Source: a virus (lineage: Duplodnaviria > Caudoviricetes). Taken from it: DNA of 57,770 nucleotides. Positions 1 through 57,770 of this stretch are shown one piece after another; positions within the stretch are counted from its first letter, which is position 1, and every line of letters starts with the position of its first letter. Position numbers and translations under genes: made by a program. The stretch covers positions 1-57,770 of the IMG/VR virus record IMGVR_UViG_3300010226_000007; one strand, written 5' to 3'. The notes beneath the pieces are model-generated. The model saw only the letters and a program-made list of their open reading frames with translations. It did not search any database and had not been told where the DNA came from.

Positions 1-112
1 CGTCGAGGCTGTTCTGGTCGTGCATGGCGCGGCTCCGGGCGGTACGGGGTGGCGGTATGCAGATGAGCCAATGGTGCACGATCCAGCCGACAACCCGGTC
101 CGATGGCACAGC

Positions 113-142
113 GAAGGCCCCGGTTGGTCGGCCGGGGCCTTC
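113..142. terminator. Hairpin terminator ending the transfer operon
   Basis: Perfect inverted repeat GAAGGCCCCGG-N8-CCGGGGCCTTC just past the stop of 155..442(-). Confidence 0.7.
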
Positions 143-154
143 GAGGGGGCGGGT

Positions 155-442
155 CTACTTGCCGGCGTTGTTGATGAGCCACTGGCCGTATTCGCGGTCG
201 GCGTCGGCGCGGATGTCATAGCGGTCCCAGCCGACTTCGACGGCCTGCTCGATGGCGGGCTGGACGTGGAGCAGGTAGTGCATGCGGTGCTTGCGGCCGG
301 CTCGCTGGAGGCGGGCGCTGTCGACGAGGAGGTGGACGGCGAGTTCGCGGAGTTCACGGCGGTCGTCTTCGGTGTAGGCGTTCGGGGAGGTGGGGGTGAC
401 GACGCCGTTGAGGAAGTCGGGGATGTCGAGGGCGGTGGTCAT
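155..442 (-). CDS. Hypothetical protein
   Basis: 95 aa ORF with AAGGAG RBS; last gene of the left operon. Confidence 0.7.
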   Translation of the reverse strand: MTTALDIPDFLNGVVTPTSPNAYTEDDRRELRELAVHLLVDSARLQRAGRKHRMHYLLHVQPAIEQAVEVGWDRYDIRADADREYGQWLINNAGK

Positions 443-457
443 GGGGTGCTCCTTGGG

Positions 458-976
458 TTAGAGGCCGCGGTCGGCGGCGTGTTGGGCTGTGCGGTCGAGG
501 TAGAGCAGGACGGGGGCGGGGCTGGTCTGGGCGTCGTTCCAGGAGGGGACGGTTTTGGCGTCGGGGAAGTCGCGTTGGATGGCGTCGAGGAGGAGGGAGG
601 CGGCTGAGGAGGTGAGGCCGCGGTCGCCGCGGGCTTCGATTTGGATGGCGCCGAGGATGCAGCGGGCTTCGGCTTGGTCGTCGCGGAGGTCGCCTTGGTG
701 CCAGCCGTGGGTTTCGATGTGGCGGGCGGCCTGCCAGAGGACGGCGGCGATGCGGGTGTTGTAGGGGCAGGCGTGCGGGGTGAGGATCGGGGTGAGCGGG
801 ACGACGTCGGTGAGGGCGGCCGGCGCGTTGGTGTCGATGTGGGCGGTGCGGATGGCGAACTGGGCTGCGGCTTCGTCGAGTCGGACGCTCATGGCGGCGT
901 CGGCGAGTGCGAGCCGTGCGTCGAGGTCGAGGAGCGGGGGCGCCGGGGTTGCGGGCGCGCGGGTGAGCATGGTCAT
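458..976 (-). CDS. Hypothetical protein (DUF6197-like)
   Basis: 172 aa; IETHGWHQG...CILGAI...WND pattern resembles an actinomycete mobile-element family (recalled, not searched). Confidence 0.6.
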   Translation of the reverse strand: MTMLTRAPATPAPPLLDLDARLALADAAMSVRLDEAAAQFAIRTAHIDTNAPAALTDVVPLTPILTPHACPYNTRIAAVLWQAARHIETHGWHQGDLRDDQAEARCILGAIQIEARGDRGLTSSAASLLLDAIQRDFPDAKTVPSWNDAQTSPAPVLLYLDRTAQHAADRGL

Positions 977-1063
977 GTGTGGGTTGCCTTCTGCGCGTAT
1001 GCGCGTGGTGGGTGGAAGGGGCGCTCCGGTGCTGTCCAGGCGTTGCGGGGCGCCCCGGCTTGG

Positions 1064-1480
1064 CTATCGGCGTCGTCCGCGGGCGCGGATGGCCTGGCGG
1101 GTGGTGGGGTCGCTGCCGGAGCGGACGCGCTTGTCGAGGCCGCTGATCTCGGCGTCGTCGAGGTATCCGCTGTAGTCGCCGTGGCCGAGGGGGCCGGCGA
1201 CCTGCGGGGGCGGGTCGGCGATGTTGCGCAGGCCGCGCGGGGGCGCGTCGTAGACGGGCCCGAAGTTCTGGCACAGGGTCACGGCGTCGATGCCCATGGG
1301 GCCGCTGAGCGGGGTGCCGGTGAGGGGCAGCCGGCTGGTGAAGGTGTACTCGCTGTAGGTCTTGCTGTCCTCGTAGGGGGCGAGGTTGGTCGCCATATTG
1401 AAGACGACGTAGTAGGGCTTGTTGAGCTGGAGCTGGCGGGCGAACTGCTTCGCCTGGTGGCGCTGCCAGGTGCGGGCCAT
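1064..1480 (-). CDS. Hypothetical protein
   Basis: 138 aa ORF with GAAGGAG RBS. Confidence 0.7.
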   Translation of the reverse strand: MARTWQRHQAKQFARQLQLNKPYYVVFNMATNLAPYEDSKTYSEYTFTSRLPLTGTPLSGPMGIDAVTLCQNFGPVYDAPPRGLRNIADPPPQVAGPLGHGDYSGYLDDAEISGLDKRVRSGSDPTTRQAIRARGRRR

Positions 1481-1508
1481 GAGTGTTCTCCTTCGGGTGG
1501 GTTGGGGG

Positions 1509-1697
1509 TTAGCCGATGCGGGTGGCCATGAAGGTGTGGATCGTGTAGCCGCGCGGGTAGGCCTGGTCGAGGCCGACTTCTACGGCTTTGCGGATGTTGG
1601 CTTCGGTAGCGTGGTCGGGGCCTTGGGTCTCACCGGTGACCGGGCCCTTCCGGCCGTTCGCCTCGATGAGGGCGCTCCATTTCCAGAAGCTGGCCAT
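1509..1697 (-). CDS. Hypothetical small protein
   Basis: 62 aa ORF with GGAG RBS. Confidence 0.6.
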   Translation of the reverse strand: MASFWKWSALIEANGRKGPVTGETQGPDHATEANIRKAVEVGLDQAYPRGYTIHTFMATRIG

Positions 1698-1746
1698 GGT
1701 GTTGGTTTCTCCGTTTCGGGATGGTTTGTTCGGGTGGACATAGGGT

Positions 1747-1887
1747 GGTTTGCCCCGGACTGAACCCCTTCTGGGGTCGGACAGGGGGTGGACATCGTCC
1801 GGACAGCGTCCGGGTTCCGTCCGGCCTGTCCGGGTGGACAGTCCGGGGCATATCCGGCGTTGTCCGGGTGACAGTCCGGGGCAAACC
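1747..1887. repeat. clt-like locus (putative TraB recognition repeats)
   Basis: Eight TCCGG cores in 1798-1879 (- strand CACCCGGA/AACCCGGA/GCCCCGGA variants), a ~24 bp direct repeat (1827-1850, 1861-1883) and a perfect 16 bp inverted repeat (1747-1762/1872-1887), directly downstream of traB. Confidence 0.7.
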
Positions 1888-1905
1888 TCACATACCGTCG
1901 GCGAT

Positions 1906-4104
1906 CTACTCGCCTTCGAGGAGCTTCAGCGCATCGGCGATGTCGGCCTTCTGGTAGCCGTTGACGCGCCCCACGCCCTCGATGTCGACCTTGACGGTGC
2001 CGCCGGCTCCGGCGTCGCGCAGGAGCTTGCCGAGCCGGGTCTCGGTCATACCTCCGCCGATGACCTCGGCCATCTCCTTCACCTGGGCGACGTCGCGGCC
2101 GAGGTCGGCCATGACCTTCATGCAGCCGCGGAGCGCGTCCATCTGCATGCGCTGCTGCGGCGTGTGGTTGAGGACGTTCCGACCGGGGACACCGTCCCGC
2201 TTCGGCCCGCCGGCCGCCGAAGACAGGCCAGTGGCGTTCAGGAGGTGCTTCTCGATCGGGTCCTCCCACTGCCCGGTCAGGCGGCCGTGCTTCTCGCGCA
2301 GGTTGGCAGCCCGTTCGTTGATCAACGTCACCTCTTCGCGCTCGTCCTGGTCCAGGTCGAAGGAGCGCGCCTTGTCGGTGACGCCGACGAACGGGTTGAC
2401 CAGCCAGCCGAGGCCGGGACGCGGTGGGTCGAACTTGGAGGCGTCCCGGCCCATGCCTGATGAGCCCCTGCCGAGGATGGCGTTGGACTGGTCGGCGGTG
2501 TCGACGCGCATCGCCCACTTGGTGGTGCAGTTGACGGCGAGGGCGGTCGGGATGACGTCGCTGCTCGGGTACTGAGTGATAAGCGCCATGAGGATTCCGG
2601 CGCCTGCGGCTACGGCGGAGAGCTCGATCAGCGCTTCGAGGATCTCGTCCCGCAAAGGCCTGTCCGGCCTTGTGTACGTGGCAAGTTCGTCGATGACGAG
2701 CAGTTCGAGGCCGCCGATCCCTTCGATGGCCTGCGGGACCAGCTTGCTCTTGCCGAGCCGGCCGAGTTCCGCCTCGCGCCGGTTCTTGTCGGCGATGAGT
2801 GCGTGCAGGAGCGCGAGCAGCCTGTGCGCGTCGGGCTTGAAGTACGTGCCCGCGACGCCCGCCTTGGCGTAGGGGTCCCATTCGCCGTTGTTCTTACCTG
2901 CGACGATGCGGTGGTTGATGCGCACGTCGAGCGTTGATCCAGCGACCAGGTTCGCGGCGCCGACTCCCTTTCCGGAACGGGTTCCGCCACCGATGATGAA
3001 GTTGGAGTCACGGATGGGCAGGCAGATGGTGTTGCCGCGCTTGCCCCAGCCGACCGGCACGCCGTCCTTGAAGGCGTCGATCTGCCCGGACTTCCTGACA
3101 AGCGGCGAGGGGCGGACCTCTTCGAACGGGTCCTGGTCGGCGATCCACAGGCTGGTGCGGACTGCGGATCCCTTCTTCTCGATGTCGACCATGACGGAGT
3201 CGCGGCCGATCGCCCCGGCGAAAACCTCGATCTTGTCCTGGAGCTTTGCGACGGTCTGACCTGCGGGAAGGTCGAAGACGACGGTAGTGCTGCCGTCCTT
3301 CTCGCGCTGCGGCACGGCCAGGATGGCGAGTTGTTCGTCCCCTTTCACCATGCCGATCTTCCGGAGGGCTTCCTCAAGCTGCGACACGGTGAGCGCGGGC
3401 GGCGGTGGGGCGTTGAAGTCCCGCACCCCAGGCTGCGGTTCGGCCTTCACCATGTCGACGGGGGTGGCCAGCTGCTCCATCGGAGCAGGCGCAGGCTGGC
3501 CGTCGACGAAAGGGCGCGACACGAGGTACCAGCCGTAGCCAGCCGCGGTACCGAGCACGGCGAGGATCATCGGCTGGCCGTGCGCGGCATTTTCGATCGC
3601 GGCACCGGTCACCGGAAGGGCGGCCAGGCTTCCGCCGGCCAGGGCGAGGGCACGCCCGGCCCGCTTGCTGTGGCGGACGCTGTCGATCTCACGGTCTGTG
3701 GGCGGCAGGACGGGCTGCGCCTGCAGTGATGCCAGCTTCGATTCGGCGGCTGCGACCTGCCCGGCGAGCGCCGTCAGCAGGCCGGTGCTTCCGCCCCGCT
3801 CCCCGAGCTCGGCCTGCGCCTTGGCAACGTGCAGGCGGGCGTGGAGGCGGGCGACGTGCGCTTCGAGGTGGGCGACCTGCTCGGCCCGCTTGCGCTCCTT
3901 GCGTTCGGCGGCGTGCTGGATGGCGTCGACAGGGTCGAGGTCGCCGCCGGCCAGCCAGTCGCCGATGCGGGCTCGGGCGTGACCGCGCTGCTGCGCGAAG
4001 GCGGCCTTGGCGCGGTCGCCGCGGGTGGGCTGGTCAGCCTGCTCGGTGAACGGCGGGCCCGTGTGGGGCTGGTAGTCGGGGTGCGGCGGGATCTCGGTGG
4101 CCAC
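1906..4104 (-). CDS. traB: TraB-like FtsK/SpoIIIE DNA translocase
   Basis: 732 aa; two N-terminal hydrophobic helices, Walker A GGTRSGKG, Walker B LLVIDE, TQYP motif, C-terminal winged-helix-like region; architecture of Streptomyces TraB. Confidence 0.85.
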   Translation of the reverse strand: MATEIPPHPDYQPHTGPPFTEQADQPTRGDRAKAAFAQQRGHARARIGDWLAGGDLDPVDAIQHAAERKERKRAEQVAHLEAHVARLHARLHVAKAQAELGERGGSTGLLTALAGQVAAAESKLASLQAQPVLPPTDREIDSVRHSKRAGRALALAGGSLAALPVTGAAIENAAHGQPMILAVLGTAAGYGWYLVSRPFVDGQPAPAPMEQLATPVDMVKAEPQPGVRDFNAPPPPALTVSQLEEALRKIGMVKGDEQLAILAVPQREKDGSTTVVFDLPAGQTVAKLQDKIEVFAGAIGRDSVMVDIEKKGSAVRTSLWIADQDPFEEVRPSPLVRKSGQIDAFKDGVPVGWGKRGNTICLPIRDSNFIIGGGTRSGKGVGAANLVAGSTLDVRINHRIVAGKNNGEWDPYAKAGVAGTYFKPDAHRLLALLHALIADKNRREAELGRLGKSKLVPQAIEGIGGLELLVIDELATYTRPDRPLRDEILEALIELSAVAAGAGILMALITQYPSSDVIPTALAVNCTTKWAMRVDTADQSNAILGRGSSGMGRDASKFDPPRPGLGWLVNPFVGVTDKARSFDLDQDEREEVTLINERAANLREKHGRLTGQWEDPIEKHLLNATGLSSAAGGPKRDGVPGRNVLNHTPQQRMQMDALRGCMKVMADLGRDVAQVKEMAEVIGGGMTETRLGKLLRDAGAGGTVKVDIEGVGRVNGYQKADIADALKLLEGE

Positions 4105-4166
4105 TGGCCTGGTCCTTCCTCGGGTCGGGGGCGGGGCCCGGGGCGGGCCCCGCCGAGGGGTGCGGC

Positions 4167-4760
4167 TTAGCCGAGGCCGCCGAGCATCGAGCCGAGCGAG
4201 CCGAGCAGCGAGTTCGTCATCTGGGCGCCCATGCCGCCGATGACGGTGCCGGACAGAGCGATGCCGAGCAGGCCGACGAGGACGGCGTCGAGCGACTTGA
4301 TGTGCCCGTGCTTGACCTTGAAGAACACGATGATCGACAGGGCGAGGATGGCGACCACACCGGTGGCGACCACACCGCCGGACGCCTGGGTGGTGATCTG
4401 CTGGTTGTAGCCGGCCGGGACCTGGCCCGTGTTGTAAGGGTTCTGCAGCTGGGTGCTGGTGCCGTCGTCGGCCGTGTTGCCGGTGGTGATCCCGGCCGGG
4501 TCCTGGGTGTCGGTCCGGTACGCGGCGACGGTGGCAACGTGCTCGGCGGTCGCGTGGTGGCCGTAGCCGCCCATGCCGGTGATCCGCAGCGTGCGCCCGT
4601 CGGGCAGGGTCACCGGGGCGGTGACCGCACGCTCGGCGACGGTGTGCATCTCGACGGCGGACGCGGCCGGCGCGGCGGCGACCCCGATGGCCGCGGCGCC
4701 GCCAAGGAGGGCGACGGCCGCACTGCCCGACACGGCAATCTGACGGAAGGTGATGCTCAT
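4167..4760 (-). CDS. Secreted/membrane protein of the transfer module
   Basis: Signal-peptide-like N terminus (AxA) and two C-terminal hydrophobic helices; directly upstream of traB. Confidence 0.7.
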   Translation of the reverse strand: MSITFRQIAVSGSAAVALLGGAAAIGVAAAPAASAVEMHTVAERAVTAPVTLPDGRTLRITGMGGYGHHATAEHVATVAAYRTDTQDPAGITTGNTADDGTSTQLQNPYNTGQVPAGYNQQITTQASGGVVATGVVAILALSIIVFFKVKHGHIKSLDAVLVGLLGIALSGTVIGGMGAQMTNSLLGSLGSMLGGLG

Positions 4761-4784
4761 GACTGGACTCTCCTGATGGTGGGG

Positions 4785-6065
4785 TTAGTTGTCGTTCGGG
4801 CGGGAGTTCTTACGGCGCAGCAGCTCGCTGTGAGCGCGGCCAGCGGCGCGGTGATAGCGAGGTGTGTCATTGGGCTTCCGGCGGGGCGGAACGGGCTTGT
4901 ACGAAGAGCGGGGTGTTTGGACCGCACGCTGCGCATTCGTGTTCTTGCTGAGGGTGTTGACGGGCATGCCGGAGCGCGCCGCTTCGACACGCTTCTCCGC
5001 CTTCCGCCGACCGGTGATGATGTCCGCAGACTCGGCCGGGTCGGCGCCTTCGATGTCGCGGTGCGCGCGCTTCCAGACGGCCTCGGTGACGGTCGTCTCA
5101 CCAAGAGCGGCAGCGATCTTCAAGGCGTGCTTCCACACCTCCGGGAACATGTCCTCGCGGTCCTTTGCGAGCTTCTCTGCCGCCGCCTTCGCCGCCTCCT
5201 CCGCAGCCTGCTTGTCGGCGGCCCGCTTCTCCTCGTCGGCGGCTCGTTGCGCGGCTTCCGCCTTGGCCGCCTTTTTGGCGGCCTTGCGTTCGCGGCGGGT
5301 GGGGACGCCGTCGCGGCGGCGGATGCGACCGTGCTCGTGGAGGTCCCATACGCCGGGGCCTGCGATGGAGGCGAACGCGGTCGCCAGGGCCGTACCGGGG
5401 TCGAAGCTGTGGAGGCCGTGGTAGAGGTTCACGCCCGCGGCGACGAAGGCCAGCAGCCAGACGATGGCGCGGTAGTGCCAGACCGGCCGCCGGTTGGCGA
5501 CGGCGGCGCGGGCGCCACGATGCACGACCCAGGCCGCACCCTCCAGCATGATCGGGGCGGCGGCCATCCACGGCGCCTTCGGGTTCCAGAAGAAACTCAT
5601 CTGGACCGGCAGGGACACGATGCCGCACACGACCGCGAACTTGATCGCATAGGAGCGCCACTTGTCGTCGGCGTCCTTCACCTCGGCCGCGGCGTTCTCC
5701 TCGGCCTGCTGCTGCTCCTCGTCGGCGCGCTGCTCCTTGGCGCGGGCGCGCTCGATGTCCTCGCGCTTCTTGTCCGCCTCGGCGATCTTCGCGCGCTGCT
5801 CGGCCTGCTCCCGCTGGAAACGCAGAGCGGCACGCTCATTGGCGATGGCCTGCTTCTCGTTCTCCAGCCGCTGCGTCTCCGCCTGCTCGGCGGCGAGAAT
5901 CTCGGCGGCTTTCGCCTCACCCTCGGCCTTCTTGCGCAGCGCTTCGGCTTCGGCGGCGGCGCGAGTCCGGATCGCCTCCGCCTCGGCCAGCGCCACCGGA
6001 TCGAACCGGGGCTCGGGCGAGGTCAGCGACATCCCGTTGACCTTCTTCTCGACGGAGGTGGTCAC
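4785..6065 (-). CDS. Spd-like (SpdB2/DUF2637-type) multi-TM coiled-coil protein
   Basis: GTG start with AGGAAGGA RBS; long Ala/Glu/Lys coiled coils around about four TM helices (APIMLEGAAW, AGVNLYHG). Confidence 0.65.
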   Translation of the reverse strand: MTTSVEKKVNGMSLTSPEPRFDPVALAEAEAIRTRAAAEAEALRKKAEGEAKAAEILAAEQAETQRLENEKQAIANERAALRFQREQAEQRAKIAEADKKREDIERARAKEQRADEEQQQAEENAAAEVKDADDKWRSYAIKFAVVCGIVSLPVQMSFFWNPKAPWMAAAPIMLEGAAWVVHRGARAAVANRRPVWHYRAIVWLLAFVAAGVNLYHGLHSFDPGTALATAFASIAGPGVWDLHEHGRIRRRDGVPTRRERKAAKKAAKAEAAQRAADEEKRAADKQAAEEAAKAAAEKLAKDREDMFPEVWKHALKIAAALGETTVTEAVWKRAHRDIEGADPAESADIITGRRKAEKRVEAARSGMPVNTLSKNTNAQRAVQTPRSSYKPVPPRRKPNDTPRYHRAAGRAHSELLRRKNSRPNDN

Positions 6066-6162
6066 GCTGATCGGTGTCCTTCCTGGACTAGGTGGGGTTT
6101 GGTAGGCGCCGTGGCGGCGAGGCCGCGGGGGAACGAATCCCGCCGCCACGGCAGTCAGGGGG

Positions 6163-6327
6163 TCAGGCGGCCAGGGGCAACCGCAGACCGAGCAGCTCGT
6201 CGACGAGCCGCGGACCCAGCGGAGTGATGGCGTCAACGCCAGCCGCCTGATCGAGGATCAGCCGCCGTGTCTCCGCGTCGGCGTCGATGAACTGGGCGAT
6301 CAGACGAGCACGGTCCTGAATAGACAT
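6163..6327 (-). CDS. Hypothetical small protein (54 aa, not in ORF track)
   Basis: MSIQDRARLIAQFIDADAE... with AAGGAA RBS. Confidence 0.55.
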   Translation of the reverse strand: MSIQDRARLIAQFIDADAETRRLILDQAAGVDAITPLGPRLVDELLGLRLPLAA

Positions 6328-6420
6328 GGGGGTTCCTTAGAAGGTGAAGGGGGTGGGGTGGGCACCGCGGGCGGCGGGACGGGGGGAGCGTTCAATCGCC
6401 GCCCGCGGCGGTCTAGGGGG

Positions 6421-6681
6421 CTAGCGGCGCCGGCATGCCTCGTCGTCGATCAGCTGCAAGTCGAAACCGTGCCCGGCAGCAGTCACCACCGCCCGGTCGA
6501 ACTCACGCACCGCCCGACGCCAGCCCGGATCCGTAGTGTGGTCACGGCCCTGGGCCTTCAGGCGCTCCTCGACCACACGGCAGGCATTCGACTTATCGGC
6601 CGCATCAGCCAAGGCCGCGGAAGCACGACGCTGCTCATCCCGCCGGTACGCCGACCATTCGGCACTCTGCGCGTCAGCCAT
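6421..6681 (-). CDS. Hypothetical protein
   Basis: MADAQSAEW... with GAGG RBS; overlaps the upstream gene. Confidence 0.55.
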   Translation of the reverse strand: MADAQSAEWSAYRRDEQRRASAALADAADKSNACRVVEERLKAQGRDHTTDPGWRRAVREFDRAVVTAAGHGFDLQLIDDEACRRR

Positions 6682-6898
6682 CCGAACCACCTCGCTCGGC
6701 ATCGAGCGCGGCCAGCAGATCGGCCAGCACGTAGTGCAGCCCATAGGCAGCACGGATCATCTCGTCCTTGTCGTGAATGTTCGCCGGAGCCTTCTCAGCA
6801 AGAACCTTCCGAGCCCGGTCAATGGCCTGCTGCAACGCCGGCACGACCGAATGCGCATCCCTCTCCGGGTTGTACAGCGGGTCGTAAGAGGCACTCAC
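6674..6898 (-). CDS. Hypothetical protein
   Basis: 74 aa, 4 bp overlap with the upstream gene. Confidence 0.6.
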   Translation of the reverse strand: MSASYDPLYNPERDAHSVVPALQQAIDRARKVLAEKAPANIHDKDEMIRAAYGLHYVLADLLAALDAERGGSDG

Positions 6899-7161
6899 GC
6901 CGCACCGCCGATCAGGTCCAGGCGGCCGGCCGCGGCGAGCGTGGCACGCGCACCCGCCATCAGATCCTCGGCGTGGGCGAGGCTGTCCGCGTCCAGGTCC
7001 GACAAGGTGCCGGCCTCGGCCAGCGCCGCCAACTGCACCGCACGCACCGTCGCCGACTCGTAGACCGTGACGGCCTCGACCAGCGGGAAGTGCGCGGCGA
7101 TACGGGACGCCGCATCGGCGGCCAGGGCGGGGAGCGGGGCGGTGGGGGTCTCGGTGCTCAT
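6895..7161 (-). CDS. Hypothetical protein
   Basis: 88 aa, ATGA overlap. Confidence 0.6.
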   Translation of the reverse strand: MSTETPTAPLPALAADAASRIAAHFPLVEAVTVYESATVRAVQLAALAEAGTLSDLDADSLAHAEDLMAGARATLAAAGRLDLIGGAA

Positions 7162-7568
7162 GCCGTCACCGCCTTGAGGGCGCGGCCCATGGTGCGGATC
7201 TTCTCGGCGAAGGCGACGAGGTTGTCGGCGAACGTCTCGGCGTGCTCGGCGTCCATGTAGGAGCCCTCGGCGCTGCTGCCGTCCTCGATGAAGAGGAAGG
7301 GGCGCCGCATCTCCTCGTTGCTGCTGAAGGGGTCGATGCCGAGGCGGGCGTAGGCGAGGAGGTCCGGGGTGCCGTTGCGGCGCGGGGCCTCCAAATCGGC
7401 GAACTCGCCGGAGTGCCAGACGTCCTCGATGAAGCGCTGATTATCCCGAACATGATCAATAACACACCATGTCGGACATTCCAGGTAGCACCGCTGGCCG
7501 TCGATGAGGGCCGGGACGATGCGGATGTCTGCCGCGCTAGTAGCGGCGGACTGTACGGTGGTCTGCAC
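7158..7568 (-). CDS. Cys/His protein (DUF6907-like), first gene of the transfer operon
   Basis: CPTWCVIDH...WH motif; GGGAGA RBS. Confidence 0.6.
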   Translation of the reverse strand: MQTTVQSAATSAADIRIVPALIDGQRCYLECPTWCVIDHVRDNQRFIEDVWHSGEFADLEAPRRNGTPDLLAYARLGIDPFSSNEEMRRPFLFIEDGSSAEGSYMDAEHAETFADNLVAFAEKIRTMGRALKAVTA

Positions 7569-7672
7569 GGTTAGGTCTCCCTAGTGTGAGGGCGTTCCGA
7601 CCTAGGCCCCGTTTCGGTGTTCGCAGCACCGGGCGGGGCCGTTTTGTTGGCCGCTTGCCTGCCAACGACTCC

Positions 7673-7702
7673 ACCGTAGGGAACATGGTGTTCCCGCGTC
7701 AA
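7673..7702 (-). promoter_or_regulatory. Sigma70/HrdB-type promoter with operator palindrome
   Basis: - strand TTGACG-N18-TACGGT; spacer holds GGGAAC-N5-GTTCCC (7679-7695). Confidence 0.6.
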
Positions 7703-7792
7703 GCGCAGGGACCTAGTATTTTTCGCCGCGTCCGCGTAACGTCATGTCACGTGATTACAGACGACCGGACGACGAATGGAACACTGTGTGAC

Positions 7793-8023
7793 ATGGACAA
7801 ACGATCACTGGAGCAGCTGGCGCAGCAGTTCAAGAAGTCCAAGGACAGGACCGAGAACCTGCGCAAGACGTTGGCGACCGCCATCCGGTTGGCCGACGAA
7901 GACGGTGTGCCCCAGAAGGACATCTGCGAGGCGACCGGATACACCCGCCAGCAGGTCCGCCGGATCATCGTGTCCCCCGAGCCGGACGAGGACGGGACCA
8001 CTGGACTCGCAGGCCAGGGCTAG
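7793..8023 (+). CDS. Small HTH regulator, probable repressor of the transfer operon
   Basis: GVPQKDICEATGYTRQQVRRII HTH; divergent from the operon. Confidence 0.7.
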   Translation: MDKRSLEQLAQQFKKSKDRTENLRKTLATAIRLADEDGVPQKDICEATGYTRQQVRRIIVSPEPDEDGTTGLAGQG

Positions 8024-8157
8024 CGCTCTGTCGTTCGCCATGCTCATACAGTGCCGCCGCGAGGGCCTTCTGCGCGGCGGCACTTCTGGCGTCGCTCCAC
8101 CCCCAAGGGGGCGTCAAACGGGTGTCATCAGGGGGCAGATCCCGCTACCGTTGTGAC

Positions 8158-8919
8158 ATGACGACACCAAACGCCACATTGCGGGCGATCCGGATCAGCA
8201 TGCTCCTGAGCCAGGACGAGTTCGCGAAGAAGATCAGGGACGCAGGCGCGCAGGCCGGCCAGCCCAATGATGCAACCAAGCGGCTCGTCCAGCGATGGGA
8301 ATCCGGAACCACCGCCGCCCCCCGACCGGTGTACGCCCGCGCGCTTGAGATCGCCACCGGAATGCCGATCGAAGCGCTCGGCTTCTCTGCCCCAATCATG
8401 GCGCGAGTCACCGATGACGGCGCTGGCGGCCACGACGTCCACCCCTCCCCCGAGGGTGTCGCCGCACCGGGGACCGGTCCCACCCCGCAGGCATCACCGC
8501 GCGGCAACTACTCGGGCGTGTGGCTGTCCAAGTACGAGTACTTCTCAAGTGGCCGCGACGGCAGCTTTGTCGGCATGCACTACGTGCTCGTCCTCCAGCA
8601 TGGCAATCGCCTTACGGTGCGGTCCCTCCCGGGAGCGTCGTCGAATCCGGACTCACCGCTCACCATGGACCTGACGGTGGACGGAGGCGTCGTCACCGGC
8701 ACTTGGGTCGAGACGACCGCCGCGGATGGCTACTACCGGGGCGCGCGCTATCACGGCGCTATCCAGATGCTTATCGAACCGACTGGCAGGCGCATGGCCG
8801 GCAAGTGGGTCGGTTTCGGTAAGGACTTCGACATGAATACGGGCCCTTGGGAGCTGCGCCTCCAAGACCCATCGACGGACCCAAAGACGATCAACAAGTA
8901 CAGCCGAGTACCCGAGTAG
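8158..8919 (+). CDS. XRE-family regulator with C-terminal beta-rich domain
   Basis: N-terminal LSQDEFA...VQRWESG HTH; beta-strand-rich C-terminal domain. Confidence 0.75.
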   Translation: MTTPNATLRAIRISMLLSQDEFAKKIRDAGAQAGQPNDATKRLVQRWESGTTAAPRPVYARALEIATGMPIEALGFSAPIMARVTDDGAGGHDVHPSPEGVAAPGTGPTPQASPRGNYSGVWLSKYEYFSSGRDGSFVGMHYVLVLQHGNRLTVRSLPGASSNPDSPLTMDLTVDGGVVTGTWVETTAADGYYRGARYHGAIQMLIEPTGRRMAGKWVGFGKDFDMNTGPWELRLQDPSTDPKTINKYSRVPE

Positions 8920-8934
8920 ACGAGAGGAAGTTCA

Positions 8935-9459
8935 TTGCCCAAGCATCTGGAACTCGTGCCCGAATTCAAGGACGATCTCGATCGGCCAGCCTGGTGGCAC
9001 AGGCAGCAGTGGCTCAGCGCCCGGACCGACTGGTCGAAGGTCCGCAAGCCGATGACCGAGGAAATGCGGAGGCGGGCTTACGCCCGCGAGGGCATCCCGT
9101 ACCCGGGCGACGCGCAACCGGCGCCTGAGCAGCCCGTTCCCGCCGTCGCTCCTCCCCGGAAGCCGAAGCAGAAGACGACTGCCACGACGGCGCACACCTA
9201 TCTGGTGGCGGCGGACGGCACGCACCTGGTGAAGATCGGTATCGCGAAGGATCCGGTGCGCCGGCTGAAGGAGCTTCAGACGGGCCAGCCGATGCAACTT
9301 CACCTGCTGTGGTCCGTGGCCGGGAATTTCGAGAACGACTTGCATGTGCACTTCGCCGCTTATCGAGTGCGCGGCGAATGGTTCGATCTGACGTCCCTCG
9401 GTGAGCCGATAGACGTCGTGAAGGCGGCCGTCGGTGAGATCGAGGCCGCCCGCGCCTGA
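8935..9459 (+). CDS. GIY-YIG (T5orf172-like) nuclease domain protein
   Basis: TYLV...VKIGIAKDPVRRLKELQTG...E..LH..F...RVRGEWF motif. Confidence 0.75.
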   Translation: MPKHLELVPEFKDDLDRPAWWHRQQWLSARTDWSKVRKPMTEEMRRRAYAREGIPYPGDAQPAPEQPVPAVAPPRKPKQKTTATTAHTYLVAADGTHLVKIGIAKDPVRRLKELQTGQPMQLHLLWSVAGNFENDLHVHFAAYRVRGEWFDLTSLGEPIDVVKAAVGEIEAARA

Positions 9460-9473
9460 CCCCCTGCACGCCA

Positions 9474-9508
9474 AAACGGCGCCCGCCCCGTTGGGGTGGG
9501 CGCCGTTT
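9474..9508. terminator. Bidirectional terminator
   Basis: AAACGGCGCCC...GGGCGCCGTTT hairpin between convergent genes. Confidence 0.7.
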
Positions 9509-9513
9509 GCGTG

Positions 9514-9990
9514 TCAGCGTCGTCGTTGCGGTGGCCCGTAGGGGCTTTGCCAGGCGGGCCGGTCGCGTGGCCGGGGTGGCTTTCCGCAGTCGTTGCAGCC
9601 TTCGGCTTCGGGTAGGTGCGCGAGGGCTTCTTTCATCCGCGCGAACTGGTCGGCGACTTGCCGGAACTGCTGGGTGACGCGTTCGGCGAAGGCTTGGAAT
9701 CCGGCCCGGAAGTGGGCGTGGATTTCTTCGAGTGCGGCTCGGGCTTCGAGGGCGGCGAGTCGTGCGTGTTCGGTGTCGCGGCCTTGTTCGGCTTCGAGGA
9801 CGGCGGTGCGGGCTTGTTCGGGGGTGAGGCCGTGTCGTTCGGTGAGCCGGCGGGCGAGGGCGGTGGATCCGTTGGCGCGTGGCCGGGTGACGGGTGGTGG
9901 CGGGTCGGGGGTGCTGCGCATGGCGTCGGGGCCGATGTCGTAGTCGTGGAGGGCTGTGTCGATCTGGTTGAGGACGTCATCGGCGCGCAT
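9514..9990 (-). CDS. Hypothetical phage protein
   Basis: 158 aa ORF, GGAGG RBS, overlaps the upstream stop. Confidence 0.65.
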   Translation of the reverse strand: MRADDVLNQIDTALHDYDIGPDAMRSTPDPPPPVTRPRANGSTALARRLTERHGLTPEQARTAVLEAEQGRDTEHARLAALEARAALEEIHAHFRAGFQAFAERVTQQFRQVADQFARMKEALAHLPEAEGCNDCGKPPRPRDRPAWQSPYGPPQRRR

Positions 9991-10271
9991 CAGGAGGCCT
10001 CCCCGTCGTACTTGGCGCTCCAGTATGTCCGGTCGTCTGCGGCGGCTTCGGCGACGCTGGGCCCGTCGTTGTGGGCGGGGCGGAGGTATTCGCCTTCGAC
10101 GTAGGGGGCGTGGTCGCTGTGGCCGTTGTCGGCTCGTTGGCGGCAGAGCCAGTCGCCGGTGGGGCCGAAGCAGAGGAGGCCGCGGTGTGGCGGCCCGTTG
10201 TCGACCATTTCGACTCCGTCGACCCAGAATCGCCGCCGGCCTTGGGGGTTCGTGTCCGCGGGCTCGTTCAT
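9990..10271 (-). CDS. Hypothetical phage protein
   Basis: 93 aa, GGAGG RBS. Confidence 0.6.
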   Translation of the reverse strand: MNEPADTNPQGRRRFWVDGVEMVDNGPPHRGLLCFGPTGDWLCRQRADNGHSDHAPYVEGEYLRPAHNDGPSVAEAAADDRTYWSAKYDGEAS

Positions 10272-10621
10272 GCGGCCTCCTGCTGCTGGTCGTTGCTGGC
10301 GTGTCGGTTTCGTCGTTGGGCCCGGTAGTCGAGTTCGCCTCGCACGCAGTCGTCGCAGGGTGCTTCGCGGCGGCGGGTGTGGGCGACGAATCCGGCGTGG
10401 TCGCCGTGGCGTTGGGGTCGGCCGTCGAGGATTCCGGCCTGGCAGGCGAGGAGGATGGCCTGTTCGTTGGTGGTGGCGCCGAGTTTGCGGCGGAGGCGTT
10501 CGGCGACGGTCCAGATGGAGGTCATTTCCATGTGCCAGGCTTCGGCGATCTGGCGTGTGGTTTCGCCTCGGCCGAGCCGGCTCAGGAACTCGATCTCGCG
10601 TTCGTTGACTGCCGGCTTCAC
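10268..10621 (-). CDS. LuxR-type HTH protein with His/Cys tail
   Basis: NEREIEFL...GETTRQIA...LRRKLGA plus HG...H...PCDDC. Confidence 0.65.
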   Translation of the reverse strand: MKPAVNEREIEFLSRLGRGETTRQIAEAWHMEMTSIWTVAERLRRKLGATTNEQAILLACQAGILDGRPQRHGDHAGFVAHTRRREAPCDDCVRGELDYRAQRRNRHASNDQQQEAA

Positions 10622-10797
10622 GGCTGCCTCCGTGACCTGGGGAGTCGTCCGCGGGCGTCCAACACCCCGTCGGCGCGGGCGAGGAGGAGTAGGGCGCGGC
10701 GGAGGACGCTGCCGGGGCGTTCGCCGCGGCGGGCGTAGGCGGTGAGGATGGCGGCGCTGCCGTCGTCGGGCTGCCAGCGCAGTGGCGGGCGGGTCAC
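10618..10797 (-). CDS. Small hypothetical protein (possible ribbon-helix-helix)
   Basis: 59 aa VTRPPLRWQPDD...SVLRRALLLLA; 4 bp overlaps on both sides; not in ORF track. Confidence 0.45.
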   Translation of the reverse strand: MTRPPLRWQPDDGSAAILTAYARRGERPGSVLRRALLLLARADGVLDARGRLPRSRRQP

Positions 10798-11012
10798 GGC
10801 TGCTCCTGGTCGGCCCAGTGGATGACGGCGCCTTCGTAGTCGTCGGTGATGACGTCGGCGTTGAGGAACGCGGTGATCCCGTTCTCGGTGTCGGCGACGA
10901 TGCGTTTGCTGTCGAGGAATTCGACGCCGTGGATGTCGGGTTGGCCGGGGATTTTGGCGACGAACCGGCGCGAGAAGCGGATCTGGTCGGGGCGGTCGGG
11001 CTGTTCGGTCAC
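10794..11012 (-). CDS. Hypothetical protein
   Basis: GTG start with GAGGA RBS; coupled overlaps. Confidence 0.55.
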   Translation of the reverse strand: MTEQPDRPDQIRFSRRFVAKIPGQPDIHGVEFLDSKRIVADTENGITAFLNADVITDDYEGAVIHWADQEQP

Positions 11013-11170
11013 AGGTAGTCCTCGCTGACGTGCACGGTGCGGATGGTGTCGGCTGCGGTGGCGGTGAGGCCTTGCCCCCACAGGTCGACGTGGAGCCAGC
11101 CTTCGGGTGGTGGCTGGTCGGATTCCCACGCGTAGGCGGGGAGGTCTTCGGTCGCCCAGTACTCGGTCAC
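11009..11170 (-). CDS. Hypothetical small protein
   Basis: 53 aa VTEYWATEDLPAYAWE...; GTGA overlaps at both ends. Confidence 0.45.
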   Translation of the reverse strand: MTEYWATEDLPAYAWESDQPPPEGWLHVDLWGQGLTATAADTIRTVHVSEDYL

Positions 11171-11406
11171 GGCTGGGCCTCGGCCTGTCGGGCGCAGTGG
11201 CAGGCGCAGTTGCCGGTGGGTTCGGGTTGTCCGGTGGCGGCCGCGTGTTCGCGGTCTTCGTCGTCGGCCCAGGGGTGTGGCTGGGGCGGGTCGTAGTGCT
11301 GGTCGAACATGCAGTTCCAGCAGCGGCTGTAGCAGACGATCGCGGGCGTCTCGCCTTGCAGGGCGGCGAGGAGTTGCTGCGCGGCTTCGGGGTCGGGTGT
11401 GGTCAC
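11167..11406 (-). CDS. Cys-rich small protein
   Basis: CYSRCWNC...CACHC. Confidence 0.55.
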   Translation of the reverse strand: MTTPDPEAAQQLLAALQGETPAIVCYSRCWNCMFDQHYDPPQPHPWADDEDREHAAATGQPEPTGNCACHCARQAEAQP

Positions 11407-11708
11407 GGTTGGCCTCTTCTCGGCTCTGTGCGCCCGTCTGCGGGGCGCGTGCGTGGGTGGTGGGGGTCTGATGGGTCGGGGCCGTGTGGGGCCGTCAGGC
11501 GGGCGCAGGACGGCGCGGGTTGGGCCGGACGCCCTCAGGCGGCCCTGAGACGGCCTAGGAGCGTCCGGGTGGCACTGGGAGGCCCGGAGCGGCTCCGAGG
11601 CCGTCTACGCCCGTTCTCTGCCCCCAGGAAGCGGCTCCAGGGGGTGAGGTGAGAGGCTGGGCCAGCCGGCCGCCGCTGGGTGGAACAGCGGCGGCCGGTG
11701 CGGTGTGG

Positions 11709-11930
11709 TCACGGCGCGTCGACGGCCGAGAGGCCGAGGCGGGTGGCCAGCCGCTCGTGCGCGGCGGCCTCGTCCTCGTATGCGGCACGCAGCCTTGCAA
11801 CGGCGCGACGCAGCCGACGGATGGTGCGCTCCCGGTTGGCGATCAGGAGGTCGATGACGGCTTCCGGGTCGCAGCGGTCGAGTTCGTACTGGAGTCGGGC
11901 TAGCTCCTGGGCGGGCGTGGTGCCGCTCAT
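11709..11930 (-). CDS. Hypothetical coiled-coil protein
   Basis: 73 aa ORF. Confidence 0.5.
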   Translation of the reverse strand: MSGTTPAQELARLQYELDRCDPEAVIDLLIANRERTIRRLRRAVARLRAAYEDEAAAHERLATRLGLSAVDAP

Positions 11931-11936
11931 GCGGGG

Positions 11937-12317
11937 TCACGCTCCCGTCTCGACGGCCGGCCGGACGGCGCAGCCGGGGCAGTCGTCGATGTGCTCGGGG
12001 TCGTCGCTGTCGTCGGCGACCACGTGCGTCTCCTCCACGTCATCGACGGGCGTGAGCCGGGCGGGGCAGAAGGTGGCGCTCATCCCCTCGGCCAGGTTGA
12101 GCCACATGAACGAGCCCTCGGTGAGGTCTCGGTCGGTGCGGAAGAAGCAGTCCGCCAGCTCCGGGCGGCCCTTCTCGGCGAGGACCGGGGTCAGGTGCGG
12201 GATGGCGTGCGCGGCGACGGCCCGGGTGGCCTCGGTGCGGTCGGTGAAGTCGACCGTGATCGGCGGTACGGGCCAGGCGGGGCCGAACTCGATGCGGTAG
12301 GTCGTGGTGGGGTTCAT
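11937..12317 (-). CDS. Hypothetical protein
   Basis: 126 aa, GGAG RBS; ends HVVADDSDDPEHIDDCPGC. Confidence 0.6.
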   Translation of the reverse strand: MNPTTTYRIEFGPAWPVPPITVDFTDRTEATRAVAAHAIPHLTPVLAEKGRPELADCFFRTDRDLTEGSFMWLNLAEGMSATFCPARLTPVDDVEETHVVADDSDDPEHIDDCPGCAVRPAVETGA

Positions 12318-12386
12318 GCGGGTCTCCGTTTCCGTACTGACCGGTCAGTTGGCTTGGTGGTGTGGTTGGCGCGGGGGGCGAGACGC

Positions 12387-13544
12387 TCAGGCGGCCATGG
12401 GTGTCTGCTGGGCGAGCGGGATGCCGGTGGCGGCGGACACGATGTGCGCGGCCAGCAGCGGCGGCACGGCGTTGCCGATCTGCTCAAACTGCTTGGTCTT
12501 CGTTCCGTGCCACGGGTAGTCCGGACGGAACGACTGCAGGACCGACGCCTCTTCCACCGTGATCCGCACGGTCTCGGGGCTGGCGAACTGGGACTCGCCG
12601 CCGGCGTCGCGGTTGCGGTGGCCGGGCGGGGAGATCCGGTCGGTGGCGCACACCGTGGTCGCCGGGCGCTTCAGCACCCACTGGCCGCCCGCCTTGGATG
12701 TGAAGGCTGGCGCGGGTGCGGCGTAGGGGTCGGCGGTCTGCCTGCTGCCGTCCGCGCGCTGATCGCGGTTCGTGTGCAGCACCCACGACCGGGTCTTCTC
12801 GGTGAGCGCCCACGAAGGCCGGTCGGCGGGGAACTCGTTGCCGCCGGCGGTCTTGCGGTCGCCGCGGGTGTTGACGGTCAGGCCCTCGGTCCAGCCGAGC
12901 GCTTCGGCCATGGATACCCACGGCTGCAGGCACTCGCCGAACAGATCCCACTCAGGCGCCTTGGCGTGCGTCGGATCGGGCGCGGTGACCTTGCGGATGC
13001 GGGAGGCGATGAGGATGGCGCGCTGCCGGGTCTGCGGCACCCCGTAGTCGGCGGCGTTGAGGACGCCCGCCCACGTGCTGTAGCCCCACTGCTGGAGGTA
13101 GAGGGCGTACTGCTTCCACAGCGGGAGGACGTCGGGGACTTCCTCCATGCACACCCACTCCGGGCGCAGGTCGTACAGCCAGCGCATCGGCTCGGCGGCC
13201 AGCAGCGACCGTTCGTCCCTGCACTGGGCGAGCAACTCGGCGCGGGTGTCGCGGCCGTGGGCGAGGTCGTGGACGGCGCGCTGCACGAGGGGCTGGTCGG
13301 CGAGGCCGCCGCGCTTCCCGGCACGCGACCAGGCCTGGCACGGCGGGGACCAGATCTGTCCACGCGACTTCCCCTTGAAGGGGGCCGTCGGATACTGCGA
13401 CACGTCGCACTGGATGGCCAGGTGCCCGGCGGCCACCCGGGTTCGGCAAGCGGCCGTGTCGAACTCCAGGCCGACGTCGCGGAGTCCGAGGATGCGGAGC
13501 CCCTCAGACCAGCCTCCGGGGCCGGCGAATCCGTCGATGATCAC
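12387..13544 (-). CDS. C5 cytosine DNA methyltransferase
   Basis: Motif I FAGPGG, IV PPCQ, VI EEV, VIII QTRQR, X QIGNAV. Confidence 0.9.
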   Translation of the reverse strand: MIIDGFAGPGGWSEGLRILGLRDVGLEFDTAACRTRVAAGHLAIQCDVSQYPTAPFKGKSRGQIWSPPCQAWSRAGKRGGLADQPLVQRAVHDLAHGRDTRAELLAQCRDERSLLAAEPMRWLYDLRPEWVCMEEVPDVLPLWKQYALYLQQWGYSTWAGVLNAADYGVPQTRQRAILIASRIRKVTAPDPTHAKAPEWDLFGECLQPWVSMAEALGWTEGLTVNTRGDRKTAGGNEFPADRPSWALTEKTRSWVLHTNRDQRADGSRQTADPYAAPAPAFTSKAGGQWVLKRPATTVCATDRISPPGHRNRDAGGESQFASPETVRITVEEASVLQSFRPDYPWHGTKTKQFEQIGNAVPPLLAAHIVSAATGIPLAQQTPMAA

Positions 13545-13786
13545 GCGGCGTCTCCTTGCTGCGAGTGGTGGCAGGGCCGGGCGGCGGTTTGGGGGACGAA
13601 GCGGCGGCCGAGGAGGCAGACCGTTCCGTCGCTCTCTTGCGTGAGGTCGAAGCCCTTCACGTGGGCCTTGAGGACGTTGGCCCGGACCTGCTCGGCGGGC
13701 ACGCCTACGTGGAGGAGGCGGCCGTTGGCGTACAGGTCATGGGGTGCGTCACGGACGTCGTCCGGCTGGACGGTGGTGGTGGTCAT
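13541..13786 (-). CDS. Hypothetical protein
   Basis: MTTTTVQPDDV..., GGAG RBS, coupled overlaps. Confidence 0.55.
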   Translation of the reverse strand: MTTTTVQPDDVRDAPHDLYANGRLLHVGVPAEQVRANVLKAHVKGFDLTQESDGTVCLLGRRFVPQTAARPCHHSQQGDAA

Positions 13787-14064
13787 GCGACTTCTCCTGT
13801 CTGCTGGCTGTGGAGTGCGGGGTTGCCGCCGCACTTGGCGCACGTGCACATGTCGGGTGGCGGAGTCGGCCCGGTGGCTGCGGTACCGAGAGGCCAGCCG
13901 CCGACGTGAGTGATCTGGTAGCCGCGGGCCGGAGTCGTTTCGGTCTCGGGCTGCTCGTCCTGGGGGGCGGTGACAGTCCGGCCGGTGATGTGCCGCAGGT
14001 AGTCGCGGAAACTGTCGGGGTCTTTGCGGAGTTCGGCGATGTCCTCGACGTTGGGCTCTGTCAT
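13783..14064 (-). CDS. Hypothetical protein
   Basis: 93 aa, C-terminal CxCxxC. Confidence 0.55.
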   Translation of the reverse strand: MTEPNVEDIAELRKDPDSFRDYLRHITGRTVTAPQDEQPETETTPARGYQITHVGGWPLGTAATGPTPPPDMCTCAKCGGNPALHSQQTGEVA

Positions 14065-14747
14065 CAGGCGGCCTCCCCGTGCTCGAAGCGGGCGGTGCGC
14101 CCGAGCGTGTAGGCCGCCTCAAGGTGCGGGCCGACGGGTATGCCCGGATAGAGCATGGGCTTCGTCAGGTCACCCTTCGGGGGCTTCGTCGAGGGGCGGC
14201 CAATCGGGATCGGCATGGCGCCCCAACGCTGGAACGTCTCCAGGTCCCGGGGCTTCATGGCGCCCAAGTCGGCGCCCAGGCGCTCGAGGTCGTTCGCTGC
14301 CATGAGCCAGCTCAGGCCGTACAGGACTGGCGGGAAGGTGCACTCGTCGGAGCAGCGATGGAGTGGGGAACGGAGGAGTTCGTCGCAGTACGCGCCGCGG
14401 GTGACGCTGTGGTGCAGTGGGGCGGCGCCGTTGGTGTCGGGGATCTGGCCGAGGATGAGCAGGTTCGTGCTGCCGCCGTCGGGACCCAGGCCCTTGGTGG
14501 GGTGGACGGCGTCGGCGAGCAGGGACAGGTCGAGCCAGTCCTGGCTGCCTTTGACCTCGACCCACCAGCCGATGTCGGGCAGGTGGAAGTCGGGCAGGTA
14601 GGGACGGCGGCTTTCGCCTACGCGGTAGCCCTGCGGTTCGTACTCCCAGCGGATACCGAGGTCGTTGAAGACGTGCGCCCAGCGGGCTTCGAGGCGGCTG
14701 CGGAAGTGATGGCCGGAGTAGTACGTGTTGATCGCCTGGATGGTCAT
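14064..14747 (-). CDS. PD-(D/E)XK nuclease-like protein
   Basis: FRSRLEARWA...WEYEP...YLPDF...WVEVKG. Confidence 0.65.
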   Translation of the reverse strand: MTIQAINTYYSGHHFRSRLEARWAHVFNDLGIRWEYEPQGYRVGESRRPYLPDFHLPDIGWWVEVKGSQDWLDLSLLADAVHPTKGLGPDGGSTNLLILGQIPDTNGAAPLHHSVTRGAYCDELLRSPLHRCSDECTFPPVLYGLSWLMAANDLERLGADLGAMKPRDLETFQRWGAMPIPIGRPSTKPPKGDLTKPMLYPGIPVGPHLEAAYTLGRTARFEHGEAA

Positions 14748-16159
14748 GCGGCGCCTCCGAGCGAGGAGGTGGGCGACCAGCTGGGCGGGGCGATGGAGCG
14801 GAGTCGGCCGAACTCGCCCTGGAAGTTGAGGGTGATCTCGCGGCCCTGGCCGCCGTTGCGGTTCTTGCCGACGATCAGGTCGACCTTGCCCGCGCTGGGT
14901 CCGGTGTCGGATCCGTCGGCAGCAAGTTCCCGGTGCAGCAGCAGGATGACGGAGGCGTCCTGCTCGATCTGCGAGGAGTCCTTGAAGTCGGTGACGAGGG
15001 GCTTGCGTCCGACGCTGCCGCGGTTGAACTGAGCGAGCGCGATGACGGGGACGGCGAACTCGTCTGCGATCAGCTTGAGTCCGCGGGAAATCTTTGCGAC
15101 TTCCTGGGCCCGGTTGGCGTCGCCGCCTTTGGTGGACTCAGGCGTGATCAGCTGCATGTAGTCGACGACGACGAGGCCGGGCCGTTGCCCCTGCGAGACC
15201 ATCCAACGGACGCGGGCACGGATCTTCGGAACGGTGAGGCCAGCGGAATCGTCGAGGATGAAGTTGTCGGCGTTCTGGATCCGTTCGGACACCTTGGCGA
15301 TGCGCACCCAGTCGTCGTCGGTGAGCCTGCGCCGGACGAGGTGGTCGAGCTTGACGCCGGCCTCGGCTGCGGTGAGGCGAGCGATGAGCTCTTTGCGGGT
15401 CATCTCCATAGAGGCGAACAGGACGGGCTTGCCGCGCCGCATAGCGACGTGAGCAGCCATGTTCATCCCGAGGAGGGACTTGCCGCCGCCGGTCGCGGCG
15501 CCGACAACGGTGAGCTCCTTGGGCTTGAACTGGACGACCTCGTTGAGGTCTTTCCACGGGGAGTCCAGGGCGTCCTTGTCGACACCCTCGTTGAGCTCGT
15601 CGACGAAGGAGGCCCAGTTGTCGGCAACGGACAGGCTCTCTTCGACCTGCCCGCCAGTGGCCTCGACGAGGAGGGCCTGCATGTCGGCCAGGGCCTTGTC
15701 GAGGATGACCTCGGGCTCGGCTTCGGCCATGCGGGCGGCGGCGCTGGCCTCGGTGTTGATCTGCATGATGCGGCGCAGTCGGTACAGGCGCACGACGATC
15801 TCTGCGTACCACTCGGTGTTTGCCGCGGTTGGGATCATCTGCACGCAGTGGTGCAGGTAGGAGGCGCCGCCGATCTTTTCCAGGTCGCCGTTGCGCTTGA
15901 GGTAATCGGAGACGGTGATCGGGTCGGGGCGGACGCCGGGGGCGCCGTGCAGGTCGAGGATGGCCCGGTAGATCGTCTCGTGCTTCGGCCAGTAGAACGC
16001 GGGCAGTTGGCCGATGATGCGCTCGGCGTCGTTGACACCGAGGGGGGCGAGCAGCATCCCGCCCATGACGGCCTGCTCGGCGTCGAGGTTGCGCGGCACA
16101 TCGGGCTCGGCCGGCTGGTCGTAGTCGTCGGCGGGGGGCTCGTCGTACAGGTCGGTCAC
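14744..16159 (-). CDS. dnaB: Replicative DnaB-like helicase
   Basis: AEQAVMG N-domain, GAATGGGKS, SMEM, VDYMQL, AQFNR, IEQDA, KNRNG. Confidence 0.92.
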   Translation of the reverse strand: MTDLYDEPPADDYDQPAEPDVPRNLDAEQAVMGGMLLAPLGVNDAERIIGQLPAFYWPKHETIYRAILDLHGAPGVRPDPITVSDYLKRNGDLEKIGGASYLHHCVQMIPTAANTEWYAEIVVRLYRLRRIMQINTEASAAARMAEAEPEVILDKALADMQALLVEATGGQVEESLSVADNWASFVDELNEGVDKDALDSPWKDLNEVVQFKPKELTVVGAATGGGKSLLGMNMAAHVAMRRGKPVLFASMEMTRKELIARLTAAEAGVKLDHLVRRRLTDDDWVRIAKVSERIQNADNFILDDSAGLTVPKIRARVRWMVSQGQRPGLVVVDYMQLITPESTKGGDANRAQEVAKISRGLKLIADEFAVPVIALAQFNRGSVGRKPLVTDFKDSSQIEQDASVILLLHRELAADGSDTGPSAGKVDLIVGKNRNGGQGREITLNFQGEFGRLRSIAPPSWSPTSSLGGAA

Positions 16160-17067
16160 TTGCGGGCTCCTTGGTTGTGTGGGTGGCAGATGGCGCACGG
16201 GATGAGGACGGGGAGGCCTTCGTCGTCTTCGACTTCGCGCAGTCGGGTGTCGGGGTGGCAGTCGATGTCGCCGCAGTGCGGGCCGGCCTGGGCTGGCGAC
16301 GAATTGCGGCTGGGCGGGACGTAGCCGGGTGGCAGTGGCGCGAGTTGGCGCCAGGCGGGAATGAAGTACTTGGCGGACTCGACGCTGGTGCGCGCGGCGA
16401 CCTTGACGGCTGAGGCGACCATGGCGTCGATGCCGGACTTTTTGATCAGGGCTTCGATGACGAACCACTGGTTGCCCTCGAAGGGCCAGCGGATGTAGCC
16501 GAGCCCGGCTCGGCTCATTGCATCGACGAGGGGACGGACGTTGCGGGGGATGCCGTAGTCGTACTCGCCCTGCGCACCCTCCGGCTCCCCTTCTTGCTTG
16601 CTGGGAATTGGGGATGGGGAGTGTGGGCCTGATTCCGGCCCACTAGAGGGCCTGATTCCGGCCCACTCTGTACCGGATTCCGGCCCACTAGCGTGATCAT
16701 GGTTGGTGTCTAGTGGGCCTGATTCCGGCCCACTACGGGTGGTGTGAAGATCTCCTAGTGGGCCTGATTCCGGCCCACTAGCGACGGACGGGCGGATGAA
16801 TCCGACGGCCTTCGGAAGGCTGTAGAGGGACGGGCGGGTCCCCTTTCCCTGCTCGATGATCTGAAGCTCGCCGTCCTCGACAGCCTTCTGGACCGCCGCC
16901 TTCGCCACGGACCTCGAGGCGTTGAGAGCTCGCGTGAAGTCGGCATAGCTGAGCCGTGCCTCGCACGACGAAGTGCGCACCTGGTCCGCCACAAAGAGCA
17001 GGGCGAGCCGGGCGTTACCCCTGGACTGGGAGTGGTTCCACACCCAGTGCATCGCGTCGAGGGTCAC
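16156..17067 (-). CDS. Phage replication initiator (N-terminal wHTH)
   Basis: Coupled to dnaB; wHTH-like N terminus; internal SGPESGP repeats encoded by DNA iterons. Confidence 0.75.
   Translation of the reverse strand: MTLDAMHWVWNHSQSRGNARLALLFVADQVRTSSCEARLSYADFTRALNASRSVAKAAVQKAVEDGELQIIEQGKGTRPSLYSLPKAVGFIRPSVASGPESGPLGDLHTTRSGPESGPLDTNHDHASGPESGTEWAGIRPSSGPESGPHSPSPIPSKQEGEPEGAQGEYDYGIPRNVRPLVDAMSRAGLGYIRWPFEGNQWFVIEALIKKSGIDAMVASAVKVAARTSVESAKYFIPAWRQLAPLPPGYVPPSRNSSPAQAGPHCGDIDCHPDTRLREVEDDEGLPVLIPCAICHPHNQGARK
16623..16780. repeat. Palindromic iterons, putative replication origin
   Basis: Five copies (two perfect at 16711-16735 and 16756-16780) of TAGTGGGCC-TGATTCC-GGCCCACTA. Confidence 0.75.
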
Positions 17068-17174
17068 GGTTTCCTTCTTCCGGGAGGGGTGTCTCTGCTG
17101 GTCGTTCGCTGTTTTGAGGCAGCCCTCATGGGGGCGGCGTGACCCGCGGGGCGGGTGCTTCGCTCACCCCTGAA

Positions 17175-17200
17175 TTGTACAACGCGTCGCTCTGTACAAC
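17175..17200. promoter_or_regulatory. Putative operator
   Basis: TGTACAAC twice (TTGTACAA palindrome) between the divergent initiator and Phd-like genes. Confidence 0.5.
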
Positions 17201-17224
17201 ACGGCTCTTGTGTATCCTGGCCGC

Positions 17225-17509
17225 ATGGATGAGAGGAAGGTCCGCGAGATGGGCGTCTCCGACGCCCGCGCCAACATGACCGACGTGATTGCCGAGGCTC
17301 GGCTGCTCGACGTCGACTTCCTGCTCACCCGCCGCGACAAGCCGCAAGCCGCGCTCATCTCCCTCAAGCGCTACGGCCAAGCCCGGACGAACGCAGACCT
17401 CGTGGCCCAGCTGCGCACGGTCTTCGAGGAGGACACGTCGGTTGCGAACACCTTCCGCGTGCACTACTCGACGCTCTACGACGGCGTCATGGCCGCCGAC
17501 TCGGACTGA
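17225..17509 (+). CDS. Phd/YefM-family protein, no toxin partner
   Basis: MGVSDARANMTDVI...LLTRRDKPQAALIS. Confidence 0.75.
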   Translation: MDERKVREMGVSDARANMTDVIAEARLLDVDFLLTRRDKPQAALISLKRYGQARTNADLVAQLRTVFEEDTSVANTFRVHYSTLYDGVMAADSD

Positions 17510-17531
17510 TCGCATCTCCCCTCCTTCCTCC

Positions 17532-17554
17532 GGCCCCGCCGCGGCGGGGCCTTT
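17532..17554 (+). terminator. Intrinsic terminator
   Basis: GGCCCCGCC-GC-GGCGGGGCC-TTT. Confidence 0.6.
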
Positions 17555-17565
17555 GTCGTGTGCGG

Positions 17566-18480
17566 CTAAGCGGCAAGCTCGGCGTCGAATGCCGGCTCGG
17601 GCTCGGTGGCCGGTTCGGGCTCGGGGTGGCGCAGAAGTTCCTGGTACAGGTGGGCCTTGGTCACCCCGAGGCGGTGGGCGGTCTGCTCGACGTCCTGGCC
17701 GGTGACCCGCATCAGGTCGCGCGCGTCTGCGGCAAGCGAGGCACCCCGGTTGGAGGCGGCTCCCTTGGCGAGGGAGAGCTGCCGGAAGCGTTCGGCGGCG
17801 GGCAGGTGCCGGCGTTCGGCAAGCCAGGCGTCGTGCGCTTCCTGGCAGCGGGCGCAGACCGGGATCGCGTTGATGGTGTGCTTCCACCAGCCGTGGTCAG
17901 TGCCGCAGTGGCCGGTCCAGTCAGGCAGAGCGTCCGGGTCGTCGATGGTGTCCGGGTCCCATCCGTCGGGTCCGGTCCAGCCTTTCGAGCGGGCGGCGAT
18001 GCGGGCCGGGTCTGACGGCCCTGGGGTTGCCTCGTGCCGCCGATAGACGTCGGCGAATCGCTCGGCAAGAGTGCGTTCGATGGTGGCGTTGACGCCGTTG
18101 AGGATTTCGTAGATGTACCGGTGGGAGCAGCCGACTTGGCGCATCGTCCAGTCGATGGGGTAGCCGGCGCGGGCGAGGGCTTGGGTGCGGCGGATGGCAC
18201 CAATGGCGGGGACGCGCGGGCTGTGTTCCGGGCGGACGGCGAGGAGGCGCAGGGCGTTGTCGCGCTGCACTTTGGGCTGCCCGTTCAGGATGTAGCGAAT
18301 GGCGCGCACGGAGACCTGGCTGCTGGCTGCGATGTCGCGGCGCATCCAGCCGGCGTCGATGCAGGCCTGGATGTGCGCGGCGACGACGGGTCCGTCGATG
18401 AGGCCGTCGACGCCCAGGCGCTCGCGTTCGGTTCGGCGCTGGCGGTTGATGCGGGCTGCGGTCTGGACGGCGGTGGTCAC
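17566..18480 (-). CDS. Multi-HTH phage protein with His/Cys motif
   Basis: Several HTH-like segments; HCGT...H...CARC. Confidence 0.65.
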   Translation of the reverse strand: MTTAVQTAARINRQRRTERERLGVDGLIDGPVVAAHIQACIDAGWMRRDIAASSQVSVRAIRYILNGQPKVQRDNALRLLAVRPEHSPRVPAIGAIRRTQALARAGYPIDWTMRQVGCSHRYIYEILNGVNATIERTLAERFADVYRRHEATPGPSDPARIAARSKGWTGPDGWDPDTIDDPDALPDWTGHCGTDHGWWKHTINAIPVCARCQEAHDAWLAERRHLPAAERFRQLSLAKGAASNRGASLAADARDLMRVTGQDVEQTAHRLGVTKAHLYQELLRHPEPEPATEPEPAFDAELAA

Positions 18481-18647
18481 TGCTGGTCTCCCTTCTGGCG
18501 CAGGTGGCGGTGGGCGGTGCTCACGGTGGTGGTGATGGCGGAGGCGGCGACGGTCAGCCAGATCCAGTGGGCGGCGATCCACGCGCCGTAGCGCTGGAGG
18601 TTGTCGCCGGCCTCGAGCCACGTCCCGTACAGGTCGGGGGTGTTCAC
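18477..18647 (-). CDS. Small membrane protein
   Basis: 56 aa with hydrophobic WIAAHWIWLTVAA; coupled overlaps. Confidence 0.45.
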   Translation of the reverse strand: MNTPDLYGTWLEAGDNLQRYGAWIAAHWIWLTVAASAITTTVSTAHRHLRQKGDQQ

Positions 18648-19021
18648 GCGGCGGCCCTCCCTCGCTGGTCGCGGGCGGCGCGGCGCTGGGCGGCGATGTG
18701 CCGCCCCTTGGCGGTCAGCTCCCAGACGGCGATGCGGTGGCCATGGGTGTCCTCACTGGTGGAGGGCACCAGCCGTCCGGTGTGCTGGATGATCCCGGCG
18801 GTACGGAGCGAGTTGATGGCGGCGCCCAGGTAGCCCTCGCCGAGGTTGGGGAGGACGTCACGGAAGTCGTTACAGCTGAACTCGGTGACGTTGGCGCCGA
18901 AGTGGAGGACGGCTTGCTCGACGAGGAAGCGGTCCCATTCGGAGTGGCGGGCGATGTCGTCGAGGAGGGCGTCCTTCTCCGTGGACGCGAGCCGCTCGGC
19001 AACAGACAGACGACGGGTCAT
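18644..19021 (-). CDS. Hypothetical protein (wHTH-like)
   Basis: MTRRLSVAERL..., AAGGAG RBS. Confidence 0.65.
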   Translation of the reverse strand: MTRRLSVAERLASTEKDALLDDIARHSEWDRFLVEQAVLHFGANVTEFSCNDFRDVLPNLGEGYLGAAINSLRTAGIIQHTGRLVPSTSEDTHGHRIAVWELTAKGRHIAAQRRAARDQRGRAAA

Positions 19022-19086
19022 CGTGGTCTCCTTGAAGGTGTTCGAGGAGGCCGGTCGCGATATGGGCGCGACCGGCGCCTCGGGGA

Positions 19087-19911
19087 CTACTCGGTGGGAG
19101 TGGTGGCCGGCTTGCCGCCGGTGAGCTCGTCCGCGGTGACGCGGGGTGCCGGGAACTCGTCCTCGGCGGTGACCTCGCCGCGCTGGAGCGACTTGAAGAT
19201 GACCAGCAGCTGGGCGACGTCGTGCTCCGTCCACTTGTCGGACTCGCGGTCGAAACGGGCCTCGATCCGGTCCGCCGTCACGCCGAGTCCCTCGAACGCC
19301 TTGATGGCGTCGGCGATGCGCTGCGCGAGGGGCTTGCCGCCCCCGTCGCGGAGCGTCTGGTTGCAGAGCTCCTTGGCCTCCTCGACGAACCAGGGCGGCA
19401 GGATCGCGAAGATCGCCTCACGGACGCGGCGGGCACCGTTGTTCGCGTTGTTCTCGTAGATATCCCGCATGTCGGTGAGCTGCCTGGTGCCGTCCCGGGT
19501 GTCGCGGCGGTGAGGGACGATGAACGTCGAGGAGTTGCGGGAGTTGGTCTGCACGTCCCAGGCGAACGCCTGCATCTCGGACTGGCCGTAGTCGTCGTCG
19601 CGACGCATCTCCACCAGGCCGTACTGAACGTTGCCCCACACGCGGGCAAGCTCCCGGGCGAGGTGGACGGACGGGCCGGTGACGGTGTTGTTCTTGCCGC
19701 GGCTGTACCGGTAGAAAGCGCGCTCGGCGAGGAACATCTGCCGGCAGGACTCGCGCATCTCGGCGACGGCGGCCTGGATGTTGCGGGGGCACTGCTGGGC
19801 GACGACGACGGCGGCCTGTACTTCGGCGGCGGCCCTCGACTGCTCGACGGCGGTGCCCTGGCCGATGCGGGCCGGCACGGTGGTGGACGGGATGGGGACG
19901 GGCTGGTTCAC
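19087..19911 (-). CDS. Putative single-strand annealing/recombination protein
   Basis: Coupled downstream of the RecE-like exonuclease; GPSVHLARELARVWGN motif typical of that gene position. Confidence 0.6.
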   Translation of the reverse strand: MNQPVPIPSTTVPARIGQGTAVEQSRAAAEVQAAVVVAQQCPRNIQAAVAEMRESCRQMFLAERAFYRYSRGKNNTVTGPSVHLARELARVWGNVQYGLVEMRRDDDYGQSEMQAFAWDVQTNSRNSSTFIVPHRRDTRDGTRQLTDMRDIYENNANNGARRVREAIFAILPPWFVEEAKELCNQTLRDGGGKPLAQRIADAIKAFEGLGVTADRIEARFDRESDKWTEHDVAQLLVIFKSLQRGEVTAEDEFPAPRVTADELTGGKPATTPTE

Positions 19912-20831
19912 GCGTACTCCTCTTGATCGCGCTTCTCCGCGTAGGGCGGGAGGGGCAGGTAGGTGATGCGGTCGTTGAAGCTGGGCCAGTTGCCGGTGCG
20001 CTCGCAGTCGGCGTAGATGCGCAGGGCGCGCTCGTTGCGGGCGGCGCCCAGCGCGAGGGCGGGGAAGTCGAGTTCGACCAGGTGCACCAGGTACGGCGGG
20101 GTCTTGGACTGGAAGGCGAAGATGAATGCGGGCTCCTGGTCGCCGTGGAGGCCGTGGGCTTTGACGCCGGCCAGGTAGAAGGCGGCCTGAGCGTGGTAGC
20201 CGTGCTCGTACACGGCCCGCTGCAGGGCGGCCGGGTCTACGGCGCGGGCGGTCTTGACGTCGACGACGATGAGCCGGCCGTTCTCCTCGCGGTGGCGCAG
20301 CCAGTCGGGGCGTATCCGGCAGCGGACGCCGGTGGCGGGGTCGGTCCAGTACAGGGAGCGTTCGGCGACTCCGCTGCCGGGAGCGAACAGGGGCCCGGCG
20401 ATGGGGTGCTGGCGGACGGCGTCGACCATCGCCTCGAGGCGCTCGTATTCGTGGCGGAGGAGTGGGACGGCGCCCATGGCGCGGGCTTCGTCCCGGGCTT
20501 CCTTGGCGGCTTTGGTGAGGTAGTTGTCGAAGTCGAGGACGTCGATGTCGGGTCCGTCGCCGAGGATCATCTGATGGGCGGCGTGCCCGAAGTCGAACTC
20601 GCGCTTCGGCGGGGCGGGGTTGTCGCGGTCGTAGGCGTACTGGGCGGGGCAGCCGGGCGGCAGGAGGGCCCGCAGCCCTGTCGATGACACGGTGGTGCGG
20701 TCGGCGTGGTAGTCGTCGGCGGAGAGGCCGTCGACCCAGCCGGGGTGGCCGTCCTCGCAGTTCTCGCAGATGCCAGTCCGGGTGAACGGCCCGTCGGTGT
20801 TGCCGCATTGGCGGCAGGCGAGCGGGCTCAT
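19908..20831 (-). CDS. RecE/Exo VIII-like PD-(D/E)XK exonuclease
   Basis: YHAD..VSSTGL, FGHAAH, AERSLYW..CRIRPDW, VDVKT, YHAQAAFY. Confidence 0.85.
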   Translation of the reverse strand: MSPLACRQCGNTDGPFTRTGICENCEDGHPGWVDGLSADDYHADRTTVSSTGLRALLPPGCPAQYAYDRDNPAPPKREFDFGHAAHQMILGDGPDIDVLDFDNYLTKAAKEARDEARAMGAVPLLRHEYERLEAMVDAVRQHPIAGPLFAPGSGVAERSLYWTDPATGVRCRIRPDWLRHREENGRLIVVDVKTARAVDPAALQRAVYEHGYHAQAAFYLAGVKAHGLHGDQEPAFIFAFQSKTPPYLVHLVELDFPALALGAARNERALRIYADCERTGNWPSFNDRITYLPLPPYAEKRDQEEYA

Positions 20832-21109
20832 CAGAACGGCACGTTCGGGTTGGAGTCCACGGCCACGGTCTCGCCCTGCGCGATGCGCTGCAGGGTGGCG
20901 ATGCCCTCCTCGTCGTACTTCGCGAGCAGGACCGCGCGGCCGTAGTCCGGGAAGGCGGCGAGGAGCTTGGCCCGGTTGGTCATGTCGGCCCGGTCGATGA
21001 GGGTGATCAGCGACTCGCTCCAGTCGCCGGCCGGGTAGCCCCCACGGCCGAAGTGGGAGAGGACGTGCGCCGCCACCTCGGCGGGAATGGTGATGCTGCT
21101 GGTGCTCAT
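20831..21109 (-). CDS. Hypothetical protein
   Basis: 92 aa, GGAG RBS. Confidence 0.6.
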   Translation of the reverse strand: MSTSSITIPAEVAAHVLSHFGRGGYPAGDWSESLITLIDRADMTNRAKLLAAFPDYGRAVLLAKYDEEGIATLQRIAQGETVAVDSNPNVPF

Positions 21110-21232
21110 GTGGTCTCCAAATGGGTGTGCTGGGTGGGGGCGGCCCGCCCGTCGGGGGGATGTTGGGCGGGCCGCCCTGGGGCCGCGGAGCCTTGGGGGA
21201 AGGGGCTCGACGCGGCGTTCTTCGGTTGTGGA

Positions 21233-21775
21233 TCAGGCGGCGCCGGCGGCGCGGGCGATGCGGTCGTGGGCTTCGTTGAAGTCGTTGGTGTCGAGGCCCA
21301 TCCACGGCACGGTGTGCGACATGGCGGTGAGGATTTCGAGGGCGTTGAAGCCGGCGGCCTTCGCCTCGCGTGCGGCTTCCTCGATGTCGGCGTCGGTGTA
21401 GATGCCGTTGTGGGTGACGTCGCCGGGCATGTAGTTGCTGCCGGGTTCGTCGCACCAGGCGTAGGAGAGCTTCGCGAAGAGGTCGCGGGCCGCCTCGTCG
21501 GTGACGGTCTCCTTGATGGCGTCGGCGTCTTGGGTCCAGTCGATGCCGGACTCGGCGCAGATCTGGGCGCCCTTGAAGGCGTTTTCGCGGGTCATCGCGG
21601 CGGCGATGGCGAGGCCGGAGTGGTGGCCGATGCGCCAGCGGGCGGGGTCGTTGAGTGACTGGTTGGCCGGCATGCGGAAGACGACGAGTCCGGGCGCGGC
21701 GGTGACGGCGTCGGGGACGGTGTACTTCTGCTGGCCGTGGACGATCATCGTGTACTCGGTGGTCTCACCGATCAT
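21233..21775 (-). CDS. Hypothetical protein
   Basis: 180 aa, GGGAG RBS. Confidence 0.7.
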   Translation of the reverse strand: MIGETTEYTMIVHGQQKYTVPDAVTAAPGLVVFRMPANQSLNDPARWRIGHHSGLAIAAAMTRENAFKGAQICAESGIDWTQDADAIKETVTDEAARDLFAKLSYAWCDEPGSNYMPGDVTHNGIYTDADIEEAAREAKAAGFNALEILTAMSHTVPWMGLDTNDFNEAHDRIARAAGAA

Positions 21776-21888
21776 CGGGAATCTCCCTGTGGGATGCTGG
21801 TGTCGGATCCCCGGGCGATGTCAGCGCTCGGGGGTTTTGCGTTGGTCGCCGCTCGCGCCGGCCGGACGGCATCCGACGCGGCGGCGGG

Positions 21889-22344
21889 TCAGGTGGTGAT
21901 GTGGCCGGGGTCGGTAACGGGTCCGAGGAAACCGGCGTCGCGGGCCTGCCAGAGGGTGGTGACGTCGTAGGTGCCGGTGTCCTGGTCGGCGCCGATCCGC
22001 TGCATCGCCGGCACGGTGATCCGGTTGGCGTTGGCTTCGGCGGCGAGCTGCGGGCCGAACCGGGCCCGGAACTTCAGCACTTCGGCGTGGAGTTCGTCGC
22101 GTTCGGCCTGGAGATCCTGGATGTTGGCGAGCTGCTGGACGACGATCTCTTCCGCCTCGCCCTGCTTGGCCAGGGCCTCGGCTTCCCGCATCTGCATGCC
22201 GGCGATGAGGGCGTGAGCGCCGTCGAGGAAGCCGCGGACCCGGGCGACCTCGGCGCGCAGTCGCTCCACCTCGTCGACGGCCCGATGCTTGCGGGCGGGC
22301 CGCTCCAGCAAGCCGAGGCGGGGCAGGTAGTCGGTGAGGCTCAC
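21889..22344 (-). CDS. Hypothetical coiled-coil protein
   Basis: 151 aa. Confidence 0.65.
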   Translation of the reverse strand: MSLTDYLPRLGLLERPARKHRAVDEVERLRAEVARVRGFLDGAHALIAGMQMREAEALAKQGEAEEIVVQQLANIQDLQAERDELHAEVLKFRARFGPQLAAEANANRITVPAMQRIGADQDTGTYDVTTLWQARDAGFLGPVTDPGHITT

Positions 22345-22562
22345 TGCTGCTCCCGGTGGTTGGGGCGGGCGAGGATGAGGGCGGCGCGCCGGCCAGCGTG
22401 GTCTTCGGCGGCGATGGCCGCGGCCATGCGGGCGTCCACCTCGTCGAACGGCTGCTCGTTCGCCGGCTGCTTGGGCTTCGGGTCACGGAAGAGGTGGCGG
22501 ATCGCGTTGTAGACGAAGCCACCGCACATGAGCAGCGGGCCGGCGATCAGGGCGGTGTTCAC
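22341..22562 (-). CDS. Small membrane-anchored protein
   Basis: N-terminal hydrophobic helix; coupled overlaps. Confidence 0.5.
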   Translation of the reverse strand: MNTALIAGPLLMCGGFVYNAIRHLFRDPKPKQPANEQPFDEVDARMAAAIAAEDHAGRRAALILARPNHREQQ

Positions 22563-23011
22563 CGTTGCTCCCACTCGTGGATGGCGTTCTCGACGGCCGT
22601 GCGCTGGTGGTCGTGCCAGCCGCTGTTCATGGGGGTCGCCTTGCCGGTGTGCGCGAGGGTGGCGACCGCGGCGGCGAGCATCGGCGGGGCGACGAAGCCG
22701 GGTACGGGCAGCGGCTCGTAGGGCCAGGCGTTGGAGCCGTCCTCGTTGAGGCGGGCCCACTGCCAGACCGGTCCGCGGTCGAAGTAGTCGTCGCGGCCGG
22801 TGTGCCAGTCCCAGATGACGACCAGGCCGTGCCGGTACCGGTCGGCAGGGATCCCGGACGTGTCCGGGGTGAGGGTGATGACGCCGCGCAGGTAGGGCAC
22901 GTCGTAGGAGTCCTCGACGAACGCGTCCACCCGCTCGGGGGTCATCTTGGCGTCGGTGAGGGCGGCTTCGATGGCGTCGATGTACGGGGCGTGCGGAAGG
23001 GTGAAGGTCAT
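22559..23011 (-). CDS. Hypothetical protein
   Basis: 150 aa. Confidence 0.65.
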   Translation of the reverse strand: MTFTLPHAPYIDAIEAALTDAKMTPERVDAFVEDSYDVPYLRGVITLTPDTSGIPADRYRHGLVVIWDWHTGRDDYFDRGPVWQWARLNEDGSNAWPYEPLPVPGFVAPPMLAAAVATLAHTGKATPMNSGWHDHQRTAVENAIHEWEQR

Positions 23012-23229
23012 TGGGTCCCCCAGATGTCGGTGCGGTCGATGTATCCGGCGGCTTCGGTGTCGGCGAAGTCGCGGGCGGTGCGGAGTTCGTGCTGGAGTTC
23101 CAGCGCGTCCCGGCGCAGCGCCTCCAGTTCGCGGATCCGCTTGTCGAGGCCGCTGATGGTGTGCCGGGCGAGGGCGTTGACGAAGCCGGCCATCGGCGAC
23201 GTGTACGACGACGGCAGCGGGGCGGTCAT
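23008..23229 (-). CDS. Hypothetical protein
   Basis: MTAPLPSS..., coupled. Confidence 0.5.
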   Translation of the reverse strand: MTAPLPSSYTSPMAGFVNALARHTISGLDKRIRELEALRRDALELQHELRTARDFADTEAAGYIDRTDIWGTQ

Positions 23230-23480
23230 CAGGCCACCGCCGCCAGTGCGCGCCGGTACAGGGCGGCCGTGGTCGCCTGCGGCCTGGGCCGGACGGCGCC
23301 GTGCCAGCGCGCCAGGTAGTCCAGCGGCAGCAACTCGCCCGGCTGGCCCGGCTGGTCCACGCGCGCCATGAGCGGCTGCCCGGAGTCGCTGATGTCGCAG
23401 GACCACAGCCACTCGGTGCCGTCAGCGGCCACCTGAACGCGGTCGAGGTCGATGCTGACGCCGTCGAGGATCGCCACCAT
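23229..23480 (-). CDS. Hypothetical phage protein
   Basis: MVAILDGVSIDLDR..., GGAGG RBS. Confidence 0.55.
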   Translation of the reverse strand: MVAILDGVSIDLDRVQVAADGTEWLWSCDISDSGQPLMARVDQPGQPGELLPLDYLARWHGAVRPRPQATTAALYRRALAAVA

Positions 23481-23731
23481 CACGCCACCTCCGGGAGTGT
23501 GCTGAGCTGCTGCTGGCGGGTCGCCCACGCCTGCAGTTCCGCGACGGCCTCGGCGAATTCGGCGAGGGTTGCGACGCTGGAGGCGGTGACCGAGATGCCG
23601 AGCGTCCTGGCCGCCTCGCCGATGACGAGTTGGGCGATCTGCTTGCCGTTGATGTCCCGGCCGTAGCTGGTCCGGACAGGCCCCTCGTTGAGGTCGACGG
23701 TGATGCCGCCGTAGATGTCCGCGCGGGTCAC
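23480..23731 (-). CDS. Hypothetical protein
   Basis: VTRADIYGG..., GGAGG RBS. Confidence 0.55.
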   Translation of the reverse strand: MTRADIYGGITVDLNEGPVRTSYGRDINGKQIAQLVIGEAARTLGISVTASSVATLAEFAEAVAELQAWATRQQQLSTLPEVA

Positions 23732-24063
23732 GATGCCGCCTCCTCGAAGAGGCCGTTGACCATCGCGTTGTGGGCGTCGACCGCGACGTTGTAGCAGTCG
23801 AGGCACAGGAACGTGACCGGGTGCTCGAAGCCGGGCTCGTCCCAGGGCTGAGCAGGTGGCTGCCAGCGAAACAGCCTCTTCGGCTGGTTGCAGTCGGGGC
23901 ACTGACCGTCGCGGCTGCTGCCGACGATGAGGGCCTCTTCCTGGCGGAGGAGTTCGGCCTGGAGCTCGTCGTAGGTCAGGCCGCAGTCGCACGGACCGGG
24001 GCGGAAGATCGAGCCGTGGGGCGGCTGGCAGGGAAAGCGGTGCTTGCAGAGTGAGACCTTCAC
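23728..24063 (-). CDS. Zn-finger-like protein
   Basis: CxH..C, CxC, CPDC and CLDC motifs. Confidence 0.6.
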   Translation of the reverse strand: MKVSLCKHRFPCQPPHGSIFRPGPCDCGLTYDELQAELLRQEEALIVGSSRDGQCPDCNQPKRLFRWQPPAQPWDEPGFEHPVTFLCLDCYNVAVDAHNAMVNGLFEEAAS

Positions 24064-24224
24064 GGCTGGCCCTCCTCGGGCGTGGTGCGGGTGGGTGCGA
24101 GGAATGCGCGCAGGCGGTTGGCGGACTGTTCGGCGGCCTGCTCCCGCTGCCGGGCGACCAGCTCGCGCAGCTGCCGCTCCAAGTCGGTGCGGGGAACGTC
24201 CAGGTCCGCGATCGGGCGGGTCAC
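24060..24224 (-). CDS. Hypothetical small protein
   Basis: 54 aa VTRPIADLDVP...; GTGA overlaps at both ends. Confidence 0.45.
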   Translation of the reverse strand: MTRPIADLDVPRTDLERQLRELVARQREQAAEQSANRLRAFLAPTRTTPEEGQP

Positions 24225-24793
24225 GAGGCCACCGCCTTACGGGGGCCGCCGATCGGCGTGGCCTGGAACTTGCGGCGCCACCTGTACTTCGGATTCGGCG
24301 CCTTGGTCTCGGTCCACTCGATGGGGCCGTGGCACTTGCGGAGCGGGTTGTGGTACCAGGACCGGGTCATGGCCCGGTCACCGCACTCGGGGCAGGCGAT
24401 AACCGGTCCGATCGGAGAGTTCCGCAGGATGTTGAGGCGCTCGCAGTCGTCCAGCCGGCGAAACTCCAGGTCCCCGTCAAGGACTTCAGCCCCGTCCAGG
24501 TCGATGTCGCTGTAGTCGTCCGACCACATGGCGAGGGCGTCGTCTTCGTTCTCGGCGTCCACCCACATGACGCGGGTGACGGTCTCGATGACGATGATCG
24601 GGAAGCGGCGCTCGTCCAGGCCCCACGAGCGGGCGGCCTTGGTCGCGTCCAGCAGCGCTTCGACGTCGGGGTCGGGCTCGTTCGGCGTCAGGCGCGGCCA
24701 CGACTCGTTCAGATAGCGGTGATCGCCGCTGTGCTTCAGGTCCTTGTCGCACTCACGCCAGGAGTCGCCGGGCTTCGGCTCGCCGCACTTCAC
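24221..24793 (-). CDS. Hypothetical protein with Cys/His motifs
   Basis: GTG start coupled to the antirepressor stop. Confidence 0.55.
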   Translation of the reverse strand: MKCGEPKPGDSWRECDKDLKHSGDHRYLNESWPRLTPNEPDPDVEALLDATKAARSWGLDERRFPIIVIETVTRVMWVDAENEDDALAMWSDDYSDIDLDGAEVLDGDLEFRRLDDCERLNILRNSPIGPVIACPECGDRAMTRSWYHNPLRKCHGPIEWTETKAPNPKYRWRRKFQATPIGGPRKAVAS

Positions 24794-25608
24794 GCCGCAC
24801 CGCCTTCGATGGCGGCGCGCATGGCGGCCTGGCGCTTCGAAATGCGCATCTGGATGAAGGACAGCCCGCGCGGCGTGATGTGCAGCGTGTAGTGGGCGCA
24901 GTGCCCCCACGAGTGCTCGACGACCTTCTCGACCGAGTTGAAGCAGTCCGCGTGCGCCGCGTAGAAGTCGTACTCCCAGCCGCCGCACGTCCGCTGACGC
25001 CGGTAGATCAGCTTCTCGTCGAGAAGGAACCCGCGGAGGTCCCGCTCCTTCCAGCCGAGTTCCTTCGCGGCCTGGCGGACCAGACGGTCGCCTTCCTGCG
25101 CGGCCATCAGCGTGTCGTGCACCAGGGCCTTCGGCTCCAGCTCGGCGACCCGCGACGTCAGCTCGATCTCGCGCTCCGTCGACTCCAGCAGCATCCGGGC
25201 GACCGCCATGCGGCCCTGCGGGGTCGCCATGTCCGGCAGAGCCGGCGCGGCGGGGGCGATGGAGTAGGAGCCGGTCTGGCGAAGCGACGGGATGACCTCG
25301 TGGGTGATCCAACGCTTGAAGGTCTTCGCCTGCGGCTTACGGCTGCGGAGGATCAGGGAGTAGAGGCCAGGCTCATTGATGATGTTCGCCGGGCGGCTCT
25401 GGCCACCCTCACTAGTAATGAGGGTGGAACTGCGCTCGTCCTCGTCCAGGTAGCTGACAGCCTGGCTCGGGTTGCTGATCTCCAGTACGGAACAGACGTC
25501 GGCGGCGACCCACCAAGGCTGCGCGTCGATCATCACGGACCGCACGTGCTGTGCGGTCTCCGGGAAGGTGAACACCAGGGGGGTGTTCGAGGATGGAACA
25601 ATGGACAC
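24790..25608 (-). CDS. BRO-N / ANT-type antirepressor
   Basis: PWWVAADVC..INEPGLYSLILRSRKPQAKTFKRWITHEVIPS; C-terminal ANT/KilAC-like part ending ITPRG. Confidence 0.88.
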   Translation of the reverse strand: MSIVPSSNTPLVFTFPETAQHVRSVMIDAQPWWVAADVCSVLEISNPSQAVSYLDEDERSSTLITSEGGQSRPANIINEPGLYSLILRSRKPQAKTFKRWITHEVIPSLRQTGSYSIAPAAPALPDMATPQGRMAVARMLLESTEREIELTSRVAELEPKALVHDTLMAAQEGDRLVRQAAKELGWKERDLRGFLLDEKLIYRRQRTCGGWEYDFYAAHADCFNSVEKVVEHSWGHCAHYTLHITPRGLSFIQMRISKRQAAMRAAIEGGAA

Positions 25609-25687
25609 GGCGGTCCCTTTCGTTGCGTGCTCTGGATGGGGATCGCGAGGTCGTCCCGTAGGCGCGGGGCGGCCTCTTCGTTTGCCG

Positions 25688-25978
25688 TCAGGCGGCGGGG
25701 CGGGCCAGCTGGCGCGGGATGCGGGGCTCGGCCGGGCGGAAGTCGTGCTCGCTGTCGCGGCTGGGGGCCGCCTGCTGGCGCTGGGCTGCCAGCCAGGCGT
25801 CGAGGCCGTCGATGGGCCAAGCGAGCTTGCGGGCTACTTCGAAGCAGCCGGCCGGGGCCTTGCCCTGGTTCTTGTAGGTGTAGAGCGTCTTGACGGTGAG
25901 GCCGATGCGGTGGGCCGCTTCGGGCGTCCAGAGGCAGCCGGCTGGGGGCGGCGCGGGGTTCTTGGCGGGCCTGGGCAC
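25688..25978 (-). CDS. xis: Excisionase-like HTH protein
   Basis: LWTPEAAHRIGLTVKTLY...LAWPIDGLDAWL; position next to cro/int. Confidence 0.65.
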   Translation of the reverse strand: MPRPAKNPAPPPAGCLWTPEAAHRIGLTVKTLYTYKNQGKAPAGCFEVARKLAWPIDGLDAWLAAQRQQAAPSRDSEHDFRPAEPRIPRQLARPAA

Positions 25979-26001
25979 GTCCGCTCCTTTCTGGGGGGGA
26001 G

Positions 26002-26262
26002 TCAGGTGTCGTCGCGTCCCTGTTTCGGGGACGGTGGGGGCATGAAAAGCACCAGCACGGCGACACCGAGAGCCTCCGCGACGGCGTGGGCTTCGATGAC
26101 GTCCAGGTGGGTGAGTTCGCCGGTGAGGATGCGGCCGATCTGAGAGCGGGATACATGGGCCTCTTCCGCTAGGGAGCGGACCGTGTATGGGACCCCCCGA
26201 CCTGGGGCTTCCATGATCTTCTTGAAGGTTTCCAGGTCCCTCAGGACATAGCGCACACTCAA
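26002..26262 (-). CDS. Cro-like XRE regulator
   Basis: TVRSLAEEAHVSRSQIGRILTG HTH; divergent from the repressor. Confidence 0.75.
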   Translation of the reverse strand: MSVRYVLRDLETFKKIMEAPGRGVPYTVRSLAEEAHVSRSQIGRILTGELTHLDVIEAHAVAEALGVAVLVLFMPPPSPKQGRDDT

Positions 26263-26303
26263 TGGATTTCCCCCGTTTTGCGAGGTGCCTTTCAATGCCC
26301 TTG

Positions 26304-26410
26304 AGTTAAGTCCATCAGGGACGTTCTGTCAACAGATCAGGGACACACAAGGGTCGGGTATCGGCAAAGTTCTTGGCCGGATAGCATTGATCTATGGACG
26401 ATCTGTCCCG
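26304..26410. promoter_or_regulatory. Lysis/lysogeny switch region
   Basis: - strand TTGACA-N17-TTAACT with GTCC-N5-GGAC palindrome in the spacer; ATCAGGGAC repeated. Confidence 0.55.
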
Positions 26411-26508
26411 GAACCCCGATGGTTGTAGGGAATGACCTGGTACTTTTCCCGCGCGATCCGCAACCTACAGAGACAGTCGGTGTGACAGTGACGCGAGAGG
26501 ACGAGGAC

Positions 26509-26937
26509 ATGACGGCAGCCGCCGCCAAACCAGAGCAGGGCACGACCAGCTCTGCACAGCTCGGCGCCCTCTCCCAACTCGTCCAGGAAGCGAACGACGC
26601 CGGCATCTCCTACCAGGCAATGGCAGACCGCGGGACGGAACCGGACGGCAAGAAGTACCCCAAGCAGTGGTACCAGAAGCTCGTCAAGACTCCACCAGTC
26701 GGAGCTCCCTCCGTCCCGCAAATGCATGCCATCGCCACAGCGACAGGCAGGACGTTCCGGACCGTGCAGCTGGCAGTCGCGGAGCAGTGGCTCCAGTACG
26801 AGGCCACGGAGTTCAGCAGCCTGGACCCGGAGGTCCGCATCATCGTGGGGCACCTCGCGGGCAAGTCGCCGGACGAGGTGCGGCGCTGGCGCTACATGAT
26901 CGAGGCCGACGAGCGGGCCCAAAGCGAGCGCGACTAA
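26509..26937 (+). CDS. Putative immunity repressor
   Basis: ISYQAMADR HTH-like segment; upstream of int, divergent from cro. Confidence 0.65.
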   Translation: MTAAAAKPEQGTTSSAQLGALSQLVQEANDAGISYQAMADRGTEPDGKKYPKQWYQKLVKTPPVGAPSVPQMHAIATATGRTFRTVQLAVAEQWLQYEATEFSSLDPEVRIIVGHLAGKSPDEVRRWRYMIEADERAQSERD

Positions 26938-27105
26938 GGGCAGTTGACGCTTCTTACCGCCCGTTACCGCCAATCGATCGCGAATGTCCCCAAGTAGACA
27001 TTTTCTCAACCGATTGTCGACGACTCTCAGTAGACGTACCCTTCACCAACCGTACACTTCTGGCCGTTCTGGCTCGGAGTGCACCGTTGTCCCTGGGGAG
27101 GGTGC

Positions 27106-27549
27106 ATGCTTCACGTCACCTACGAGGCCGTCGCTGACCTGACACCCGGCCGACTTGTTGAGATAGACGAAGACCACGGCAGAGTCGAGATCCGGTTCGA
27201 CCGGGGTGCGCCTTTGGCGGACGTCGTGCAGCAGTTCAACATCGAGATAGACCGCATGGTGCGGTCGGCTCGCTGGTTCCAGCTCTGGGACGACGAGATC
27301 GTCTCCTGCAATACGCCCCGCCGGCCGCTCAGGATCGACTTCATCCTGAACAAGCGTGAGCCCCGCGGGGTCGTCTTCGAGGAGCGCAAGGGAGACCTCA
27401 GGGCGTTCGTCGACCCGTCCATCGACGTGACCCGCTTCGCGGCCGTCATGAACATCCTCACCGCGACGCATCTGTCCGGGGGGCGCTGGTTCCAGTTGTA
27501 CGGTGGCGAGATCCACGACGTATCGCCGGAGTCCGTGAGCCAGGTCTGA
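27106..27549 (+). CDS. Hypothetical protein with internal duplication
   Basis: Two halves ending RWFQLWDDEI and RWFQLYGGEI. Confidence 0.7.
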   Translation: MLHVTYEAVADLTPGRLVEIDEDHGRVEIRFDRGAPLADVVQQFNIEIDRMVRSARWFQLWDDEIVSCNTPRRPLRIDFILNKREPRGVVFEERKGDLRAFVDPSIDVTRFAAVMNILTATHLSGGRWFQLYGGEIHDVSPESVSQV

Positions 27550-27564
27550 CCGAACGGGGGGCCG

Positions 27565-28962
27565 ATGCCAGGCTATATCGAGGATCGCTGGTACAGGAAA
27601 GGTCCGCCGGACCCGGACGACCCCAAGAAGAAGCCGACAAAGATCCCCACTGCGCTGCACGGCAAGGGCAAGCGGTACAAGGTCACCGGCATCCCCGGCG
27701 TCCGGTCCAGGTCATTCCCGGACGGCAGCCTCGCCGCGGCGAAGAAGTGGCTCGCCAACGCTCAGACCGACAGCAGCCGAGGCGAGTTCTTCGATCCCCG
27801 CGACGGCTCCATCACGCTCGACACCTACGTGCGTGACCACTGGTGGCCCACCACCCGCTATCCGCCCACGACCAAGGCGTCCGTGTGGTCGAAGGTCTCT
27901 AACCACATCCTCCCCTACGCCGGGGCCCTGCCCCTGAACCGCATCGGCTTCGAGGAAATCCGGGCCTGGCAGAGCTGGGCCGAGCGGCGCATCGACGTCG
28001 GCACCCTGGTCGTAGCGCGAGCCCACTTCTCGACCATCCTGCAGGCTGCCCACAAGGGCAAGCGGATCCCCGTGAACCCGTTCCGGGACGACGACCTCAA
28101 GGCGCCCCGGCGGCCGAAGTCGAAGGCGCTCGCCTGGGATCAGGAGACCGTGCGATCGGTGCGGCTCGCCCTGCCTGAGCGGTACCGCATCCTTGCCGAC
28201 CTGGCCGTCGGGGCCGGCCTGCGCCAGGGCGAGACGTTCGGCTTCTCCCCCGACGACATCGACGGCGAAGACCTCAACGTGGTTCGGCAGATCATCAAGG
28301 TGAAAGGGCGCTTCGCCTTCGCCCCGCCGAAGGGCAACAAGGAGCGGGTGGCGCCGTGCGCCCCCGAACTCGCCGAGGCCGTCAAGGAGTATGCGAACCG
28401 CTTCCCGGCCGTCGAGGTGACGATGCCGTGGGTCGACCCCGACCGGCCGAACCTCGCCTGGGAGCAGCGGCCGCAGCGCACGGTCCGTCTGCTGGTCACC
28501 ACACAGTTCACGAACGGCGTCAACGGTGGCGCGGTCACGAGGGACACCTTCAACGACCGGCAGTGGAAGCCGGCCCTGCGTGATGCCGGGCTGATCCCGC
28601 CGGCCGAGGTCGAATGGATGGAGCCGACGCGCGGCAAGCAGCCCTGGCGCAAGGAGACGTGGCAGATGCCCCGCGAGTACGGCTTCCACGTACTGCGGCA
28701 CACCTTCGCTAGCGTGGTTCTGGCTGAGGGTGAGACGATTACTCAGCTGGCTGCCTGGCTGGGGCACGGTGATCCGGCGTTCACGCTTCGGACCTACGTG
28801 CACTTCATGCCGAGGTCCGGCACGAGAGGGCGGGCGGCCATCGGGCGGTTCATGGTCGGTGAGCTTTCCGGGGCGGATGAGCTCCCTGGGGAGGCGGCTT
28901 CAAATGGATCTCCCCACATTCTCCCTGGCGTTGAGGATCTTGGGAGCGGCGACCAGTCGTGA
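27565..28962 (+). CDS. int: Tyrosine integrase
   Basis: GLRQGE, K (PKG), HVLRHTFAS, LGH...TLRTY catalytic motifs. Confidence 0.93.
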   Translation: MPGYIEDRWYRKGPPDPDDPKKKPTKIPTALHGKGKRYKVTGIPGVRSRSFPDGSLAAAKKWLANAQTDSSRGEFFDPRDGSITLDTYVRDHWWPTTRYPPTTKASVWSKVSNHILPYAGALPLNRIGFEEIRAWQSWAERRIDVGTLVVARAHFSTILQAAHKGKRIPVNPFRDDDLKAPRRPKSKALAWDQETVRSVRLALPERYRILADLAVGAGLRQGETFGFSPDDIDGEDLNVVRQIIKVKGRFAFAPPKGNKERVAPCAPELAEAVKEYANRFPAVEVTMPWVDPDRPNLAWEQRPQRTVRLLVTTQFTNGVNGGAVTRDTFNDRQWKPALRDAGLIPPAEVEWMEPTRGKQPWRKETWQMPREYGFHVLRHTFASVVLAEGETITQLAAWLGHGDPAFTLRTYVHFMPRSGTRGRAAIGRFMVGELSGADELPGEAASNGSPHILPGVEDLGSGDQS

Positions 28963-29279
28963 TGCCCCACCGATCACCGCTCCCGTTCGACCGGTCGCTC
29001 GTTTCAGCAGGTCAGGCGCCTACGGCGTGTACACCGTCGGGCGCGGTGGGGCCGCCATGCCGTCGCCGATGAAGAAGCTCGGGTGCGGTGGCTGGTTGTA
29101 GGCCGTGTTCTGCCAGGCCAGGGCGGTAGACCTTTGCAGTTGGACCGGATCCTCCGGGGGCACCTCTCTGATCTGCATTCTTTGAGGTCCATTGAGTACT
29201 CATGACTACCGTTGACTTAAGTTCCTGGCGCTCCCCGCTCGCTCCCCGGAGGTCCTCACTCCCCAGATCCTCCCCAGAA
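28910..29279. other. attP with arm-type repeats
   Basis: CTCCCC(A/G) repeats in pairs spaced 11 bp (28910/28921, 29231/29242, 29259/29270) flanking a host-gene-like core and an AT-rich stretch. Confidence 0.7.
29020..29127 (-). pseudogene. 3' end of a PL11 rhamnogalacturonan lyase-like host gene (attP common core)
   Basis: Translates TALAWQNTAYNQPPHPSFFIGDGMAAPPRPTVYTP*; AWQNxxYNQPPH is the conserved C terminus of YesW/YesX-type lyases. Confidence 0.8.
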
Positions 29280-29307
29280 AACGCCCCCTGAGCGGGGCTG
29301 GGACGCG

Positions 29308-29547
29308 CTATCCCGCCGGCTGACCCACCCGTCCCGGGACGTACACGCTCCCCGAGCGGGCGGCCTCCTCGCGCTTTATGGCTTCCATCGTCATGACGCA
29401 ATCGGCGCAGCCGCGGACTTCCCGCTCGCCCTCCTCGCGGGGGTGGACAACGCCGACGACGGCGGTGGGCACTTCGCCGAGCGAGGGATGCCGAAAGCAG
29501 ACCCCAGGATGCCAGTCGTAGAGGTCCAGGATCTGCTGGTGGTTCAT
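29308..29547 (-). CDS. Small Cys-containing protein
   Basis: MNHQQILDLY...CFRHP...CADC; GGAG RBS. Confidence 0.6.
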   Translation of the reverse strand: MNHQQILDLYDWHPGVCFRHPSLGEVPTAVVGVVHPREEGEREVRGCADCVMTMEAIKREEAARSGSVYVPGRVGQPAG

Positions 29548-29657
29548 CTCCGTCGTCTCCCGTTGTTCGGCCGGCGTTGGGGGCGGTGGGGGCGCGTCGG
29601 GCTGGTGCCCGCTCGACGTCCGTCGATGCCGGTTGGCCTGCCAGTTCACCCTTTCGG

Positions 29658-29673
29658 GCGAACACGTATTCGA
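29658..29673. promoter_or_regulatory. SOS (LexA) box-like site
   Basis: GCGAAC-ACGT-ATTCGA versus actinobacterial consensus TCGAAC-N4-GTTCGA. Confidence 0.5.
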
Positions 29674-29857
29674 TTAGTGGACACTACAGTGACCCCTGCG
29701 GCATCTGCCAGATCGCAGGGCTGTCGGAGAGTGGAGGGCGTGGGGGCCCTTCTTCTCTACGCGGTGAACCGGTCCGTCCGTCGCGTGAGTTTCATGATCG
29801 CAAGATGCCTCAAATCTGCTGCTGACTTATGATCATGGTCGCTAAAGCGTTGACCGG

Positions 29858-30091
29858 GTGCCAGCCCCCGATCAGCCGAAATGGATCATCGACGCCCGCA
29901 GAGCCGTCGGCGACCGCATCCGAGTCCGGCGCCTGCACCAGAACATGACCCAGGAGAGCCTCGCCCACGAGGCCGGCGTCGACCGGTCCACGGTCCAGCG
30001 CATGGAGAGCGGCGCCGAGATGAAGTTGAGCCACCTGCTGCTGGTGGCGCACGCACTGCGGGTACACGTCACCGACCTCCTGCACGGGTAA
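29858..30091 (+). CDS. XRE HTH regulator
   Basis: MTQESLAHEAGVDRSTVQRMESG. Confidence 0.85.
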   Translation: MPAPDQPKWIIDARRAVGDRIRVRRLHQNMTQESLAHEAGVDRSTVQRMESGAEMKLSHLLLVAHALRVHVTDLLHG

Positions 30092-30232
30092 GCGCGCTAC
30101 CTCGGCCGCTTCCTGACCGGGACGTTGACAGAAATTCAACAGCAGGTTGATCGCGGATGGAAGCGCGTCCGGAGCATTTATCTAACCGATTTCTTGCAAT
30201 CGGTCACTCTGCGTACAGCCGAGGGTAAGGGC

Positions 30233-30580
30233 TTACCGTCCAGGGCCCGACCCTACGCACCCCCGCAGCAGCTGCGCCGCCTCGGCAAGCGTCTTCACAT
30301 GCAGCGCCGCAGACCGCAGCCCGAGCCCCAGGTCCCCGCACAGCGCGCCCTGCGCCTGGAGGAGGGCGGTCTCGCAGCGCTGCCAGTCGATGGTGTGCCG
30401 GCTCAGGCGGGACTGCTGGCGTCGCACGTCCTCGATGAGGGGCCGTATCTCGCGGACGAGTTCGGCGCGCAGCTCGTGGCAGCGGTCGATGGTGGGGAGG
30501 ATGCCGGCGGCGGCCAGCCCTTCAGCGATGAGCGCGTCGAGGGTCTGGCGGGGTGCGGCTCTCTTCGTAGGCTGGGTCAT
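30233..30580 (-). CDS. Hypothetical protein (DUF6415-like)
   Basis: 115 aa helical; LG.GLRSAALHV..LA pattern (recalled). Confidence 0.55.
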   Translation of the reverse strand: MTQPTKRAAPRQTLDALIAEGLAAAGILPTIDRCHELRAELVREIRPLIEDVRRQQSRLSRHTIDWQRCETALLQAQGALCGDLGLGLRSAALHVKTLAEAAQLLRGCVGSGPGR

Positions 30581-30678
30581 TGGTCGACGGTCCTGTCGTC
30601 GGCTGCTCCGGGGTCGCTGGGCCGCGGCCCCGGGGCGCTAGGTAGCTGGGTCGTGCAATTTCACGATACCCCTGCGGG

Positions 30679-30740
30679 ATAGGCGGTATAGGCCGTCTAG
30701 GTCGACTCGTCTCGCGTGTCCGGCTAGGCCCACCTACCTT
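30679..30740. promoter_or_regulatory. Putative GntR operator
   Basis: Repeated TAGG(C) motifs (ATAGGCGGTATAGGCCGTCTAGG; CTAGGCCCACCTA) upstream of the GntR gene. Confidence 0.4.
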
Positions 30741-30747
30741 CACGATC

Positions 30748-30990
30748 ATGAGATGGGAGCCGGAGGTGCCACGCTGGCGGCAGGTGTTCGCCGTGATGAC
30801 CGAGCGGATCGCCGACGGCACCTACCCACCCGGCGGCCGGCTGCCCTCCGCGATGGCGATCTGCGGCGAGTTCGGGATCTCGCAGGTGACGGCGAAGCGC
30901 GTGCTGACGGAGCTACGGAAGGCTGGGCTCGCGGAGATGCAGCCCGGCATCGGCACCTTCGTCACGGAACTCCCGCAGCCCGGTGCATGA
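30748..30990 (+). CDS. GntR-family wHTH regulator (DNA-binding domain only)
   Basis: IADGTYPPGGRLPS...EFGISQVTAKRVL..L...G.GTFV. Confidence 0.88.
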   Translation: MRWEPEVPRWRQVFAVMTERIADGTYPPGGRLPSAMAICGEFGISQVTAKRVLTELRKAGLAEMQPGIGTFVTELPQPGA

Positions 30991-31017
30991 GTCTTCGACG
31001 ACCCCCGCCGATAGACT

Positions 31018-31203
31018 TTGACCATGCCCCCCACTCCTCCGGACCGGCCTGCGCCGCGCTGCGCCGACGACGTGCAGGAGGACATTCGCGCGCTGATGCG
31101 GGAGACCGGCGGCTGGCTTTGGGGGCCGACCCGGGAACGCTACGAGCAGCTGCGGGATGAGTGGATCGAGGCGGTCCGCGGGGACATCACCACCGCCGCA
31201 TAG
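31018..31203 (+). CDS. Hypothetical small protein
   Basis: 61 aa ORF. Confidence 0.5.
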   Translation: MTMPPTPPDRPAPRCADDVQEDIRALMRETGGWLWGPTRERYEQLRDEWIEAVRGDITTAA

Positions 31204-31212
31204 GATCCCCGG

Positions 31213-31437
31213 GTGCCACACACTTTCGAAGACCTCGTGCAGCTGGAACGTTCCGCCGTCGACGCGCACGCCGCGATCGCCACCGCCGACAACCCCGACA
31301 CCGCCCGGCAGGCAGCGGTCGACGCCTCCGCTCGATTCCAGGTCGCCGTCACCGCATACGCCGCAGCCGAGGGCGAGTCGCGGGTCGAGGTGGAGATGCG
31401 GGTGAAGAAGGCCGTGCGGCACGCCGAGGCGGGCTAG
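31213..31437 (+). CDS. Hypothetical protein
   Basis: 74 aa ORF. Confidence 0.55.
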   Translation: MPHTFEDLVQLERSAVDAHAAIATADNPDTARQAAVDASARFQVAVTAYAAAEGESRVEVEMRVKKAVRHAEAG

Positions 31438-31775
31438 TCGCACTCGTGGATGCGGGCGATGAGGACGCCGGACCAGGTGCGGAGTTCGCGGGTGCCACCG
31501 ATGCAGTTCTTCGCCAGACAAACCTTGGGGCCACGCCGCATCGGCCGTTCAGGCTCCGCCTCAATGACGCCCAGCTCCCGCTCCAGTCGCTCGATCTTCG
31601 CGTAGTCCGGGCGGGGAGGGGTGGGGCTCGGCGCGCGCCAATCGTGCGCGAGTTTGTTCCAGATCGGCAGCGGCCAGCGCAGCCAGCGTGGTGCTTCCCC
31701 GATCTCGGCGAGTAGGCCGCACAGGCACCCGTAGCCGACCATGAGACAGATCGCGATGGTCAGCAGAGCAGCCAC
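31434..31775 (-). CDS. Membrane-anchored hypothetical protein
   Basis: GTG start with AGGAGG RBS; N-terminal hydrophobic helix. Confidence 0.55.
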   Translation of the reverse strand: MAALLTIAICLMVGYGCLCGLLAEIGEAPRWLRWPLPIWNKLAHDWRAPSPTPPRPDYAKIERLERELGVIEAEPERPMRRGPKVCLAKNCIGGTRELRTWSGVLIARIHECD

Positions 31776-31877
31776 GGCCCCTCCTAGGTTGCAGCCCCGC
31801 CCTGGGTTCCACGCCGGACGGGGCCTCAGCAACAACACACCCGCGCTTGGCTAGTTGCCTGCACGAATACGACCATG

Positions 31878-32081
31878 CTACGACTGGCCACCGACAACGC
31901 CGGGCCACTCCTCCAGCGTCGTGCCGGTCTCCTCGTCGACGAGGACGATGCGCACGCCGGGCGCGCCCCATGAGCCGATCCACGTCGCCAGCTTCCCGCG
32001 CGCCGTGACCTCACTCCCCCACCAGCCGTGCACAGCCTTCCTGCCCGGCATGGTCATGGTGAGGTGGAAGCGGCCGCTCAC
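31878..32081 (-). CDS. Hypothetical small protein
   Basis: 67 aa, coupled to the LexA-like gene. Confidence 0.6.
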   Translation of the reverse strand: MSGRFHLTMTMPGRKAVHGWWGSEVTARGKLATWIGSWGAPGVRIVLVDEETGTTLEEWPGVVGGQS

Positions 32082-32302
32082 GTCAGCCGGATTGCTCGTG
32101 CGCGGTACGGGTCGCGGCGGATGGCGCCCTTCGCCTCCAGCTCGCGCAGCTGGTAGTGCACCGAGGAGCGGCTGGACATGCCGACGGCGGCGCCGATCTC
32201 CGGGAGGGTGGGTGCCTCGCCCCGGTCGGCGATCGTGTCGCGGATGCAGCGCAGGATGCGTTCCTGAACGGTGGTGAGGTAGTCGACTTTCGTTCGGCCC
32301 AT
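32078..32302 (-). CDS. LexA DNA-binding-domain-only protein
   Basis: LTTVQERIL...RGEAPTLPEIGAAVGMSSRSSVHYQL..LE.KG.IRRDP..ARAI; no peptidase domain. Confidence 0.82.
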   Translation of the reverse strand: MGRTKVDYLTTVQERILRCIRDTIADRGEAPTLPEIGAAVGMSSRSSVHYQLRELEAKGAIRRDPYRARAIRLT

Positions 32303-32310
32303 ACCGCCAC

Positions 32311-32326
32311 TAGAGCACGTGTTCGA
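32311..32326. promoter_or_regulatory. SOS box-like site
   Basis: TAGAGC-ACGT-GTTCGA between the divergent LexA-like and DUF6233-like genes. Confidence 0.5.
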
Positions 32327-32348
32327 ATTTTGGGGCAAGCTGGAAGAC

Positions 32349-32684
32349 GTGCACGACCTGCCCGGTGACCTGCCCCGACTCCGCACCCTAGAGACCTGGC
32401 TCGCACTCCAGCTCACCGCAGTCCGCGCCGCCATCGAAGCAGCCGAGAAACGCGAGGAAGAGCGCCGCCGCGGCGAGGAGGTCCGGCCGCCACAGCCCGA
32501 CTGGCTCCTCGAGCAGGGCCTCAACCGCGACGCGGCGCCCGTGTATGTGCATGCCGGCGGCTGCTGGAACGCGGCCAAACGCAGCCGCGGCGTACCCCGA
32601 GACGTCGCACTCCGCGCCCTCGCCGACGGCGTCCCCGCATGCGGACACTGCCGGCCCGATGTGGAGCTCGGGTACCTGGATTAG
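32349..32684 (+). CDS. DUF6233-like Zn-binding protein
   Basis: VHAGGC...A..AL...ACGHCRPD..LG motif. Confidence 0.7.
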   Translation: MHDLPGDLPRLRTLETWLALQLTAVRAAIEAAEKREEERRRGEEVRPPQPDWLLEQGLNRDAAPVYVHAGGCWNAAKRSRGVPRDVALRALADGVPACGHCRPDVELGYLD

Positions 32685-32685
32685 G

Positions 32686-32810
32686 TGTCCATCAGGGGAC
32701 CGGCTGGTGCGACGGTTCCCAACCAGTCCCCGACGCGAGTTCCCGCAAGAGCCTGTGTCTCATCAGGGTGTTCCGCTAAGATTCTCAGCAACCCCCTGCT
32801 ACCTGAGACG
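32686..32810. promoter_or_regulatory. Putative res site
   Basis: TGTC(C/TC)ATCAGGG repeated, GGGGAC/GTCCCC and GTCTCA/TGAGAC inverted pairs directly upstream of the resolvase. Confidence 0.4.
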
Positions 32811-32821
32811 AAGGGATCTGT

Positions 32822-33418
32822 GTGGCCGACATCCGGATCGGATATGCGCGCTGCTCCACCGACAAGCAAGACCTCACCGCCCAGCGGGACTACCTCCTCG
32901 GCGCCCGCGTGCCCGAGGCGAGCATTCACCTTGACCACGGCCTCTCCGGCAAGGACCGCGCCCGCCCCGCCCTGAACACCGCGCTGGCCCAGATCCAAGG
33001 CGCCCGCCAGGCCGCGCCCGACGACACGACCGTCACGCTCGTCGTGCCCAAGCTGGACCGGCTCGGCCGCTCGATCCGCGACCTCCACGACATCGCCGAC
33101 GAGGTGACCAACGCTGGCGCCCGGCTGGAGTTCGCCGGCAAGGTCTACGACCCGGACGACGCCATGGACAAGATGTTCTTCAACATCCTCGCCACCTTCG
33201 CCGAGTTCGAGCGCGACCTCCTCGTCCAGCGCACCAAGGAGGGGATGGCCGTCGCTAAGGCCAAGGGGCGGCTCAAGGGCGGCAAGCCGAAGCTCGGCCC
33301 GGCCCAGCGCAAGCACATGCGCGAGCTGTACGAGGCGCAGACGCACACCATCAGCGACCTGCAGCAGGAGTTCAAGGTCGGCCGCGCAACCGTCTACCGC
33401 ATCCTCAACGAGGCCTGA
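32822..33418 (+). CDS. Small serine recombinase (resolvase/invertase)
   Basis: IGYARCST, SG..RARPAL, KLDRLGRS, FAEFER, C-terminal HTH RATVYR. Confidence 0.92.
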   Translation: MADIRIGYARCSTDKQDLTAQRDYLLGARVPEASIHLDHGLSGKDRARPALNTALAQIQGARQAAPDDTTVTLVVPKLDRLGRSIRDLHDIADEVTNAGARLEFAGKVYDPDDAMDKMFFNILATFAEFERDLLVQRTKEGMAVAKAKGRLKGGKPKLGPAQRKHMRELYEAQTHTISDLQQEFKVGRATVYRILNEA

Positions 33419-33425
33419 GCACGAC

Positions 33426-33470
33426 GAAGCGCCCCCGCCCGCTGCCGGTTGGCAGCGAGCGGGGGCGTTC
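33426..33470. terminator. Bidirectional terminator
   Basis: CGCCCCCGC..GCTGCC/GGCAGC..GCGGGGGCG hairpin between convergent genes. Confidence 0.7.
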
Positions 33471-33573
33471 TCAGTCTTCGTCGTCGGCGGGTGGCAGGGG
33501 TGGCGGTTCACGGAACGGCCAGCGAGACAGGTGCAGCGGGGTGTCGGCTCCTCTTCGATCGGGGCCATGGCGG

Positions 33574-34311
33574 TCACCCGAGTCCGTAGTTGGCGACGAG
33601 CTGCTTGAGGCCGGGGGTGTCGCGGCTGGTGAACCTCCCGCCGCCGCTGCTGGTCGTGTAGCCACCGTGCGGCGAGCACATGAGGGGCAGGTAGCCGCCG
33701 GTCGTCTTCGCGCACTCGTAGTTCTCCACTACGCCGTCGCCGTCGAGGTCCTTGTTGGGGTGGTCGAGGCCGACGATGTGTCCGATCTCGTGGCTGACGG
33801 CGTTCTTGATCCTGGCGGTGTTGACCGTCGAGTTGGTGGAGAACCACGAAGACGTCGACCAGTATTCGGAGTCGATCCACGCCCAGCCGCCCCACGCCGC
33901 GTGGTCGTCGATCTGGCCGGGCCGGTTGGTGAAGCAGTTCCACGCGTGGCTCATGCCCTTGACGCCGGTGGGTCGGTACTTCACGCCGAGGATCAGGTGG
34001 TGTTCCTTCGGGCAGCTGCCTTCGGCGGGCGGCGTCTCGATCGTCGTGGACACCGTGAACTGGGTGCCGGTCACCGAGGTGAGCTGCGCGGCGGCGGCCT
34101 TCGCGTAGGGGGTGAGCCGGGTGCGTGAGGACGTGCTGGTGAAGGTGAAGACGTAGGGCTTGGGGCTGAGGGAGTGGATGCCGTCCTTGGTGGCGATCTT
34201 CCAGCCGGTGCCCGAGTAGATGGGGGTCGCGGCGTGCGCCCGGTCCGGCATCGCGAGGAGCAGCAGGGCGGCGAGGAGGACAGGCAGCGTGTGGCGTGCG
34301 CGGACGTGCAT
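33574..34311 (-). CDS. Secreted metzincin zinc metalloprotease
   Basis: Signal peptide (AHA-A), HEIGHIVGLDH zinc motif, Met-turn PLMC. Confidence 0.8.
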   Translation of the reverse strand: MHVRARHTLPVLLAALLLLAMPDRAHAATPIYSGTGWKIATKDGIHSLSPKPYVFTFTSTSSRTRLTPYAKAAAAQLTSVTGTQFTVSTTIETPPAEGSCPKEHHLILGVKYRPTGVKGMSHAWNCFTNRPGQIDDHAAWGGWAWIDSEYWSTSSWFSTNSTVNTARIKNAVSHEIGHIVGLDHPNKDLDGDGVVENYECAKTTGGYLPLMCSPHGGYTTSSGGGRFTSRDTPGLKQLVANYGLG

Positions 34312-34331
34312 ACAGGCTCCGGGAATGACGA

Positions 34332-34357
34332 AGCCCCCGCCGGGATCGGCGGGGGCT
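34332..34357 (-). terminator. Terminator of the late operon
   Basis: AGCCCCCGCCG-N4-CGGCGGGGGCT. Confidence 0.65.
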
Positions 34358-34370
34358 GTGGGCGTCTGGG

Positions 34371-34520
34371 TCAGGCCGGGATGTCACCGGCGTCGTACAC
34401 CGGCGGCGGGGGCGGCTCGGGGTTGGCGACCGGCTGCTCCTCCAGTACGCCCATCTGCTCGAGCGTGCCGGCGTCCGCGGCGAACGGATCCGTCCGCGGC
34501 TGGGCAGGCGTGGGCTCCAC
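34371..34520 (-). CDS. Small acidic/Pro-rich protein
   Basis: 49 aa VEPTPAQPRTDPF..., GGAG RBS; not in ORF track. Confidence 0.45.
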   Translation of the reverse strand: MEPTPAQPRTDPFAADAGTLEQMGVLEEQPVANPEPPPPPVYDAGDIPA

Positions 34521-34523
34521 AGG

Positions 34524-34850
34524 TCACACTCCAGTTCGATGGTCTTCGCGCTGGGCGCGCAGCATCAGCCGAGTCCGCTGCACCACGAGCAGGATCACGG
34601 CGGCAACGGCGATGCTGCGGACGCTGCGGAGCGCGGCCAGGACACACTCGTCGCCCTGCCACACCGTGGCCAGCACCGTGTACAGGCACAGCAGCCCGAT
34701 GGCCGCAACGAACGCCATCTGGTTGCGGCCCACCTCGGACTTCCACCACGTCGCGGTGCGGTGGTAGGAGACGACGAACACGGCGCAGGCGAGAAAGCCG
34801 AGCGCCGACATGATCGCGTTCATCCAGGCGTCGACCCCCAGGTCTTTCAT
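34524..34850 (-). CDS. Putative holin (3 TM)
   Basis: Three hydrophobic helices, WWKSEVGR motif, lysis cassette position. Confidence 0.65.
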   Translation of the reverse strand: MKDLGVDAWMNAIMSALGFLACAVFVVSYHRTATWWKSEVGRNQMAFVAAIGLLCLYTVLATVWQGDECVLAALRSVRSIAVAAVILLVVQRTRLMLRAQREDHRTGV

Positions 34851-35068
34851 CGTGCTTCTCCTCTGCGGGCGCCGAAGGCTGCCTGCACCTTCTCCGCCCA
34901 GTGGTTCTCTATGCGGGCCTGCCGGATGGGGGCGACGGCCTCGCGGACGGCGGACCAGCGGTCCTCTACTTCCTGCCGAGCCTCGGTTGCCCGCTCCAGG
35001 GCGGCCTCCGAGTCGGTGGGCTCGCTGCGGTCACAGCCGTGTACGAGGCGTCGGATCCATCCGAGCAT
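34847..35068 (-). CDS. Lysis-cassette hypothetical protein
   Basis: Coiled coil ending ENHWAEK. Confidence 0.6.
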   Translation of the reverse strand: MLGWIRRLVHGCDRSEPTDSEAALERATEARQEVEDRWSAVREAVAPIRQARIENHWAEKVQAAFGARRGEAR

Positions 35069-35351
35069 CGGCTGTCACCTCCCCCTCGTCCGCCTTCCCT
35101 GGTCCGGGTAGTGCGGTGAGGATGTGTCCGCCGAGCTTCGCCAGCTCGAGCAGTTCCTCGGTCTGGTCGTGTTCCTGCTTGCGGGCGGCTTCGGACTGGA
35201 GGAACGCCGACCGCCAGTTGTCGCGGTCGGCGATGACGTCCTCGTGGGTGCGTCTGGGGATGAGCCGGCCGGTGAGGATGAGGAGTATGACGAGGGTGAG
35301 GAGCGCGCCGAGTCCGGCGTCGCTTGCACCGATACCGAAGACCTCGCTCAC
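35031..35351 (-). CDS. Lysis-cassette membrane protein
   Basis: One TM helix followed by GRLIPR and a coiled coil. Confidence 0.65.
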   Translation of the reverse strand: MSEVFGIGASDAGLGALLTLVILLILTGRLIPRRTHEDVIADRDNWRSAFLQSEAARKQEHDQTEELLELAKLGGHILTALPGPGKADEGEVTADARMDPTPRTRL

Positions 35352-35384
35352 CGCGCCCTCCCCTGTCGCCGATATGTGCACTGG

Positions 35385-35765
35385 TCAGAGAGCCGTCGGT
35401 CCCGTCTTGATGGGACTGGTGCGTTCGAGCTTCGTCTCGGGCACCGGGGCGGTGACCTTCTCGCGCAGCCACAGGGTGATGAGCGCGGCGATGGCGGCCA
35501 TGACCTTGGACTGGTGGTCGGCGGACCAGTCGAGCCCGAGGCCGACGCACAGCGCCATGACGGCCTGGGCGAACTGCACGAGCATCGCGGCGAGCGCCCC
35601 GTTCTTCAGGACGATCGCGGTGATGACGCCGACGGCCGCGGCGGAGACCGCGTTGATGGCGGTCTGGGTGCCGGCGGAGATGTCGACTCCGAACGCCGAC
35701 AGCGCCTGGAGGAACGCGGCGATGAAGCCGAGGATGTAGACCGGCTCTCTGCCGAAGATCTTCAT
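35385..35765 (-). CDS. Holin-like membrane protein
   Basis: MKIFGREP start, four TM helices. Confidence 0.7.
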   Translation of the reverse strand: MKIFGREPVYILGFIAAFLQALSAFGVDISAGTQTAINAVSAAAVGVITAIVLKNGALAAMLVQFAQAVMALCVGLGLDWSADHQSKVMAAIAALITLWLREKVTAPVPETKLERTSPIKTGPTAL

Positions 35766-35796
35766 GTGAGTCTCTTTTCGTGTTCCGGGTTACCGA

Positions 35797-35976
35797 TCAC
35801 AGCGGCCGGTTCTCCTCGTGGAGCTCTCGGCCATCCAGCGAGTTGTGGACCACAACCCATCCGACGGATCCGTCGTCGTGCTTAACCGGTCGCTCCTTGG
35901 GGCCGCACACGCAGGACGTTCCTGTGTCTTCGTGCTCGATCAGGTCGTTGATCGGCAAAACGTGGACGGTGCTCAC
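35797..35976 (-). CDS. Small His/Cys protein (59 aa, not in ORF track)
   Basis: VHVLPINDLIEH...CVCGP...VVHNSLDGRE; GTGA overlap with the upstream gene. Confidence 0.6.
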   Translation of the reverse strand: MSTVHVLPINDLIEHEDTGTSCVCGPKERPVKHDDGSVGWVVVHNSLDGRELHEENRPL

Positions 35977-36527
35977 GGCACGCCCGCTGCCTTGTCTGCG
36001 AGCCAGCGCCGGACGGTCTGGTTGTGTCGGGCGTCGGCGAGGGCGTTGTGCTCGCCGCTCTCCTGCTGGGGCAGCTCGTCCCAGCGGAGGCCGAGCCGCA
36101 GGCGTTCCTGTTGGATGTCGCAGGTGAACATGGGGACGCCCTCGGGGAGGTCGATCATGCGGCCCCAGAGCTGGGCGAGGGCTACGTGGTCATAGGCGCC
36201 GTAGTTCGCCCACAGCACGACGTCGGGTCCGGCGGCCTGGATGAAGGCAACTACGTCGTCCGCGATGTGCTCGCGCCGCTTCACGACCGGGTCGGCGTAG
36301 TCGAACAGCCAGGACTTCGGTACGTGGTTGCGCCGGTCTCCGTGCCCCTTGGGCAGGCTCGGGACGACGTTGTCCATCAGCCACTTGTGCTTCCGGATCT
36401 TTCGTACCGGCATGTCCCGGTTGACGGCGTAGTACTCGCGTCCGTCGTCGCAGACCATGCCGATGGAGATCAGCTCGATGGTGCGGCCGTCCTCCAGGAA
36501 CTCAAGATCGTAATCGATCGCGGTCAT
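35973..36527 (-). CDS. DEDD 3'-5' exo(ribo)nuclease
   Basis: DLEF, ISIG, YDHV, HNALADA motifs. Confidence 0.8.
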   Translation of the reverse strand: MTAIDYDLEFLEDGRTIELISIGMVCDDGREYYAVNRDMPVRKIRKHKWLMDNVVPSLPKGHGDRRNHVPKSWLFDYADPVVKRREHIADDVVAFIQAAGPDVVLWANYGAYDHVALAQLWGRMIDLPEGVPMFTCDIQQERLRLGLRWDELPQQESGEHNALADARHNQTVRRWLADKAAGVP

Positions 36528-37363
36528 GAGGAAGGCTGCCCGTTGACGTCGACGCTGACCTTGACGACGGCGTCCTTGATGGCGGCCTGTACAGCGGCGA
36601 CGACCTGGTCGGTGTCGACGTTGGAGCCGATGAGCTGGGCGAGCTTGGAGATGGCCGCGGACTGGGCGGCCTCCTGCGTCAGCAGCTTCTGCAGCCGCTG
36701 GTCGATCCCCTTGAGGTAGCTCTGCGGCTGCCAGTTCGGGTTGGTCTTGGCGTCGGCGGCGTCGGCTGGCGCGGCGATGGCGTCGGTCTTCCAGACGGCG
36801 TCGAAGATGTCCTGCTTGGTCATGCCGGCCAAGGGGTCCTCCTGTGGAGCTGGGGCGGGGTTCTTCCAGGTGGGGTCGGCGGTGACGATGCCGCCTGGGT
36901 AGGCGGGGTAGCCGTAGCCGTACACGTAGGTGTCGCGGCGGGCGCGCTTCTTGAGGTAGACGCCGTCGCCCTCGGCAGAGCCGGAAGAGTTGGTGTTGCC
37001 CTCGACGGTGTAGATGAAGTCGCTGTCGTAGGCGTAGACGAGGCCGGTGTGGGAGCCGCCGCCCGGCCCGAAGAACACCTGGGCGCCGATCGCCGGATAG
37101 TCGGAGAACCGGTTCTGCTTCTTCCACCAGGAGACGCCGAGCGCGCAGGAGGCGGTGACCGGGTAGCTGCCCTTCGGCATGCCGGCTTCCTGGAAGCACC
37201 AGGCAGCGAAGGTGGCGCACCAGGCCTGGTAGTTGGACCATTCGAGGCCGGGGACGGCGGCGCTGTACTTCTGGTTGTTGTTCCAGTGGCCGCCGCTGTA
37301 GCCCTCGTGGTAGCCGACCTGGGATTTAGCAACGCGGATAACGTCGCCTGCGGTGCCGGTCAT
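36524..37363 (-). CDS. Endolysin, CHAP domain
   Basis: AWCATF...SHTGLV...TVEGNT. Confidence 0.88.
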   Translation of the reverse strand: MTGTAGDVIRVAKSQVGYHEGYSGGHWNNNQKYSAAVPGLEWSNYQAWCATFAAWCFQEAGMPKGSYPVTASCALGVSWWKKQNRFSDYPAIGAQVFFGPGGGSHTGLVYAYDSDFIYTVEGNTNSSGSAEGDGVYLKKRARRDTYVYGYGYPAYPGGIVTADPTWKNPAPAPQEDPLAGMTKQDIFDAVWKTDAIAAPADAADAKTNPNWQPQSYLKGIDQRLQKLLTQEAAQSAAISKLAQLIGSNVDTDQVVAAVQAAIKDAVVKVSVDVNGQPSS

Positions 37364-37488
37364 GCGCCCTCCTCCAGGATGCGGTCGGGTTCACCGCGGA
37401 CGACGTCGCGTCCTGTGGTGGCGGGCAGTTCGGCGGCCTGTCCGGGGTCGCCGGCCGCCTCCGCGTACTGGTCTTCGGTGTCGTTCAA
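37360..37488 (-). CDS. Small hypothetical protein
   Basis: TTG start, GGGAGG RBS, ATGA overlap with the endolysin. Confidence 0.35.
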   Translation of the reverse strand: MNDTEDQYAEAAGDPGQAAELPATTGRDVVRGEPDRILEEGA

Positions 37489-37542
37489 GAGCCCTCCCGG
37501 GCATGAAAAAAGCGCCCAGGGGCGCGGCGGAGAGGGGGGTGG

Positions 37543-38163
37543 CTAGAGGCTGACGAGGGTGCCGTTAAAGCCGATCCAGGGCGGGGTGACGGTGCCTTCG
37601 GGCTGGACGCCGGTTCCGATGACCTTGAGGAAGCCGTCGGTCTGGACGTCGAGCTTGAGGGTGATACGGGCGCTGGAGGCGTCCGAGCAGGGGATGACGA
37701 TGGTGCGCAGCGCTGTCGGTCGGGCGGTGGTCGGCAGCGCCGAGCTGTTGACGATGCCCCCGTTGGGGATGGTCGTTCCGCTGTAGGTGACGTTGAGGCC
37801 GCCGCGGAACATCAGGGTGTCCTCGCCGAACATGTTGACCTTGCGGTACTGGAAGGTGCCGTTGCTGTTGCCGTTGTGGGAGAACCCGGACGGCAGGCCG
37901 ATCGTGGTCCAGGACTGGGTGCCGGAGGCGATCGCCACCCAGGCGGTGCCGTCGTAGACGGTGAGCTGCTTCTCCGAGTTCAGCCAGGCCGCCATGCCGG
38001 CGACCGGTGAGGTGAGGGTGGCGTTGCGGGTGCTGGCGGAGGCGAAGCGCATCACCGTCTGGCCGGCGAGTTTCAGCAGGCCGTCGCCCATGACTTTGAG
38101 GTCGGGGACGTCGCCGTAGTCGAGGGCGGTGAAGCCCTGTCCGAAGGTGTCTGTGGTGGGCAC
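37543..38163 (-). CDS. Minor tail/fibre protein
   Basis: RFASASTRNA..PVAGM..W...VYDGTAW motif; beta-rich C terminus. Confidence 0.7.
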   Translation of the reverse strand: MPTTDTFGQGFTALDYGDVPDLKVMGDGLLKLAGQTVMRFASASTRNATLTSPVAGMAAWLNSEKQLTVYDGTAWVAIASGTQSWTTIGLPSGFSHNGNSNGTFQYRKVNMFGEDTLMFRGGLNVTYSGTTIPNGGIVNSSALPTTARPTALRTIVIPCSDASSARITLKLDVQTDGFLKVIGTGVQPEGTVTPPWIGFNGTLVSL

Positions 38164-38175
38164 GCGGCCCCCTTC

Positions 38176-38904
38176 CTAAGCGAGGCGGGTGACCCGCATG
38201 AAGCTGCCTTGCGCGAGGCGCGTGAAGACGGAGGCGCTTGCGGTGGATTGGGCCCACTGGATGGCGCACGTTCCGGCCGTGGTGGTGAAGATGGTCGCCT
38301 CCTCCAACGCCACGCATTGAAGGGTGTTGTCGTTGCGGCTGCCGTAGATGCAGGCGGTGGTGAAGCCGTGCACACCGAAGCGGCCGGTGCCACCAGACGA
38401 TCCACTGGAGAGGATGACGCCCTGGTCGGGGCCGATCGCGCTGCGGTTGCCGCTGGCGCCCGAGGGCACCGTCCATGCGGTGCGGAAGCGGACCGCATCG
38501 GTGGCCGCATGGTGGAGGCGGAACTTGACGTGGTACGTCGCGTTGGCGTCCAGCTGCATCGTCAGGTCCGGGTCGTCCGCCAGCGTCGCCGTGAGCCGGT
38601 CGAGGTTGGCGGTCTTCCAGGCGTAGCGCGGCTGGCCGAGTGGGGTGGCCGCCGATGCGGGCCGGCCGGCCGCCCACCAGTTCCCGGTGCCGGACTGCAC
38701 GAGCAGCACCTGGTCGCCGACGGCCGGCGACTGGTAGGTCTCCAGCCTGCGGGCGCGGATGCTGCCGACGTCGACGGTGCCGGTGGTGGCGCCGACGGCG
38801 GTGACGATGCCGGTCTGCACGTCGGCTCGGCGGACCTCCGGGTCGTCCCTGCCGGCCTGGGCCGAGGCCTGGGCGATGCTCTGGGCGACAGTGAAGCCGT
38901 CCAT
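38176..38904 (-). CDS. Minor tail protein
   Basis: N-terminal OB-like YxPAVGDxV; position in the tail cluster. Confidence 0.7.
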   Translation of the reverse strand: MDGFTVAQSIAQASAQAGRDDPEVRRADVQTGIVTAVGATTGTVDVGSIRARRLETYQSPAVGDQVLLVQSGTGNWWAAGRPASAATPLGQPRYAWKTANLDRLTATLADDPDLTMQLDANATYHVKFRLHHAATDAVRFRTAWTVPSGASGNRSAIGPDQGVILSSGSSGGTGRFGVHGFTTACIYGSRNDNTLQCVALEEATIFTTTAGTCAIQWAQSTASASVFTRLAQGSFMRVTRLA

Positions 38905-40001
38905 CAGGTGTCCTGCTTTCCACCGATGGTCTGGATGGTGATCGAGTCCAGGCCGAGGGAGATGGTGAAGCCCTGCACCTGCTGGAGTTCGCGGCGCCCG
39001 TCCTCGTAGGTGACGCGCAGGACGTCGCCCGGCTCCAGGCACGGGTTAGGCAGCGAGGTCAGCGAGACGGTCGCGTTCGGCTTGACCGCGTCCCGCAGCA
39101 GCTTGGTTGCCGCGCCCTGCGCCAGCGACGTGGTGATGAGCGTGGCCGACGAGTAGAACTTCGGGACCCGGCCGAACGGCCCGCTGACGTAGGTCGGGGA
39201 TGTGGGGTCGGTGTCGGAGGCGGACCCGGACACCGGTGGGATGTTGTCCTCCGCGTTCTCCCCCGAGGCGACGACGTAGTTGTACATGCCGTCGCGCGTG
39301 AACGACCGCTCCGCGCTGATCAGCACGCCGGTCTCCCCCGCGTCAACGTCCCAGGCGACGGGTGCGGTGAGCAGGTCGGGGAGTTCGGCGATGATGAACT
39401 GGCCGTCCGCGTCCGCGTACACCTCGGCGCCGATTGCCGTAGCGCACTCCTGCACGGCGGCCCACCGGTCGCCTTGGACGTCCCAGGTCATCGTGCCGAT
39501 CGTCGCGTCGGTGGCCCGGTTGACGACGACGGCGCCCGGCATTGAGTCCTGGATGAGGCCGGTGATGGCGGTGACCGCAGCCGTGCCGCCGCGGGTGGTG
39601 TATGGGGCGATGAACTTGTCGTCGGCGATGGCCGCTTCGAGCCCACTCCCGTTGATGGTGACCGGGCCCAGTGCTGGGTCGCCGCTGATGGAGTCGATGC
39701 GGAACAGCCCGAGCGGGACGGCTTCGATGGTTCCGTCGCCGTAGATGATGCCGCGCCGGATCAGCAGCCTGGCCCCGTACACGGCCAGCTGGTCGGTCGG
39801 GGTCATCGGCAGCAGGCTCACGTCCGGCACCGTCACCGAGCACGTGCGACGCACCGCATTGCTGCGGTCGACGGTCACCGAACCGTCCGTGTGGGGCAGG
39901 TCGACGACGACGCCGTCCGTGCGCATCAGCTGGACGCGCGTGTAGGGGACGTGGGATTCACGCAGCGTCGGCAGGAACCGTGTGGACGGCGCGGGATACA
40001 C
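38904..40001 (-). CDS. Minor tail/baseplate hub protein (DUF5047-like)
   Basis: VPLGLFRI, PNPCLEPGD motifs; tail cluster. Confidence 0.75.
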   Translation of the reverse strand: MYPAPSTRFLPTLRESHVPYTRVQLMRTDGVVVDLPHTDGSVTVDRSNAVRRTCSVTVPDVSLLPMTPTDQLAVYGARLLIRRGIIYGDGTIEAVPLGLFRIDSISGDPALGPVTINGSGLEAAIADDKFIAPYTTRGGTAAVTAITGLIQDSMPGAVVVNRATDATIGTMTWDVQGDRWAAVQECATAIGAEVYADADGQFIIAELPDLLTAPVAWDVDAGETGVLISAERSFTRDGMYNYVVASGENAEDNIPPVSGSASDTDPTSPTYVSGPFGRVPKFYSSATLITTSLAQGAATKLLRDAVKPNATVSLTSLPNPCLEPGDVLRVTYEDGRRELQQVQGFTISLGLDSITIQTIGGKQDT

Positions 40002-40013
40002 GGGCGCCTCCCC

Positions 40014-42260
40014 TCAGCTGTCTTGCCGCACGTTGATCGCCAGGTCCAGGACGGTCGCGTAGCGGGAGACCAGGCTGAGAACGGAGGAGTTCTCGATGCT
40101 GACGTCCCGGACCGTCCAGGTGGGCGAGCCGGCCATGGCTCCGGTGGGCCTGTCTACCTCGGTGAGTGGCAGCGTCCACTCGCGCCACTGCTCCGGGGCG
40201 TAGGTGCTGACGCGCGGGAACGCGGACTCTGCGACGGCCACGTAGACGTCGGACTCGCCCATGCCGGGCGCGGACTGCCAGAACAGGACGTTGCCGGTGG
40301 CGAGGAGGAAGCGCATGGCTTCCCGCTCATCGTCGGTTTGTGTCCACAGCACGAGTGAGCCTTCGCGTCCGGACCGCACGCCGCTGAGGACGACGGCGTT
40401 CTGCCGGCCGCGGACGCGGTAGGCCTGCTGGTCGATGGGCTGCTGCCAGTCCGGGGCCTTCTGCACGACTACTCGCATGTTGACGAGCGGCCTCAGCGGG
40501 TCCTTGAGCCACACGTAGTTGGCGTCGCCGGGGTCGAGGATGTAGGTGCTGGTGGTGCGGAATCCGGTGAGGGCGCCGGTGGTGGAGTCGTAGAACTCGA
40601 TGCGATAGGAGAACTGCACCCCCAAGGGCGCTTCGTAGTCGGTGACGATGAGCGTGTCATCTGTCGTCGTGACCTGGCTGAGCAGCCCGGATGCGCCGCG
40701 CACGACGGACCTGGAGCCGTCTGCGAGGACCCGGTACACGGTCATGAGGCGGGGAACGACGATCTCCCGGACCACCAGAAGCACCGACGCCGAGTCGTCG
40801 TCGACTGTGATCGACTGCTGCGGCTGCACCTGATACAGGATCACCGTGTCCAACTGCAGCGTGCTGCTGGCGGCGGTCGCGGTGAGCGTGTAGTCGATCT
40901 GGGCGAACGCCGCGTTCGCCGGGGCGGTGAAGTCCTGCGACAGCGTCCACCAATTGCCGTCGGACGGGATCGCTGCCGACGTGCTGGACGCGGTCGTGAT
41001 GAGCGTCGACGAGGCGTCGAACCACCTGATCGTGGAGGCGAGGGACCAGCCGCCCGCGACCCTCTTCGCGGCCACGTAGACCCGCCAGTTGACGCCGCCG
41101 GTCACCGCGTACATGCCGGAGCGGATGGTGCTGGCCGTCGCGGTGCTGCTGGTGACGGTCAGGCTGTATGTCTCCGTGAAAGCCTGCGCACCCCATGGCG
41201 TCGACCGGGCGATGGTGGCCACGCCCGAGTTGACCGTCCACGATCCGACGCCCTGCTCGAAGCTACTGTCGGCGTAGGTGACGGCGTTGACGTTCGGCAG
41301 GCTGCTGGTCGGGTTCGCGGTGCGAACCTTGATGACCGCTCCGTCGGAACGCACCGTCTGACCAGCCGTACCTGAGGTGATGCCGATGGCCAGGGACGCG
41401 GAGGCCGCACCTGCGGGGGCGACCGCGCTCGCGTACTGCCGGTAGATGGCCGTACCCGGGGCCGCCAAAGTCGACCGTGTGGCGGAGAGCTGGGTGCCGG
41501 AGGCGTTGTAGAAGCGGAGCTCCACCCAGACCGTGGAGCCGCTGGTGGGCGGCGCCAGGTAGGTGTAGGCGACGTACTCCACGCCGGGCGTGACTGCGGG
41601 TCGCTCCGTGCACAGGGCGGAAGCGTTGCCGTTCGCGGTGACGGTCAGCGTCAGCATCTCGCCGCCGCTGTAGTACCAGTCGACGGCCCAGCCGAACGTG
41701 GGCACCGTCCGGGACAGCGTGCAGTTCGTCTCCGCCGCCCACGACGTGCCGGAAATCTCGAACTGCTCCGCGTCGAAGCTGAGCAGGTTGCTCGCATACC
41801 GGAGCGGATAGCCGAAGTAGACGTTCTCGAAGTACGTGACCTGCCCGATCGCGGTCGCTGTGGACGACACCAGGACCTGCGCGCGGACGGCGCCGAGCGG
41901 GGCGGCGCCTCCGATGGAGATGCGGTGCCACGACGAGGAGGCGGAGTTCGTCGTCAGCGACCAGGTGATGCTGATCTCCGCGCCGGTGGCGTTCAGCCAG
42001 CGGATCCCGATCCGTTCCGGGATTGTCGTCGACGAGGCGTCGGCGAAAGCCCAGTACGTCTCCCCCATCCTCACCGCATACGAGGAGTACGTGCGGGCCT
42101 GCATCTCCCCGACGGCCTTCGCCGTCATGGCCACACAGCCGTCCCCGTTGCGGCCGCCCGACCCCAGGCTGAGCGTCGCATTCAGCTTCGCCGCCCAGCC
42201 CGAGGTGTTCGGGTCGATGGACTCTGTCGTCGAGCTGAGGAAGTTCCCGGGGATGGCCAC
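40014..42260 (-). CDS. Distal tail protein with carbohydrate-binding-like domains
   Basis: Three tandem ~150 aa beta domains (N..FE...W) followed by a DYEAPLG Dit-like region. Confidence 0.7.
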   Translation of the reverse strand: MAIPGNFLSSTTESIDPNTSGWAAKLNATLSLGSGGRNGDGCVAMTAKAVGEMQARTYSSYAVRMGETYWAFADASSTTIPERIGIRWLNATGAEISITWSLTTNSASSSWHRISIGGAAPLGAVRAQVLVSSTATAIGQVTYFENVYFGYPLRYASNLLSFDAEQFEISGTSWAAETNCTLSRTVPTFGWAVDWYYSGGEMLTLTVTANGNASALCTERPAVTPGVEYVAYTYLAPPTSGSTVWVELRFYNASGTQLSATRSTLAAPGTAIYRQYASAVAPAGAASASLAIGITSGTAGQTVRSDGAVIKVRTANPTSSLPNVNAVTYADSSFEQGVGSWTVNSGVATIARSTPWGAQAFTETYSLTVTSSTATASTIRSGMYAVTGGVNWRVYVAAKRVAGGWSLASTIRWFDASSTLITTASSTSAAIPSDGNWWTLSQDFTAPANAAFAQIDYTLTATAASSTLQLDTVILYQVQPQQSITVDDDSASVLLVVREIVVPRLMTVYRVLADGSRSVVRGASGLLSQVTTTDDTLIVTDYEAPLGVQFSYRIEFYDSTTGALTGFRTTSTYILDPGDANYVWLKDPLRPLVNMRVVVQKAPDWQQPIDQQAYRVRGRQNAVVLSGVRSGREGSLVLWTQTDDEREAMRFLLATGNVLFWQSAPGMGESDVYVAVAESAFPRVSTYAPEQWREWTLPLTEVDRPTGAMAGSPTWTVRDVSIENSSVLSLVSRYATVLDLAINVRQDS

Positions 42261-42263
42261 GCG

Positions 42264-45200
42264 TCACCTCCTCGGACGAGCGTTGAGCGCGGTGACGAGC
42301 TGCTGATTGTTCTGCGCGACTACCTGCTGCGCCTCACCGCGAACCCGGCCCAGCCACTCGCCCGAGTCGAGGTACAGGTCGCCCTCGAAGCGGGACGGAC
42401 CCGCTCCCCCGCCGGCTGCGAGGGAGGTGAGGGCGTTGGCCTGCTGGGTGGTAAACACGGGCTCCGGGCGGCCCGTGCCGTTGTAGGCGAGGTTGAGGCC
42501 CGGCTGGAGGTAGCCGCCCGAGTCGTACTTGCCGGGCTGGAAGCCGTACCAGGACCCGAACAGCTTGTTGTTGTAGCCGCGGGCGCGGGAGCCGACGACG
42601 ACGCCATCGCCGCCGCGAGACTCGACGTTGGTCTTGCCGAGCGTGCCCGCGGTGTGGCCGACGCCCGCATTCGTGATGCCGATCTTGAATGCGGAGTTGC
42701 CGTGGTAGACCCAGCCGGGAGGCGCCGTCTTCCCGGAGAACGCCATCGTCGCCCAGCGCCGGTGCGGCTTCTGCCCGCGGATGACGGACTCGATCGCCGA
42801 CATGAACCCGGAACAGTCCCACGAGGGGTTGCCATTGCCCGCCCACTGGTAGGGCTTGCCGGCCTGCGTCTTCGCCCACTTCAGCGCCGCCGCAATCCGG
42901 GGTCCGCCGATCCCTCCGGCGCCCTTCTTGTCGGCGTCCTTGGAGTAGCCGAACAGGGCGTCGATGATCTTTGTGGGAATGCGGCGGACCAGCCGGCCGA
43001 AGCCGGTGTCCATGCCCGGAAAGTTCTTCAGCAGCGGGTCGACGACGTTCTTTACGCCGGCCCGCGCCGAGGCCTCCAGGGTGTCGGACAGCCAGGACGC
43101 ACCCTTCTTCACGGTGTTCCAGATGTCGCTGCCGGCGCCGGCCACCTTGTTGGCGGCCTTGCCGATCCACCCGAAGATGCCGCCGTCCGCGAACGACTGC
43201 ACCACGCCGCCGCCTGCGTAGCGCAGGGAGCGGTCGGTGGACGCTGGGGCGCTGCCGCCGAACACGGGGGCCAGGGCCGCCTTGACGCCCTGGGCGCCGC
43301 GGGAGCGGGCGATGGAGTTCATCGTGGAGACGAACCCGGTCCCAACGGCCCGGGTGAACTCGGGCCGCATGATGGCCTCGCCGCCGGACAGTTCCAAGGC
43401 GCCGCCGGTCGGGGACAGGAACTTGTGGACGTCCCGGCCTGGCGTGTAGCCGGGCATGACGCCGCCGGAGGCGAACTTGAAGCTGTGGAGCTTCGGGGCG
43501 CCGAATGCGGATGCGACCTTGTTCCAGACGCCGACGATGCCGTTGTTGTAGACGGTGTCGACGATGAACTGGACGGGCTTCTTCGCGACGTCCTTGACCT
43601 TGTCCCAAGCGGTTTTGATGGCGCCGACGGCATCGTGGAAGACGCCACCGAGGCCCTTGATGATGTTCTTCCAGCCATCGAAGATCGGCTTGATGCCGTA
43701 CTTCCACGCCTTCTTGCCGACGTCAACGATCGCATCGAAGGCGGGCTTGATGGCGTTGGTGTACAGCCAGGAAGCCCACTTACCAATAGTCTTCAGGCCC
43801 TCCCAGAAGGCCTTGAACAGGGGCTTGAGGTAGGTCTCCCACATGGCCTTCGCGGCGGCCACGGTGAAGTCGAAGGCGGGCTTGATGGCGTTCGTGTAGA
43901 GCCACTTCGCCTTGTCGCCGATCTGCTGGAAGACGGGCTTGAAGACGTTCGTCCACAGCCAGCGGGCGATGGAGGCGATGGCGTCGAACGCCGGCTTGAT
44001 GGCGTTCGTCCACAACCACATGGCGATGCCACCGAGGATCTTGAAGGCGACGATCGCGGGCAGGATGAACGCGACGACGATCGCCGTGATCAGGATGCGT
44101 GCCGCGAGTGAGATCGCATCCCAGGCGGGCTTGATGGCGTTCGCCCACAGCCACATCGCCCACCGGCCGACCATCTGGACGGCCTGCACGATGAACCCGA
44201 ACACCGGCTTGAGGACGTTGTTCCACAAGAACAGGGCGCCCGTCTGGATGGCCGCCCACACGCCCTGCACCAGCGCCCGGAACCAGCCGAAGCGGTTGTA
44301 GGCGTAGATGACCGCCGCGACCAGCACGCCGATCAGGAGAGCGATCCGGATGACCGGGTTCTGGCTCATGACGAAGTTCAAGATGCCCTGGGCGATCGCC
44401 CACAGCTTCGTCGCAAGGATGATCCCGTAGATCAGCTGGATCATCCACGGCGCCTTGTCCGCGATGATTCCGATTGCTTCCGCCAGGCCGCCCAGCAGCG
44501 GCAGCAGGACGTCGGAGATCGGGCCGAGCGCCTTGCCGACGTTCAGGAACGCGGTGAAGATCTGGCCGAGGACGCGGGCCAGGACCGGACCGTGCTCCGC
44601 CGCATACGACAGGAACCGCTCGAACTCCGGGCTGCCCTTCAGGCCAGTGGCCCAATTCGCGAACCGGCCCGTGATCCGCTGCAGCGTCGACGAGATGCCG
44701 CTCATGTGGGGCAGGAAGGCGTCGATGATGCCCGCCATCCCCTTTACGACGTTCCCGAACGCCACCCCCAAGCCGGTGATCGCGGGGATAACGCTGGTCT
44801 GCAGGTCCTTCTTGAACCCCTGCCAGAACGGCGTCTTCACCTGCGCCGAGGCGCGGTCCTGCAGTCCCTTGATGGCCGTGGCCGCCGCCCGCACAAACGG
44901 CGTCAGCGTCGGCAGCGTGTTCCGCAGACTCACCAGCGCCCGCGTAAAGATGGGCATCACCGCGGGCTGCAAGCTCTTCGACCAGGTTCCGAACGCGGTC
45001 CGCAGGTCCAGGAACGCGTTCAGCGTGTCCCGGGCCGACGGGGTCAGCTTGTCCAGCGCCTGCTGGTACTTGGACTGTGCGATGGCAGCCTGATCGACGC
45101 CCCCGGCCGCCGACTGCGACGCGGAGGCAATCTGACGCTGCGCGGATGCCACCGAATCCGCCGCGTTCTGCTGGGCCACCGCCACGTTCGCGGTCGCCTC

Positions 45201-46688
45201 CGAGACGCGCTGCTGCGCCTCGGCGACCTGGCGGGCCGTCTCCACCTGCGTGCGCGCCGCCTCAGCCTGCGCATCCCGGACGGCCTGCTGCTGGTCGGCG
45301 ACGTTGCGCTGCGCCTGCGCGAGACGGTCTTGGGCGTTCTTGTAGGTGTCGGTGCCCTTGACGCCTGCCTTGTTCGCGGAGTCTGTCTCCGTCTTCAGGC
45401 GCTGCGTCTCGGTGGTCTGCTCCTTGAGCCGCTGCACCGCCTGGTCGTAGGCGAGCAGCGCCTTTTGCTTGTCCAGCTCGGTCGCGTTGGCGTTCTTCAG
45501 GACCGCGTCCCGCTGCGCCGTGGCTTCCTTCAGCTGGATTTCGGCGTCTCGCTGCGACAACTGGGCGTCGGTGAGCCGGTTGTTGAGGTCTTCTAGCTCC
45601 TGCACGGCCTGCTTGCGGGCGGCGGTCAGGTCGAGCTGGGCCTGCTTCGCTGCGGTCTGGGCGTCCGCGAGGGCGCGTTCGGCGTCCTGTACCCGGCGGG
45701 CCGCCTCCGCGTTGCGCTGGGCGGCCTGGGCGGCGGCGTCGGCGGCAGCCTGCTTGGCCTGCTTGACCTGCTGCTGGGCCTGTGCGATCTGGCGGGCGCC
45801 GTTGCGCTCGGCCGTCGCCAGAGCCTGCTGCGCGCCAGCCATCTGCAACGCCTTCGAGGCGCCCGACGAGTTGGCCTGCCCGCCACGGAGAGCCGAGTTC
45901 GTGGCGGCGTCCTGGGCGGCCTTCTGCGCTTGCAGCACGGTGCCCATCTGCTTGAACGCAGGGATGGCCACCAGCGCGATCGAGCCGACACCCGCAGCCG
46001 CTGCGGAGCCCGCAGCGGCGATCGCGCCCAAGCCGGCCGCGATGACCGGCAGCGCTGGCAGGATCGCCGGCCCCAGCGCGAGCGCGGCGAACACCAGGCC
46101 GTTGATGCTGGCCGTTGCCGAGGAGGCGTCGATGTCGACGTTCTTGCCGTCGACCGCGTCGACCTCGGCCCGCAGGGCCGCCAGCTGGGCCAGTGCGGCG
46201 GCGGTGTCGGCGCGGACCTGGACGTTCGGGTGCTCGGCGCCCAAACGGCGCAGCCGCGCCTCCACGTCCGTGATCTCAGCCAGGGCGGTCGCCGCGTCGA
46301 CGTCGATACCGATGCGCTTGCCCGACAGCGTCTCCAGGCGGGCCCGCAGCCGGGCCATGTCCGCGTCGAAGCCGGTCGTCGACAGGCCAACGTCCGCCTT
46401 CGGCAGCGAGCGGAAAGCCGCCTCCAGGCGCGCCTTCAGCGACCGGGAGAACGCGCCCGCCGTCTCATCGCCCTGCCGGGCCGCGGCCGGGCGCGCCGCC
46501 CGACCACCGGCGTTGATGCCGTCCCGGACCGCGGTGGTGAGCTGCGAGGCGATCTGCTGGCCGATGATGCGGCCGACCTCGTCACCGATCTGCCCCGCCG
46601 GCCCCACCAGAGCGGCGCGGAGACGGCCCTCGATGCCGCGCGCGTTGGGTACGACATCGACCTCGACGGAACCGACGGAGATTGCCAC
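42264..46688 (-). CDS. Tape measure protein with C-terminal NlpC/P60-like domain
   Basis: 1474 aa, Ala-rich coiled coil, WxNxIKP repeats, KPYQW..WDCSG..GHT. Confidence 0.9.
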   Translation of the reverse strand: MAISVGSVEVDVVPNARGIEGRLRAALVGPAGQIGDEVGRIIGQQIASQLTTAVRDGINAGGRAARPAAARQGDETAGAFSRSLKARLEAAFRSLPKADVGLSTTGFDADMARLRARLETLSGKRIGIDVDAATALAEITDVEARLRRLGAEHPNVQVRADTAAALAQLAALRAEVDAVDGKNVDIDASSATASINGLVFAALALGPAILPALPVIAAGLGAIAAAGSAAAAGVGSIALVAIPAFKQMGTVLQAQKAAQDAATNSALRGGQANSSGASKALQMAGAQQALATAERNGARQIAQAQQQVKQAKQAAADAAAQAAQRNAEAARRVQDAERALADAQTAAKQAQLDLTAARKQAVQELEDLNNRLTDAQLSQRDAEIQLKEATAQRDAVLKNANATELDKQKALLAYDQAVQRLKEQTTETQRLKTETDSANKAGVKGTDTYKNAQDRLAQAQRNVADQQQAVRDAQAEAARTQVETARQVAEAQQRVSEATANVAVAQQNAADSVASAQRQIASASQSAAGGVDQAAIAQSKYQQALDKLTPSARDTLNAFLDLRTAFGTWSKSLQPAVMPIFTRALVSLRNTLPTLTPFVRAAATAIKGLQDRASAQVKTPFWQGFKKDLQTSVIPAITGLGVAFGNVVKGMAGIIDAFLPHMSGISSTLQRITGRFANWATGLKGSPEFERFLSYAAEHGPVLARVLGQIFTAFLNVGKALGPISDVLLPLLGGLAEAIGIIADKAPWMIQLIYGIILATKLWAIAQGILNFVMSQNPVIRIALLIGVLVAAVIYAYNRFGWFRALVQGVWAAIQTGALFLWNNVLKPVFGFIVQAVQMVGRWAMWLWANAIKPAWDAISLAARILITAIVVAFILPAIVAFKILGGIAMWLWTNAIKPAFDAIASIARWLWTNVFKPVFQQIGDKAKWLYTNAIKPAFDFTVAAAKAMWETYLKPLFKAFWEGLKTIGKWASWLYTNAIKPAFDAIVDVGKKAWKYGIKPIFDGWKNIIKGLGGVFHDAVGAIKTAWDKVKDVAKKPVQFIVDTVYNNGIVGVWNKVASAFGAPKLHSFKFASGGVMPGYTPGRDVHKFLSPTGGALELSGGEAIMRPEFTRAVGTGFVSTMNSIARSRGAQGVKAALAPVFGGSAPASTDRSLRYAGGGVVQSFADGGIFGWIGKAANKVAGAGSDIWNTVKKGASWLSDTLEASARAGVKNVVDPLLKNFPGMDTGFGRLVRRIPTKIIDALFGYSKDADKKGAGGIGGPRIAAALKWAKTQAGKPYQWAGNGNPSWDCSGFMSAIESVIRGQKPHRRWATMAFSGKTAPPGWVYHGNSAFKIGITNAGVGHTAGTLGKTNVESRGGDGVVVGSRARGYNNKLFGSWYGFQPGKYDSGGYLQPGLNLAYNGTGRPEPVFTTQQANALTSLAAGGGAGPSRFEGDLYLDSGEWLGRVRGEAQQVVAQNNQQLVTALNARPRR

Positions 46689-46707
46689 CGGGAGCCTCCT
46701 CCCGGCG

Positions 46708-47160
46708 CTACGCGGCGCCCCCGTTGATCAGCTGGAACAAGCGGTCGGCACTGGCATCGGTGAGCTTCGCCTTCGGCCGCGGCGGCTTCGCTCCGGGCCG
46801 GCGGATCGGTTCGGGCGGCGTCGGCCGCTGCGCCTTCTTCGAGGTGTTTACGCAGATCAGCACGTACTCCAGGCGGGCCACCCGGTCCGCGACGACGGCG
46901 ACGAGCTGCTCCAGCTGCGACCAGCGGGCCTTCTCCGGGTCGCCGCCCTCCGCCTGCGCGGCCAGTTCCTCGTCGGACATGGCGTTGCGCAGGGCTGTCC
47001 ACGTGTGGGACTCGGGCGGCAGGTGCTGGATGATGACCCGCAGCCGCCGCCACGACATCCGTCCCCGGTGCACGTCGAGGACGTCGAGACCGCGGTCGAG
47101 GAGGTCGGCCTCTACCGATTCCGCGTGCTCCGCGAGGACGGCCGCGGTCCACTGGATTTC
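46708..47160 (-). CDS. Tail assembly chaperone, -1 frameshift extension
   Basis: Open -1 frame EIQWTAAVLAEH... starting at the slippery GGGGAAA (47157-47163). Confidence 0.7.
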   Translation of the reverse strand, partial: EIQWTAAVLAEHAESVEADLLDRGLDVLDVHRGRMSWRRLRVIIQHLPPESHTWTALRNAMSDEELAAQAEGGDPEKARWSQLEQLVAVVADRVARLEYVLICVNTSKKAQRPTPPEPIRRPGAKPPRPKAKLTDASADRLFQLINGGAA

Positions 47161-47462
47161 CCCAGGGCCTCCCCTGAGGCGCGGGAGGCGGCCTCGGCGA
47201 ACTTGCCGATGCCGTCCGTGGTGGGGTCGAGTTCCTCGTAGATGTCGTAGTCGTCCTCGTGGAGGACGCCAGCGAAGAAGCCGTCGAAGTCGCCCTGGTT
47301 GAGGCAGCGCAGGGCGGACGCGCGCCAGCGCGTGGCGGGCAGCGTCCGGACGTCCTTGGTGACGCCGTCGAAGCCGGCGAGCGGCACGGTGACGTACTCC
47401 TGCTCGTCCGCTTCGGTCTCCTGGGCGCGGGCGGCTTCGATCTGTTCCTTGGTGGCTGGCAT
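47112..47462 (-). CDS. Tail assembly chaperone
   Basis: Between major tail and tape measure; GAAGGAGG RBS; GK slippery site. Confidence 0.8.
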   Translation of the reverse strand: MPATKEQIEAARAQETEADEQEYVTVPLAGFDGVTKDVRTLPATRWRASALRCLNQGDFDGFFAGVLHEDDYDIYEELDPTTDGIGKFAEAASRASGEALGKSSGPRPSSRSTRNR

Positions 47463-47553
47463 GGCGCGGGCCTCCTTCGTTCACGGCGCGGGCAGTACGG
47501 GGTGAGGTGGACGGGCCGGGCCCGCGCCGACGGTTCGCGGCCCGCCCACCAGC

Positions 47554-48144
47554 TCAGGACCCGGTGTAGGCGGGCGTCGCCGGGAGCTTGTCGGTGTGGT
47601 AGACGGTGTTGCCCGCGGCGTCCGGGTAGGCCGTGACGGTGATCTCGTAGCCGGACATCTCGTCCTGCTTGAACGTGACGTCCGAGCGGTCGGAGATCTC
47701 GCCCTGGGGGACGTAGAAGCCGCGGGCGGTGTCGCCGTCGAACACGGCGAACCACCACGAGCGGCGGTCCGGGGTCGGGGAGGCGGTCTCGGCGAACGAG
47801 GTGATGCCGCTGACACCGTCCGGGTCGAGGTCGGCCGCCGGAATCCGGTACATGATCGACTGGACGGCGACGCGGGCCGTCTCCCACAGCGTCAGCTGGA
47901 ACGTCCGCACACTCTTGGTGATCTGCGTGCGGAACGGCGACGTCAGGCCCCACGGCGTGAACTCCTGGGAGTCCTCGTCGAAGCCGTAGACGAGACCGTC
48001 GTCGGAGATGGCGCCGAGCGGCTCCCACGGGGAGACGGGCTGCGTCAGCGGCGACGTCGGAGCGGTGGTGCCGACGGCCGCCACCCAGCCGCCACCGTTG
48101 GCGCCGATGACAGTGAGGTCCGCCGCGCGGGTGATGTTGACCAT
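47554..48144 (-). CDS. Major tail (tube) protein
   Basis: LGAISDDG...PWG...TF..TLWET; position. Confidence 0.85.
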   Translation of the reverse strand: MVNITRAADLTVIGANGGGWVAAVGTTAPTSPLTQPVSPWEPLGAISDDGLVYGFDEDSQEFTPWGLTSPFRTQITKSVRTFQLTLWETARVAVQSIMYRIPAADLDPDGVSGITSFAETASPTPDRRSWWFAVFDGDTARGFYVPQGEISDRSDVTFKQDEMSGYEITVTAYPDAAGNTVYHTDKLPATPAYTGS

Positions 48145-48215
48145 TGGGTCTCCAGACATGCGAAGACCCCGCGGCAGGCGGGGTCGGGTTACGGGTCCGG
48201 CGCGGGCCCAGCCGG

Positions 48216-48614
48216 TCAGGAGACCGGGTGACAGTAGATCTCGTAGGTCGCTCCGACACGGCGGAGCGCGGTGTTCTCGTAGGGGCGGACAGCGGGCCGG
48301 GAGATGGTGCCGGTCCGGCCGAACACGGCGTGCTCGGTGACGCTGCCGCGCAGCCGGGTGAGGACCCAGCTGCGAATGGTTGCGGCCAGGGCGATCGCAT
48401 CGGCGCGCGTGGAGTGGTAGACGTCAATGTCGACAAACGGCCGGTCCAGCCGGAACCCGTCGTCATCCCCGCCCGCCACCTGCACCTGCACCGTGGGAAG
48501 CTCGTTGGCCAGGTTGTTGTCGAGCTCGTCGCGGACCACGACGCCATCGCCCAGGAAGGCCCGCAGGGCGACCATCACGGCCAGCTCGACGTCCACAGAT
48601 CCGACGTCAGCCAT
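48216..48614 (-). CDS. Tail terminator
   Basis: Size and position; V..GG.DD...D.P.VDIDVY. Confidence 0.7.
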   Translation of the reverse strand: MADVGSVDVELAVMVALRAFLGDGVVVRDELDNNLANELPTVQVQVAGGDDDGFRLDRPFVDIDVYHSTRADAIALAATIRSWVLTRLRGSVTEHAVFGRTGTISRPAVRPYENTALRRVGATYEIYCHPVS

Positions 48615-48940
48615 CAGCCGCCGCCCGCCTGCGCCGCCCGCAGCAGCACGTGATGCGCGGGCACCCGCTCCGTGCCGTACTCCACCCAGCGGGCGTAGTA
48701 GGCGCCGTTACGGACATAGGCCACCGCGCGATCCCTGCGGCGCCCGCCCCGCTTCGTGCTGTCGGTGCTCCAACTGGCCTTGTACTCGCCCGGATGCGGG
48801 TCGCCGGGACCGCCCACCGGGGACAGGGCCACAGCCGCAGACTCGATCTCCTGGGCACGGCGCACGAGATCCGCTCGGATCATCTCCGACCGCAGGAGCT
48901 CACCCACGCCTTTGCGGTTCATCTTGAACCGTGCTGCCAT
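48614..48940 (-). CDS. HK97 gp10-like neck protein
   Basis: YARWVEYGT motif. Confidence 0.7.
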   Translation of the reverse strand: MAARFKMNRKGVGELLRSEMIRADLVRRAQEIESAAVALSPVGGPGDPHPGEYKASWSTDSTKRGGRRRDRAVAYVRNGAYYARWVEYGTERVPAHHVLLRAAQAGGG

Positions 48941-48975
48941 AGCCCCTCCTACAACTTGCACACCAGGGGGCGGAC

Positions 48976-49296
48976 ATGGACGTGAAGGGCGTGCTCGGCA
49001 CCATCAGCTTCGACGGCGAATGGGTCACCATCACCAAGACACCCGTCGGCCAGCGGCCGGCACCGGTCAGGCTGCGCGCCGCAGACATCACCGGCACCCG
49101 GTACAAGCCCGGCAGTCGGCTGTTCCACGGCTACGTGCAGTTTCTCCTCCCGGGCAGCGTCGCCGCCGGAGAGAAGGGCGGGCTCGCGCACGGCGGCAGG
49201 CCGCCCTACGAAGACCCCAACAGCCTGTCCATCCCGCGCAAGAGCAACGACGCAGCCGAGAAGCTCGTCGCCGCCATCGAGCAGGCCCGCGGCTAG
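48976..49296 (+). CDS. DUF4429-like (PH-fold) protein, antisense to the late operon
   Basis: KGVLGTISFDGEWVTI...I.....KP....GYVQF; fills the gap between two neck genes. Confidence 0.7.
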   Translation: MDVKGVLGTISFDGEWVTITKTPVGQRPAPVRLRAADITGTRYKPGSRLFHGYVQFLLPGSVAAGEKGGLAHGGRPPYEDPNSLSIPRKSNDAAEKLVAAIEQARG

Positions 49297-49655
49297 CCGG
49301 TCACCCGGTCCGCGGCGAACTGCACCGGGCCGCGGGTGCCGGTGAACGGGGAGCGTCCCCAGTCACCCGGCTCGCCCGTGACCTCGCAGACAACGCCGCG
49401 GACCCGGGCCCTGTCCGTGGTGCGCAGCACGGTGCCCGCCGGGGCGTACACCGTCCAGCCGACCACGACCGTGTCCCGGCCCTGCTGCTCCGAACCGCCC
49501 ACCTGCGGGGACGACTCGCGCGGCGTGACCACACACCCGGGCACGTCGAACGACTCGTCCACTCCGGGCAGCGGATGCCCGCGGTCGTCCCGGCCCGGCG
49601 AGGCGCCCGTGCGCAGGATCCGCACCGTCTCCCCGAACGGGTAAGGGCCGGGCAT
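49293..49655 (-). CDS. Head-tail stopper
   Basis: Position; EVTGEP..W.SPFTG motif. Confidence 0.7.
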   Translation of the reverse strand: MPGPYPFGETVRILRTGASPGRDDRGHPLPGVDESFDVPGCVVTPRESSPQVGGSEQQGRDTVVVGWTVYAPAGTVLRTTDRARVRGVVCEVTGEPGDWGRSPFTGTRGPVQFAADRVTG

Positions 49656-50072
49656 CTACACCCACCCCCAGCCCGGCTCGTACTCCAGGCCCGGACCGTA
49701 GTCGTCGTCGACCGGATAGGTCGGCGACGGGTCCGCGGTCGCTGGCGTTGGGTTCACGGTGAACGCTCCACCGCGCCCGGCCAGGGACTTGAGCGCGGTC
49801 TTGTCGGCCTTCGTCAGATACAGGCCGCCAGAACCCTGCGGGCGCTGCACCGACATGGGGCCGATCGTCTCGTAAGAGACGGCCTGCGGGTTGACGTAAG
49901 CCCGGCCGGCCACCGACAGCACCACCGCGGTGGCGCGGTCCGGCAGCGGCTTGACCACCGTCTCGCACAGGGCGACCGCCTGCGTCAGCAGCAGATCCGC
50001 CCGGTCGCCGTTGATCTCCGGCAGGTCCAGGAAGAGCGCCAGTTCCTCGGCGGTTGGTGCCACGAACGTCAT
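49656..50072 (-). CDS. Head-tail adaptor
   Basis: RAYVNP...ETIGP...LYLT motif. Confidence 0.75.
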   Translation of the reverse strand: MTFVAPTAEELALFLDLPEINGDRADLLLTQAVALCETVVKPLPDRATAVVLSVAGRAYVNPQAVSYETIGPMSVQRPQGSGGLYLTKADKTALKSLAGRGGAFTVNPTPATADPSPTYPVDDDYGPGLEYEPGWGWV

Positions 50073-50081
50073 CGCCGCCTC

Positions 50082-51089
50082 CTAGGCCAGGGCCTCCACT
50101 GCATCGCACCAGGCGGCCAGTTCGTCCGTGGGATCCAGTTCCGCCGACCGTGCCCGCGCCCGCTTTGACGCCAGCCGGTACTCGGCGGGCTGCAGGAGCT
50201 TGCGCAGCACCGCCTCGTAGCCGTCGATGTCGTTGCGGTCGACGAACACGCCCGCCTCGCCCAGCGACTCACACAGGCCCGGCGTCGGGTGCGCGACGAC
50301 CGGGATGCCCGAGGCGAGCGCCTCACAGCCCGCCCGGCCCCACGACTCATACGAGGAGGGCATCAGCAGGACGCGGGTCTTGGCGTACACCCGCTGCCGC
50401 ATCTCCGAGCCGGGCACCTGCTGCAGCACCTCAACGTTCGGCAAGTCGGGGAGGATCTGCTCGCCGTAGGCGCCAGCCACCGCCAGGAACTCGGTGTCGG
50501 GCATCCGGCGGGCCAGGGCCTCCAGAACCTTGCCGCCCTTCTCGACGTTGCAGTTGACCAGCGTCACCTTCGAACCCGGCTTGGTCCGGTACTCATCAGC
50601 GAACACCGGAGGCCGCACAATCAGCGTGCGCGCCGGCCGGACGGCCTTCGGGTACTCCGCGTAGAACAGCTCCGCCTCACGCTGCATCCAGTGGGAGTTG
50701 AGCACCGCCAGTGCCACACCGCCGGAGGCGATGTCGCGGAACGTGGGCCGGTGCGTGTTGTGGCAGATCGCCACCACCGGCTTGCCGTAGCCGCGGGCCA
50801 GCGCCGACGTCGACGGCACGTTCTCCAGGTGGGACAGGAGGACGTCAGCGGTGCGGACCGCGGTGGCGAAGTCCAGCCGCGCCTGCAGCGGCACCACGTG
50901 GACGCCGTCGAGGTCGTAGGGCTGGCCGTCGCCGGAGTAGCGGGACAGCCACACCTGCACGTCGTGGCCACGCTCGACGAGCGCCCGCAGCATGCTGTGC
51001 GCCATCCACTCGGCTCCCGCGTTGTGCTGCGGCGGGTAGCCGTGCAGCCGGGCGATGATGCGCATCACCCGGCCCGCACCAGCGGTCAC
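50082..51089 (-). CDS. GT-B fold (GT4-like) glycosyltransferase
   Basis: GAE..H..L.ERGHDV, KGG, PS.YESWGRAGCEALASGIPVV (EX7E) motifs. Confidence 0.88.
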   Translation of the reverse strand: MTAGAGRVMRIIARLHGYPPQHNAGAEWMAHSMLRALVERGHDVQVWLSRYSGDGQPYDLDGVHVVPLQARLDFATAVRTADVLLSHLENVPSTSALARGYGKPVVAICHNTHRPTFRDIASGGVALAVLNSHWMQREAELFYAEYPKAVRPARTLIVRPPVFADEYRTKPGSKVTLVNCNVEKGGKVLEALARRMPDTEFLAVAGAYGEQILPDLPNVEVLQQVPGSEMRQRVYAKTRVLLMPSSYESWGRAGCEALASGIPVVAHPTPGLCESLGEAGVFVDRNDIDGYEAVLRKLLQPAEYRLASKRARARSAELDPTDELAAWCDAVEALA

Positions 51090-52042
51090 GAGGCTCCGGC
51101 GGTCGCCACGTACCGCACGAACGCCTCCTCGTCACCGAGGACGAACCCGTAGTACGCCTCGGCGAGCAGGAGGTACAGGTTCTCCTGGAACGCGAAGTGG
51201 ACGCCGCCGTCCTCGTCGACGTAGCCAGACTCCTGGCTGATCTTGACCGTGATGTCCATGCCGACGCCGTAGGCCGCCTGCGACCAGTCGCCACCGACCG
51301 CCCGCAGGCCAGAATCCACAGAGGTGGACTGGCGGCGCAGCTTGCCCGAGACGCTGCGCGAGTAGGCGACCGGCTCGCCGACCAGCGTGCCCGCCAGCGC
51401 CGCACCCGTACCCGGCTGGGTCGTGTCGACGAAGATGGGCTGACCGGTGGTGTCGGTGGCCTTCAGCAGCTTCGGCTTGAGCCGGTTGTCGGCGACGGTA
51501 CCGGTGTAGTCCCAGTCGTCGTCGACGATGAGCTCCTGGCCGTTGACCAGGTCGGTCCAGATGCCGCCCGTGGACTGGCCGGTCGTGCCCAGCACGACCT
51601 CCTTGGAGGTCGCCGCCAGGTAGTCCGCGAACGGCCCCGTCGCGCCCTTCATGGTCCGGCCGTGGATCGCGGCCATGTCGAAGGCGCGCGCGAAGGCCGT
51701 CGGCAGGTCGTTCTGCAGCTGCGCCCACAGACCCGCCGCGTTGGAGCGCACGACCTCCATGGAGACCGGGATCAGGACGGCGACCTTCTTGCCGGACATC
51801 TCCTTCACGGCAACCCCGCCGCTGCTGAGCGGCTTCTTACCGCCCTCAGAGACCCAGTCGGCGGTCGGCACGTCGAGCGGGACCGGCACCGCAGTGTTCG
51901 CGGACATGGCCAGCGGCACCCGGCGGGCCAGGCTCATGACGGCCGACTGCTCGACGGACTTCTCGAAGATCGGTCCCGTCAGGGTCGGCGGCAGGAAGGT
52001 CGGATCGACGTCCGACAGCTTGATGGGCGGCGTGGCTGCCAT
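51086..52042 (-). CDS. Major capsid protein (HK97 fold)
   Basis: ADWVSEG..KP, K.AVLIPVS.E, GDWS, AFQEN; follows the scaffold gene. Confidence 0.9.
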   Translation of the reverse strand: MAATPPIKLSDVDPTFLPPTLTGPIFEKSVEQSAVMSLARRVPLAMSANTAVPVPLDVPTADWVSEGGKKPLSSGGVAVKEMSGKKVAVLIPVSMEVVRSNAAGLWAQLQNDLPTAFARAFDMAAIHGRTMKGATGPFADYLAATSKEVVLGTTGQSTGGIWTDLVNGQELIVDDDWDYTGTVADNRLKPKLLKATDTTGQPIFVDTTQPGTGAALAGTLVGEPVAYSRSVSGKLRRQSTSVDSGLRAVGGDWSQAAYGVGMDITVKISQESGYVDEDGGVHFAFQENLYLLLAEAYYGFVLGDEEAFVRYVATAGAS

Positions 52043-52054
52043 GGCTTACCTCTC

Positions 52055-52651
52055 TCAGTGGCCCCTCCCAGGGAGGGCCCTCTCTAGGAATGCGGTGAAC
52101 TCAGCACCGGGGTCAGAAGGTGATCGGTGTCCGTTGCCGGAGGAGCCCTGCGTGCGATCCGCCCTCGGAGCGCGCGGAGAGTTGTCGGCAGGCTTGGCGA
52201 GATGCGGCTTGCGCTTGAGCAGCTCGGCGAGCCCGGAACGGATGCCGTCCGTGTCGATGTCGCCGTCGTCGTTGACGAAGCCGTCCAGGTCGAGGAATGC
52301 GTGCGCGTCGTCCGGGTCGGCGAACTCGGCGGCCGCCAGCGCCCGCACCTCCGCCCGCACAGCCCGCTGCTGCACGGCCTTGAAGCGGTCCTGCGCCGCG
52401 GTGAGCTGCTCGCCCAGCCGCTGCGCCTCGGACTTCTGCGCGTCCTCCAGCTCCTGCGCCTTCTTGGCCAGGGGCTCGAGCTCGCCCGCCTTCGTGCGGT
52501 ACTTGGCCGCCTCACGGCGCAGCTTCTCGATCTCCTTGCGGGCTGCGTCCGGATCGGCCCACGGATCGGTCGGCTTCTGCTCCGCCTCCGGGGCGGACCC
52601 AGCTTCCGGCGTCTCCTGTTCGACCTGCTCGGTCTCCTCGTTCTCGGGCAT
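52055..52651 (-). CDS. Capsid scaffolding protein
   Basis: Acidic N terminus, LRREAAKYR coiled coil, KPHLA. Confidence 0.8.
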   Translation of the reverse strand: MPENEETEQVEQETPEAGSAPEAEQKPTDPWADPDAARKEIEKLRREAAKYRTKAGELEPLAKKAQELEDAQKSEAQRLGEQLTAAQDRFKAVQQRAVRAEVRALAAAEFADPDDAHAFLDLDGFVNDDGDIDTDGIRSGLAELLKRKPHLAKPADNSPRAPRADRTQGSSGNGHRSPSDPGAEFTAFLERALPGRGH

Positions 52652-52660
52652 GGTGAAGTG

Positions 52661-52697
52661 GCCCTCCAGGGGCGATACGGCCGCCTCCAGGGCAGCC
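52661..52697 (-). promoter_or_regulatory. Two CUGGA-loop hairpins in the scaffold leader
   Basis: GGCTGCC-CTGGA-GGCGGCC and GCCC-CTGGA-GGGC (the latter contains the RBS). Confidence 0.55.
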
Positions 52698-52708
52698 AAG
52701 GGGGTTGG

Positions 52709-53524
52709 TCAGTTCGAGCCCGGCAGCGGATTGCTGTCGTGCTCAGCGAGCGCCCGCCTGAACAGACGGAGCTGATCGCCCGAGTGGCCCTGCGCGTACT
52801 CGCGGTACAGCCGGTCCCACTCCGCTGCATGCGGGGACAGCTCGAACCGCTGCCCCCGGAACACGGGGATGATCGTGCAGTGGCAGTTGTCGTGGAACTT
52901 CACGACGCTCGCGTCCCCGCTGAACCGTTCGTCGGCCTCCCGGCCAGCGGTCTGCGCGTTCTTGTACACGGCCCCACGCGAGGCCATGAGCTTGCAGAAC
53001 GAGCAGCCACCCAGCGCGGCGGCCCGGGCGTAGGCGACAGCGCCGCGGTCCTGCCGCACCGCCTGCCGCACCGTATCCCGGCCCTGGTCCGCCGTCAGCT
53101 TCTGCGCGACCATCTCGGCCTTCTTCATGGCCTGCTCAAGCCGCACATCCAACGGCTCCCGCTGAGCCACCGACGCCGTCGCCTCATCCCGCGGCCACAG
53201 ATCCTTCGTCGCCCACCGCAGGCCGGCCGCAACCTGCTCCGCCGCAGGGCCCTCGGCAGGGGCGGCCGTGAAGCGGCCTGCCACGCCGGCAGCAGCCCGC
53301 TCAGCCTCGTAGAAGGCGATGGCCAGCGTCGCCGACGTGGCCCCGTACCGGTCGACCACCAGCCGCACGGCATCGATCCAGTCCGCGACCGACTCCTGCA
53401 AATTCGCCGCCCTGATCAGGCGCCGCAGGGTGCGCATATCCCGCACCAGGAGCCGGGTCAGGCCGATCTGCGCGGTCCGATACCGGGCCACGGCAGCACT
53501 GCTATCCGAGACCCGCGCCGCCAC
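52709..53524 (-). CDS. Minor capsid / MuF-like protein
   Basis: CSFCKLMASRG...FHDNCHC; between portal and scaffold. Confidence 0.75.
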   Translation of the reverse strand: MAARVSDSSAAVARYRTAQIGLTRLLVRDMRTLRRLIRAANLQESVADWIDAVRLVVDRYGATSATLAIAFYEAERAAAGVAGRFTAAPAEGPAAEQVAAGLRWATKDLWPRDEATASVAQREPLDVRLEQAMKKAEMVAQKLTADQGRDTVRQAVRQDRGAVAYARAAALGGCSFCKLMASRGAVYKNAQTAGREADERFSGDASVVKFHDNCHCTIIPVFRGQRFELSPHAAEWDRLYREYAQGHSGDQLRLFRRALAEHDSNPLPGSN

Positions 53525-54935
53525 CGGTCACCTCCGCCGCCGCAGGCAGCTGCGCCGACTGGTCACTGAGCTGGGCAAGCCGGTCCATGAGCTGGCTGCC
53601 AGCCGCCGCACCGGCGGTACGCTGCCGCTCGATCGTGACCCGGCGCCGCTGATCCTCAGTCAAGCCGGCCATCTCCAGCGCCACATCCGAGTCGGCAGGC
53701 AGGATGCCGGTCGTGACGAGCTTGGTGACCGCGTCGACCTGGGCGGCGATCGTCGGCGTGGCCGGGTTGCGCCACACCGTCTCAATGCGCCGCTCCTTCG
53801 GCGGCGGCTCGCCATCCCGGAACCACAGCGCAAGCCGCATCGCATCCCGGTGTGTCGCCGAGAAGCGGCGGATGCGCCGTTCCGCCTTCTTGATCTGCGC
53901 GTTGTCGGCGTAGCGGATCGCGTCCGCGCTGGCCGGGTTGTCGCTGGTGTAGCCCAGGACGTGCGGGGCCACCGACAGCTGCGACGCCATGATTCGCGCG
54001 TACAGGTCGATGATTTTGGTCTGCCCGGAGGGGTCATGGGCCGTGAACGCGCCCACCGTCGGCACGTCGCCGTTCTCGTCCCGCTCCAGCGCCAGAACCC
54101 GGCCGATGTACGTCTCCCAAGCCGATTTCGTGTTCCCCTCGGCGTCCTGGAAGGCGCTCTCGGAGGCTCCGAGGATGTAGCGCTGTGGGGCGCCGAAGAA
54201 CTCCGCCGCGACCTCGATGCCCATCAGGCGTCGGCAGGCCGCATCCGTGATCGACATGACCTCGGGGGTGATCTCCGACTTGCCGACCCGGTCCGCGGTC
54301 CGCTGCCGGTTCGCCATCCGCAGCACCGGCACCATGCCCAGGTTGTGGATGTCCCGGTCGAAGACCTCCCACCCATCGGTGGTCTCCGCCGCGTACACCG
54401 TCTGGTCCTGCAGGTACAGCGTGACGATGCGGACGCCGTCCTCGACGGACTCCCGCAGGGCCGCCGTCGCCATCCGCAGGCGCGCATCCCAGAACATCGT
54501 CATGTCCAGCGGCGACTCGAACGTGATGAGCGGCGGATCGCCCTCCTCGCCCGAGCCGACCGCCACGTACTCGCGGCCGTAGGTGAGCGCATCCAGGTGA
54601 GCCAGCGAGGCTTCGTCGTACAGGTCGTTCGACTCGGCGATCTCCTCCAGGTCGGAGGAGTCTGCGCCGTCCGCCCACCGGAACGCCTCCAGGTCCAGGC
54701 GCTGCTCCAGGGACTCCACGCCGATCCGCGGCCAGCCAATGACCGTGTGCAGGCCTTTGAGTTGCGGCGGGATGGAGATCCCCAAATCGCGGATGATCTG
54801 TTCGCCGTTGAAGTACGCGTCCAACAGCTCCAGCCGGAACCGGCACGAAAGCAGGTCCGTTCGCAGCGCCGTCAGCAGGCTCAGCTCGTCATCCGACAAG
54901 AACGTCAACGGCAGAGTAGGGATGGCCGTCGTCAC
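53502..54935 (-). CDS. Portal protein (SPP1 gp6-like)
   Basis: YFNG, GWPRI.V, GKSEI, PQRY, NPASADA, WRNP motifs. Confidence 0.9.
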   Translation of the reverse strand: MTTAIPTLPLTFLSDDELSLLTALRTDLLSCRFRLELLDAYFNGEQIIRDLGISIPPQLKGLHTVIGWPRIGVESLEQRLDLEAFRWADGADSSDLEEIAESNDLYDEASLAHLDALTYGREYVAVGSGEEGDPPLITFESPLDMTMFWDARLRMATAALRESVEDGVRIVTLYLQDQTVYAAETTDGWEVFDRDIHNLGMVPVLRMANRQRTADRVGKSEITPEVMSITDAACRRLMGIEVAAEFFGAPQRYILGASESAFQDAEGNTKSAWETYIGRVLALERDENGDVPTVGAFTAHDPSGQTKIIDLYARIMASQLSVAPHVLGYTSDNPASADAIRYADNAQIKKAERRIRRFSATHRDAMRLALWFRDGEPPPKERRIETVWRNPATPTIAAQVDAVTKLVTTGILPADSDVALEMAGLTEDQRRRVTIERQRTAGAAAGSQLMDRLAQLSDQSAQLPAAAEVTGGGAGLG

Positions 54936-56662
54936 CGCAGCACCACCACCCGTCCCTTACCGCGCGCCCTCGAGCGCTTCGCCCAAGCCGGAGAGTTCAT
55001 CACCATGCGACGCAACATTCGGGCCCCGATCGCACACACCGCCAAGTCGACCTTCCGCGCCGACTCCCGATGCTCCTTGCCGATCGTGTAACCCCACGCA
55101 TTCGTGCGCCGACGGGCGTTGGAAATGTGCTGCCGCAGCACCTTGTGCCCGTCATGCGGCACCAGCCGCTCCAGCACGTCCCGGTAGAAGCGGTCCACCG
55201 CCTCCGTGAACACCTGCTGGTTCTTCGAGTTCCGCATGTCCCACAGCACCGCGTGCTGCCGCGGGCCACTCACGACCGCCTTCAACTGCAGGCGCCGGCC
55301 GTACCGCTGCGCCCACGCGTCGATGAAGCCGTCCCAGTATCGTTCGCCGTCCGCATCGTCCTGACCGGCGCCCGGGTCGGCGAAGAACGCCAGCGGCTTG
55401 TAGCGGGCGAAGACCTGGTCGACGACGCCGTCCACCTCATCCCGCGGAACCCGCCAGGGCCGGTCGCCCGGCCAGTTCGCCGGCCGCTGCCACACCCCGA
55501 GCGTCTTCACGAAGCCGTCCGACAGCCGGCAGCCGACCAGGCCAGTGGCGTCGTCGCTCTTGGAGCCGTCGAAGAACAGCACCAGCTCGTCGCCGTCCTC
55601 CAGGTCCAGGCCATCCTTCGGGTTGGCGTCCCACTCGTAGCGGGCCAGGAACGCATCCTCCGCGGCCACGATCTGGTTGAACCAGAACCGGCGCGACCGG
55701 CTTGGTGGATTGCGGACGTCGAGGATCGACGCCTTCAGCCGGTCCACGTCCAGCCACACCGAATCCCCGCGAACCGCCTTCAATGTCGGGACGATCCACG
55801 CCTCGGTCAGCTTCGCCTCCGCCGGAGCCTCCAGCGAGTCGTAGAACAGACCCGTGTCCACCGCGCGGCCGGACTCTGCCGACTCCCATGCTTCCCGCGT
55901 CCGCTCCGCAACGGACTCCTCGCCAGGCTCGTAGGCGTTCGTGTTCGCCAGCGTCCGCGCCTGACCGTCCGCGCTCTTGGTGGCGTTGCGTTCGATGACC
56001 GCGGCCATCTCGTGGCCCTGGTTCGACTCCACCCAGTGGTGCGTCTCCCCCAGCGACACGAACGTCGGCCGGCCACCCTCCAGCGCCCGCGGCGACGACG
56101 TCACCGCCTCGATGCGGGCCCGGCCCTTGTCGGCGTAGATGATCTCCTTGCCGAGGTCGATGCGGTACTCCTCGATCGCCCTCTTCGACAGGATCGACGG
56201 GAACAGCGTCATCGTGTTCCGCGTCTGATCCTGGCTGACGGCCGCGATCTGCACCCACGCCGCCGGATGCTGCACCCCCAGCGGCTGACCGGCCGGCACG
56301 CCCCACTCGTTGCCCTCGTCAGCGACCTTGCCGAACCGGCACGGGCCGACGAACTCGAACGCCGACCAGGTGGCGATGAGCGGGTCCTTGCCCCAGCCCT
56401 TCAGTCGCTGGATCACTCCGTCGCGCCACAGGAACCGGTTCGTCGCCGGGTCCATCGCGTACCACCACAGCGTCAGCCGGGCCTGCTCTGCGGTGTACCG
56501 CCACGGAGCGCCGACGTAGTGCTGCAGGTAGGTCGCCGTCCACGCCAGGCAGTGCCAGCCCAGCGTGAACTCCGGCAGCAGGAACCGCCCGTCCGGGCCG
56601 CGCTTCCACGTCGGCCCGATCGTGAACGGCTCGACGACCTCCGGGACTTCCTCGTCAGCCAC
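54932..56662 (-). CDS. terL: Terminase large subunit
   Basis: RLKGWGKD Walker A, GETH, FDGS..DD.TGLV nuclease motif, KVDLA. Confidence 0.92.
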   Translation of the reverse strand: MADEEVPEVVEPFTIGPTWKRGPDGRFLLPEFTLGWHCLAWTATYLQHYVGAPWRYTAEQARLTLWWYAMDPATNRFLWRDGVIQRLKGWGKDPLIATWSAFEFVGPCRFGKVADEGNEWGVPAGQPLGVQHPAAWVQIAAVSQDQTRNTMTLFPSILSKRAIEEYRIDLGKEIIYADKGRARIEAVTSSPRALEGGRPTFVSLGETHHWVESNQGHEMAAVIERNATKSADGQARTLANTNAYEPGEESVAERTREAWESAESGRAVDTGLFYDSLEAPAEAKLTEAWIVPTLKAVRGDSVWLDVDRLKASILDVRNPPSRSRRFWFNQIVAAEDAFLARYEWDANPKDGLDLEDGDELVLFFDGSKSDDATGLVGCRLSDGFVKTLGVWQRPANWPGDRPWRVPRDEVDGVVDQVFARYKPLAFFADPGAGQDDADGERYWDGFIDAWAQRYGRRLQLKAVVSGPRQHAVLWDMRNSKNQQVFTEAVDRFYRDVLERLVPHDGHKVLRQHISNARRRTNAWGYTIGKEHRESARKVDLAVCAIGARMLRRMVMNSPAWAKRSRARGKGRVVVLR

Positions 56663-57089
56663 CCGCGAGGTCACGGTAGGCATCCAGCGGGCTCACGCTC
56701 GCCAGCTTCGGGCCCGCCGGCTTCCGCTCCAGCTCCATGCGAGCGCGGCGGCGGTCACCCTCGGTCGTCAACAGGCTCGTCATCACACTGTTCAGCGCGG
56801 CCACATACTGACCGTTCGGCGGCCGATCCGACGACAGGCCCCGGGACATCAGCTCCGCCGCGTACCGGGCCATCGCCCAGTCCGACGGCTCGTAGAACGC
56901 GGCCTGGCCCGACTCACGCAGGGACAGGTACCAGTCGACGGCGATCTCGTGCCAGTTCGGATCCGGATCGGGCAGCTCGGGCAGATCTTCCGGCGCCCCT
57001 GCCGGGGCCTGCGTCAGCTCGGGGCCATCGTCCTTGTTCCGGCGACGGCGCTCCTCACTTCGCTTCGGAATCGGTCCATGTGCGCCCAT
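56655..57089 (-). CDS. terS: Terminase small subunit
   Basis: GPIPKRS..R, S.QA.FY..SDW, T.GDRRR motifs. Confidence 0.8.
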   Translation of the reverse strand: MGAHGPIPKRSEERRRRNKDDGPELTQAPAGAPEDLPELPDPDPNWHEIAVDWYLSLRESGQAAFYEPSDWAMARYAAELMSRGLSSDRPPNGQYVAALNSVMTSLLTTEGDRRRARMELERKPAGPKLASVSPLDAYRDLAGG

Positions 57090-57092
57090 GGC

Positions 57093-57170
57093 GACCTCCA
57101 GGGTCAAGGCGCGCCACCAGGGCGCGCAGGGGCGGGAAACAACGAGCCCCGCCCGAGCGCCACCAGGGCG
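57093..57170 (-). promoter_or_regulatory. Three CUGG(A/U)-loop hairpins in the terS leader
   Basis: CGCC-CTGGT-GGCG, GCGCGCC-CTGGT-GGCGCGC and GACC-CTGGA-GGTC (the last contains the RBS). Confidence 0.55.
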
Positions 57171-57770
57171 TCAGACCAGCGAGGCAATCACGCCGGCCGC
57201 ATCATGCAGCTCGGCAAGCTCCAACGGGGTCCCGCTCACGCGGTCACCAACGATGATGTAGCGGCGGTCCGAGTACACCTCGACCGCCAGCTCGTTGCGG
57301 CGGATCCGGCGGCCGGCCGGGACCTCACCGCGGAACCACAGATGCAGTCCGCTGCCCGACCGCCCGCGCTCCATGTACGTCGCGGGCAGCGCGTCCACGA
57401 TCCGCTGCGCCCACGGCAACACCCGGCCGTCTTCGACCGCGTGGTCCAGGTCGACAACGACGATCCGGTCCGAGGCGGTCAGTACGAAGCCGACACCCTC
57501 GCCCGCAGTGGCCTTCGCTGCTGCGGCGAAGTCGGACCACGAGGACGGGTCCTGCACCGAAGCGAAGCGGCCGTCGATCCGGAGCGGCACCTTCTTCGCC
57601 GAGTACCGCACCCAGCGCGGACGGGCTGTCAACTCGGCCGGGATGCGCGCGGCCTGCTCGGCCGTCACCCGATCCCGCTCCGCGCGCCGCCGCTCCCGGT
57701 ACGCGGCCTGCCGGCACGGCGACGAGCAGAAGCGGGCATCGGCCCGGGCCATCAACTGCAGCGGGCCGGC
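57171..57770 (-). CDS. AEP/primase-polymerase-like domain protein (5' end outside window)
   Basis: FCSSPCRQ Zn motif, GVGFVL..VVDLDH, SGSGLH, EVY; frame open to the window edge. Confidence 0.7.
   Translation of the reverse strand, partial: AGPLQLMARADARFCSSPCRQAAYRERRRAERDRVTAEQAARIPAELTARPRWVRYSAKKVPLRIDGRFASVQDPSSWSDFAAAAKATAGEGVGFVLTASDRIVVVDLDHAVEDGRVLPWAQRIVDALPATYMERGRSGSGLHLWFRGEVPAGRRIRRNELAVEVYSDRRYIIVGDRVSGTPLELAELHDAAGVIASLV

Follow-up and report, generated by a model that had tools for sequence, protein, structure and literature searches.

A plasmid-type TraB-clt-Spd module in a tailed phage genome that may move phage DNA between Streptomyces hyphae

The window analysed here comprises positions 1-57,770 of the IMG/VR record IMGVR_UViG_3300010226_000007 (Caudoviricetes). 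At its left end lies a module centered on a TraB-like ATPase, whose homologues (62-84% identity) occur in nine other viral records of IMG/VR, hereafter the viral relatives. The features that bear on its function are:

113..142, minus strand: G+C-rich hairpin, candidate terminator (12 pairs, 8-nt loop), directly after the last gene
155..442, minus strand: orf95, the operon's last gene (GC3 0.92; homologues of 37-41% identity in G003, L054 and L055)
458..976, minus strand: Spd198 homologue (Pfam DUF6197, E 1.2e-21)
1064..1480, minus strand: orf138, conserved partner gene directly past the repeat region (homologues of 30-62% identity)
1509..1697, minus strand: orf62, small gene particular to this phage (low coding score)
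1698..1905, minus strand: clt-like non-coding region, a 208-bp gap directly after the traB stop
1906..4104, minus strand: TraB-like FtsK-type dsDNA translocase, 732 aa (pSVH1 TraB homology, tree, Foldseek, models)
4167..4760, minus strand: orf197, predicted membrane/secreted protein between the spdB2-like gene and traB
4785..6065, minus strand: SpdB2 homologue, with a charged coiled-coil-like N-terminus and then hydrophobic helices
6163..6898, minus strand: three small ORFs (6163-6327, 6421-6753, 6674-6898) between orf88 and the spdB2-like gene (frame analysis, GC3 0.73-0.78)
6895..7161, minus strand: orf88, the operon's second gene (GC3 0.92; homologues of 41-65% identity in G002, G003 and G006)
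7158..7568, minus strand: DUF6907 protein, the operon's first gene (Pfam DUF6907, E 1.1e-22)
7674..7703, minus strand: candidate promoter TTGACG-N18-TACGGT and candidate operator (sequence reading)
7793..8023, plus strand: small divergent HTH protein, 76 aa from the ATG at 7793, candidate operon repressor (Pfam HTH_23, E 1.3e-5; phrog_686)
8122..8919, plus strand: XRE-type HTH protein with a C-terminal domain, second candidate regulator (phrog_10886, E 1.5e-6)
27565..28962, plus strand: tyrosine integrase (Pfam and PHROG matches), the only one in the whole-record scan, 23 kb from traB
54932..56674, minus strand: large terminase (phrog_9, E 3.3e-70), co-oriented with the module
57171..57770, minus strand: Prim-Pol gene, cut by the right record end (Pfam Prim-Pol, 29.2 bits; phrog_8643)

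Judged by its layout, the stretch at 113-8023 forms one operon on the minus strand whose genes are ordered as in the transfer/spread operon of plasmid pSVH1, and GC3-based gene calling gives an unbroken minus-strand gene row from 7568 down to 155. The first-pass annotation had described a self-contained operon with a promoter/operator, a divergent HTH gene, Spd-like membrane proteins, an intact TraB-like ATPase, clt-like repeats and a terminator; all these parts were recovered where it had placed them, two of them with reservations. A 225-bp gap, which separates the operon start (7568) from the divergent HTH gene, houses a perfect palindrome, GGGAACAtggTGTTCCC (also given as GGGAACAnnnTGTTCCC), at 7680-7696, in the spacer between TTGACG (7703-7698) and TACGGT (7679-7674) on the minus strand; it is the sole exact copy within the window. 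A consensus promoter scan of 1-9600 picked 0 promoter-like sites, so a promoter at 7674-7703 is only plausible. Similarly, the 12-pair hairpin is in place after the last gene but lacks a U-tract, and the fold of 60-170 (-48.3 kcal/mol) has a z of -1.8. The neighbouring regulators are not of the GntR type but of the HTH_23 and XRE types, and the usual GntR kil-kor regulator is not found beside the module in this window. The XRE-type protein has an 80% identical homologue beside the module in G002, where a DUF6907 gene is likewise found upstream, and other regulators assigned to its PHROG sit next to the module in G004 and next to the tra region of plasmid CP042280.1.

Several of the smaller genes fall outside known families. 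The family search of the three small ORFs returned none above threshold (6421-6753 is given from its first start codon, and the true start is likely lower), and Pfam, PHROG and NCBIfam gave no match for orf95 or orf138; for the latter the Atlas also had no usable match. Homologues of orf138 are present in eight of the nine viral relatives and in 10/10 genome loci. No homologue of orf62 was found in the nine viral relatives, and in four metagenome runs relatives' contigs join 1481 to 1721, with orf62 missing.

The TraB-like protein is predicted to start with long helices, to have hydrophobic segments around aa 150-197, and to continue with a motor domain (aa 240-610) and, at the C-terminus, a winged helix (aa 649-729). 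Walker A (G373-x-TRSGKG; K379 at 2968-2970) and Walker B (D472-E473 at 2686-2691) are complete, and their residues are invariant in all 24 aligned homologues (mean column identity 73%). The protein aligns with pSVH1 TraB (28% over 380 aa, E 2e-30), also by hhalign (probability 99.7%, E 1.6e-26), and matches phrog_1358 (E 4.6e-26). Its sequence is evidently divergent: it has no match to Pfam FtsK_SpoIIIE even at E 10, and reaches only 19 bits against a cut-off of 800 for NCBIfam plasmid_TraB. A quick tree with SH-aLRT support only places the phage-type TraB inside the plasmid TraB clade holding pSVH1 and pSG5 (SH-aLRT 95), away from the chromosomal FtsK of a Streptomyces genome and from two further proteins of that genome with FtsK domains. 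Foldseek searches with the predicted motor retrieved an FtsK motor as the best match (E 5e-11), followed by TcpA, a coupling protein of conjugation. The last 93 aa are modeled (pLDDT 85) as a helix-helix-helix-hairpin-helix domain, for which winged-helix DNA binders rank first in VIA (for Rex, Z 7.3 and rmsd 2.5 over 70 residues), with Z-scores below 8, a range that the tool calls common; comparison with the C-terminal domain of pSVH1 TraB gave no significant alignment (z -0.13).

Directly after traB, six copies of CCCGGAC (five direct and one inverted) are packed into the 127 bp at 1754-1880, out of 41 sites in the window, whereas the densest cluster in 300 first-order Markov simulations holds at most three; the clt-like repeats are thus denser than in any simulation. 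The region 1698-1905 also has degenerate CCGGAC/CCGGAT copies and three GTCCACC, and a 16-nt perfect inverted repeat is found at 1747-1762 and 1872-1887. In pSVH1, four direct copies and one inverted copy of GACCCGGA, its TraB recognition repeat, lie at 8158-8256, likewise directly after the traB stop, and share the core CCCGGA(C) with the phage array; clt regions contain 8-bp repeats that are bound by TraB (Thoma et al., 2015). In six of the nine viral relatives, too, CCCGGAC is most densely clustered (4-6 copies) directly after traB, judged over the entire record. This cluster is missing in G003, G005 and G006, with CGGAC enriched in G003 and G006 and not in G005.

Among the Spd-like proteins, two have direct pSVH1 homology. 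The SpdB2 homologue aligns by BLASTP with pSVH1 SpdB2 (33% over 196 aa, E 5e-17 in a local database of 13 proteins) and matches DUF2637 genes adjoining traB on plasmids, although Pfam DUF2637 itself stays under threshold (15.9 bits vs a cut-off of 22.8); it is present in 8/9 viral relatives. The Spd198 homologue, present in 6/9, aligns by BLASTP with pSVH1 Spd198 (36% over 80 aa, E 2e-7), which is likewise a DUF6197 protein (E 2.2e-23). The third, orf197, has no family match in Pfam or PHROG but shows a signal-like N-terminus and two hydrophobic C-terminal segments in a crude hydropathy scan; it occupies the place that orf108 has in pSVH1, with homologues in five of the nine viral relatives and 8 of 10 genome loci. 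These likenesses support the module being a genuine pSVH1-type TraB-clt-Spd set.

The virion, lysis and integration genes reported on the same molecule were all found by Pfam and PHROG: terS, terL (48% identity to that of the Streptomyces phages phiHau3, Amela and Endor2), portal, protease, scaffold, capsid, tail, tape measure, endolysin and holin, together with the tyrosine integrase and an Xis-like gene. To call the phage complete, as the first-pass annotation did, went too far: the record is a linear contig (CheckV 92% complete) without end repeats, and the Prim-Pol gene is truncated at its right end. Because the relative L059 has the order traB - orf138 - DUF6197 - Prim-Pol - terS - terL, and G001 is syntenic, both window ends are neighbours on the phage map, and Prim-Pol adjoins the module across the contig ends. 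The claimed lack of a second integrase holds for tyrosine integrases, but a recombinase of the serine invertase type is encoded at 32822-33418, 29 kb from traB; likewise, no RepSA/RepAM-type initiator is present, yet Prim-Pol figures among the three types of AICE replication listed by Ghinet et al. (2011).

All nine viral relatives have a large terminase, of at least five terL families among the PHROG-scanned ones, and eight additionally have portal and capsid matches (in G003 these are tblastn hits to the window's genes), while in G009, a 34%-complete fragment, only terL and portal showed up. Replication genes border the module on one side and terS/terL on the other; in G002, a 100%-complete provirus, the order is int - early genes - module - terS/terL - tail - lysis. 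In four of six further chromosomal loci terL or portal is within 10 kb downstream. A tyrosine integrase is seen in the window and in 7/9 relatives (in G002 and for one G006 copy by PHROG only), with none found in G007 and G009. The family is uncommon, occurring in 7/401 Streptomyces species genomes at E <= 1e-150, a floor in which one of the seven was picked because it has TraB; a search of 50,697 deposited phage records turned up no close homologue of TraB or SpdB2.

Given the observed homology, gene order, repeat array, fold class and conservation in many different prophages, we favor, with moderate confidence, the view that the phage has a functional dsDNA-transfer machine of its own, of the Streptomyces plasmid kind, with which it moves its own genome without virions. 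TraB hexamers would bind the CCCGGAC array by means of their C-terminal winged helix and use the FtsK-type motor to drive phage dsDNA, circular or replicating, through the envelope, with the HTH regulators and the palindrome presumably setting the timing of expression. Passage across septal cross-walls would then fall to the SpdB2 and Spd198 homologues, together with the small membrane proteins, so that the phage genome could reach neighbouring hyphae or compartments and there integrate or go lytic. A temperate tailed Streptomyces phage may thus spread between hyphae without virus particles. Points that weigh against this view are the divergent TraB sequence, the C-terminal domain that does not align significantly with that of pSVH1 TraB, the commonplace winged-helix Z-scores, the three relatives lacking the CCCGGAC cluster, the missing GntR kil-kor regulator and the rarity of the family. 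Moreover, the operon has the orientation of the lytic genes, and may be expressed only in a cell about to lyse; such expression would suit spreading during infection better than mating from a stable lysogen.

It is possible, if rather unlikely, that the same machine is used within one mycelium only, with TraB and Spd pushing replicating phage DNA through cross-walls and thereby enlarging the yield of one infection, while separate mycelia do not mate. Its position between early and late genes, co-directional with them, and the conservation of the SpdB2 and Spd198 homologues alongside TraB would fit such a use, as would the report that the pSVH1 spd genes serve spreading rather than primary transfer and the proposal that SpdB2 homologues on actinophages spread phage DNA (both Thoma et al., 2015). 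However, plasmid TraB and clt are described as driving transfer between mycelia, and the phage has kept both. Both uses are compatible with the same sequence.

Alternatively, the module might be a passenger, either a nested element or a piece captured from a plasmid or AICE, self-serving or decaying and useless to the phage. The closest non-viral homologues are indeed plasmid TraB genes (42-57% identity), Prim-Pol is its neighbour, and GntR-like and NUDIX genes lie upstream in relatives, as in plasmid tra regions. Further, of two 'plasmid' records with a portal 71% identical, the one searched, NZ_CP109578.1, is without TraB; therefore the module is accessory. Against this, a tyrosine integrase within 20 kb of traB was detected neither in the window nor in the nine relatives, no direct repeat of at least 16 nt was found to bracket the module (the left flank being cut by the window end), and G+C content is even over the whole window. 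Moreover, TraB is the best conserved gene among these otherwise mosaic phages, with its catalytic residues kept, and the module holds the same phage-map position amid unrelated virion genes. We accordingly consider a passenger improbable; the data support the module belonging to the phage and, as first suggested, not being a separately inserted AICE.

We give equally little credence to a role of the ATPase and membrane proteins outside transfer, such as host growth arrest (the 'kil' effect of TraB), exclusion of incoming DNA or mobilisation of the host chromosome instead of the phage. Unregulated plasmid traB is reported to be toxic (kil-kor), PHROGs classes the family under 'moron, auxiliary metabolic gene and host takeover', and cluster-J-type mycobacteriophages, Bacillus phages and the Streptomyces phage Mischief19 have lone genes for FtsK-like translocases without an assigned role; pSVH1-type recognition repeats are also clustered on the S. 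coelicolor chromosome, according to a review. However, with a repeat array kept in cis after traB in six of the nine relatives, the likely cargo is the phage's own DNA, and the full Spd set is retained. An assembly chimera of a phage contig with a plasmid or AICE contig is very improbable: while the contig is linear and each public run covers at most 16% of the words sampled from 1-9500, the linkage of early genes, module and Prim-Pol or terS/terL recurs in independent records, including complete chromosomes.

A phage-owned transfer machine would have a counterpart in pSVH1, whose SpdB2, TraB and Spd198 all have homologues in the phage in the same order; there, traB is required for transfer and spdB2 for intramycelial spreading (Thoma et al., 2015). 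The dual lifestyle has a precedent in the conjugative plasmid-phage pZL12, published as combining a transfer locus with a plasmid and lytic phage cycle; the idea that SpdB2 homologues spread phage DNA was likewise already in print.

The transfer module of the window (113-8023) is built around an uninterrupted row of minus-strand genes, running from 7568 down to 155, whose order is that of pSVH1, the Streptomyces venezuelae plasmid on which TraB, clt (the repeat region that TraB recognizes) and the Spd (spread) proteins were worked out (Thoma et al., 2015). This confirms and sharpens the observation in the first-pass annotation of a tailed phage with a Streptomyces conjugation module: beyond the pSVH1-like gene order, three of the encoded proteins are homologous to those of the plasmid and a repeat array follows traB. 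The components of the module, among which orf197, orf138 and orf95 have no family match, are as follows.

8122-8919, divergent from and upstream of the operon: XRE-type regulator.
7793-8023, divergent from and upstream of the operon: small HTH gene of the HTH_23 type.
7158-7568, minus strand: DUF6907 protein, the first operon gene, followed by orf88 and then three small ORFs.
4785-6065, minus strand: SpdB2 homologue, 426 aa, with a charged N-terminus and hydrophobic helices.
Between the SpdB2 homologue and the ATPase, minus strand: orf197, a 197-aa membrane or secreted protein.
1906-4104, minus strand: TraB-like ATPase, 732 aa, with a 208-bp non-coding gap next to it.
After the 208-bp gap, minus strand: orf62, orf138, the DUF6197 protein (458-976) and orf95.
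113-142, operon end: G+C-rich hairpin of 12 pairs.

By its sequence, the ATPase is best assigned to the Streptomyces TraB family as a divergent member. It recovers pSVH1 TraB by tblastn (E 6e-24), BLASTP (28% over 380 aa, E 2e-30) and hhalign (probability 99.7%, E 1.6e-26), and a tblastn search of 72,556 plasmid records matched 74, including pSVH1, pSG5 and pFP11, with 61 of them coming from Streptomyces; pIJ101 Tra, which is too divergent, gave no tblastn match at E 1e-4. The Walker A motif GxTRSGKG (K379) and the Walker B residues D472-E473 are invariant in all 24 aligned homologues. A profile of the protein matches the FtsK motor in the PDB (E 2.3e-7), and the motor part of an AlphaFold2 model that is middling as a whole (pLDDT 65.8) finds the FtsK motor (Foldseek E 5e-11, prob 1.00), followed by TcpA and EssC/EccC. 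In a quick maximum-likelihood tree of 28 proteins, with SH-aLRT support only, no bootstrap and several long branches, the phage-type proteins and the protein of the plasmid CP042280.1 form one group that is sister to the pZL1-type plasmid TraBs; both groups lie within a clade holding pSVH1, pSG5, pFP11 and pSTS2 (SH-aLRT 95). Outside this TraB clade, on long branches, are pIJ101 Tra and, from a Streptomyces genome, the chromosomal FtsK and two more FtsK-domain proteins. Hence, on the possibility raised earlier of a grouping with non-TraB FtsK families, the tree places the ATPase with plasmid TraB.

Curated models miss this protein: Pfam FtsK_SpoIIIE (PF01580) gives no match even at E 10, and the NCBIfam model NF041214 (plasmid_TraB) scores 19.2 bits, short of its cut-off of 800. 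Since the PF01580 scores of plasmid TraBs are themselves low, with pSVH1 TraB at 46 bits and pZL1 TraB at 23.5 bits, just under the cut-off of 24, we interpret the low scores as graded divergence inside a single family. PF01580 is also blind to a homologue in a complete Streptomyces chromosome (G010:C1:2515289-2517463) that has 15 other matches to the same model.

Outside the motor, the N-terminal part of the ATPase, where the model is poor (pLDDT <50), shows long helices at aa 28-129 and hydrophobic stretches at about aa 150-197, one of which alone passes a crude Kyte-Doolittle scan. The C-terminus is predicted to be a winged-helix DNA-binding domain. Modelled alone, its 93 residues adopt a helix-helix-helix-hairpin-helix arrangement (pLDDT 85.1), for which the best structural matches by VIA are winged-helix DNA binders, with Rex at Z 7.3 (rmsd 2.5, 70 aligned; a Z below 8 is middling and in the range that VIA calls common) and others being MarR, IclR, ORC and IscR. 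Foldseek returned nothing for this domain at E <= 0.001 and weak winged-helix-type rows beyond it, the best at E 0.046. The FtsK gamma domain is not among the matches listed by Foldseek and VIA, which does not in itself exclude it. The alignment of the domain with the C-terminus of pSVH1 TraB is not significant (z -0.13), and the look-alike stretches T-x-x-R/K-L-G and RV-x-GY were given no weight.

The homology with pSVH1 extends to the Spd proteins. The product of 4785-6065 aligns with SpdB2 at 33% over 196 aa (BLASTP E 5e-17), and its gene occupies the same place just upstream of traB. It scores 15.9 bits against Pfam DUF2637, below the threshold of 22.8, and pSVH1 SpdB2 likewise has no Pfam match; its hydrophobic helices come from a crude scan only. 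The product of 458-976 aligns with Spd198 at 36% over 80 aa, and the two exceed the cut-off of the Pfam DUF6197 model with comparable scores (77.6 bits in the window, 83.1 bits in pSVH1). A tblastn search of 50,697 phage records with either pSVH1 SpdB2 or the window homologue gave no match at E <= 1e-3, and a search of the Atlas with orf138 gave no usable match.

The clt-like repeats that had been noticed at first reading are real. The recognition sequence of pSVH1 TraB is given in a review as GACCCGGA, and the pSVH1 record has four direct copies and one inverted copy at 8158-8256, right after the traB stop at 8142; three of the copies read GACCCGGAC. Of the 41 CCCGGAC sites in the 57.8-kb window, six fall in 1754-1880, directly after the traB stop, as five direct copies and one inverted, with degenerate CCGGAC/CCGGAT copies and three GTCCACC between and beside them. 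The densest 130-bp cluster in 300 first-order Markov simulations of the window held at most three such sites versus the six observed, and the array has both its place and its core CCCGGA(C) in common with the pSVH1 clt. Nine further IMG/VR viral records were found through the window TraB (among them G001, G002, G003, G005, G006, G007 and G009), and in six of them the densest CCCGGAC cluster of the whole record again lies right after traB. G003, G005 and G006 have no such cluster; in G003 and G006, though not in G005, the shorter CGGAC remains enriched behind traB. A comparison by eye of C-terminal sequence with presence of the array across the relatives gave no clear pattern.

Beside the array, orf62 (1509-1697) has no counterpart in any of the nine viral relatives, and in contigs of relatives from four soil or unlabelled metagenome runs position 1481 is joined straight to 1721 with about 25 other letters between. 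The orf62 site amounts to a small indel that separates the array from orf138.

Between the HTH genes and the operon, a perfect palindrome, GGGAACAnnnTGTTCCC, lies at 7680-7696 as its sole exact copy in the window, and occupies the spacer of a minus-strand promoter-like pair, TTGACG-N18-TACGGT. The latter is a candidate promoter only, because a consensus scan gave the pair no score; at the operon end, a terminator scan found no intrinsic terminator with a U-tract. The divergent regulators, the palindrome and the terminal hairpin suggest that the operon is a separately controlled unit, and the fact that it points the same way as the lytic genes suggests that it is expressed in the lytic phase. 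No GntR-family repressor of the TraR/KorA type was found divergent from the operon, the neighbours being the HTH_23-type and XRE-type genes by Pfam and PHROG. A lone winged helix of 80 aa without an effector domain (30748-30990) is the sole GntR domain of the window; it is situated 23 kb away and has 35% identity to the N-terminus of pIJ101 KorA. A full-length protein assigned by PHROG alone to the same family (phrog_10724) is upstream of and divergent from the tra operon in two homologous genome loci (L050 and L054), and a NUDIX gene stands upstream of the operon in three others (L051, L053 and L055). These placements resemble what we take to be the layout of plasmid and AICE kor-pif regions.

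The rest of the molecule encodes a phage. Since the G+C content is even, at 63-72% throughout, genes were called by third-position G+C; scans with Pfam and PHROG families then yield the map of a temperate siphovirus with nearly all genes on the minus strand.

57171-57770, minus strand: Prim-Pol gene (Pfam PF09250), running off the right end of the record.
Minus-strand map, packaging and head genes (PHROG and Pfam): terS, terL, portal, protease, scaffold, capsid and connectors.
Minus-strand map, tail and lysis genes (PHROG and Pfam): tail tube, chaperones, tape measure, tail proteins, endolysin and holin.
Region after the lysis genes: serine invertase, the lone GntR winged helix and an XRE repressor-like gene.
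27565-28962, plus strand: tyrosine integrase (Pfam, PHROG), with an Xis-like gene in the same region.
Early genes: Ant, exonuclease, DnaB, resolvase and C5-methyltransferase, followed by the module at the left end.

The virion and lysis module, complete by PHROG and Pfam, takes up about 22 kb of the same molecule as the transfer module. Each of the genes that define a temperate siphovirus-type member of the Streptomyces Caudoviricetes has a match (terS/terL, portal, protease, capsid, tail tube, tape measure, lysis and integrase), and terL is 48% identical to those of the Streptomyces phages phiHau3, Amela and Endor2. Judged by its genes, the window is a temperate siphovirus-type Streptomyces phage. 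The earlier description of it as complete has to be given up: the record, classed as linear, is estimated by CheckV at 92% completeness, and the Prim-Pol gene is cut at the right end. Because the integrase sits mid-record, the sequence is in an excised or virion permutation as opposed to being an integrated prophage with trimmed ends. In the genome locus L059 the order is TraB, orf138, DUF6197, Prim-Pol, terS and terL, and in G001 too Prim-Pol lies between the DUF6197 gene and terS/terL. From this order it follows that the two ends of the window adjoin on the phage map and that the missing piece is small; the record seems to have been opened just beside the module, with about 1-2 kb absent. 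As Prim-Pol is one of the AICE replication types, it may share a plasmid or AICE origin with the module. The 16-kb stretch from Prim-Pol to the module in G001 has an IS-type transposase (G001:C1:43589-44746, equivalent to L018:3589-4746; phrog_506, E 3e-120), which may account for the longer spacing there.

Several other genes of the window deserve mention. A serine recombinase of the resolvase/invertase type (32822-33418, 198 aa, Resolvase and HTH_7) is encoded 4 kb from the tyrosine integrase, and G002 and G007 have a related gene near the lysis end. In the stretches 32078-32684 and 33574-34311, possibly a region of immunity or moron genes, a 74-aa protein with a LexA DNA-binding domain is divergent from a DUF6233 protein, and near it a 245-aa protein has weak zinc-metalloprotease matches below the Pfam cut-offs. 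Past the XRE-type regulator, 8935-9508 holds the gene of a T5orf172/MUG113 (GIY-YIG-like) protein and, after it, a 16-nt near-perfect hairpin (9474-9508). A lone plus-strand gene inside the minus-strand early region (17225-17509) has a weak Phd/YefM antitoxin match (23.9 bits, below the cut-off), with no toxin partner beside it among the called genes. A tRNA scan of the window found none.

Whether the module belongs to the phage can be judged from its relatives. The window TraB is 62-84% identical to those of the nine IMG/VR records, all of which were analysed in full and six of which are proviruses cut from genomes. A large terminase is present in all nine, with portal and capsid matches as well in eight; those of G003 are tblastn matches to window genes, and G009, a 34%-complete fragment, has terL and portal only. 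Leaving out the terL of G002, which spans two loci, the terminases that were scanned with PHROGs belong to at least five PHROG families (phrog_9; 19179; 979/2; 2/10250; 38). The rest of each genome is mosaic, TraB being the best conserved gene. The place of the module is between replication genes and terS/terL, co-oriented with terL, the exception being G006 with terL and portal on the other strand. For instance, G002, rated 100% complete, begins with int, xis, RecE/RecT, methylase, DnaB, resolvase and a regulator, continues with DUF6907, small genes, SpdB2-like, TraB, repeats, orf138, DUF6197 and further small genes, and ends with terS, terL, portal, capsid, tail, lysis and invertase. Ten chromosomal loci of Streptomyces and Kitasatospora have the same core of SpdB2-like, orf197, TraB, orf138 and DUF6197 genes. 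Going by locus size and match position, four of these are apparently the places of four IMG/VR proviruses; among the remaining six, terL or portal is found within 10 kb downstream in four.

These data bear on the alternative that the module is a passenger, such as a nested AICE. A tyrosine integrase is present in the window and seven of the nine relatives (G007 and G009, both fragments, showed none), and in none of the ten records was one detected within 20 kb of traB; direct repeats of at least 16 nt bracketing the module were likewise absent, the left flank comprising only 112 bases. The passenger reading thus loses strength, given that the module keeps its position, has no integrase nearby and retains its catalytic residues; this bears out the initial judgement that it does not look like a separate inserted AICE. 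That the module is accessory is indicated by two Streptomyces 'plasmid' records of about 90 kb, NZ_CP109578.1 (L080) and NZ_CP108705.1, whose portal is 71% identical to that of the window: the former, the one of the two that was searched, has no TraB match. It is linear and also annotated with a terminase and a capsid gene, and from their genes both look like plasmid-form prophages related to the window virion module. An assembly chimera is unlikely because the same linkage occurs in complete chromosomes; the best sequencing run contained at most 0.16 of the sampled words of window 1-9500, no RNA run was among those listed, and the contigs from four runs are short pieces of relatives that bridge within the module only.

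The prevalence of the module is low, with 7 of 401 Streptomyces species genomes matching at E <= 1e-150; the figure is a lower bound, and the seven include the search centre, picked for having traB. A large protein collection holds 358 cluster representatives at E <= 1e-10, and among the 120 listed the identity is 66-100%, most of the named ones being a 'hypothetical protein' in Streptomyces.

Streptomyces grows as a multicellular septate mycelium, in which a virion infects one compartment only. The most economical reading of the genes is that the phage would turn a plasmid machine to the movement of its own dsDNA. Loaded at the repeats just after traB, TraB would pump circular or replicating phage dsDNA onward to a neighbouring hypha or compartment, and the Spd homologues would assist at the cross-walls. 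The conjugative interpretation as a whole is plausible on the sequence, which fits mating between mycelia and spread inside one infected mycelium alike. Going further, we tentatively propose, as a possibility that falls somewhat short of probable, an unnamed family of integrating Streptomyces prophages that are self-transmissible, the excised circle being pumped by TraB from its own clt into neighbouring mycelia and compartments. If this were true, one genome would have two ways to spread, in virions and as naked dsDNA, its entry would be receptor-independent, and zygotic induction in the recipient could resemble a plasmid pock; such elements would also be missed or miscounted as AICEs, because the Pfam FtsK model is blind to their TraB.

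Equipped with a DNA pump of the plasmid type, a phage could pass through cell walls from inside, with a bearing on plaque and pock biology, receptor-based phage resistance, the limited transduction reported in Streptomyces and the distinction of prophages from AICEs in genome surveys. The case is directly testable, having few parts with well-studied plasmid counterparts. It also exposes an annotation blind spot, in that this TraB subfamily is invisible to PF01580 and mostly a 'hypothetical protein' among the NCBI records listed; AICE surveys relying on PF01580 would therefore miss such elements. Even without transfer, a plasmid-phage module exchange is documented, with the module fixed at one place on the phage map.

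The TraB, clt and Spd components of plasmids and AICEs are textbook matter. As for the dual lifestyle, for which the first-pass annotation knew of no demonstration, it is not wholly without precedent, since both pZL12 and the idea of SpdB2 on actinophages are in print; what stands is that we found no account of integrating phages with a TraB-clt-Spd operon. None appeared in full-text searches of the literature, where few subscription journals are covered and absence is therefore unproven, or in a Streptomyces ICE/AICE survey, an actinobacterial prophage survey, reviews touching on phage-plasmids and the Samy prophage paper.

Among deposited phages, 'FtsK-like DNA translocase' genes are annotated in many mycobacteriophages (Baka, Courthouse and Omega among them), Bacillus phages and the Streptomyces phage Mischief19 (gp79). 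They resemble the window in being FtsK-type ATPases in phages, here of Actinomycetota and Bacillota, but are weakly similar, with 26-29% identity over 20-41% of pSVH1 TraB. The window TraB matches none of the deposited actinophage translocase genes at E <= 1e-5; its five weak matches in the 50,697 deposited records are all to phages of Bacillota, and megablast of window 1-8100 against deposited phages gave no match. Moreover, Mischief19 gp79 stands by itself at the end of its genome, and no SpdB2-like gene is annotated next to it. SpdB2 homologues have been noted on the actinophages phiC31 and VWB and proposed to maybe spread phage DNA (Thoma et al., 2015). That note concerns SpdB2-like genes alone, whereas the window adds TraB, a clt-like array and a Spd198 homologue.

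The signatures of AICEs are an integrase, a replication gene, of which Prim-Pol is one type, and an FtsK-type Tra (Ghinet et al., 2011). Like pSAM2 and SLP1, the window has all three, and its single TraB would move dsDNA. However, an AICE is a compact Int, Rep and Tra unit with int at one end and no virion genes, whereas the window carries a full virion, packaging and lysis module, and its integrase lies mid-record, 23 kb from traB, inside the phage int-xis region. Family scans of the window detected no RepSA or RepAM, as had been supposed.

Zhong et al. (2010, J Bacteriol 192:3747) described pZL12/phiZL12, a Streptomyces 'plasmid-phage', in terms of its replication, its transfer and its plasmid/lytic phage cycle. 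By that description, it likewise unites phage particle genes and a conjugal transfer locus in one Streptomyces element; it differs as an autonomous plasmid of about 90 kb with ParA/ParB, and was called a singleton. The window instead has an integrase and an Xis-like gene, with no ParA, ParB or plasmid Rep family in Pfam and PHROG scans of its called genes. Hence, phage-plasmids of the pZL12/P1 type, with partition or plasmid Rep genes in place of integration, do not accommodate the window, and six of its relatives are integrated proviruses. No pZL12 record is among the phage-collection matches of window or pSVH1 TraB, and the collection may lack it.

The closest non-viral TraB, at 52-57% identity, is encoded at 38152-39524 of CP042280.1 (L006), an unannotated circular 'plasmid' of Streptomyces with 92.6 kb. 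The match is split into two pieces, with an ORF of only 552 aa found, and the gene may be frameshifted; the same record has homologues of provirus early genes. The three nearest plasmids, CP042280.1, pZL1 and NZ_CP108495.1, look like plasmids by their sequences, with no match to Phage_capsid (PF05065) or the phrog_9 terminase, the two families tried. Eight plasmids, including pZL1, pSG5, pFP11 and pSTS2, share an order of small genes, DUF2637/SpdB2, a single small gene, TraB, a gap of about 220 bp and more genes, and in pSVH1 the order reads traR(GntR) <-> spdB3-spd79-spdB2-orf108-traB-[gap]-spd198-spd40-orf140. pSVH1 differs from the window as a 12.7-kb rolling-circle plasmid versus a 58-kb tailed phage with an integrase; the window lacks a pSVH1-type rep gene, its first gene is DUF6907, it has a small HTH and an XRE-type protein in place of the GntR/UTRA regulator TraR, and its TraB is only 28% identical and below the Pfam FtsK_SpoIIIE model. 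Nevertheless, in both a divergent regulator is followed by small genes, SpdB2, a single small gene, TraB, a repeat array of about 200 bp and a DUF6197 protein, with three proteins, TraB, SpdB2 and Spd198, homologous in the same order and the repeat core CCCGGA(C) common to the two.

Follow-up and report, generated by a model that had tools for sequence, protein, structure and literature searches.

The DNA immediately past the traB-like gene of a temperate Streptomyces phage carries a real, non-random array of short repeats, whose position, architecture and covariation with the protein encoded next to it suggest that it is probably the cognate cis-acting, clt-like docking locus of this translocase. 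The window analysed here, to which all coordinates refer, is the whole stretch of 57,770 nucleotides of record IMGVR_UViG_3300010226_000007, which looks like a complete temperate siphovirus genome and is described as a Streptomyces phage.

In the array, TCCGG occurs on the + strand at positions 1798, 1809, 1820, 1829, 1842, 1853, 1863 and 1875, i.e. eight times within 82 bp and at spacings of 11, 11, 9, 13, 11, 10 and 12, and seven of these eight cores extend to GTCCGG. The two 16-nt arms of a perfect inverted repeat, one on the left (GGTTTGCCCCGGACTG, 1747–1762, + strand) and one on the right (1872–1887, + strand), are 100% complementary and have 109 nt between them. There is also a direct repeat, read from the sequence itself, in which 24 nt at 1827–1850 return as 23 nt at 1861–1883 with one single-base indel; a gapless repeat search recovers it only as pieces. 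Eight cores in about 80 bp with 9–13 bp spacing, a direct repeat of about 24 bp, a perfect 16-bp inverted repeat and a location directly downstream of traB had all been claimed in an earlier, sequence-only reading of this DNA, and all are borne out here, with the nearest arm of the array starting 18 nt past the traB-like stop codon (1906–1908).

The total of TCCGG words in the window is unremarkable (264, as against 265.6 ± 17.6 in shuffled sequences). Counted on the same strand and per 90 bp, however, the array reaches a maximum of eight, with four in the next real cluster of the window, and the maxima in 300 dinucleotide-preserving shuffles were two (4 shuffles), three (246) or four (50). 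A chance origin was therefore rejected, with eight clustered cores standing against at most four in 300 shuffles, and so was a coding role, since the indels between homologues are not multiples of three and no open reading frame with high GC3 runs over the array. As a separate observation on the whole genome, the word GTCCGGG(T/G) is found 20 times on the + strand and five times on the - strand, a bias that we leave uninterpreted, as the - strand carries the majority of the genes and the bias may result from codon usage.

The repeat element is larger than the interval 1747–1887 assigned to it in the sequence-only reading, which had covered just a part of it, as the inverted half reaches to about 1732. 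Judged from the window together with homologous loci, it is a mirror-symmetric structure (about 1732–1887, no strand assigned) of about 13 units with the core GGAC/GTCC, phased at about 11 bp, which comprises eight forward N(C/G)CGGAC units, a central palindrome GTCCGGAC and about five inverted units. The traB-proximal arm (1805–1880, - strand, i.e. in the sense of traB) holds seven of the eight forward units, namely GCCCCGGAC, CACCCGGAC, ACGCCGGAT, GCCCCGGAC, CACCCGGAC, AGGCCGGAC and AACCCGGAC, the eighth being the central palindrome itself (1797–1804), at which the orientation of the units flips; in other loci, the position of this palindrome is occupied by GACCCGGGTC. In the traB-distal arm (1733–1793, + strand), the inverted units GGTGGAC (1733–1739), CCGGAC (1755–1760), TCGGAC (1777–1782) and GGTGGAC (1787–1793) have their GGAC cores 21, 22 and 11 nt apart, with the last one lying 11 nt from the GGAC of the palindrome. 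Next comes a leader (1698–1731, - strand), recognized by alignment, which carries a GGAG ribosome-binding site for the following open reading frame (1509–1697, 62 aa) and includes a block, AAACC..CGAAACGGAG, that is conserved across the majority of the 10 aligned loci.

An array of this layout is kept just past the pump gene in all of the 37 distinct homologous loci that were obtained by collapsing 51 entries on identical arrays, and it is also present in four out of four more distant homologues (34–43% motor identity), the chromosomal tra homologues L053–L056; as far as sequence comparison goes, this adjacency to traB counts in favour of a docking locus for the translocase. In the GGAC class (30 loci), 171 of 217 adjacent same-orientation spacings fall into 9–13, 20–24 or 32–34 nt, with peaks at 11 nt (70) and 12 nt (25), and forward units are placed 0–100 nt and inverted units 90–170 nt past the stop codon. 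According to the conservation line of the alignment, the GGAC/GTCC cores are invariant and the spacers variable, and such invariant phased cores with varying spacers appear to be the pattern of protein-binding sites. The comparison shows the array to be conserved in both position and architecture. As to the genes around it, a homologue of the SpdB2-like gene described below is found upstream of traB in 15 of the 16 loci examined and one of the 197-aa membrane protein in 11, a 138-aa gene lies downstream in 12, upstream in two and is absent in two, and the 62-aa open reading frame directly past the array has homologues in none. In the plasmid locus L011, traB and the SpdB2-like gene are the sole ones of nine compared window genes with a homologue, and the layout is nevertheless the same. 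By these gene contents, traB is the constant neighbour on its side of the array.

The repeat word comes in four classes, which change together with the C-terminal domain of the pump. At least five GGAC plus GTCC words go with a wing reading RVNGY, RRNGY or RVQGY (30 of 30 loci), six copies of TAGGAC/GTCCTA with RTTGY (one locus), none or one GGAC, with GGTGGAT/ATCCACC in place, with QVRGY (three loci), and six to nine copies of TGCTC/GAGCA (word CTGCTCG) with NPRGY/F (three loci). No mismatched pair of wing and array was found in the 37 distinct loci; the words of more distant relatives are CCTGGGAC or CCCACAC. On a motor-domain tree of 36 rows, the QVRGY wing accounts for three changes, and L051 and L049 as well as L017 and L021 come out as sisters (both 100/99). 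Within these sister pairs, identity amounts to 90–95% in the motor and 76–88% in the linker, but to 11–75% in H1–H3, 16–59% in the wing and 54–61% in the array. Near-identical motors thus go along with diverged tails and arrays, which means that tail and array were swapped as a single cassette; the break coincides with the domain boundary, and the tree shows several such swaps to be independent. L008 and L013 combine QVRGY-type H1–H3 with an RVNGY wing and CCGGAC arrays, from which it follows that the word class seems to track the wing and the last helix, and not the predicted recognition helix. This covariation is confounded by linkage: no more than about 100 bp separates the array from the codons of the wing, so that recombination would move both, whether they interact or not.

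The traB-like gene itself (1906–4104, - strand) encodes a protein of 732 aa (P0001), which profile and fold matches assign to the FtsK/SpoIIIE-type translocases of double-stranded DNA. Its translation has a Walker A motif GGGTRSGKG at residues 372–380 and a Walker B motif VIDE at residues 470–473, and it matches PHROG 1358 (FtsK/SpoIIIE-like) with an E value of 4.6e-26 and, in a phmmer search, FtsK in the PDB with an E value of 4e-4. In the AF2 model, the motor (residues 230–646) has a mean pLDDT of 94.5, and its top Foldseek match is the FtsK motor 2iut_A (E 1.9e-16, TM 0.59–0.60, 409 columns). A simple hydropathy scan of P0001 gave one weak segment at residues 152–170 and a hydrophobic stretch at 488–511, which lies inside the motor. 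For the C-terminal domain (residues about 647–732; 1909–2166, - strand), AF2 and a fold match indicate a winged helix: a model based on 36 sequences has a pLDDT of about 90 for these residues and the order H-S-H-H-S-S-H, and in P0001 the predicted recognition helix reads TETRLGKLLRD and the wing ...GRVNGYQK. Among the Foldseek matches listed for this domain, most are winged-helix DNA binders (best E 0.066), and the top VIA-align match is the Rex wHTH 5zz5_A (Z 7.8, rmsd 2.6, 70 residues), where a Z under 8 may stand for a common arrangement; the 50 VIA-align matches listed do not include the FtsK gamma domain.

The neighbouring protein is thus shown by modelling to have a predicted FtsK-type motor fold with a predicted winged-helix tail, which would make it the right kind of protein for a docking locus and counts in favour of it. 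What counts against it is that these predicted winged-helix matches are generic, with middling scores, and that P0001 has no Pfam match at E ≤ 0.01 and, with 19.2 bits, does not reach the cut-off of 800 of the equivalog model plasmid_TraB (NCBIfam NF041214). The proven pIJ101 Tra, run as a control, likewise gave no match to the plasmid_TraB model at E ≤ 0.001, and because even this protein misses it, the model covers just part of the functional family. More than 120 protein clusters match the pump gene with an identity of at least 66%, and Streptomyces stands in every organism name among the matches listed. A tblastn search of P0001 against 50,697 deposited phage records found no close homologue and remote FtsK-like matches in five Bacillus and Staphylococcus phages; megablast of positions 1–8000 of the window against deposited phages gave no match.

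Two genes for membrane proteins precede traB on the same strand. Between traB and the SpdB2-like gene lies a gene for a 197-aa membrane protein with three hydrophobic segments by hydropathy (4167–4760, - strand), and just upstream of this operon partner of traB a gene for an SpdB2-like membrane/coiled-coil protein (4785–6032, - strand), the start codon of which is uncertain. The latter product may be regarded as a lead and not as a firm assignment: it has a score of 0.87 for the Atlas cluster ‘putative SpdB2 protein’, an E value of 2e-4 over 50 residues with pIJ101 SpdB (BLASTP) and one of 0.013, i.e. below threshold, with Pfam DUF2637.

An array that follows directly after a stop codon could also act as a structure, i.e. 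as a factor-independent (I-shaped, without a U-tract) terminator or as an RNA-stabilizing stem-loop in which the traB message ends, with the repeats being by-products of a long imperfect palindrome. The sense-strand RNA folds with -93.8 kcal/mol as against -70.1 ± 5 in shuffles (z -4.73), the single-stranded DNA fold has a z of -7.41, and columns 110–112/117–119 of the central stem show pair-preserving two-sided changes in 5–6 of 13 sequences. Because the pairing of the palindrome is kept and folding is far better than in shuffles, a hairpin role is also compatible with the data, and the array may well serve as a terminator in addition. That a hairpin is what the array is really about seems improbable, however, since this would leave the phasing of about 11 bp, the invariant GGAC cores and the concerted word change of many units unexplained. 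Moreover, folding 13 loci together gives a weak consensus (-20.2 kcal/mol; covariation term, -0.13), the outer 16-nt stem decays, with two uncompensated mismatches in L010 and a degraded left arm in L008, and neither a terminator-like site in 1700–1905 nor an Rfam match was called; the T run of an intrinsic terminator is absent, the central hairpin being followed by ACCCCC. Operators of another DNA-binding protein that controls a downstream promoter would fit an array that lies in an intergenic region with the conserved leader and ribosome-binding site of the next gene, and candidates for such a protein are the GntR-type HTH protein encoded at 30748–30990 of the window or the product of a neighbouring gene. 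A palindrome of the form GT..AC, as in the central GTCCGGAC, is typical of GntR operators. In pSVH1, as described in PMC4447253, the GntR regulator TraR binds repeats in the spd promoter region. We nevertheless consider operators unlikely, since the gene past the array varies among loci and the array stays with traB, the word tracks the traB tail even at 90–95% motor identity, and plasmid L011 keeps the layout with just two of the nine genes in common. In addition, promoter prediction called no sigma-70-like site in the region, and the word forms no second cluster at another promoter of the window, the next best cluster being a palindrome at 16.6 kb that is unrelated to it.

Short repeats that are phased and flanked by inverted repeats, as they are here, are also typical of replication-origin iterons and of parC-type partition centromeres, and a primase-polymerase gene (57171–57755) would lie close to the array if the two ends of the record join. 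A role in replication or partition is very unlikely all the same, as scans beside the array found no replication initiator or ParA/ParM-type gene, the region 1700–1900 is without an AT-rich stretch, and in all loci the array tracks traB and not replication genes; the phage, moreover, encodes an integrase and looks integrative, and a better origin candidate is a second palindromic array at 16620–16790, which consists of about five units of about 24 nt and lies directly upstream of a DnaB-like helicase gene (14744–16468). Terminase recognition sites, too, are often repeated words, and traB is found a few kb upstream of the packaging genes on the circular map. To take the array for a packaging signal, i.e. 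for pac or cos accessory sites of the small terminase, would hardly be credible, however, with the gene for the large terminase subunit about 3 kb off in the window and about 6.3 kb in the record of L010, with related loci that keep the array and have terminases that differ or are undetected with the query used, and with plasmid L011 and the chromosomal tra homologues L053–L056 sharing the layout; a search for phrog_9 terminases in the genome containing plasmid L011 gave no match.

For a docking locus of the translocase, known clt sites provide the obvious standard of comparison, and both clt-type placement beside an FtsK/SpoIIIE-type tra gene and short direct and inverted repeats are found in the array. 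The clt of pWTY27 consists of 16 bp inside traA and the adjacent 159 bp with 7-bp direct and inverted repeats, is footprinted by TraA and is needed in cis for transfer, and that of pJV1 contains nine 9-bp direct repeats along with inverted repeats (PMC3583192). With these, as described in that source, the putative phage site shares a non-coding block of 150–175 bp at the 3′ end of an FtsK-type tra gene and direct and inverted repeats of 7–9 bp, but it differs in belonging to a tailed temperate phage, in its two opposed arms with a central palindrome and strict phasing of about 11 bp, and in its word, N(C/G)CGGAC.

TraB of pSVH1 is described as an FtsK-like translocase that is associated with the membrane, has a winged helix at its C-terminus and recognizes repeats of the 8-mer GACCCGGA (PMC5133688, PMC3583192, PMC4447253), and helix α3 of its C-terminal wHTH as reading the 8-bp motifs (PMC3583192). 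The core CCGGA of this word is common to all eight forward phage units, and the sequence-only reading had argued from the closeness of its - strand 8-mers to the pSVH1 word. Six 8-mers of the array, five on the - strand (forward) and one on the + strand (inverted), are indeed one base off; an exact GACCCGGA, however, occurs nowhere in the array and 12 times elsewhere in the window. The likeness is most likely incidental, because there is no exact unit, the phage protein is far from plasmid_TraB, and the words of sister loci differ from each other to the point of being unrelated. The earlier claim of a cognate transfer locus is thereby weakened in its 8-mer argument, but retains the adjoining FtsK/TraB-type gene, the clt-like make-up, the presence in 37 of 37 loci and the covariation of the word with the tail. 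It also counts against a docking locus that the word class follows the wing, and not helix 3, whereas the reported reader in pSVH1 is helix α3.

Oriented 8-mers are read by a winged helix also in the case of the FtsK gamma domain and its KOPS, which occur over the whole chromosome and converge on dif. Common to both systems are the FtsK motor fold, the winged-helix tail, which in the phage protein would read oriented 8-mers, and oriented words that converge on one point, but the phage array has its 13 units within 155 bp, and its protein differs in that a gamma domain is missing from the listed fold matches. The Streptomyces plasmid-phage pZL12 (phage ZL12), for which conjugative transfer has been reported (PMC3583192), resembles the phage in having tailed-phage genes together with an FtsK/SpoIIIE-type tra gene and adjacent genes for membrane proteins (GQ919031.1). 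It was rejected as an analogue: its Tra shows no more than remote similarity (pairwise E 0.005), and the DNA past its tra gene has one simple hairpin and no repeat array; pZL12 is also a 90-kb plasmid with ParAB, in contrast to the integrating 58-kb phage studied here. The actinophages phiC31 and VWB have SpdB2 homologues (PMC4447253), to which the SpdB2-like lead just upstream of traB in the window may be compared; the discussion in that source names neither a translocase gene nor a cis site for them. In the literature, we found no paper that describes such an array in a phage.

If the array is a docking locus, the early operon would, on induction or infection, express the SpdB2-like protein, the small membrane protein and TraB, which would form a membrane-anchored FtsK-like ring. 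Its C-terminal winged-helix domains would read the N(C/G)CGGAC units, which are phased at about 11 bp and face each other in two arms around the central palindrome, and the motor would then pump double-stranded phage DNA through a hyphal contact or a septal cross-wall. Binding by TraB, assembly of the ring, the pumping direction and transfer or spread of phage DNA in whatever form are all inferred. Mobilization of the host chromosome via similar clusters in the host, as also proposed in the earlier reading, found no support: three host genomes with related prophages contain 7, 11 and 4 triple clusters of CCGGAC, as compared with 10, 4 and 2 for the backwards-read word as a control, i.e. there was no enrichment.

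A more far-reaching scenario, which is speculative and in our view possible rather than likely, is that the phage genome has a capsid-free second transmission route in a widespread lineage of temperate Streptomyces siphoviruses. On induction, the excised circle would dock at a pair of opposed TraB rings, each engaging one arm, leave as a loop by way of pores lined with SpdB2 at septa or hyphal contacts and spread in this way like a conjugative plasmid, within the mycelium or to a neighbour. If so, the winged-helix-plus-array cassette would represent an incompatibility or specificity system against hijacking of the pump by co-resident elements.

To our knowledge, Streptomyces conjugation is the sole known case in which double-stranded DNA is transferred from cell to cell by just one FtsK-like pump in combination with a short cis site. 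A pump, an SpdB2-like partner and a matched site that are conserved in tailed temperate phages would blur the line between phages and conjugative elements. The four repeat words on near-identical motors may serve as natural reagents for studying how TraB-type pumps read DNA, and the two-armed phased layout bears on the question of how ring-shaped motors take hold of DNA circles that are covalently closed. For the multicellular host, finally, a phage-borne pump could explain the passage of phage DNA across its cross-walls.

Directly behind the stop codon of traB, the gene of an FtsK/SpoIIIE-type translocase, the phage carries an array of short repeats whose best-supported reading, moderately probable in our judgement, is that of a putative clt-like locus, i.e. 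the cognate docking site of TraB itself. The sequence-only reading had described its prominent features correctly: eight TCCGG cores, 9-13 nt apart, lie on the + strand at 1798-1879, the two arms of a 16-nt inverted repeat (1747-1762 and 1872-1887) match perfectly, a direct repeat of about 24 nt (24 and 23 nt, 1827-1850 and 1861-1883) differs between its copies by one single-base indel, and the 8-mers that had been named are present. Counted over the full window, TCCGG is no more frequent than expected (264 copies against 265.6). Its clustering in the array is far beyond chance: 90 bp hold eight copies on one strand, no other cluster in the window has more than four, and 300 dinucleotide shuffles never gave more than four. 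The true element, however, is larger and more regular than had been described and reaches to about 1732, as is seen when it is read on the traB sense strand and against its relatives. Eight forward units follow the stop codon, in the order GCCCCGGAC, CACCCGGAC, ACGCCGGAT, GCCCCGGAC, CACCCGGAC, AGGCCGGAC, AACCCGGAC and TGTCCGGAC, the last of which is the palindrome GTCCGGAC (+ strand, 1797-1804). Beyond the palindrome, the units GTCCACC, GTCCGAC, GTCCGGG and GTCCACC run in the opposite orientation down to about 1732, and the arms of the 16-nt inverted repeat are no more than the outermost forward unit and an inverted unit together with their flanks. Over the whole window GTCCGGG(T/G) shows a strand skew of 20:5 with the + strand richer, which may reflect codon usage because most genes are on the - strand.

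The traB-like ORF (1906-4104, - strand) encodes a 732-residue protein that has Walker A and Walker B motifs and is only weakly detected by sequence libraries: no Pfam family matches at E<=0.01, NCBIfam plasmid_TraB scores 19 bits (cut-off 800), an FtsK model gives E 0.009, PHROG 1358 ('FtsK/SpoIIIE-like') E 4.6e-26 and the FtsK sequence in PDB E 4e-4. Failing the plasmid_TraB model says little, since the proven Tra protein of pIJ101, used as a control, likewise fails it and matches FtsK weakly. A model of the motor (residues 230-646, built on 51 sequences, mean pLDDT 94.5) has FtsK motor domains as its best structural matches (2iut_A, E 1.9e-16, TM ~0.6 over ~400 columns), followed by the conjugative coupling protein TcpA and the EssC/EccC ATPases. 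The last 135 residues, modelled on 36 sequences and confident over residues 50-135 of the model (pLDDT ~90), are predicted to form a helix, a short strand, two helices, two strands and a final helix. The Foldseek matches listed for this tail are mostly winged-helix DNA binders, all weak (best E 0.066), and a wide VIA-align search gave Rex (Z 7.8, rmsd 2.6 over 70 residues) and, with Z between 5.4 and 6.9, numerous winged helices of the MarR, ORC and Z-alpha types, scores which by the tool's own warning can reflect a common arrangement; FtsK gamma was absent among the VIA-align matches listed. A tblastn search found relatives of TraB on 69 plasmid records (59 from Streptomyces), and among more than 120 homologous protein clusters listed at 66% identity or above, all source names that bear an organism are Streptomyces. 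Upstream of traB (4167-6032, - strand) lie two genes, one for a 197-aa membrane protein and one for a coiled-coil/membrane protein that has weak leads to SpdB2/DUF2637, an arrangement that mirrors the spd-traB gene order of Streptomyces plasmids.

Homologous loci were collected from viral contigs (n=9), plasmids (n=1) and species-representative genomes (10, then 35, partly overlapping), giving 51 entries including the window, or 37 distinct loci once identical arrays had been collapsed. All 37 have a repeat array directly behind the traB stop codon. In the 30 loci with a GGAC core, 171 of 217 adjacent same-orientation spacings are 9-13, 20-24 or 32-34 nt, peaking at 11 nt (70 cases) and 12 nt (25), with forward units 0-100 nt and inverted units 90-170 nt past the stop; a 13-sequence alignment has invariant GGAC/GTCC tetranucleotides and variable spacers. 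Four more distant homologues, L053-L056 from Streptomyces and Kitasatospora genomes, have only 34-43% motor identity, and the first 200 nt past their tra stop likewise hold a two-armed array, built of different words (CCTGGGAC/GTCCCAGG and CCCACAC/GTGTGGG). This layout thus extends more widely than the phage lineage of the window. Among the flanking genes of 16 loci with longer flanks, it is traB with which the array stays. In 15 of the 16 loci traB is preceded by an SpdB2-like gene, and the sequence of the sixteenth does not extend upstream; 11 loci encode the small membrane protein, and a 138-aa gene lies downstream in 12, has moved upstream in two and is absent from two. None of the 16 has the 62-aa ORF located behind the window's array. 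One locus, L029, with a 64%-identical traB, comes from a contig in a metagenome-assembled genome that is labelled Kofleriaceae (Myxococcota). Since all other hosts with a name belong to Streptomyces or Kitasatospora, with the exception of one contig labelled only 'Actinobacteria bacterium OK074', a mis-binned contig seems likelier than a true jump between hosts.

The repeat word differs among loci and varies with the C-terminal ~35 residues of TraB, i.e. the wing and the last helix: loci with the wings RVNGY, RRNGY or RVQGY have 5-14 GGAC plus GTCC (30 of 30) and mostly at least three CCGGAC plus GTCCGG (26 of 30), the single RTTGY locus has six TAGGAC/GTCCTA, three QVRGY loci, L029 among them, have GGTGGAT/ATCCACC with no or one GGAC, and three NPRGY/F loci have six to nine TGCTC/GAGCA and lack CCGGAC. 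A maximum-likelihood tree built on the motor domain only (36 rows, omitting L010, for which just 155 residues were available) requires three changes for the three QVRGY loci, each of which adjoins RVNGY loci (L006 with L005, support 100/99; L041 with L012, 98/84; L029 within the window's clade, 100/99), and thus shows the class switches to be separate events. The sister pairs, including L051-L049 and L017-L021 (both 100/99), are 90-95% identical in the motor and 76-88% in the linker, with only 11-75% identity in winged-helix helices 1-3, 16-59% in the wing and 54-61% in the array. Such conserved motors with diverged tails and arrays show that tail and array form one cassette, repeatedly exchanged with a break at the domain boundary. 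The loci L008 and L013 are natural chimeras in the C-terminal 85 residues, joining QVRGY-type helices 1-3 to an RVNGY wing and last helix and to CCGGAC arrays; the class thus tracks the wing rather than the helix predicted to recognise DNA, whereas helix alpha3 is the reported DNA reader in pSVH1 (PMC3583192). The wing codons lie within ~100 bp of the array, however, so that recombination tends to carry both, whatever their function, and a class that tracks the wing is exactly the outcome expected of linkage alone. The covariation of word and tail is therefore good but not decisive evidence for a putative docking site, and the two chimeras should be useful for mapping the specificity determinant.

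Could the array serve another purpose? As a hairpin or terminator it would account for a strand that folds much better than shuffled sequences (z -4.7 as RNA, -7.4 as DNA) and for a central palindrome whose symmetry is preserved by two-sided changes, but the consensus fold is weak, the outer stem is not preserved in L010 or L008, and both the phasing and the concerted word changes are left unexplained, so that a terminator role is likely to be an extra function and not the main one. Against an operator for a downstream promoter, the gene downstream differs among loci, no promoter-like site was called at the array and the word clusters nowhere else in the window. For a replication origin the window offers a better candidate, a second and unrelated array at 16620-16790 with about five palindromic units of ~24 nt (TAGTGGGCC..GGCCCACTA type) in non-coding DNA directly upstream of a DnaB-like helicase gene (14744-16468, - strand), which is a candidate origin or operator block. 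Against a packaging site, finally, the array lies kilobases from the terminase gene and is kept on a plasmid for whose genome a phrog_9 search found no terminase.

The record, 57,770 bp with 69% G+C, is classed as linear with an estimated completeness of 92%, and its - strand encodes a complete siphovirus gene set: large terminase (54932-56683), portal, protease, scaffold, major head protein, connectors, major tail protein, tape measure (42264-46688), endolysin and holin. The lysogeny block on the + strand has a tyrosine integrase (27565-28962), a cI-like HTH protein (29858-30091), a GntR-type HTH protein (30748-30990) and a serine invertase (32822-33418), with excisionase-like and antirepressor genes in the opposite orientation; the mid-record integrase suggests phage and not integrated gene order. 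The GntR-type protein (80 aa) and a DUF6415 protein adjoin the cI-like repressor (30233-30990), and tra genes on Streptomyces plasmids are controlled by GntR regulators (TraR/KorA). The early region also has a C-5 cytosine DNA methyltransferase (12387-13544, - strand) and a fragment match to a Phd/YefM-like antitoxin that falls short of the Pfam cut-off (17210-17509, + strand). Related modules likewise sit with phage genes: six of nine related viral records share a phrog_9 terminase large-subunit match with the traB homologue, six of nine are classed as proviruses, and in the L010 record the terminase gene starts ~6.3 kb past the traB stop, in agreement with the window's circular order. One host genome has a 38%-identical terminase ~15 kb from traB and another a 49%-identical integrase ~25 kb away, as in the window; the window's terminase found no match in two host genomes, which fits mosaic structural modules.

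Two corollaries of the sequence-only reading fared less well. Likeness to the 8-bp motifs read by pSVH1 TraB (PMC3583192) had been offered as an argument, and this resemblance is probably incidental. Mobilisation of the host chromosome through similar clusters is unsupported: three host genomes with related prophages contain 7, 11 and 4 runs of three CCGGAC words at distances of 3-8 nt, against 10, 4 and 2 in a backwards-read control, one of these runs being a prophage's own array, although this count is too crude to exclude the idea.

Sites of the clt type as such are already known. According to the passages of PMC3583192 concerned, the clt of pWTY27 takes in 16 bp of traA and the 159 bp next to it; it contains two inverted repeats and four 7-bp direct repeats, the latter of two kinds, and it is both footprinted by TraA and required for transfer. 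In pJV1, the passages count nine direct repeats of 9 bp and two inverted-repeat pairs. For the AICE pSAM2, a clt motif has not been described according to PMC9513070. The plasmid-phage pZL12 has an FtsK-type tra gene by record annotation, and its transfer needs tra and two adjacent genes (citing passage in PMC3583192), but its Tra is only remotely like TraB of the window and the DNA after its tra gene holds no repeat array. In Streptomyces phages, FtsK-like genes are mentioned without a function in passages of PMC13587820 and PMC11536984, and a literature search that covered few subscription journals found no paper in which a tailed phage is described as having a translocase together with its cognate repeat array. 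Against the literature found, what is new would thus be a putative clt-type site on temperate tailed phages that is two-armed and phased and belongs to a swappable specificity cassette.
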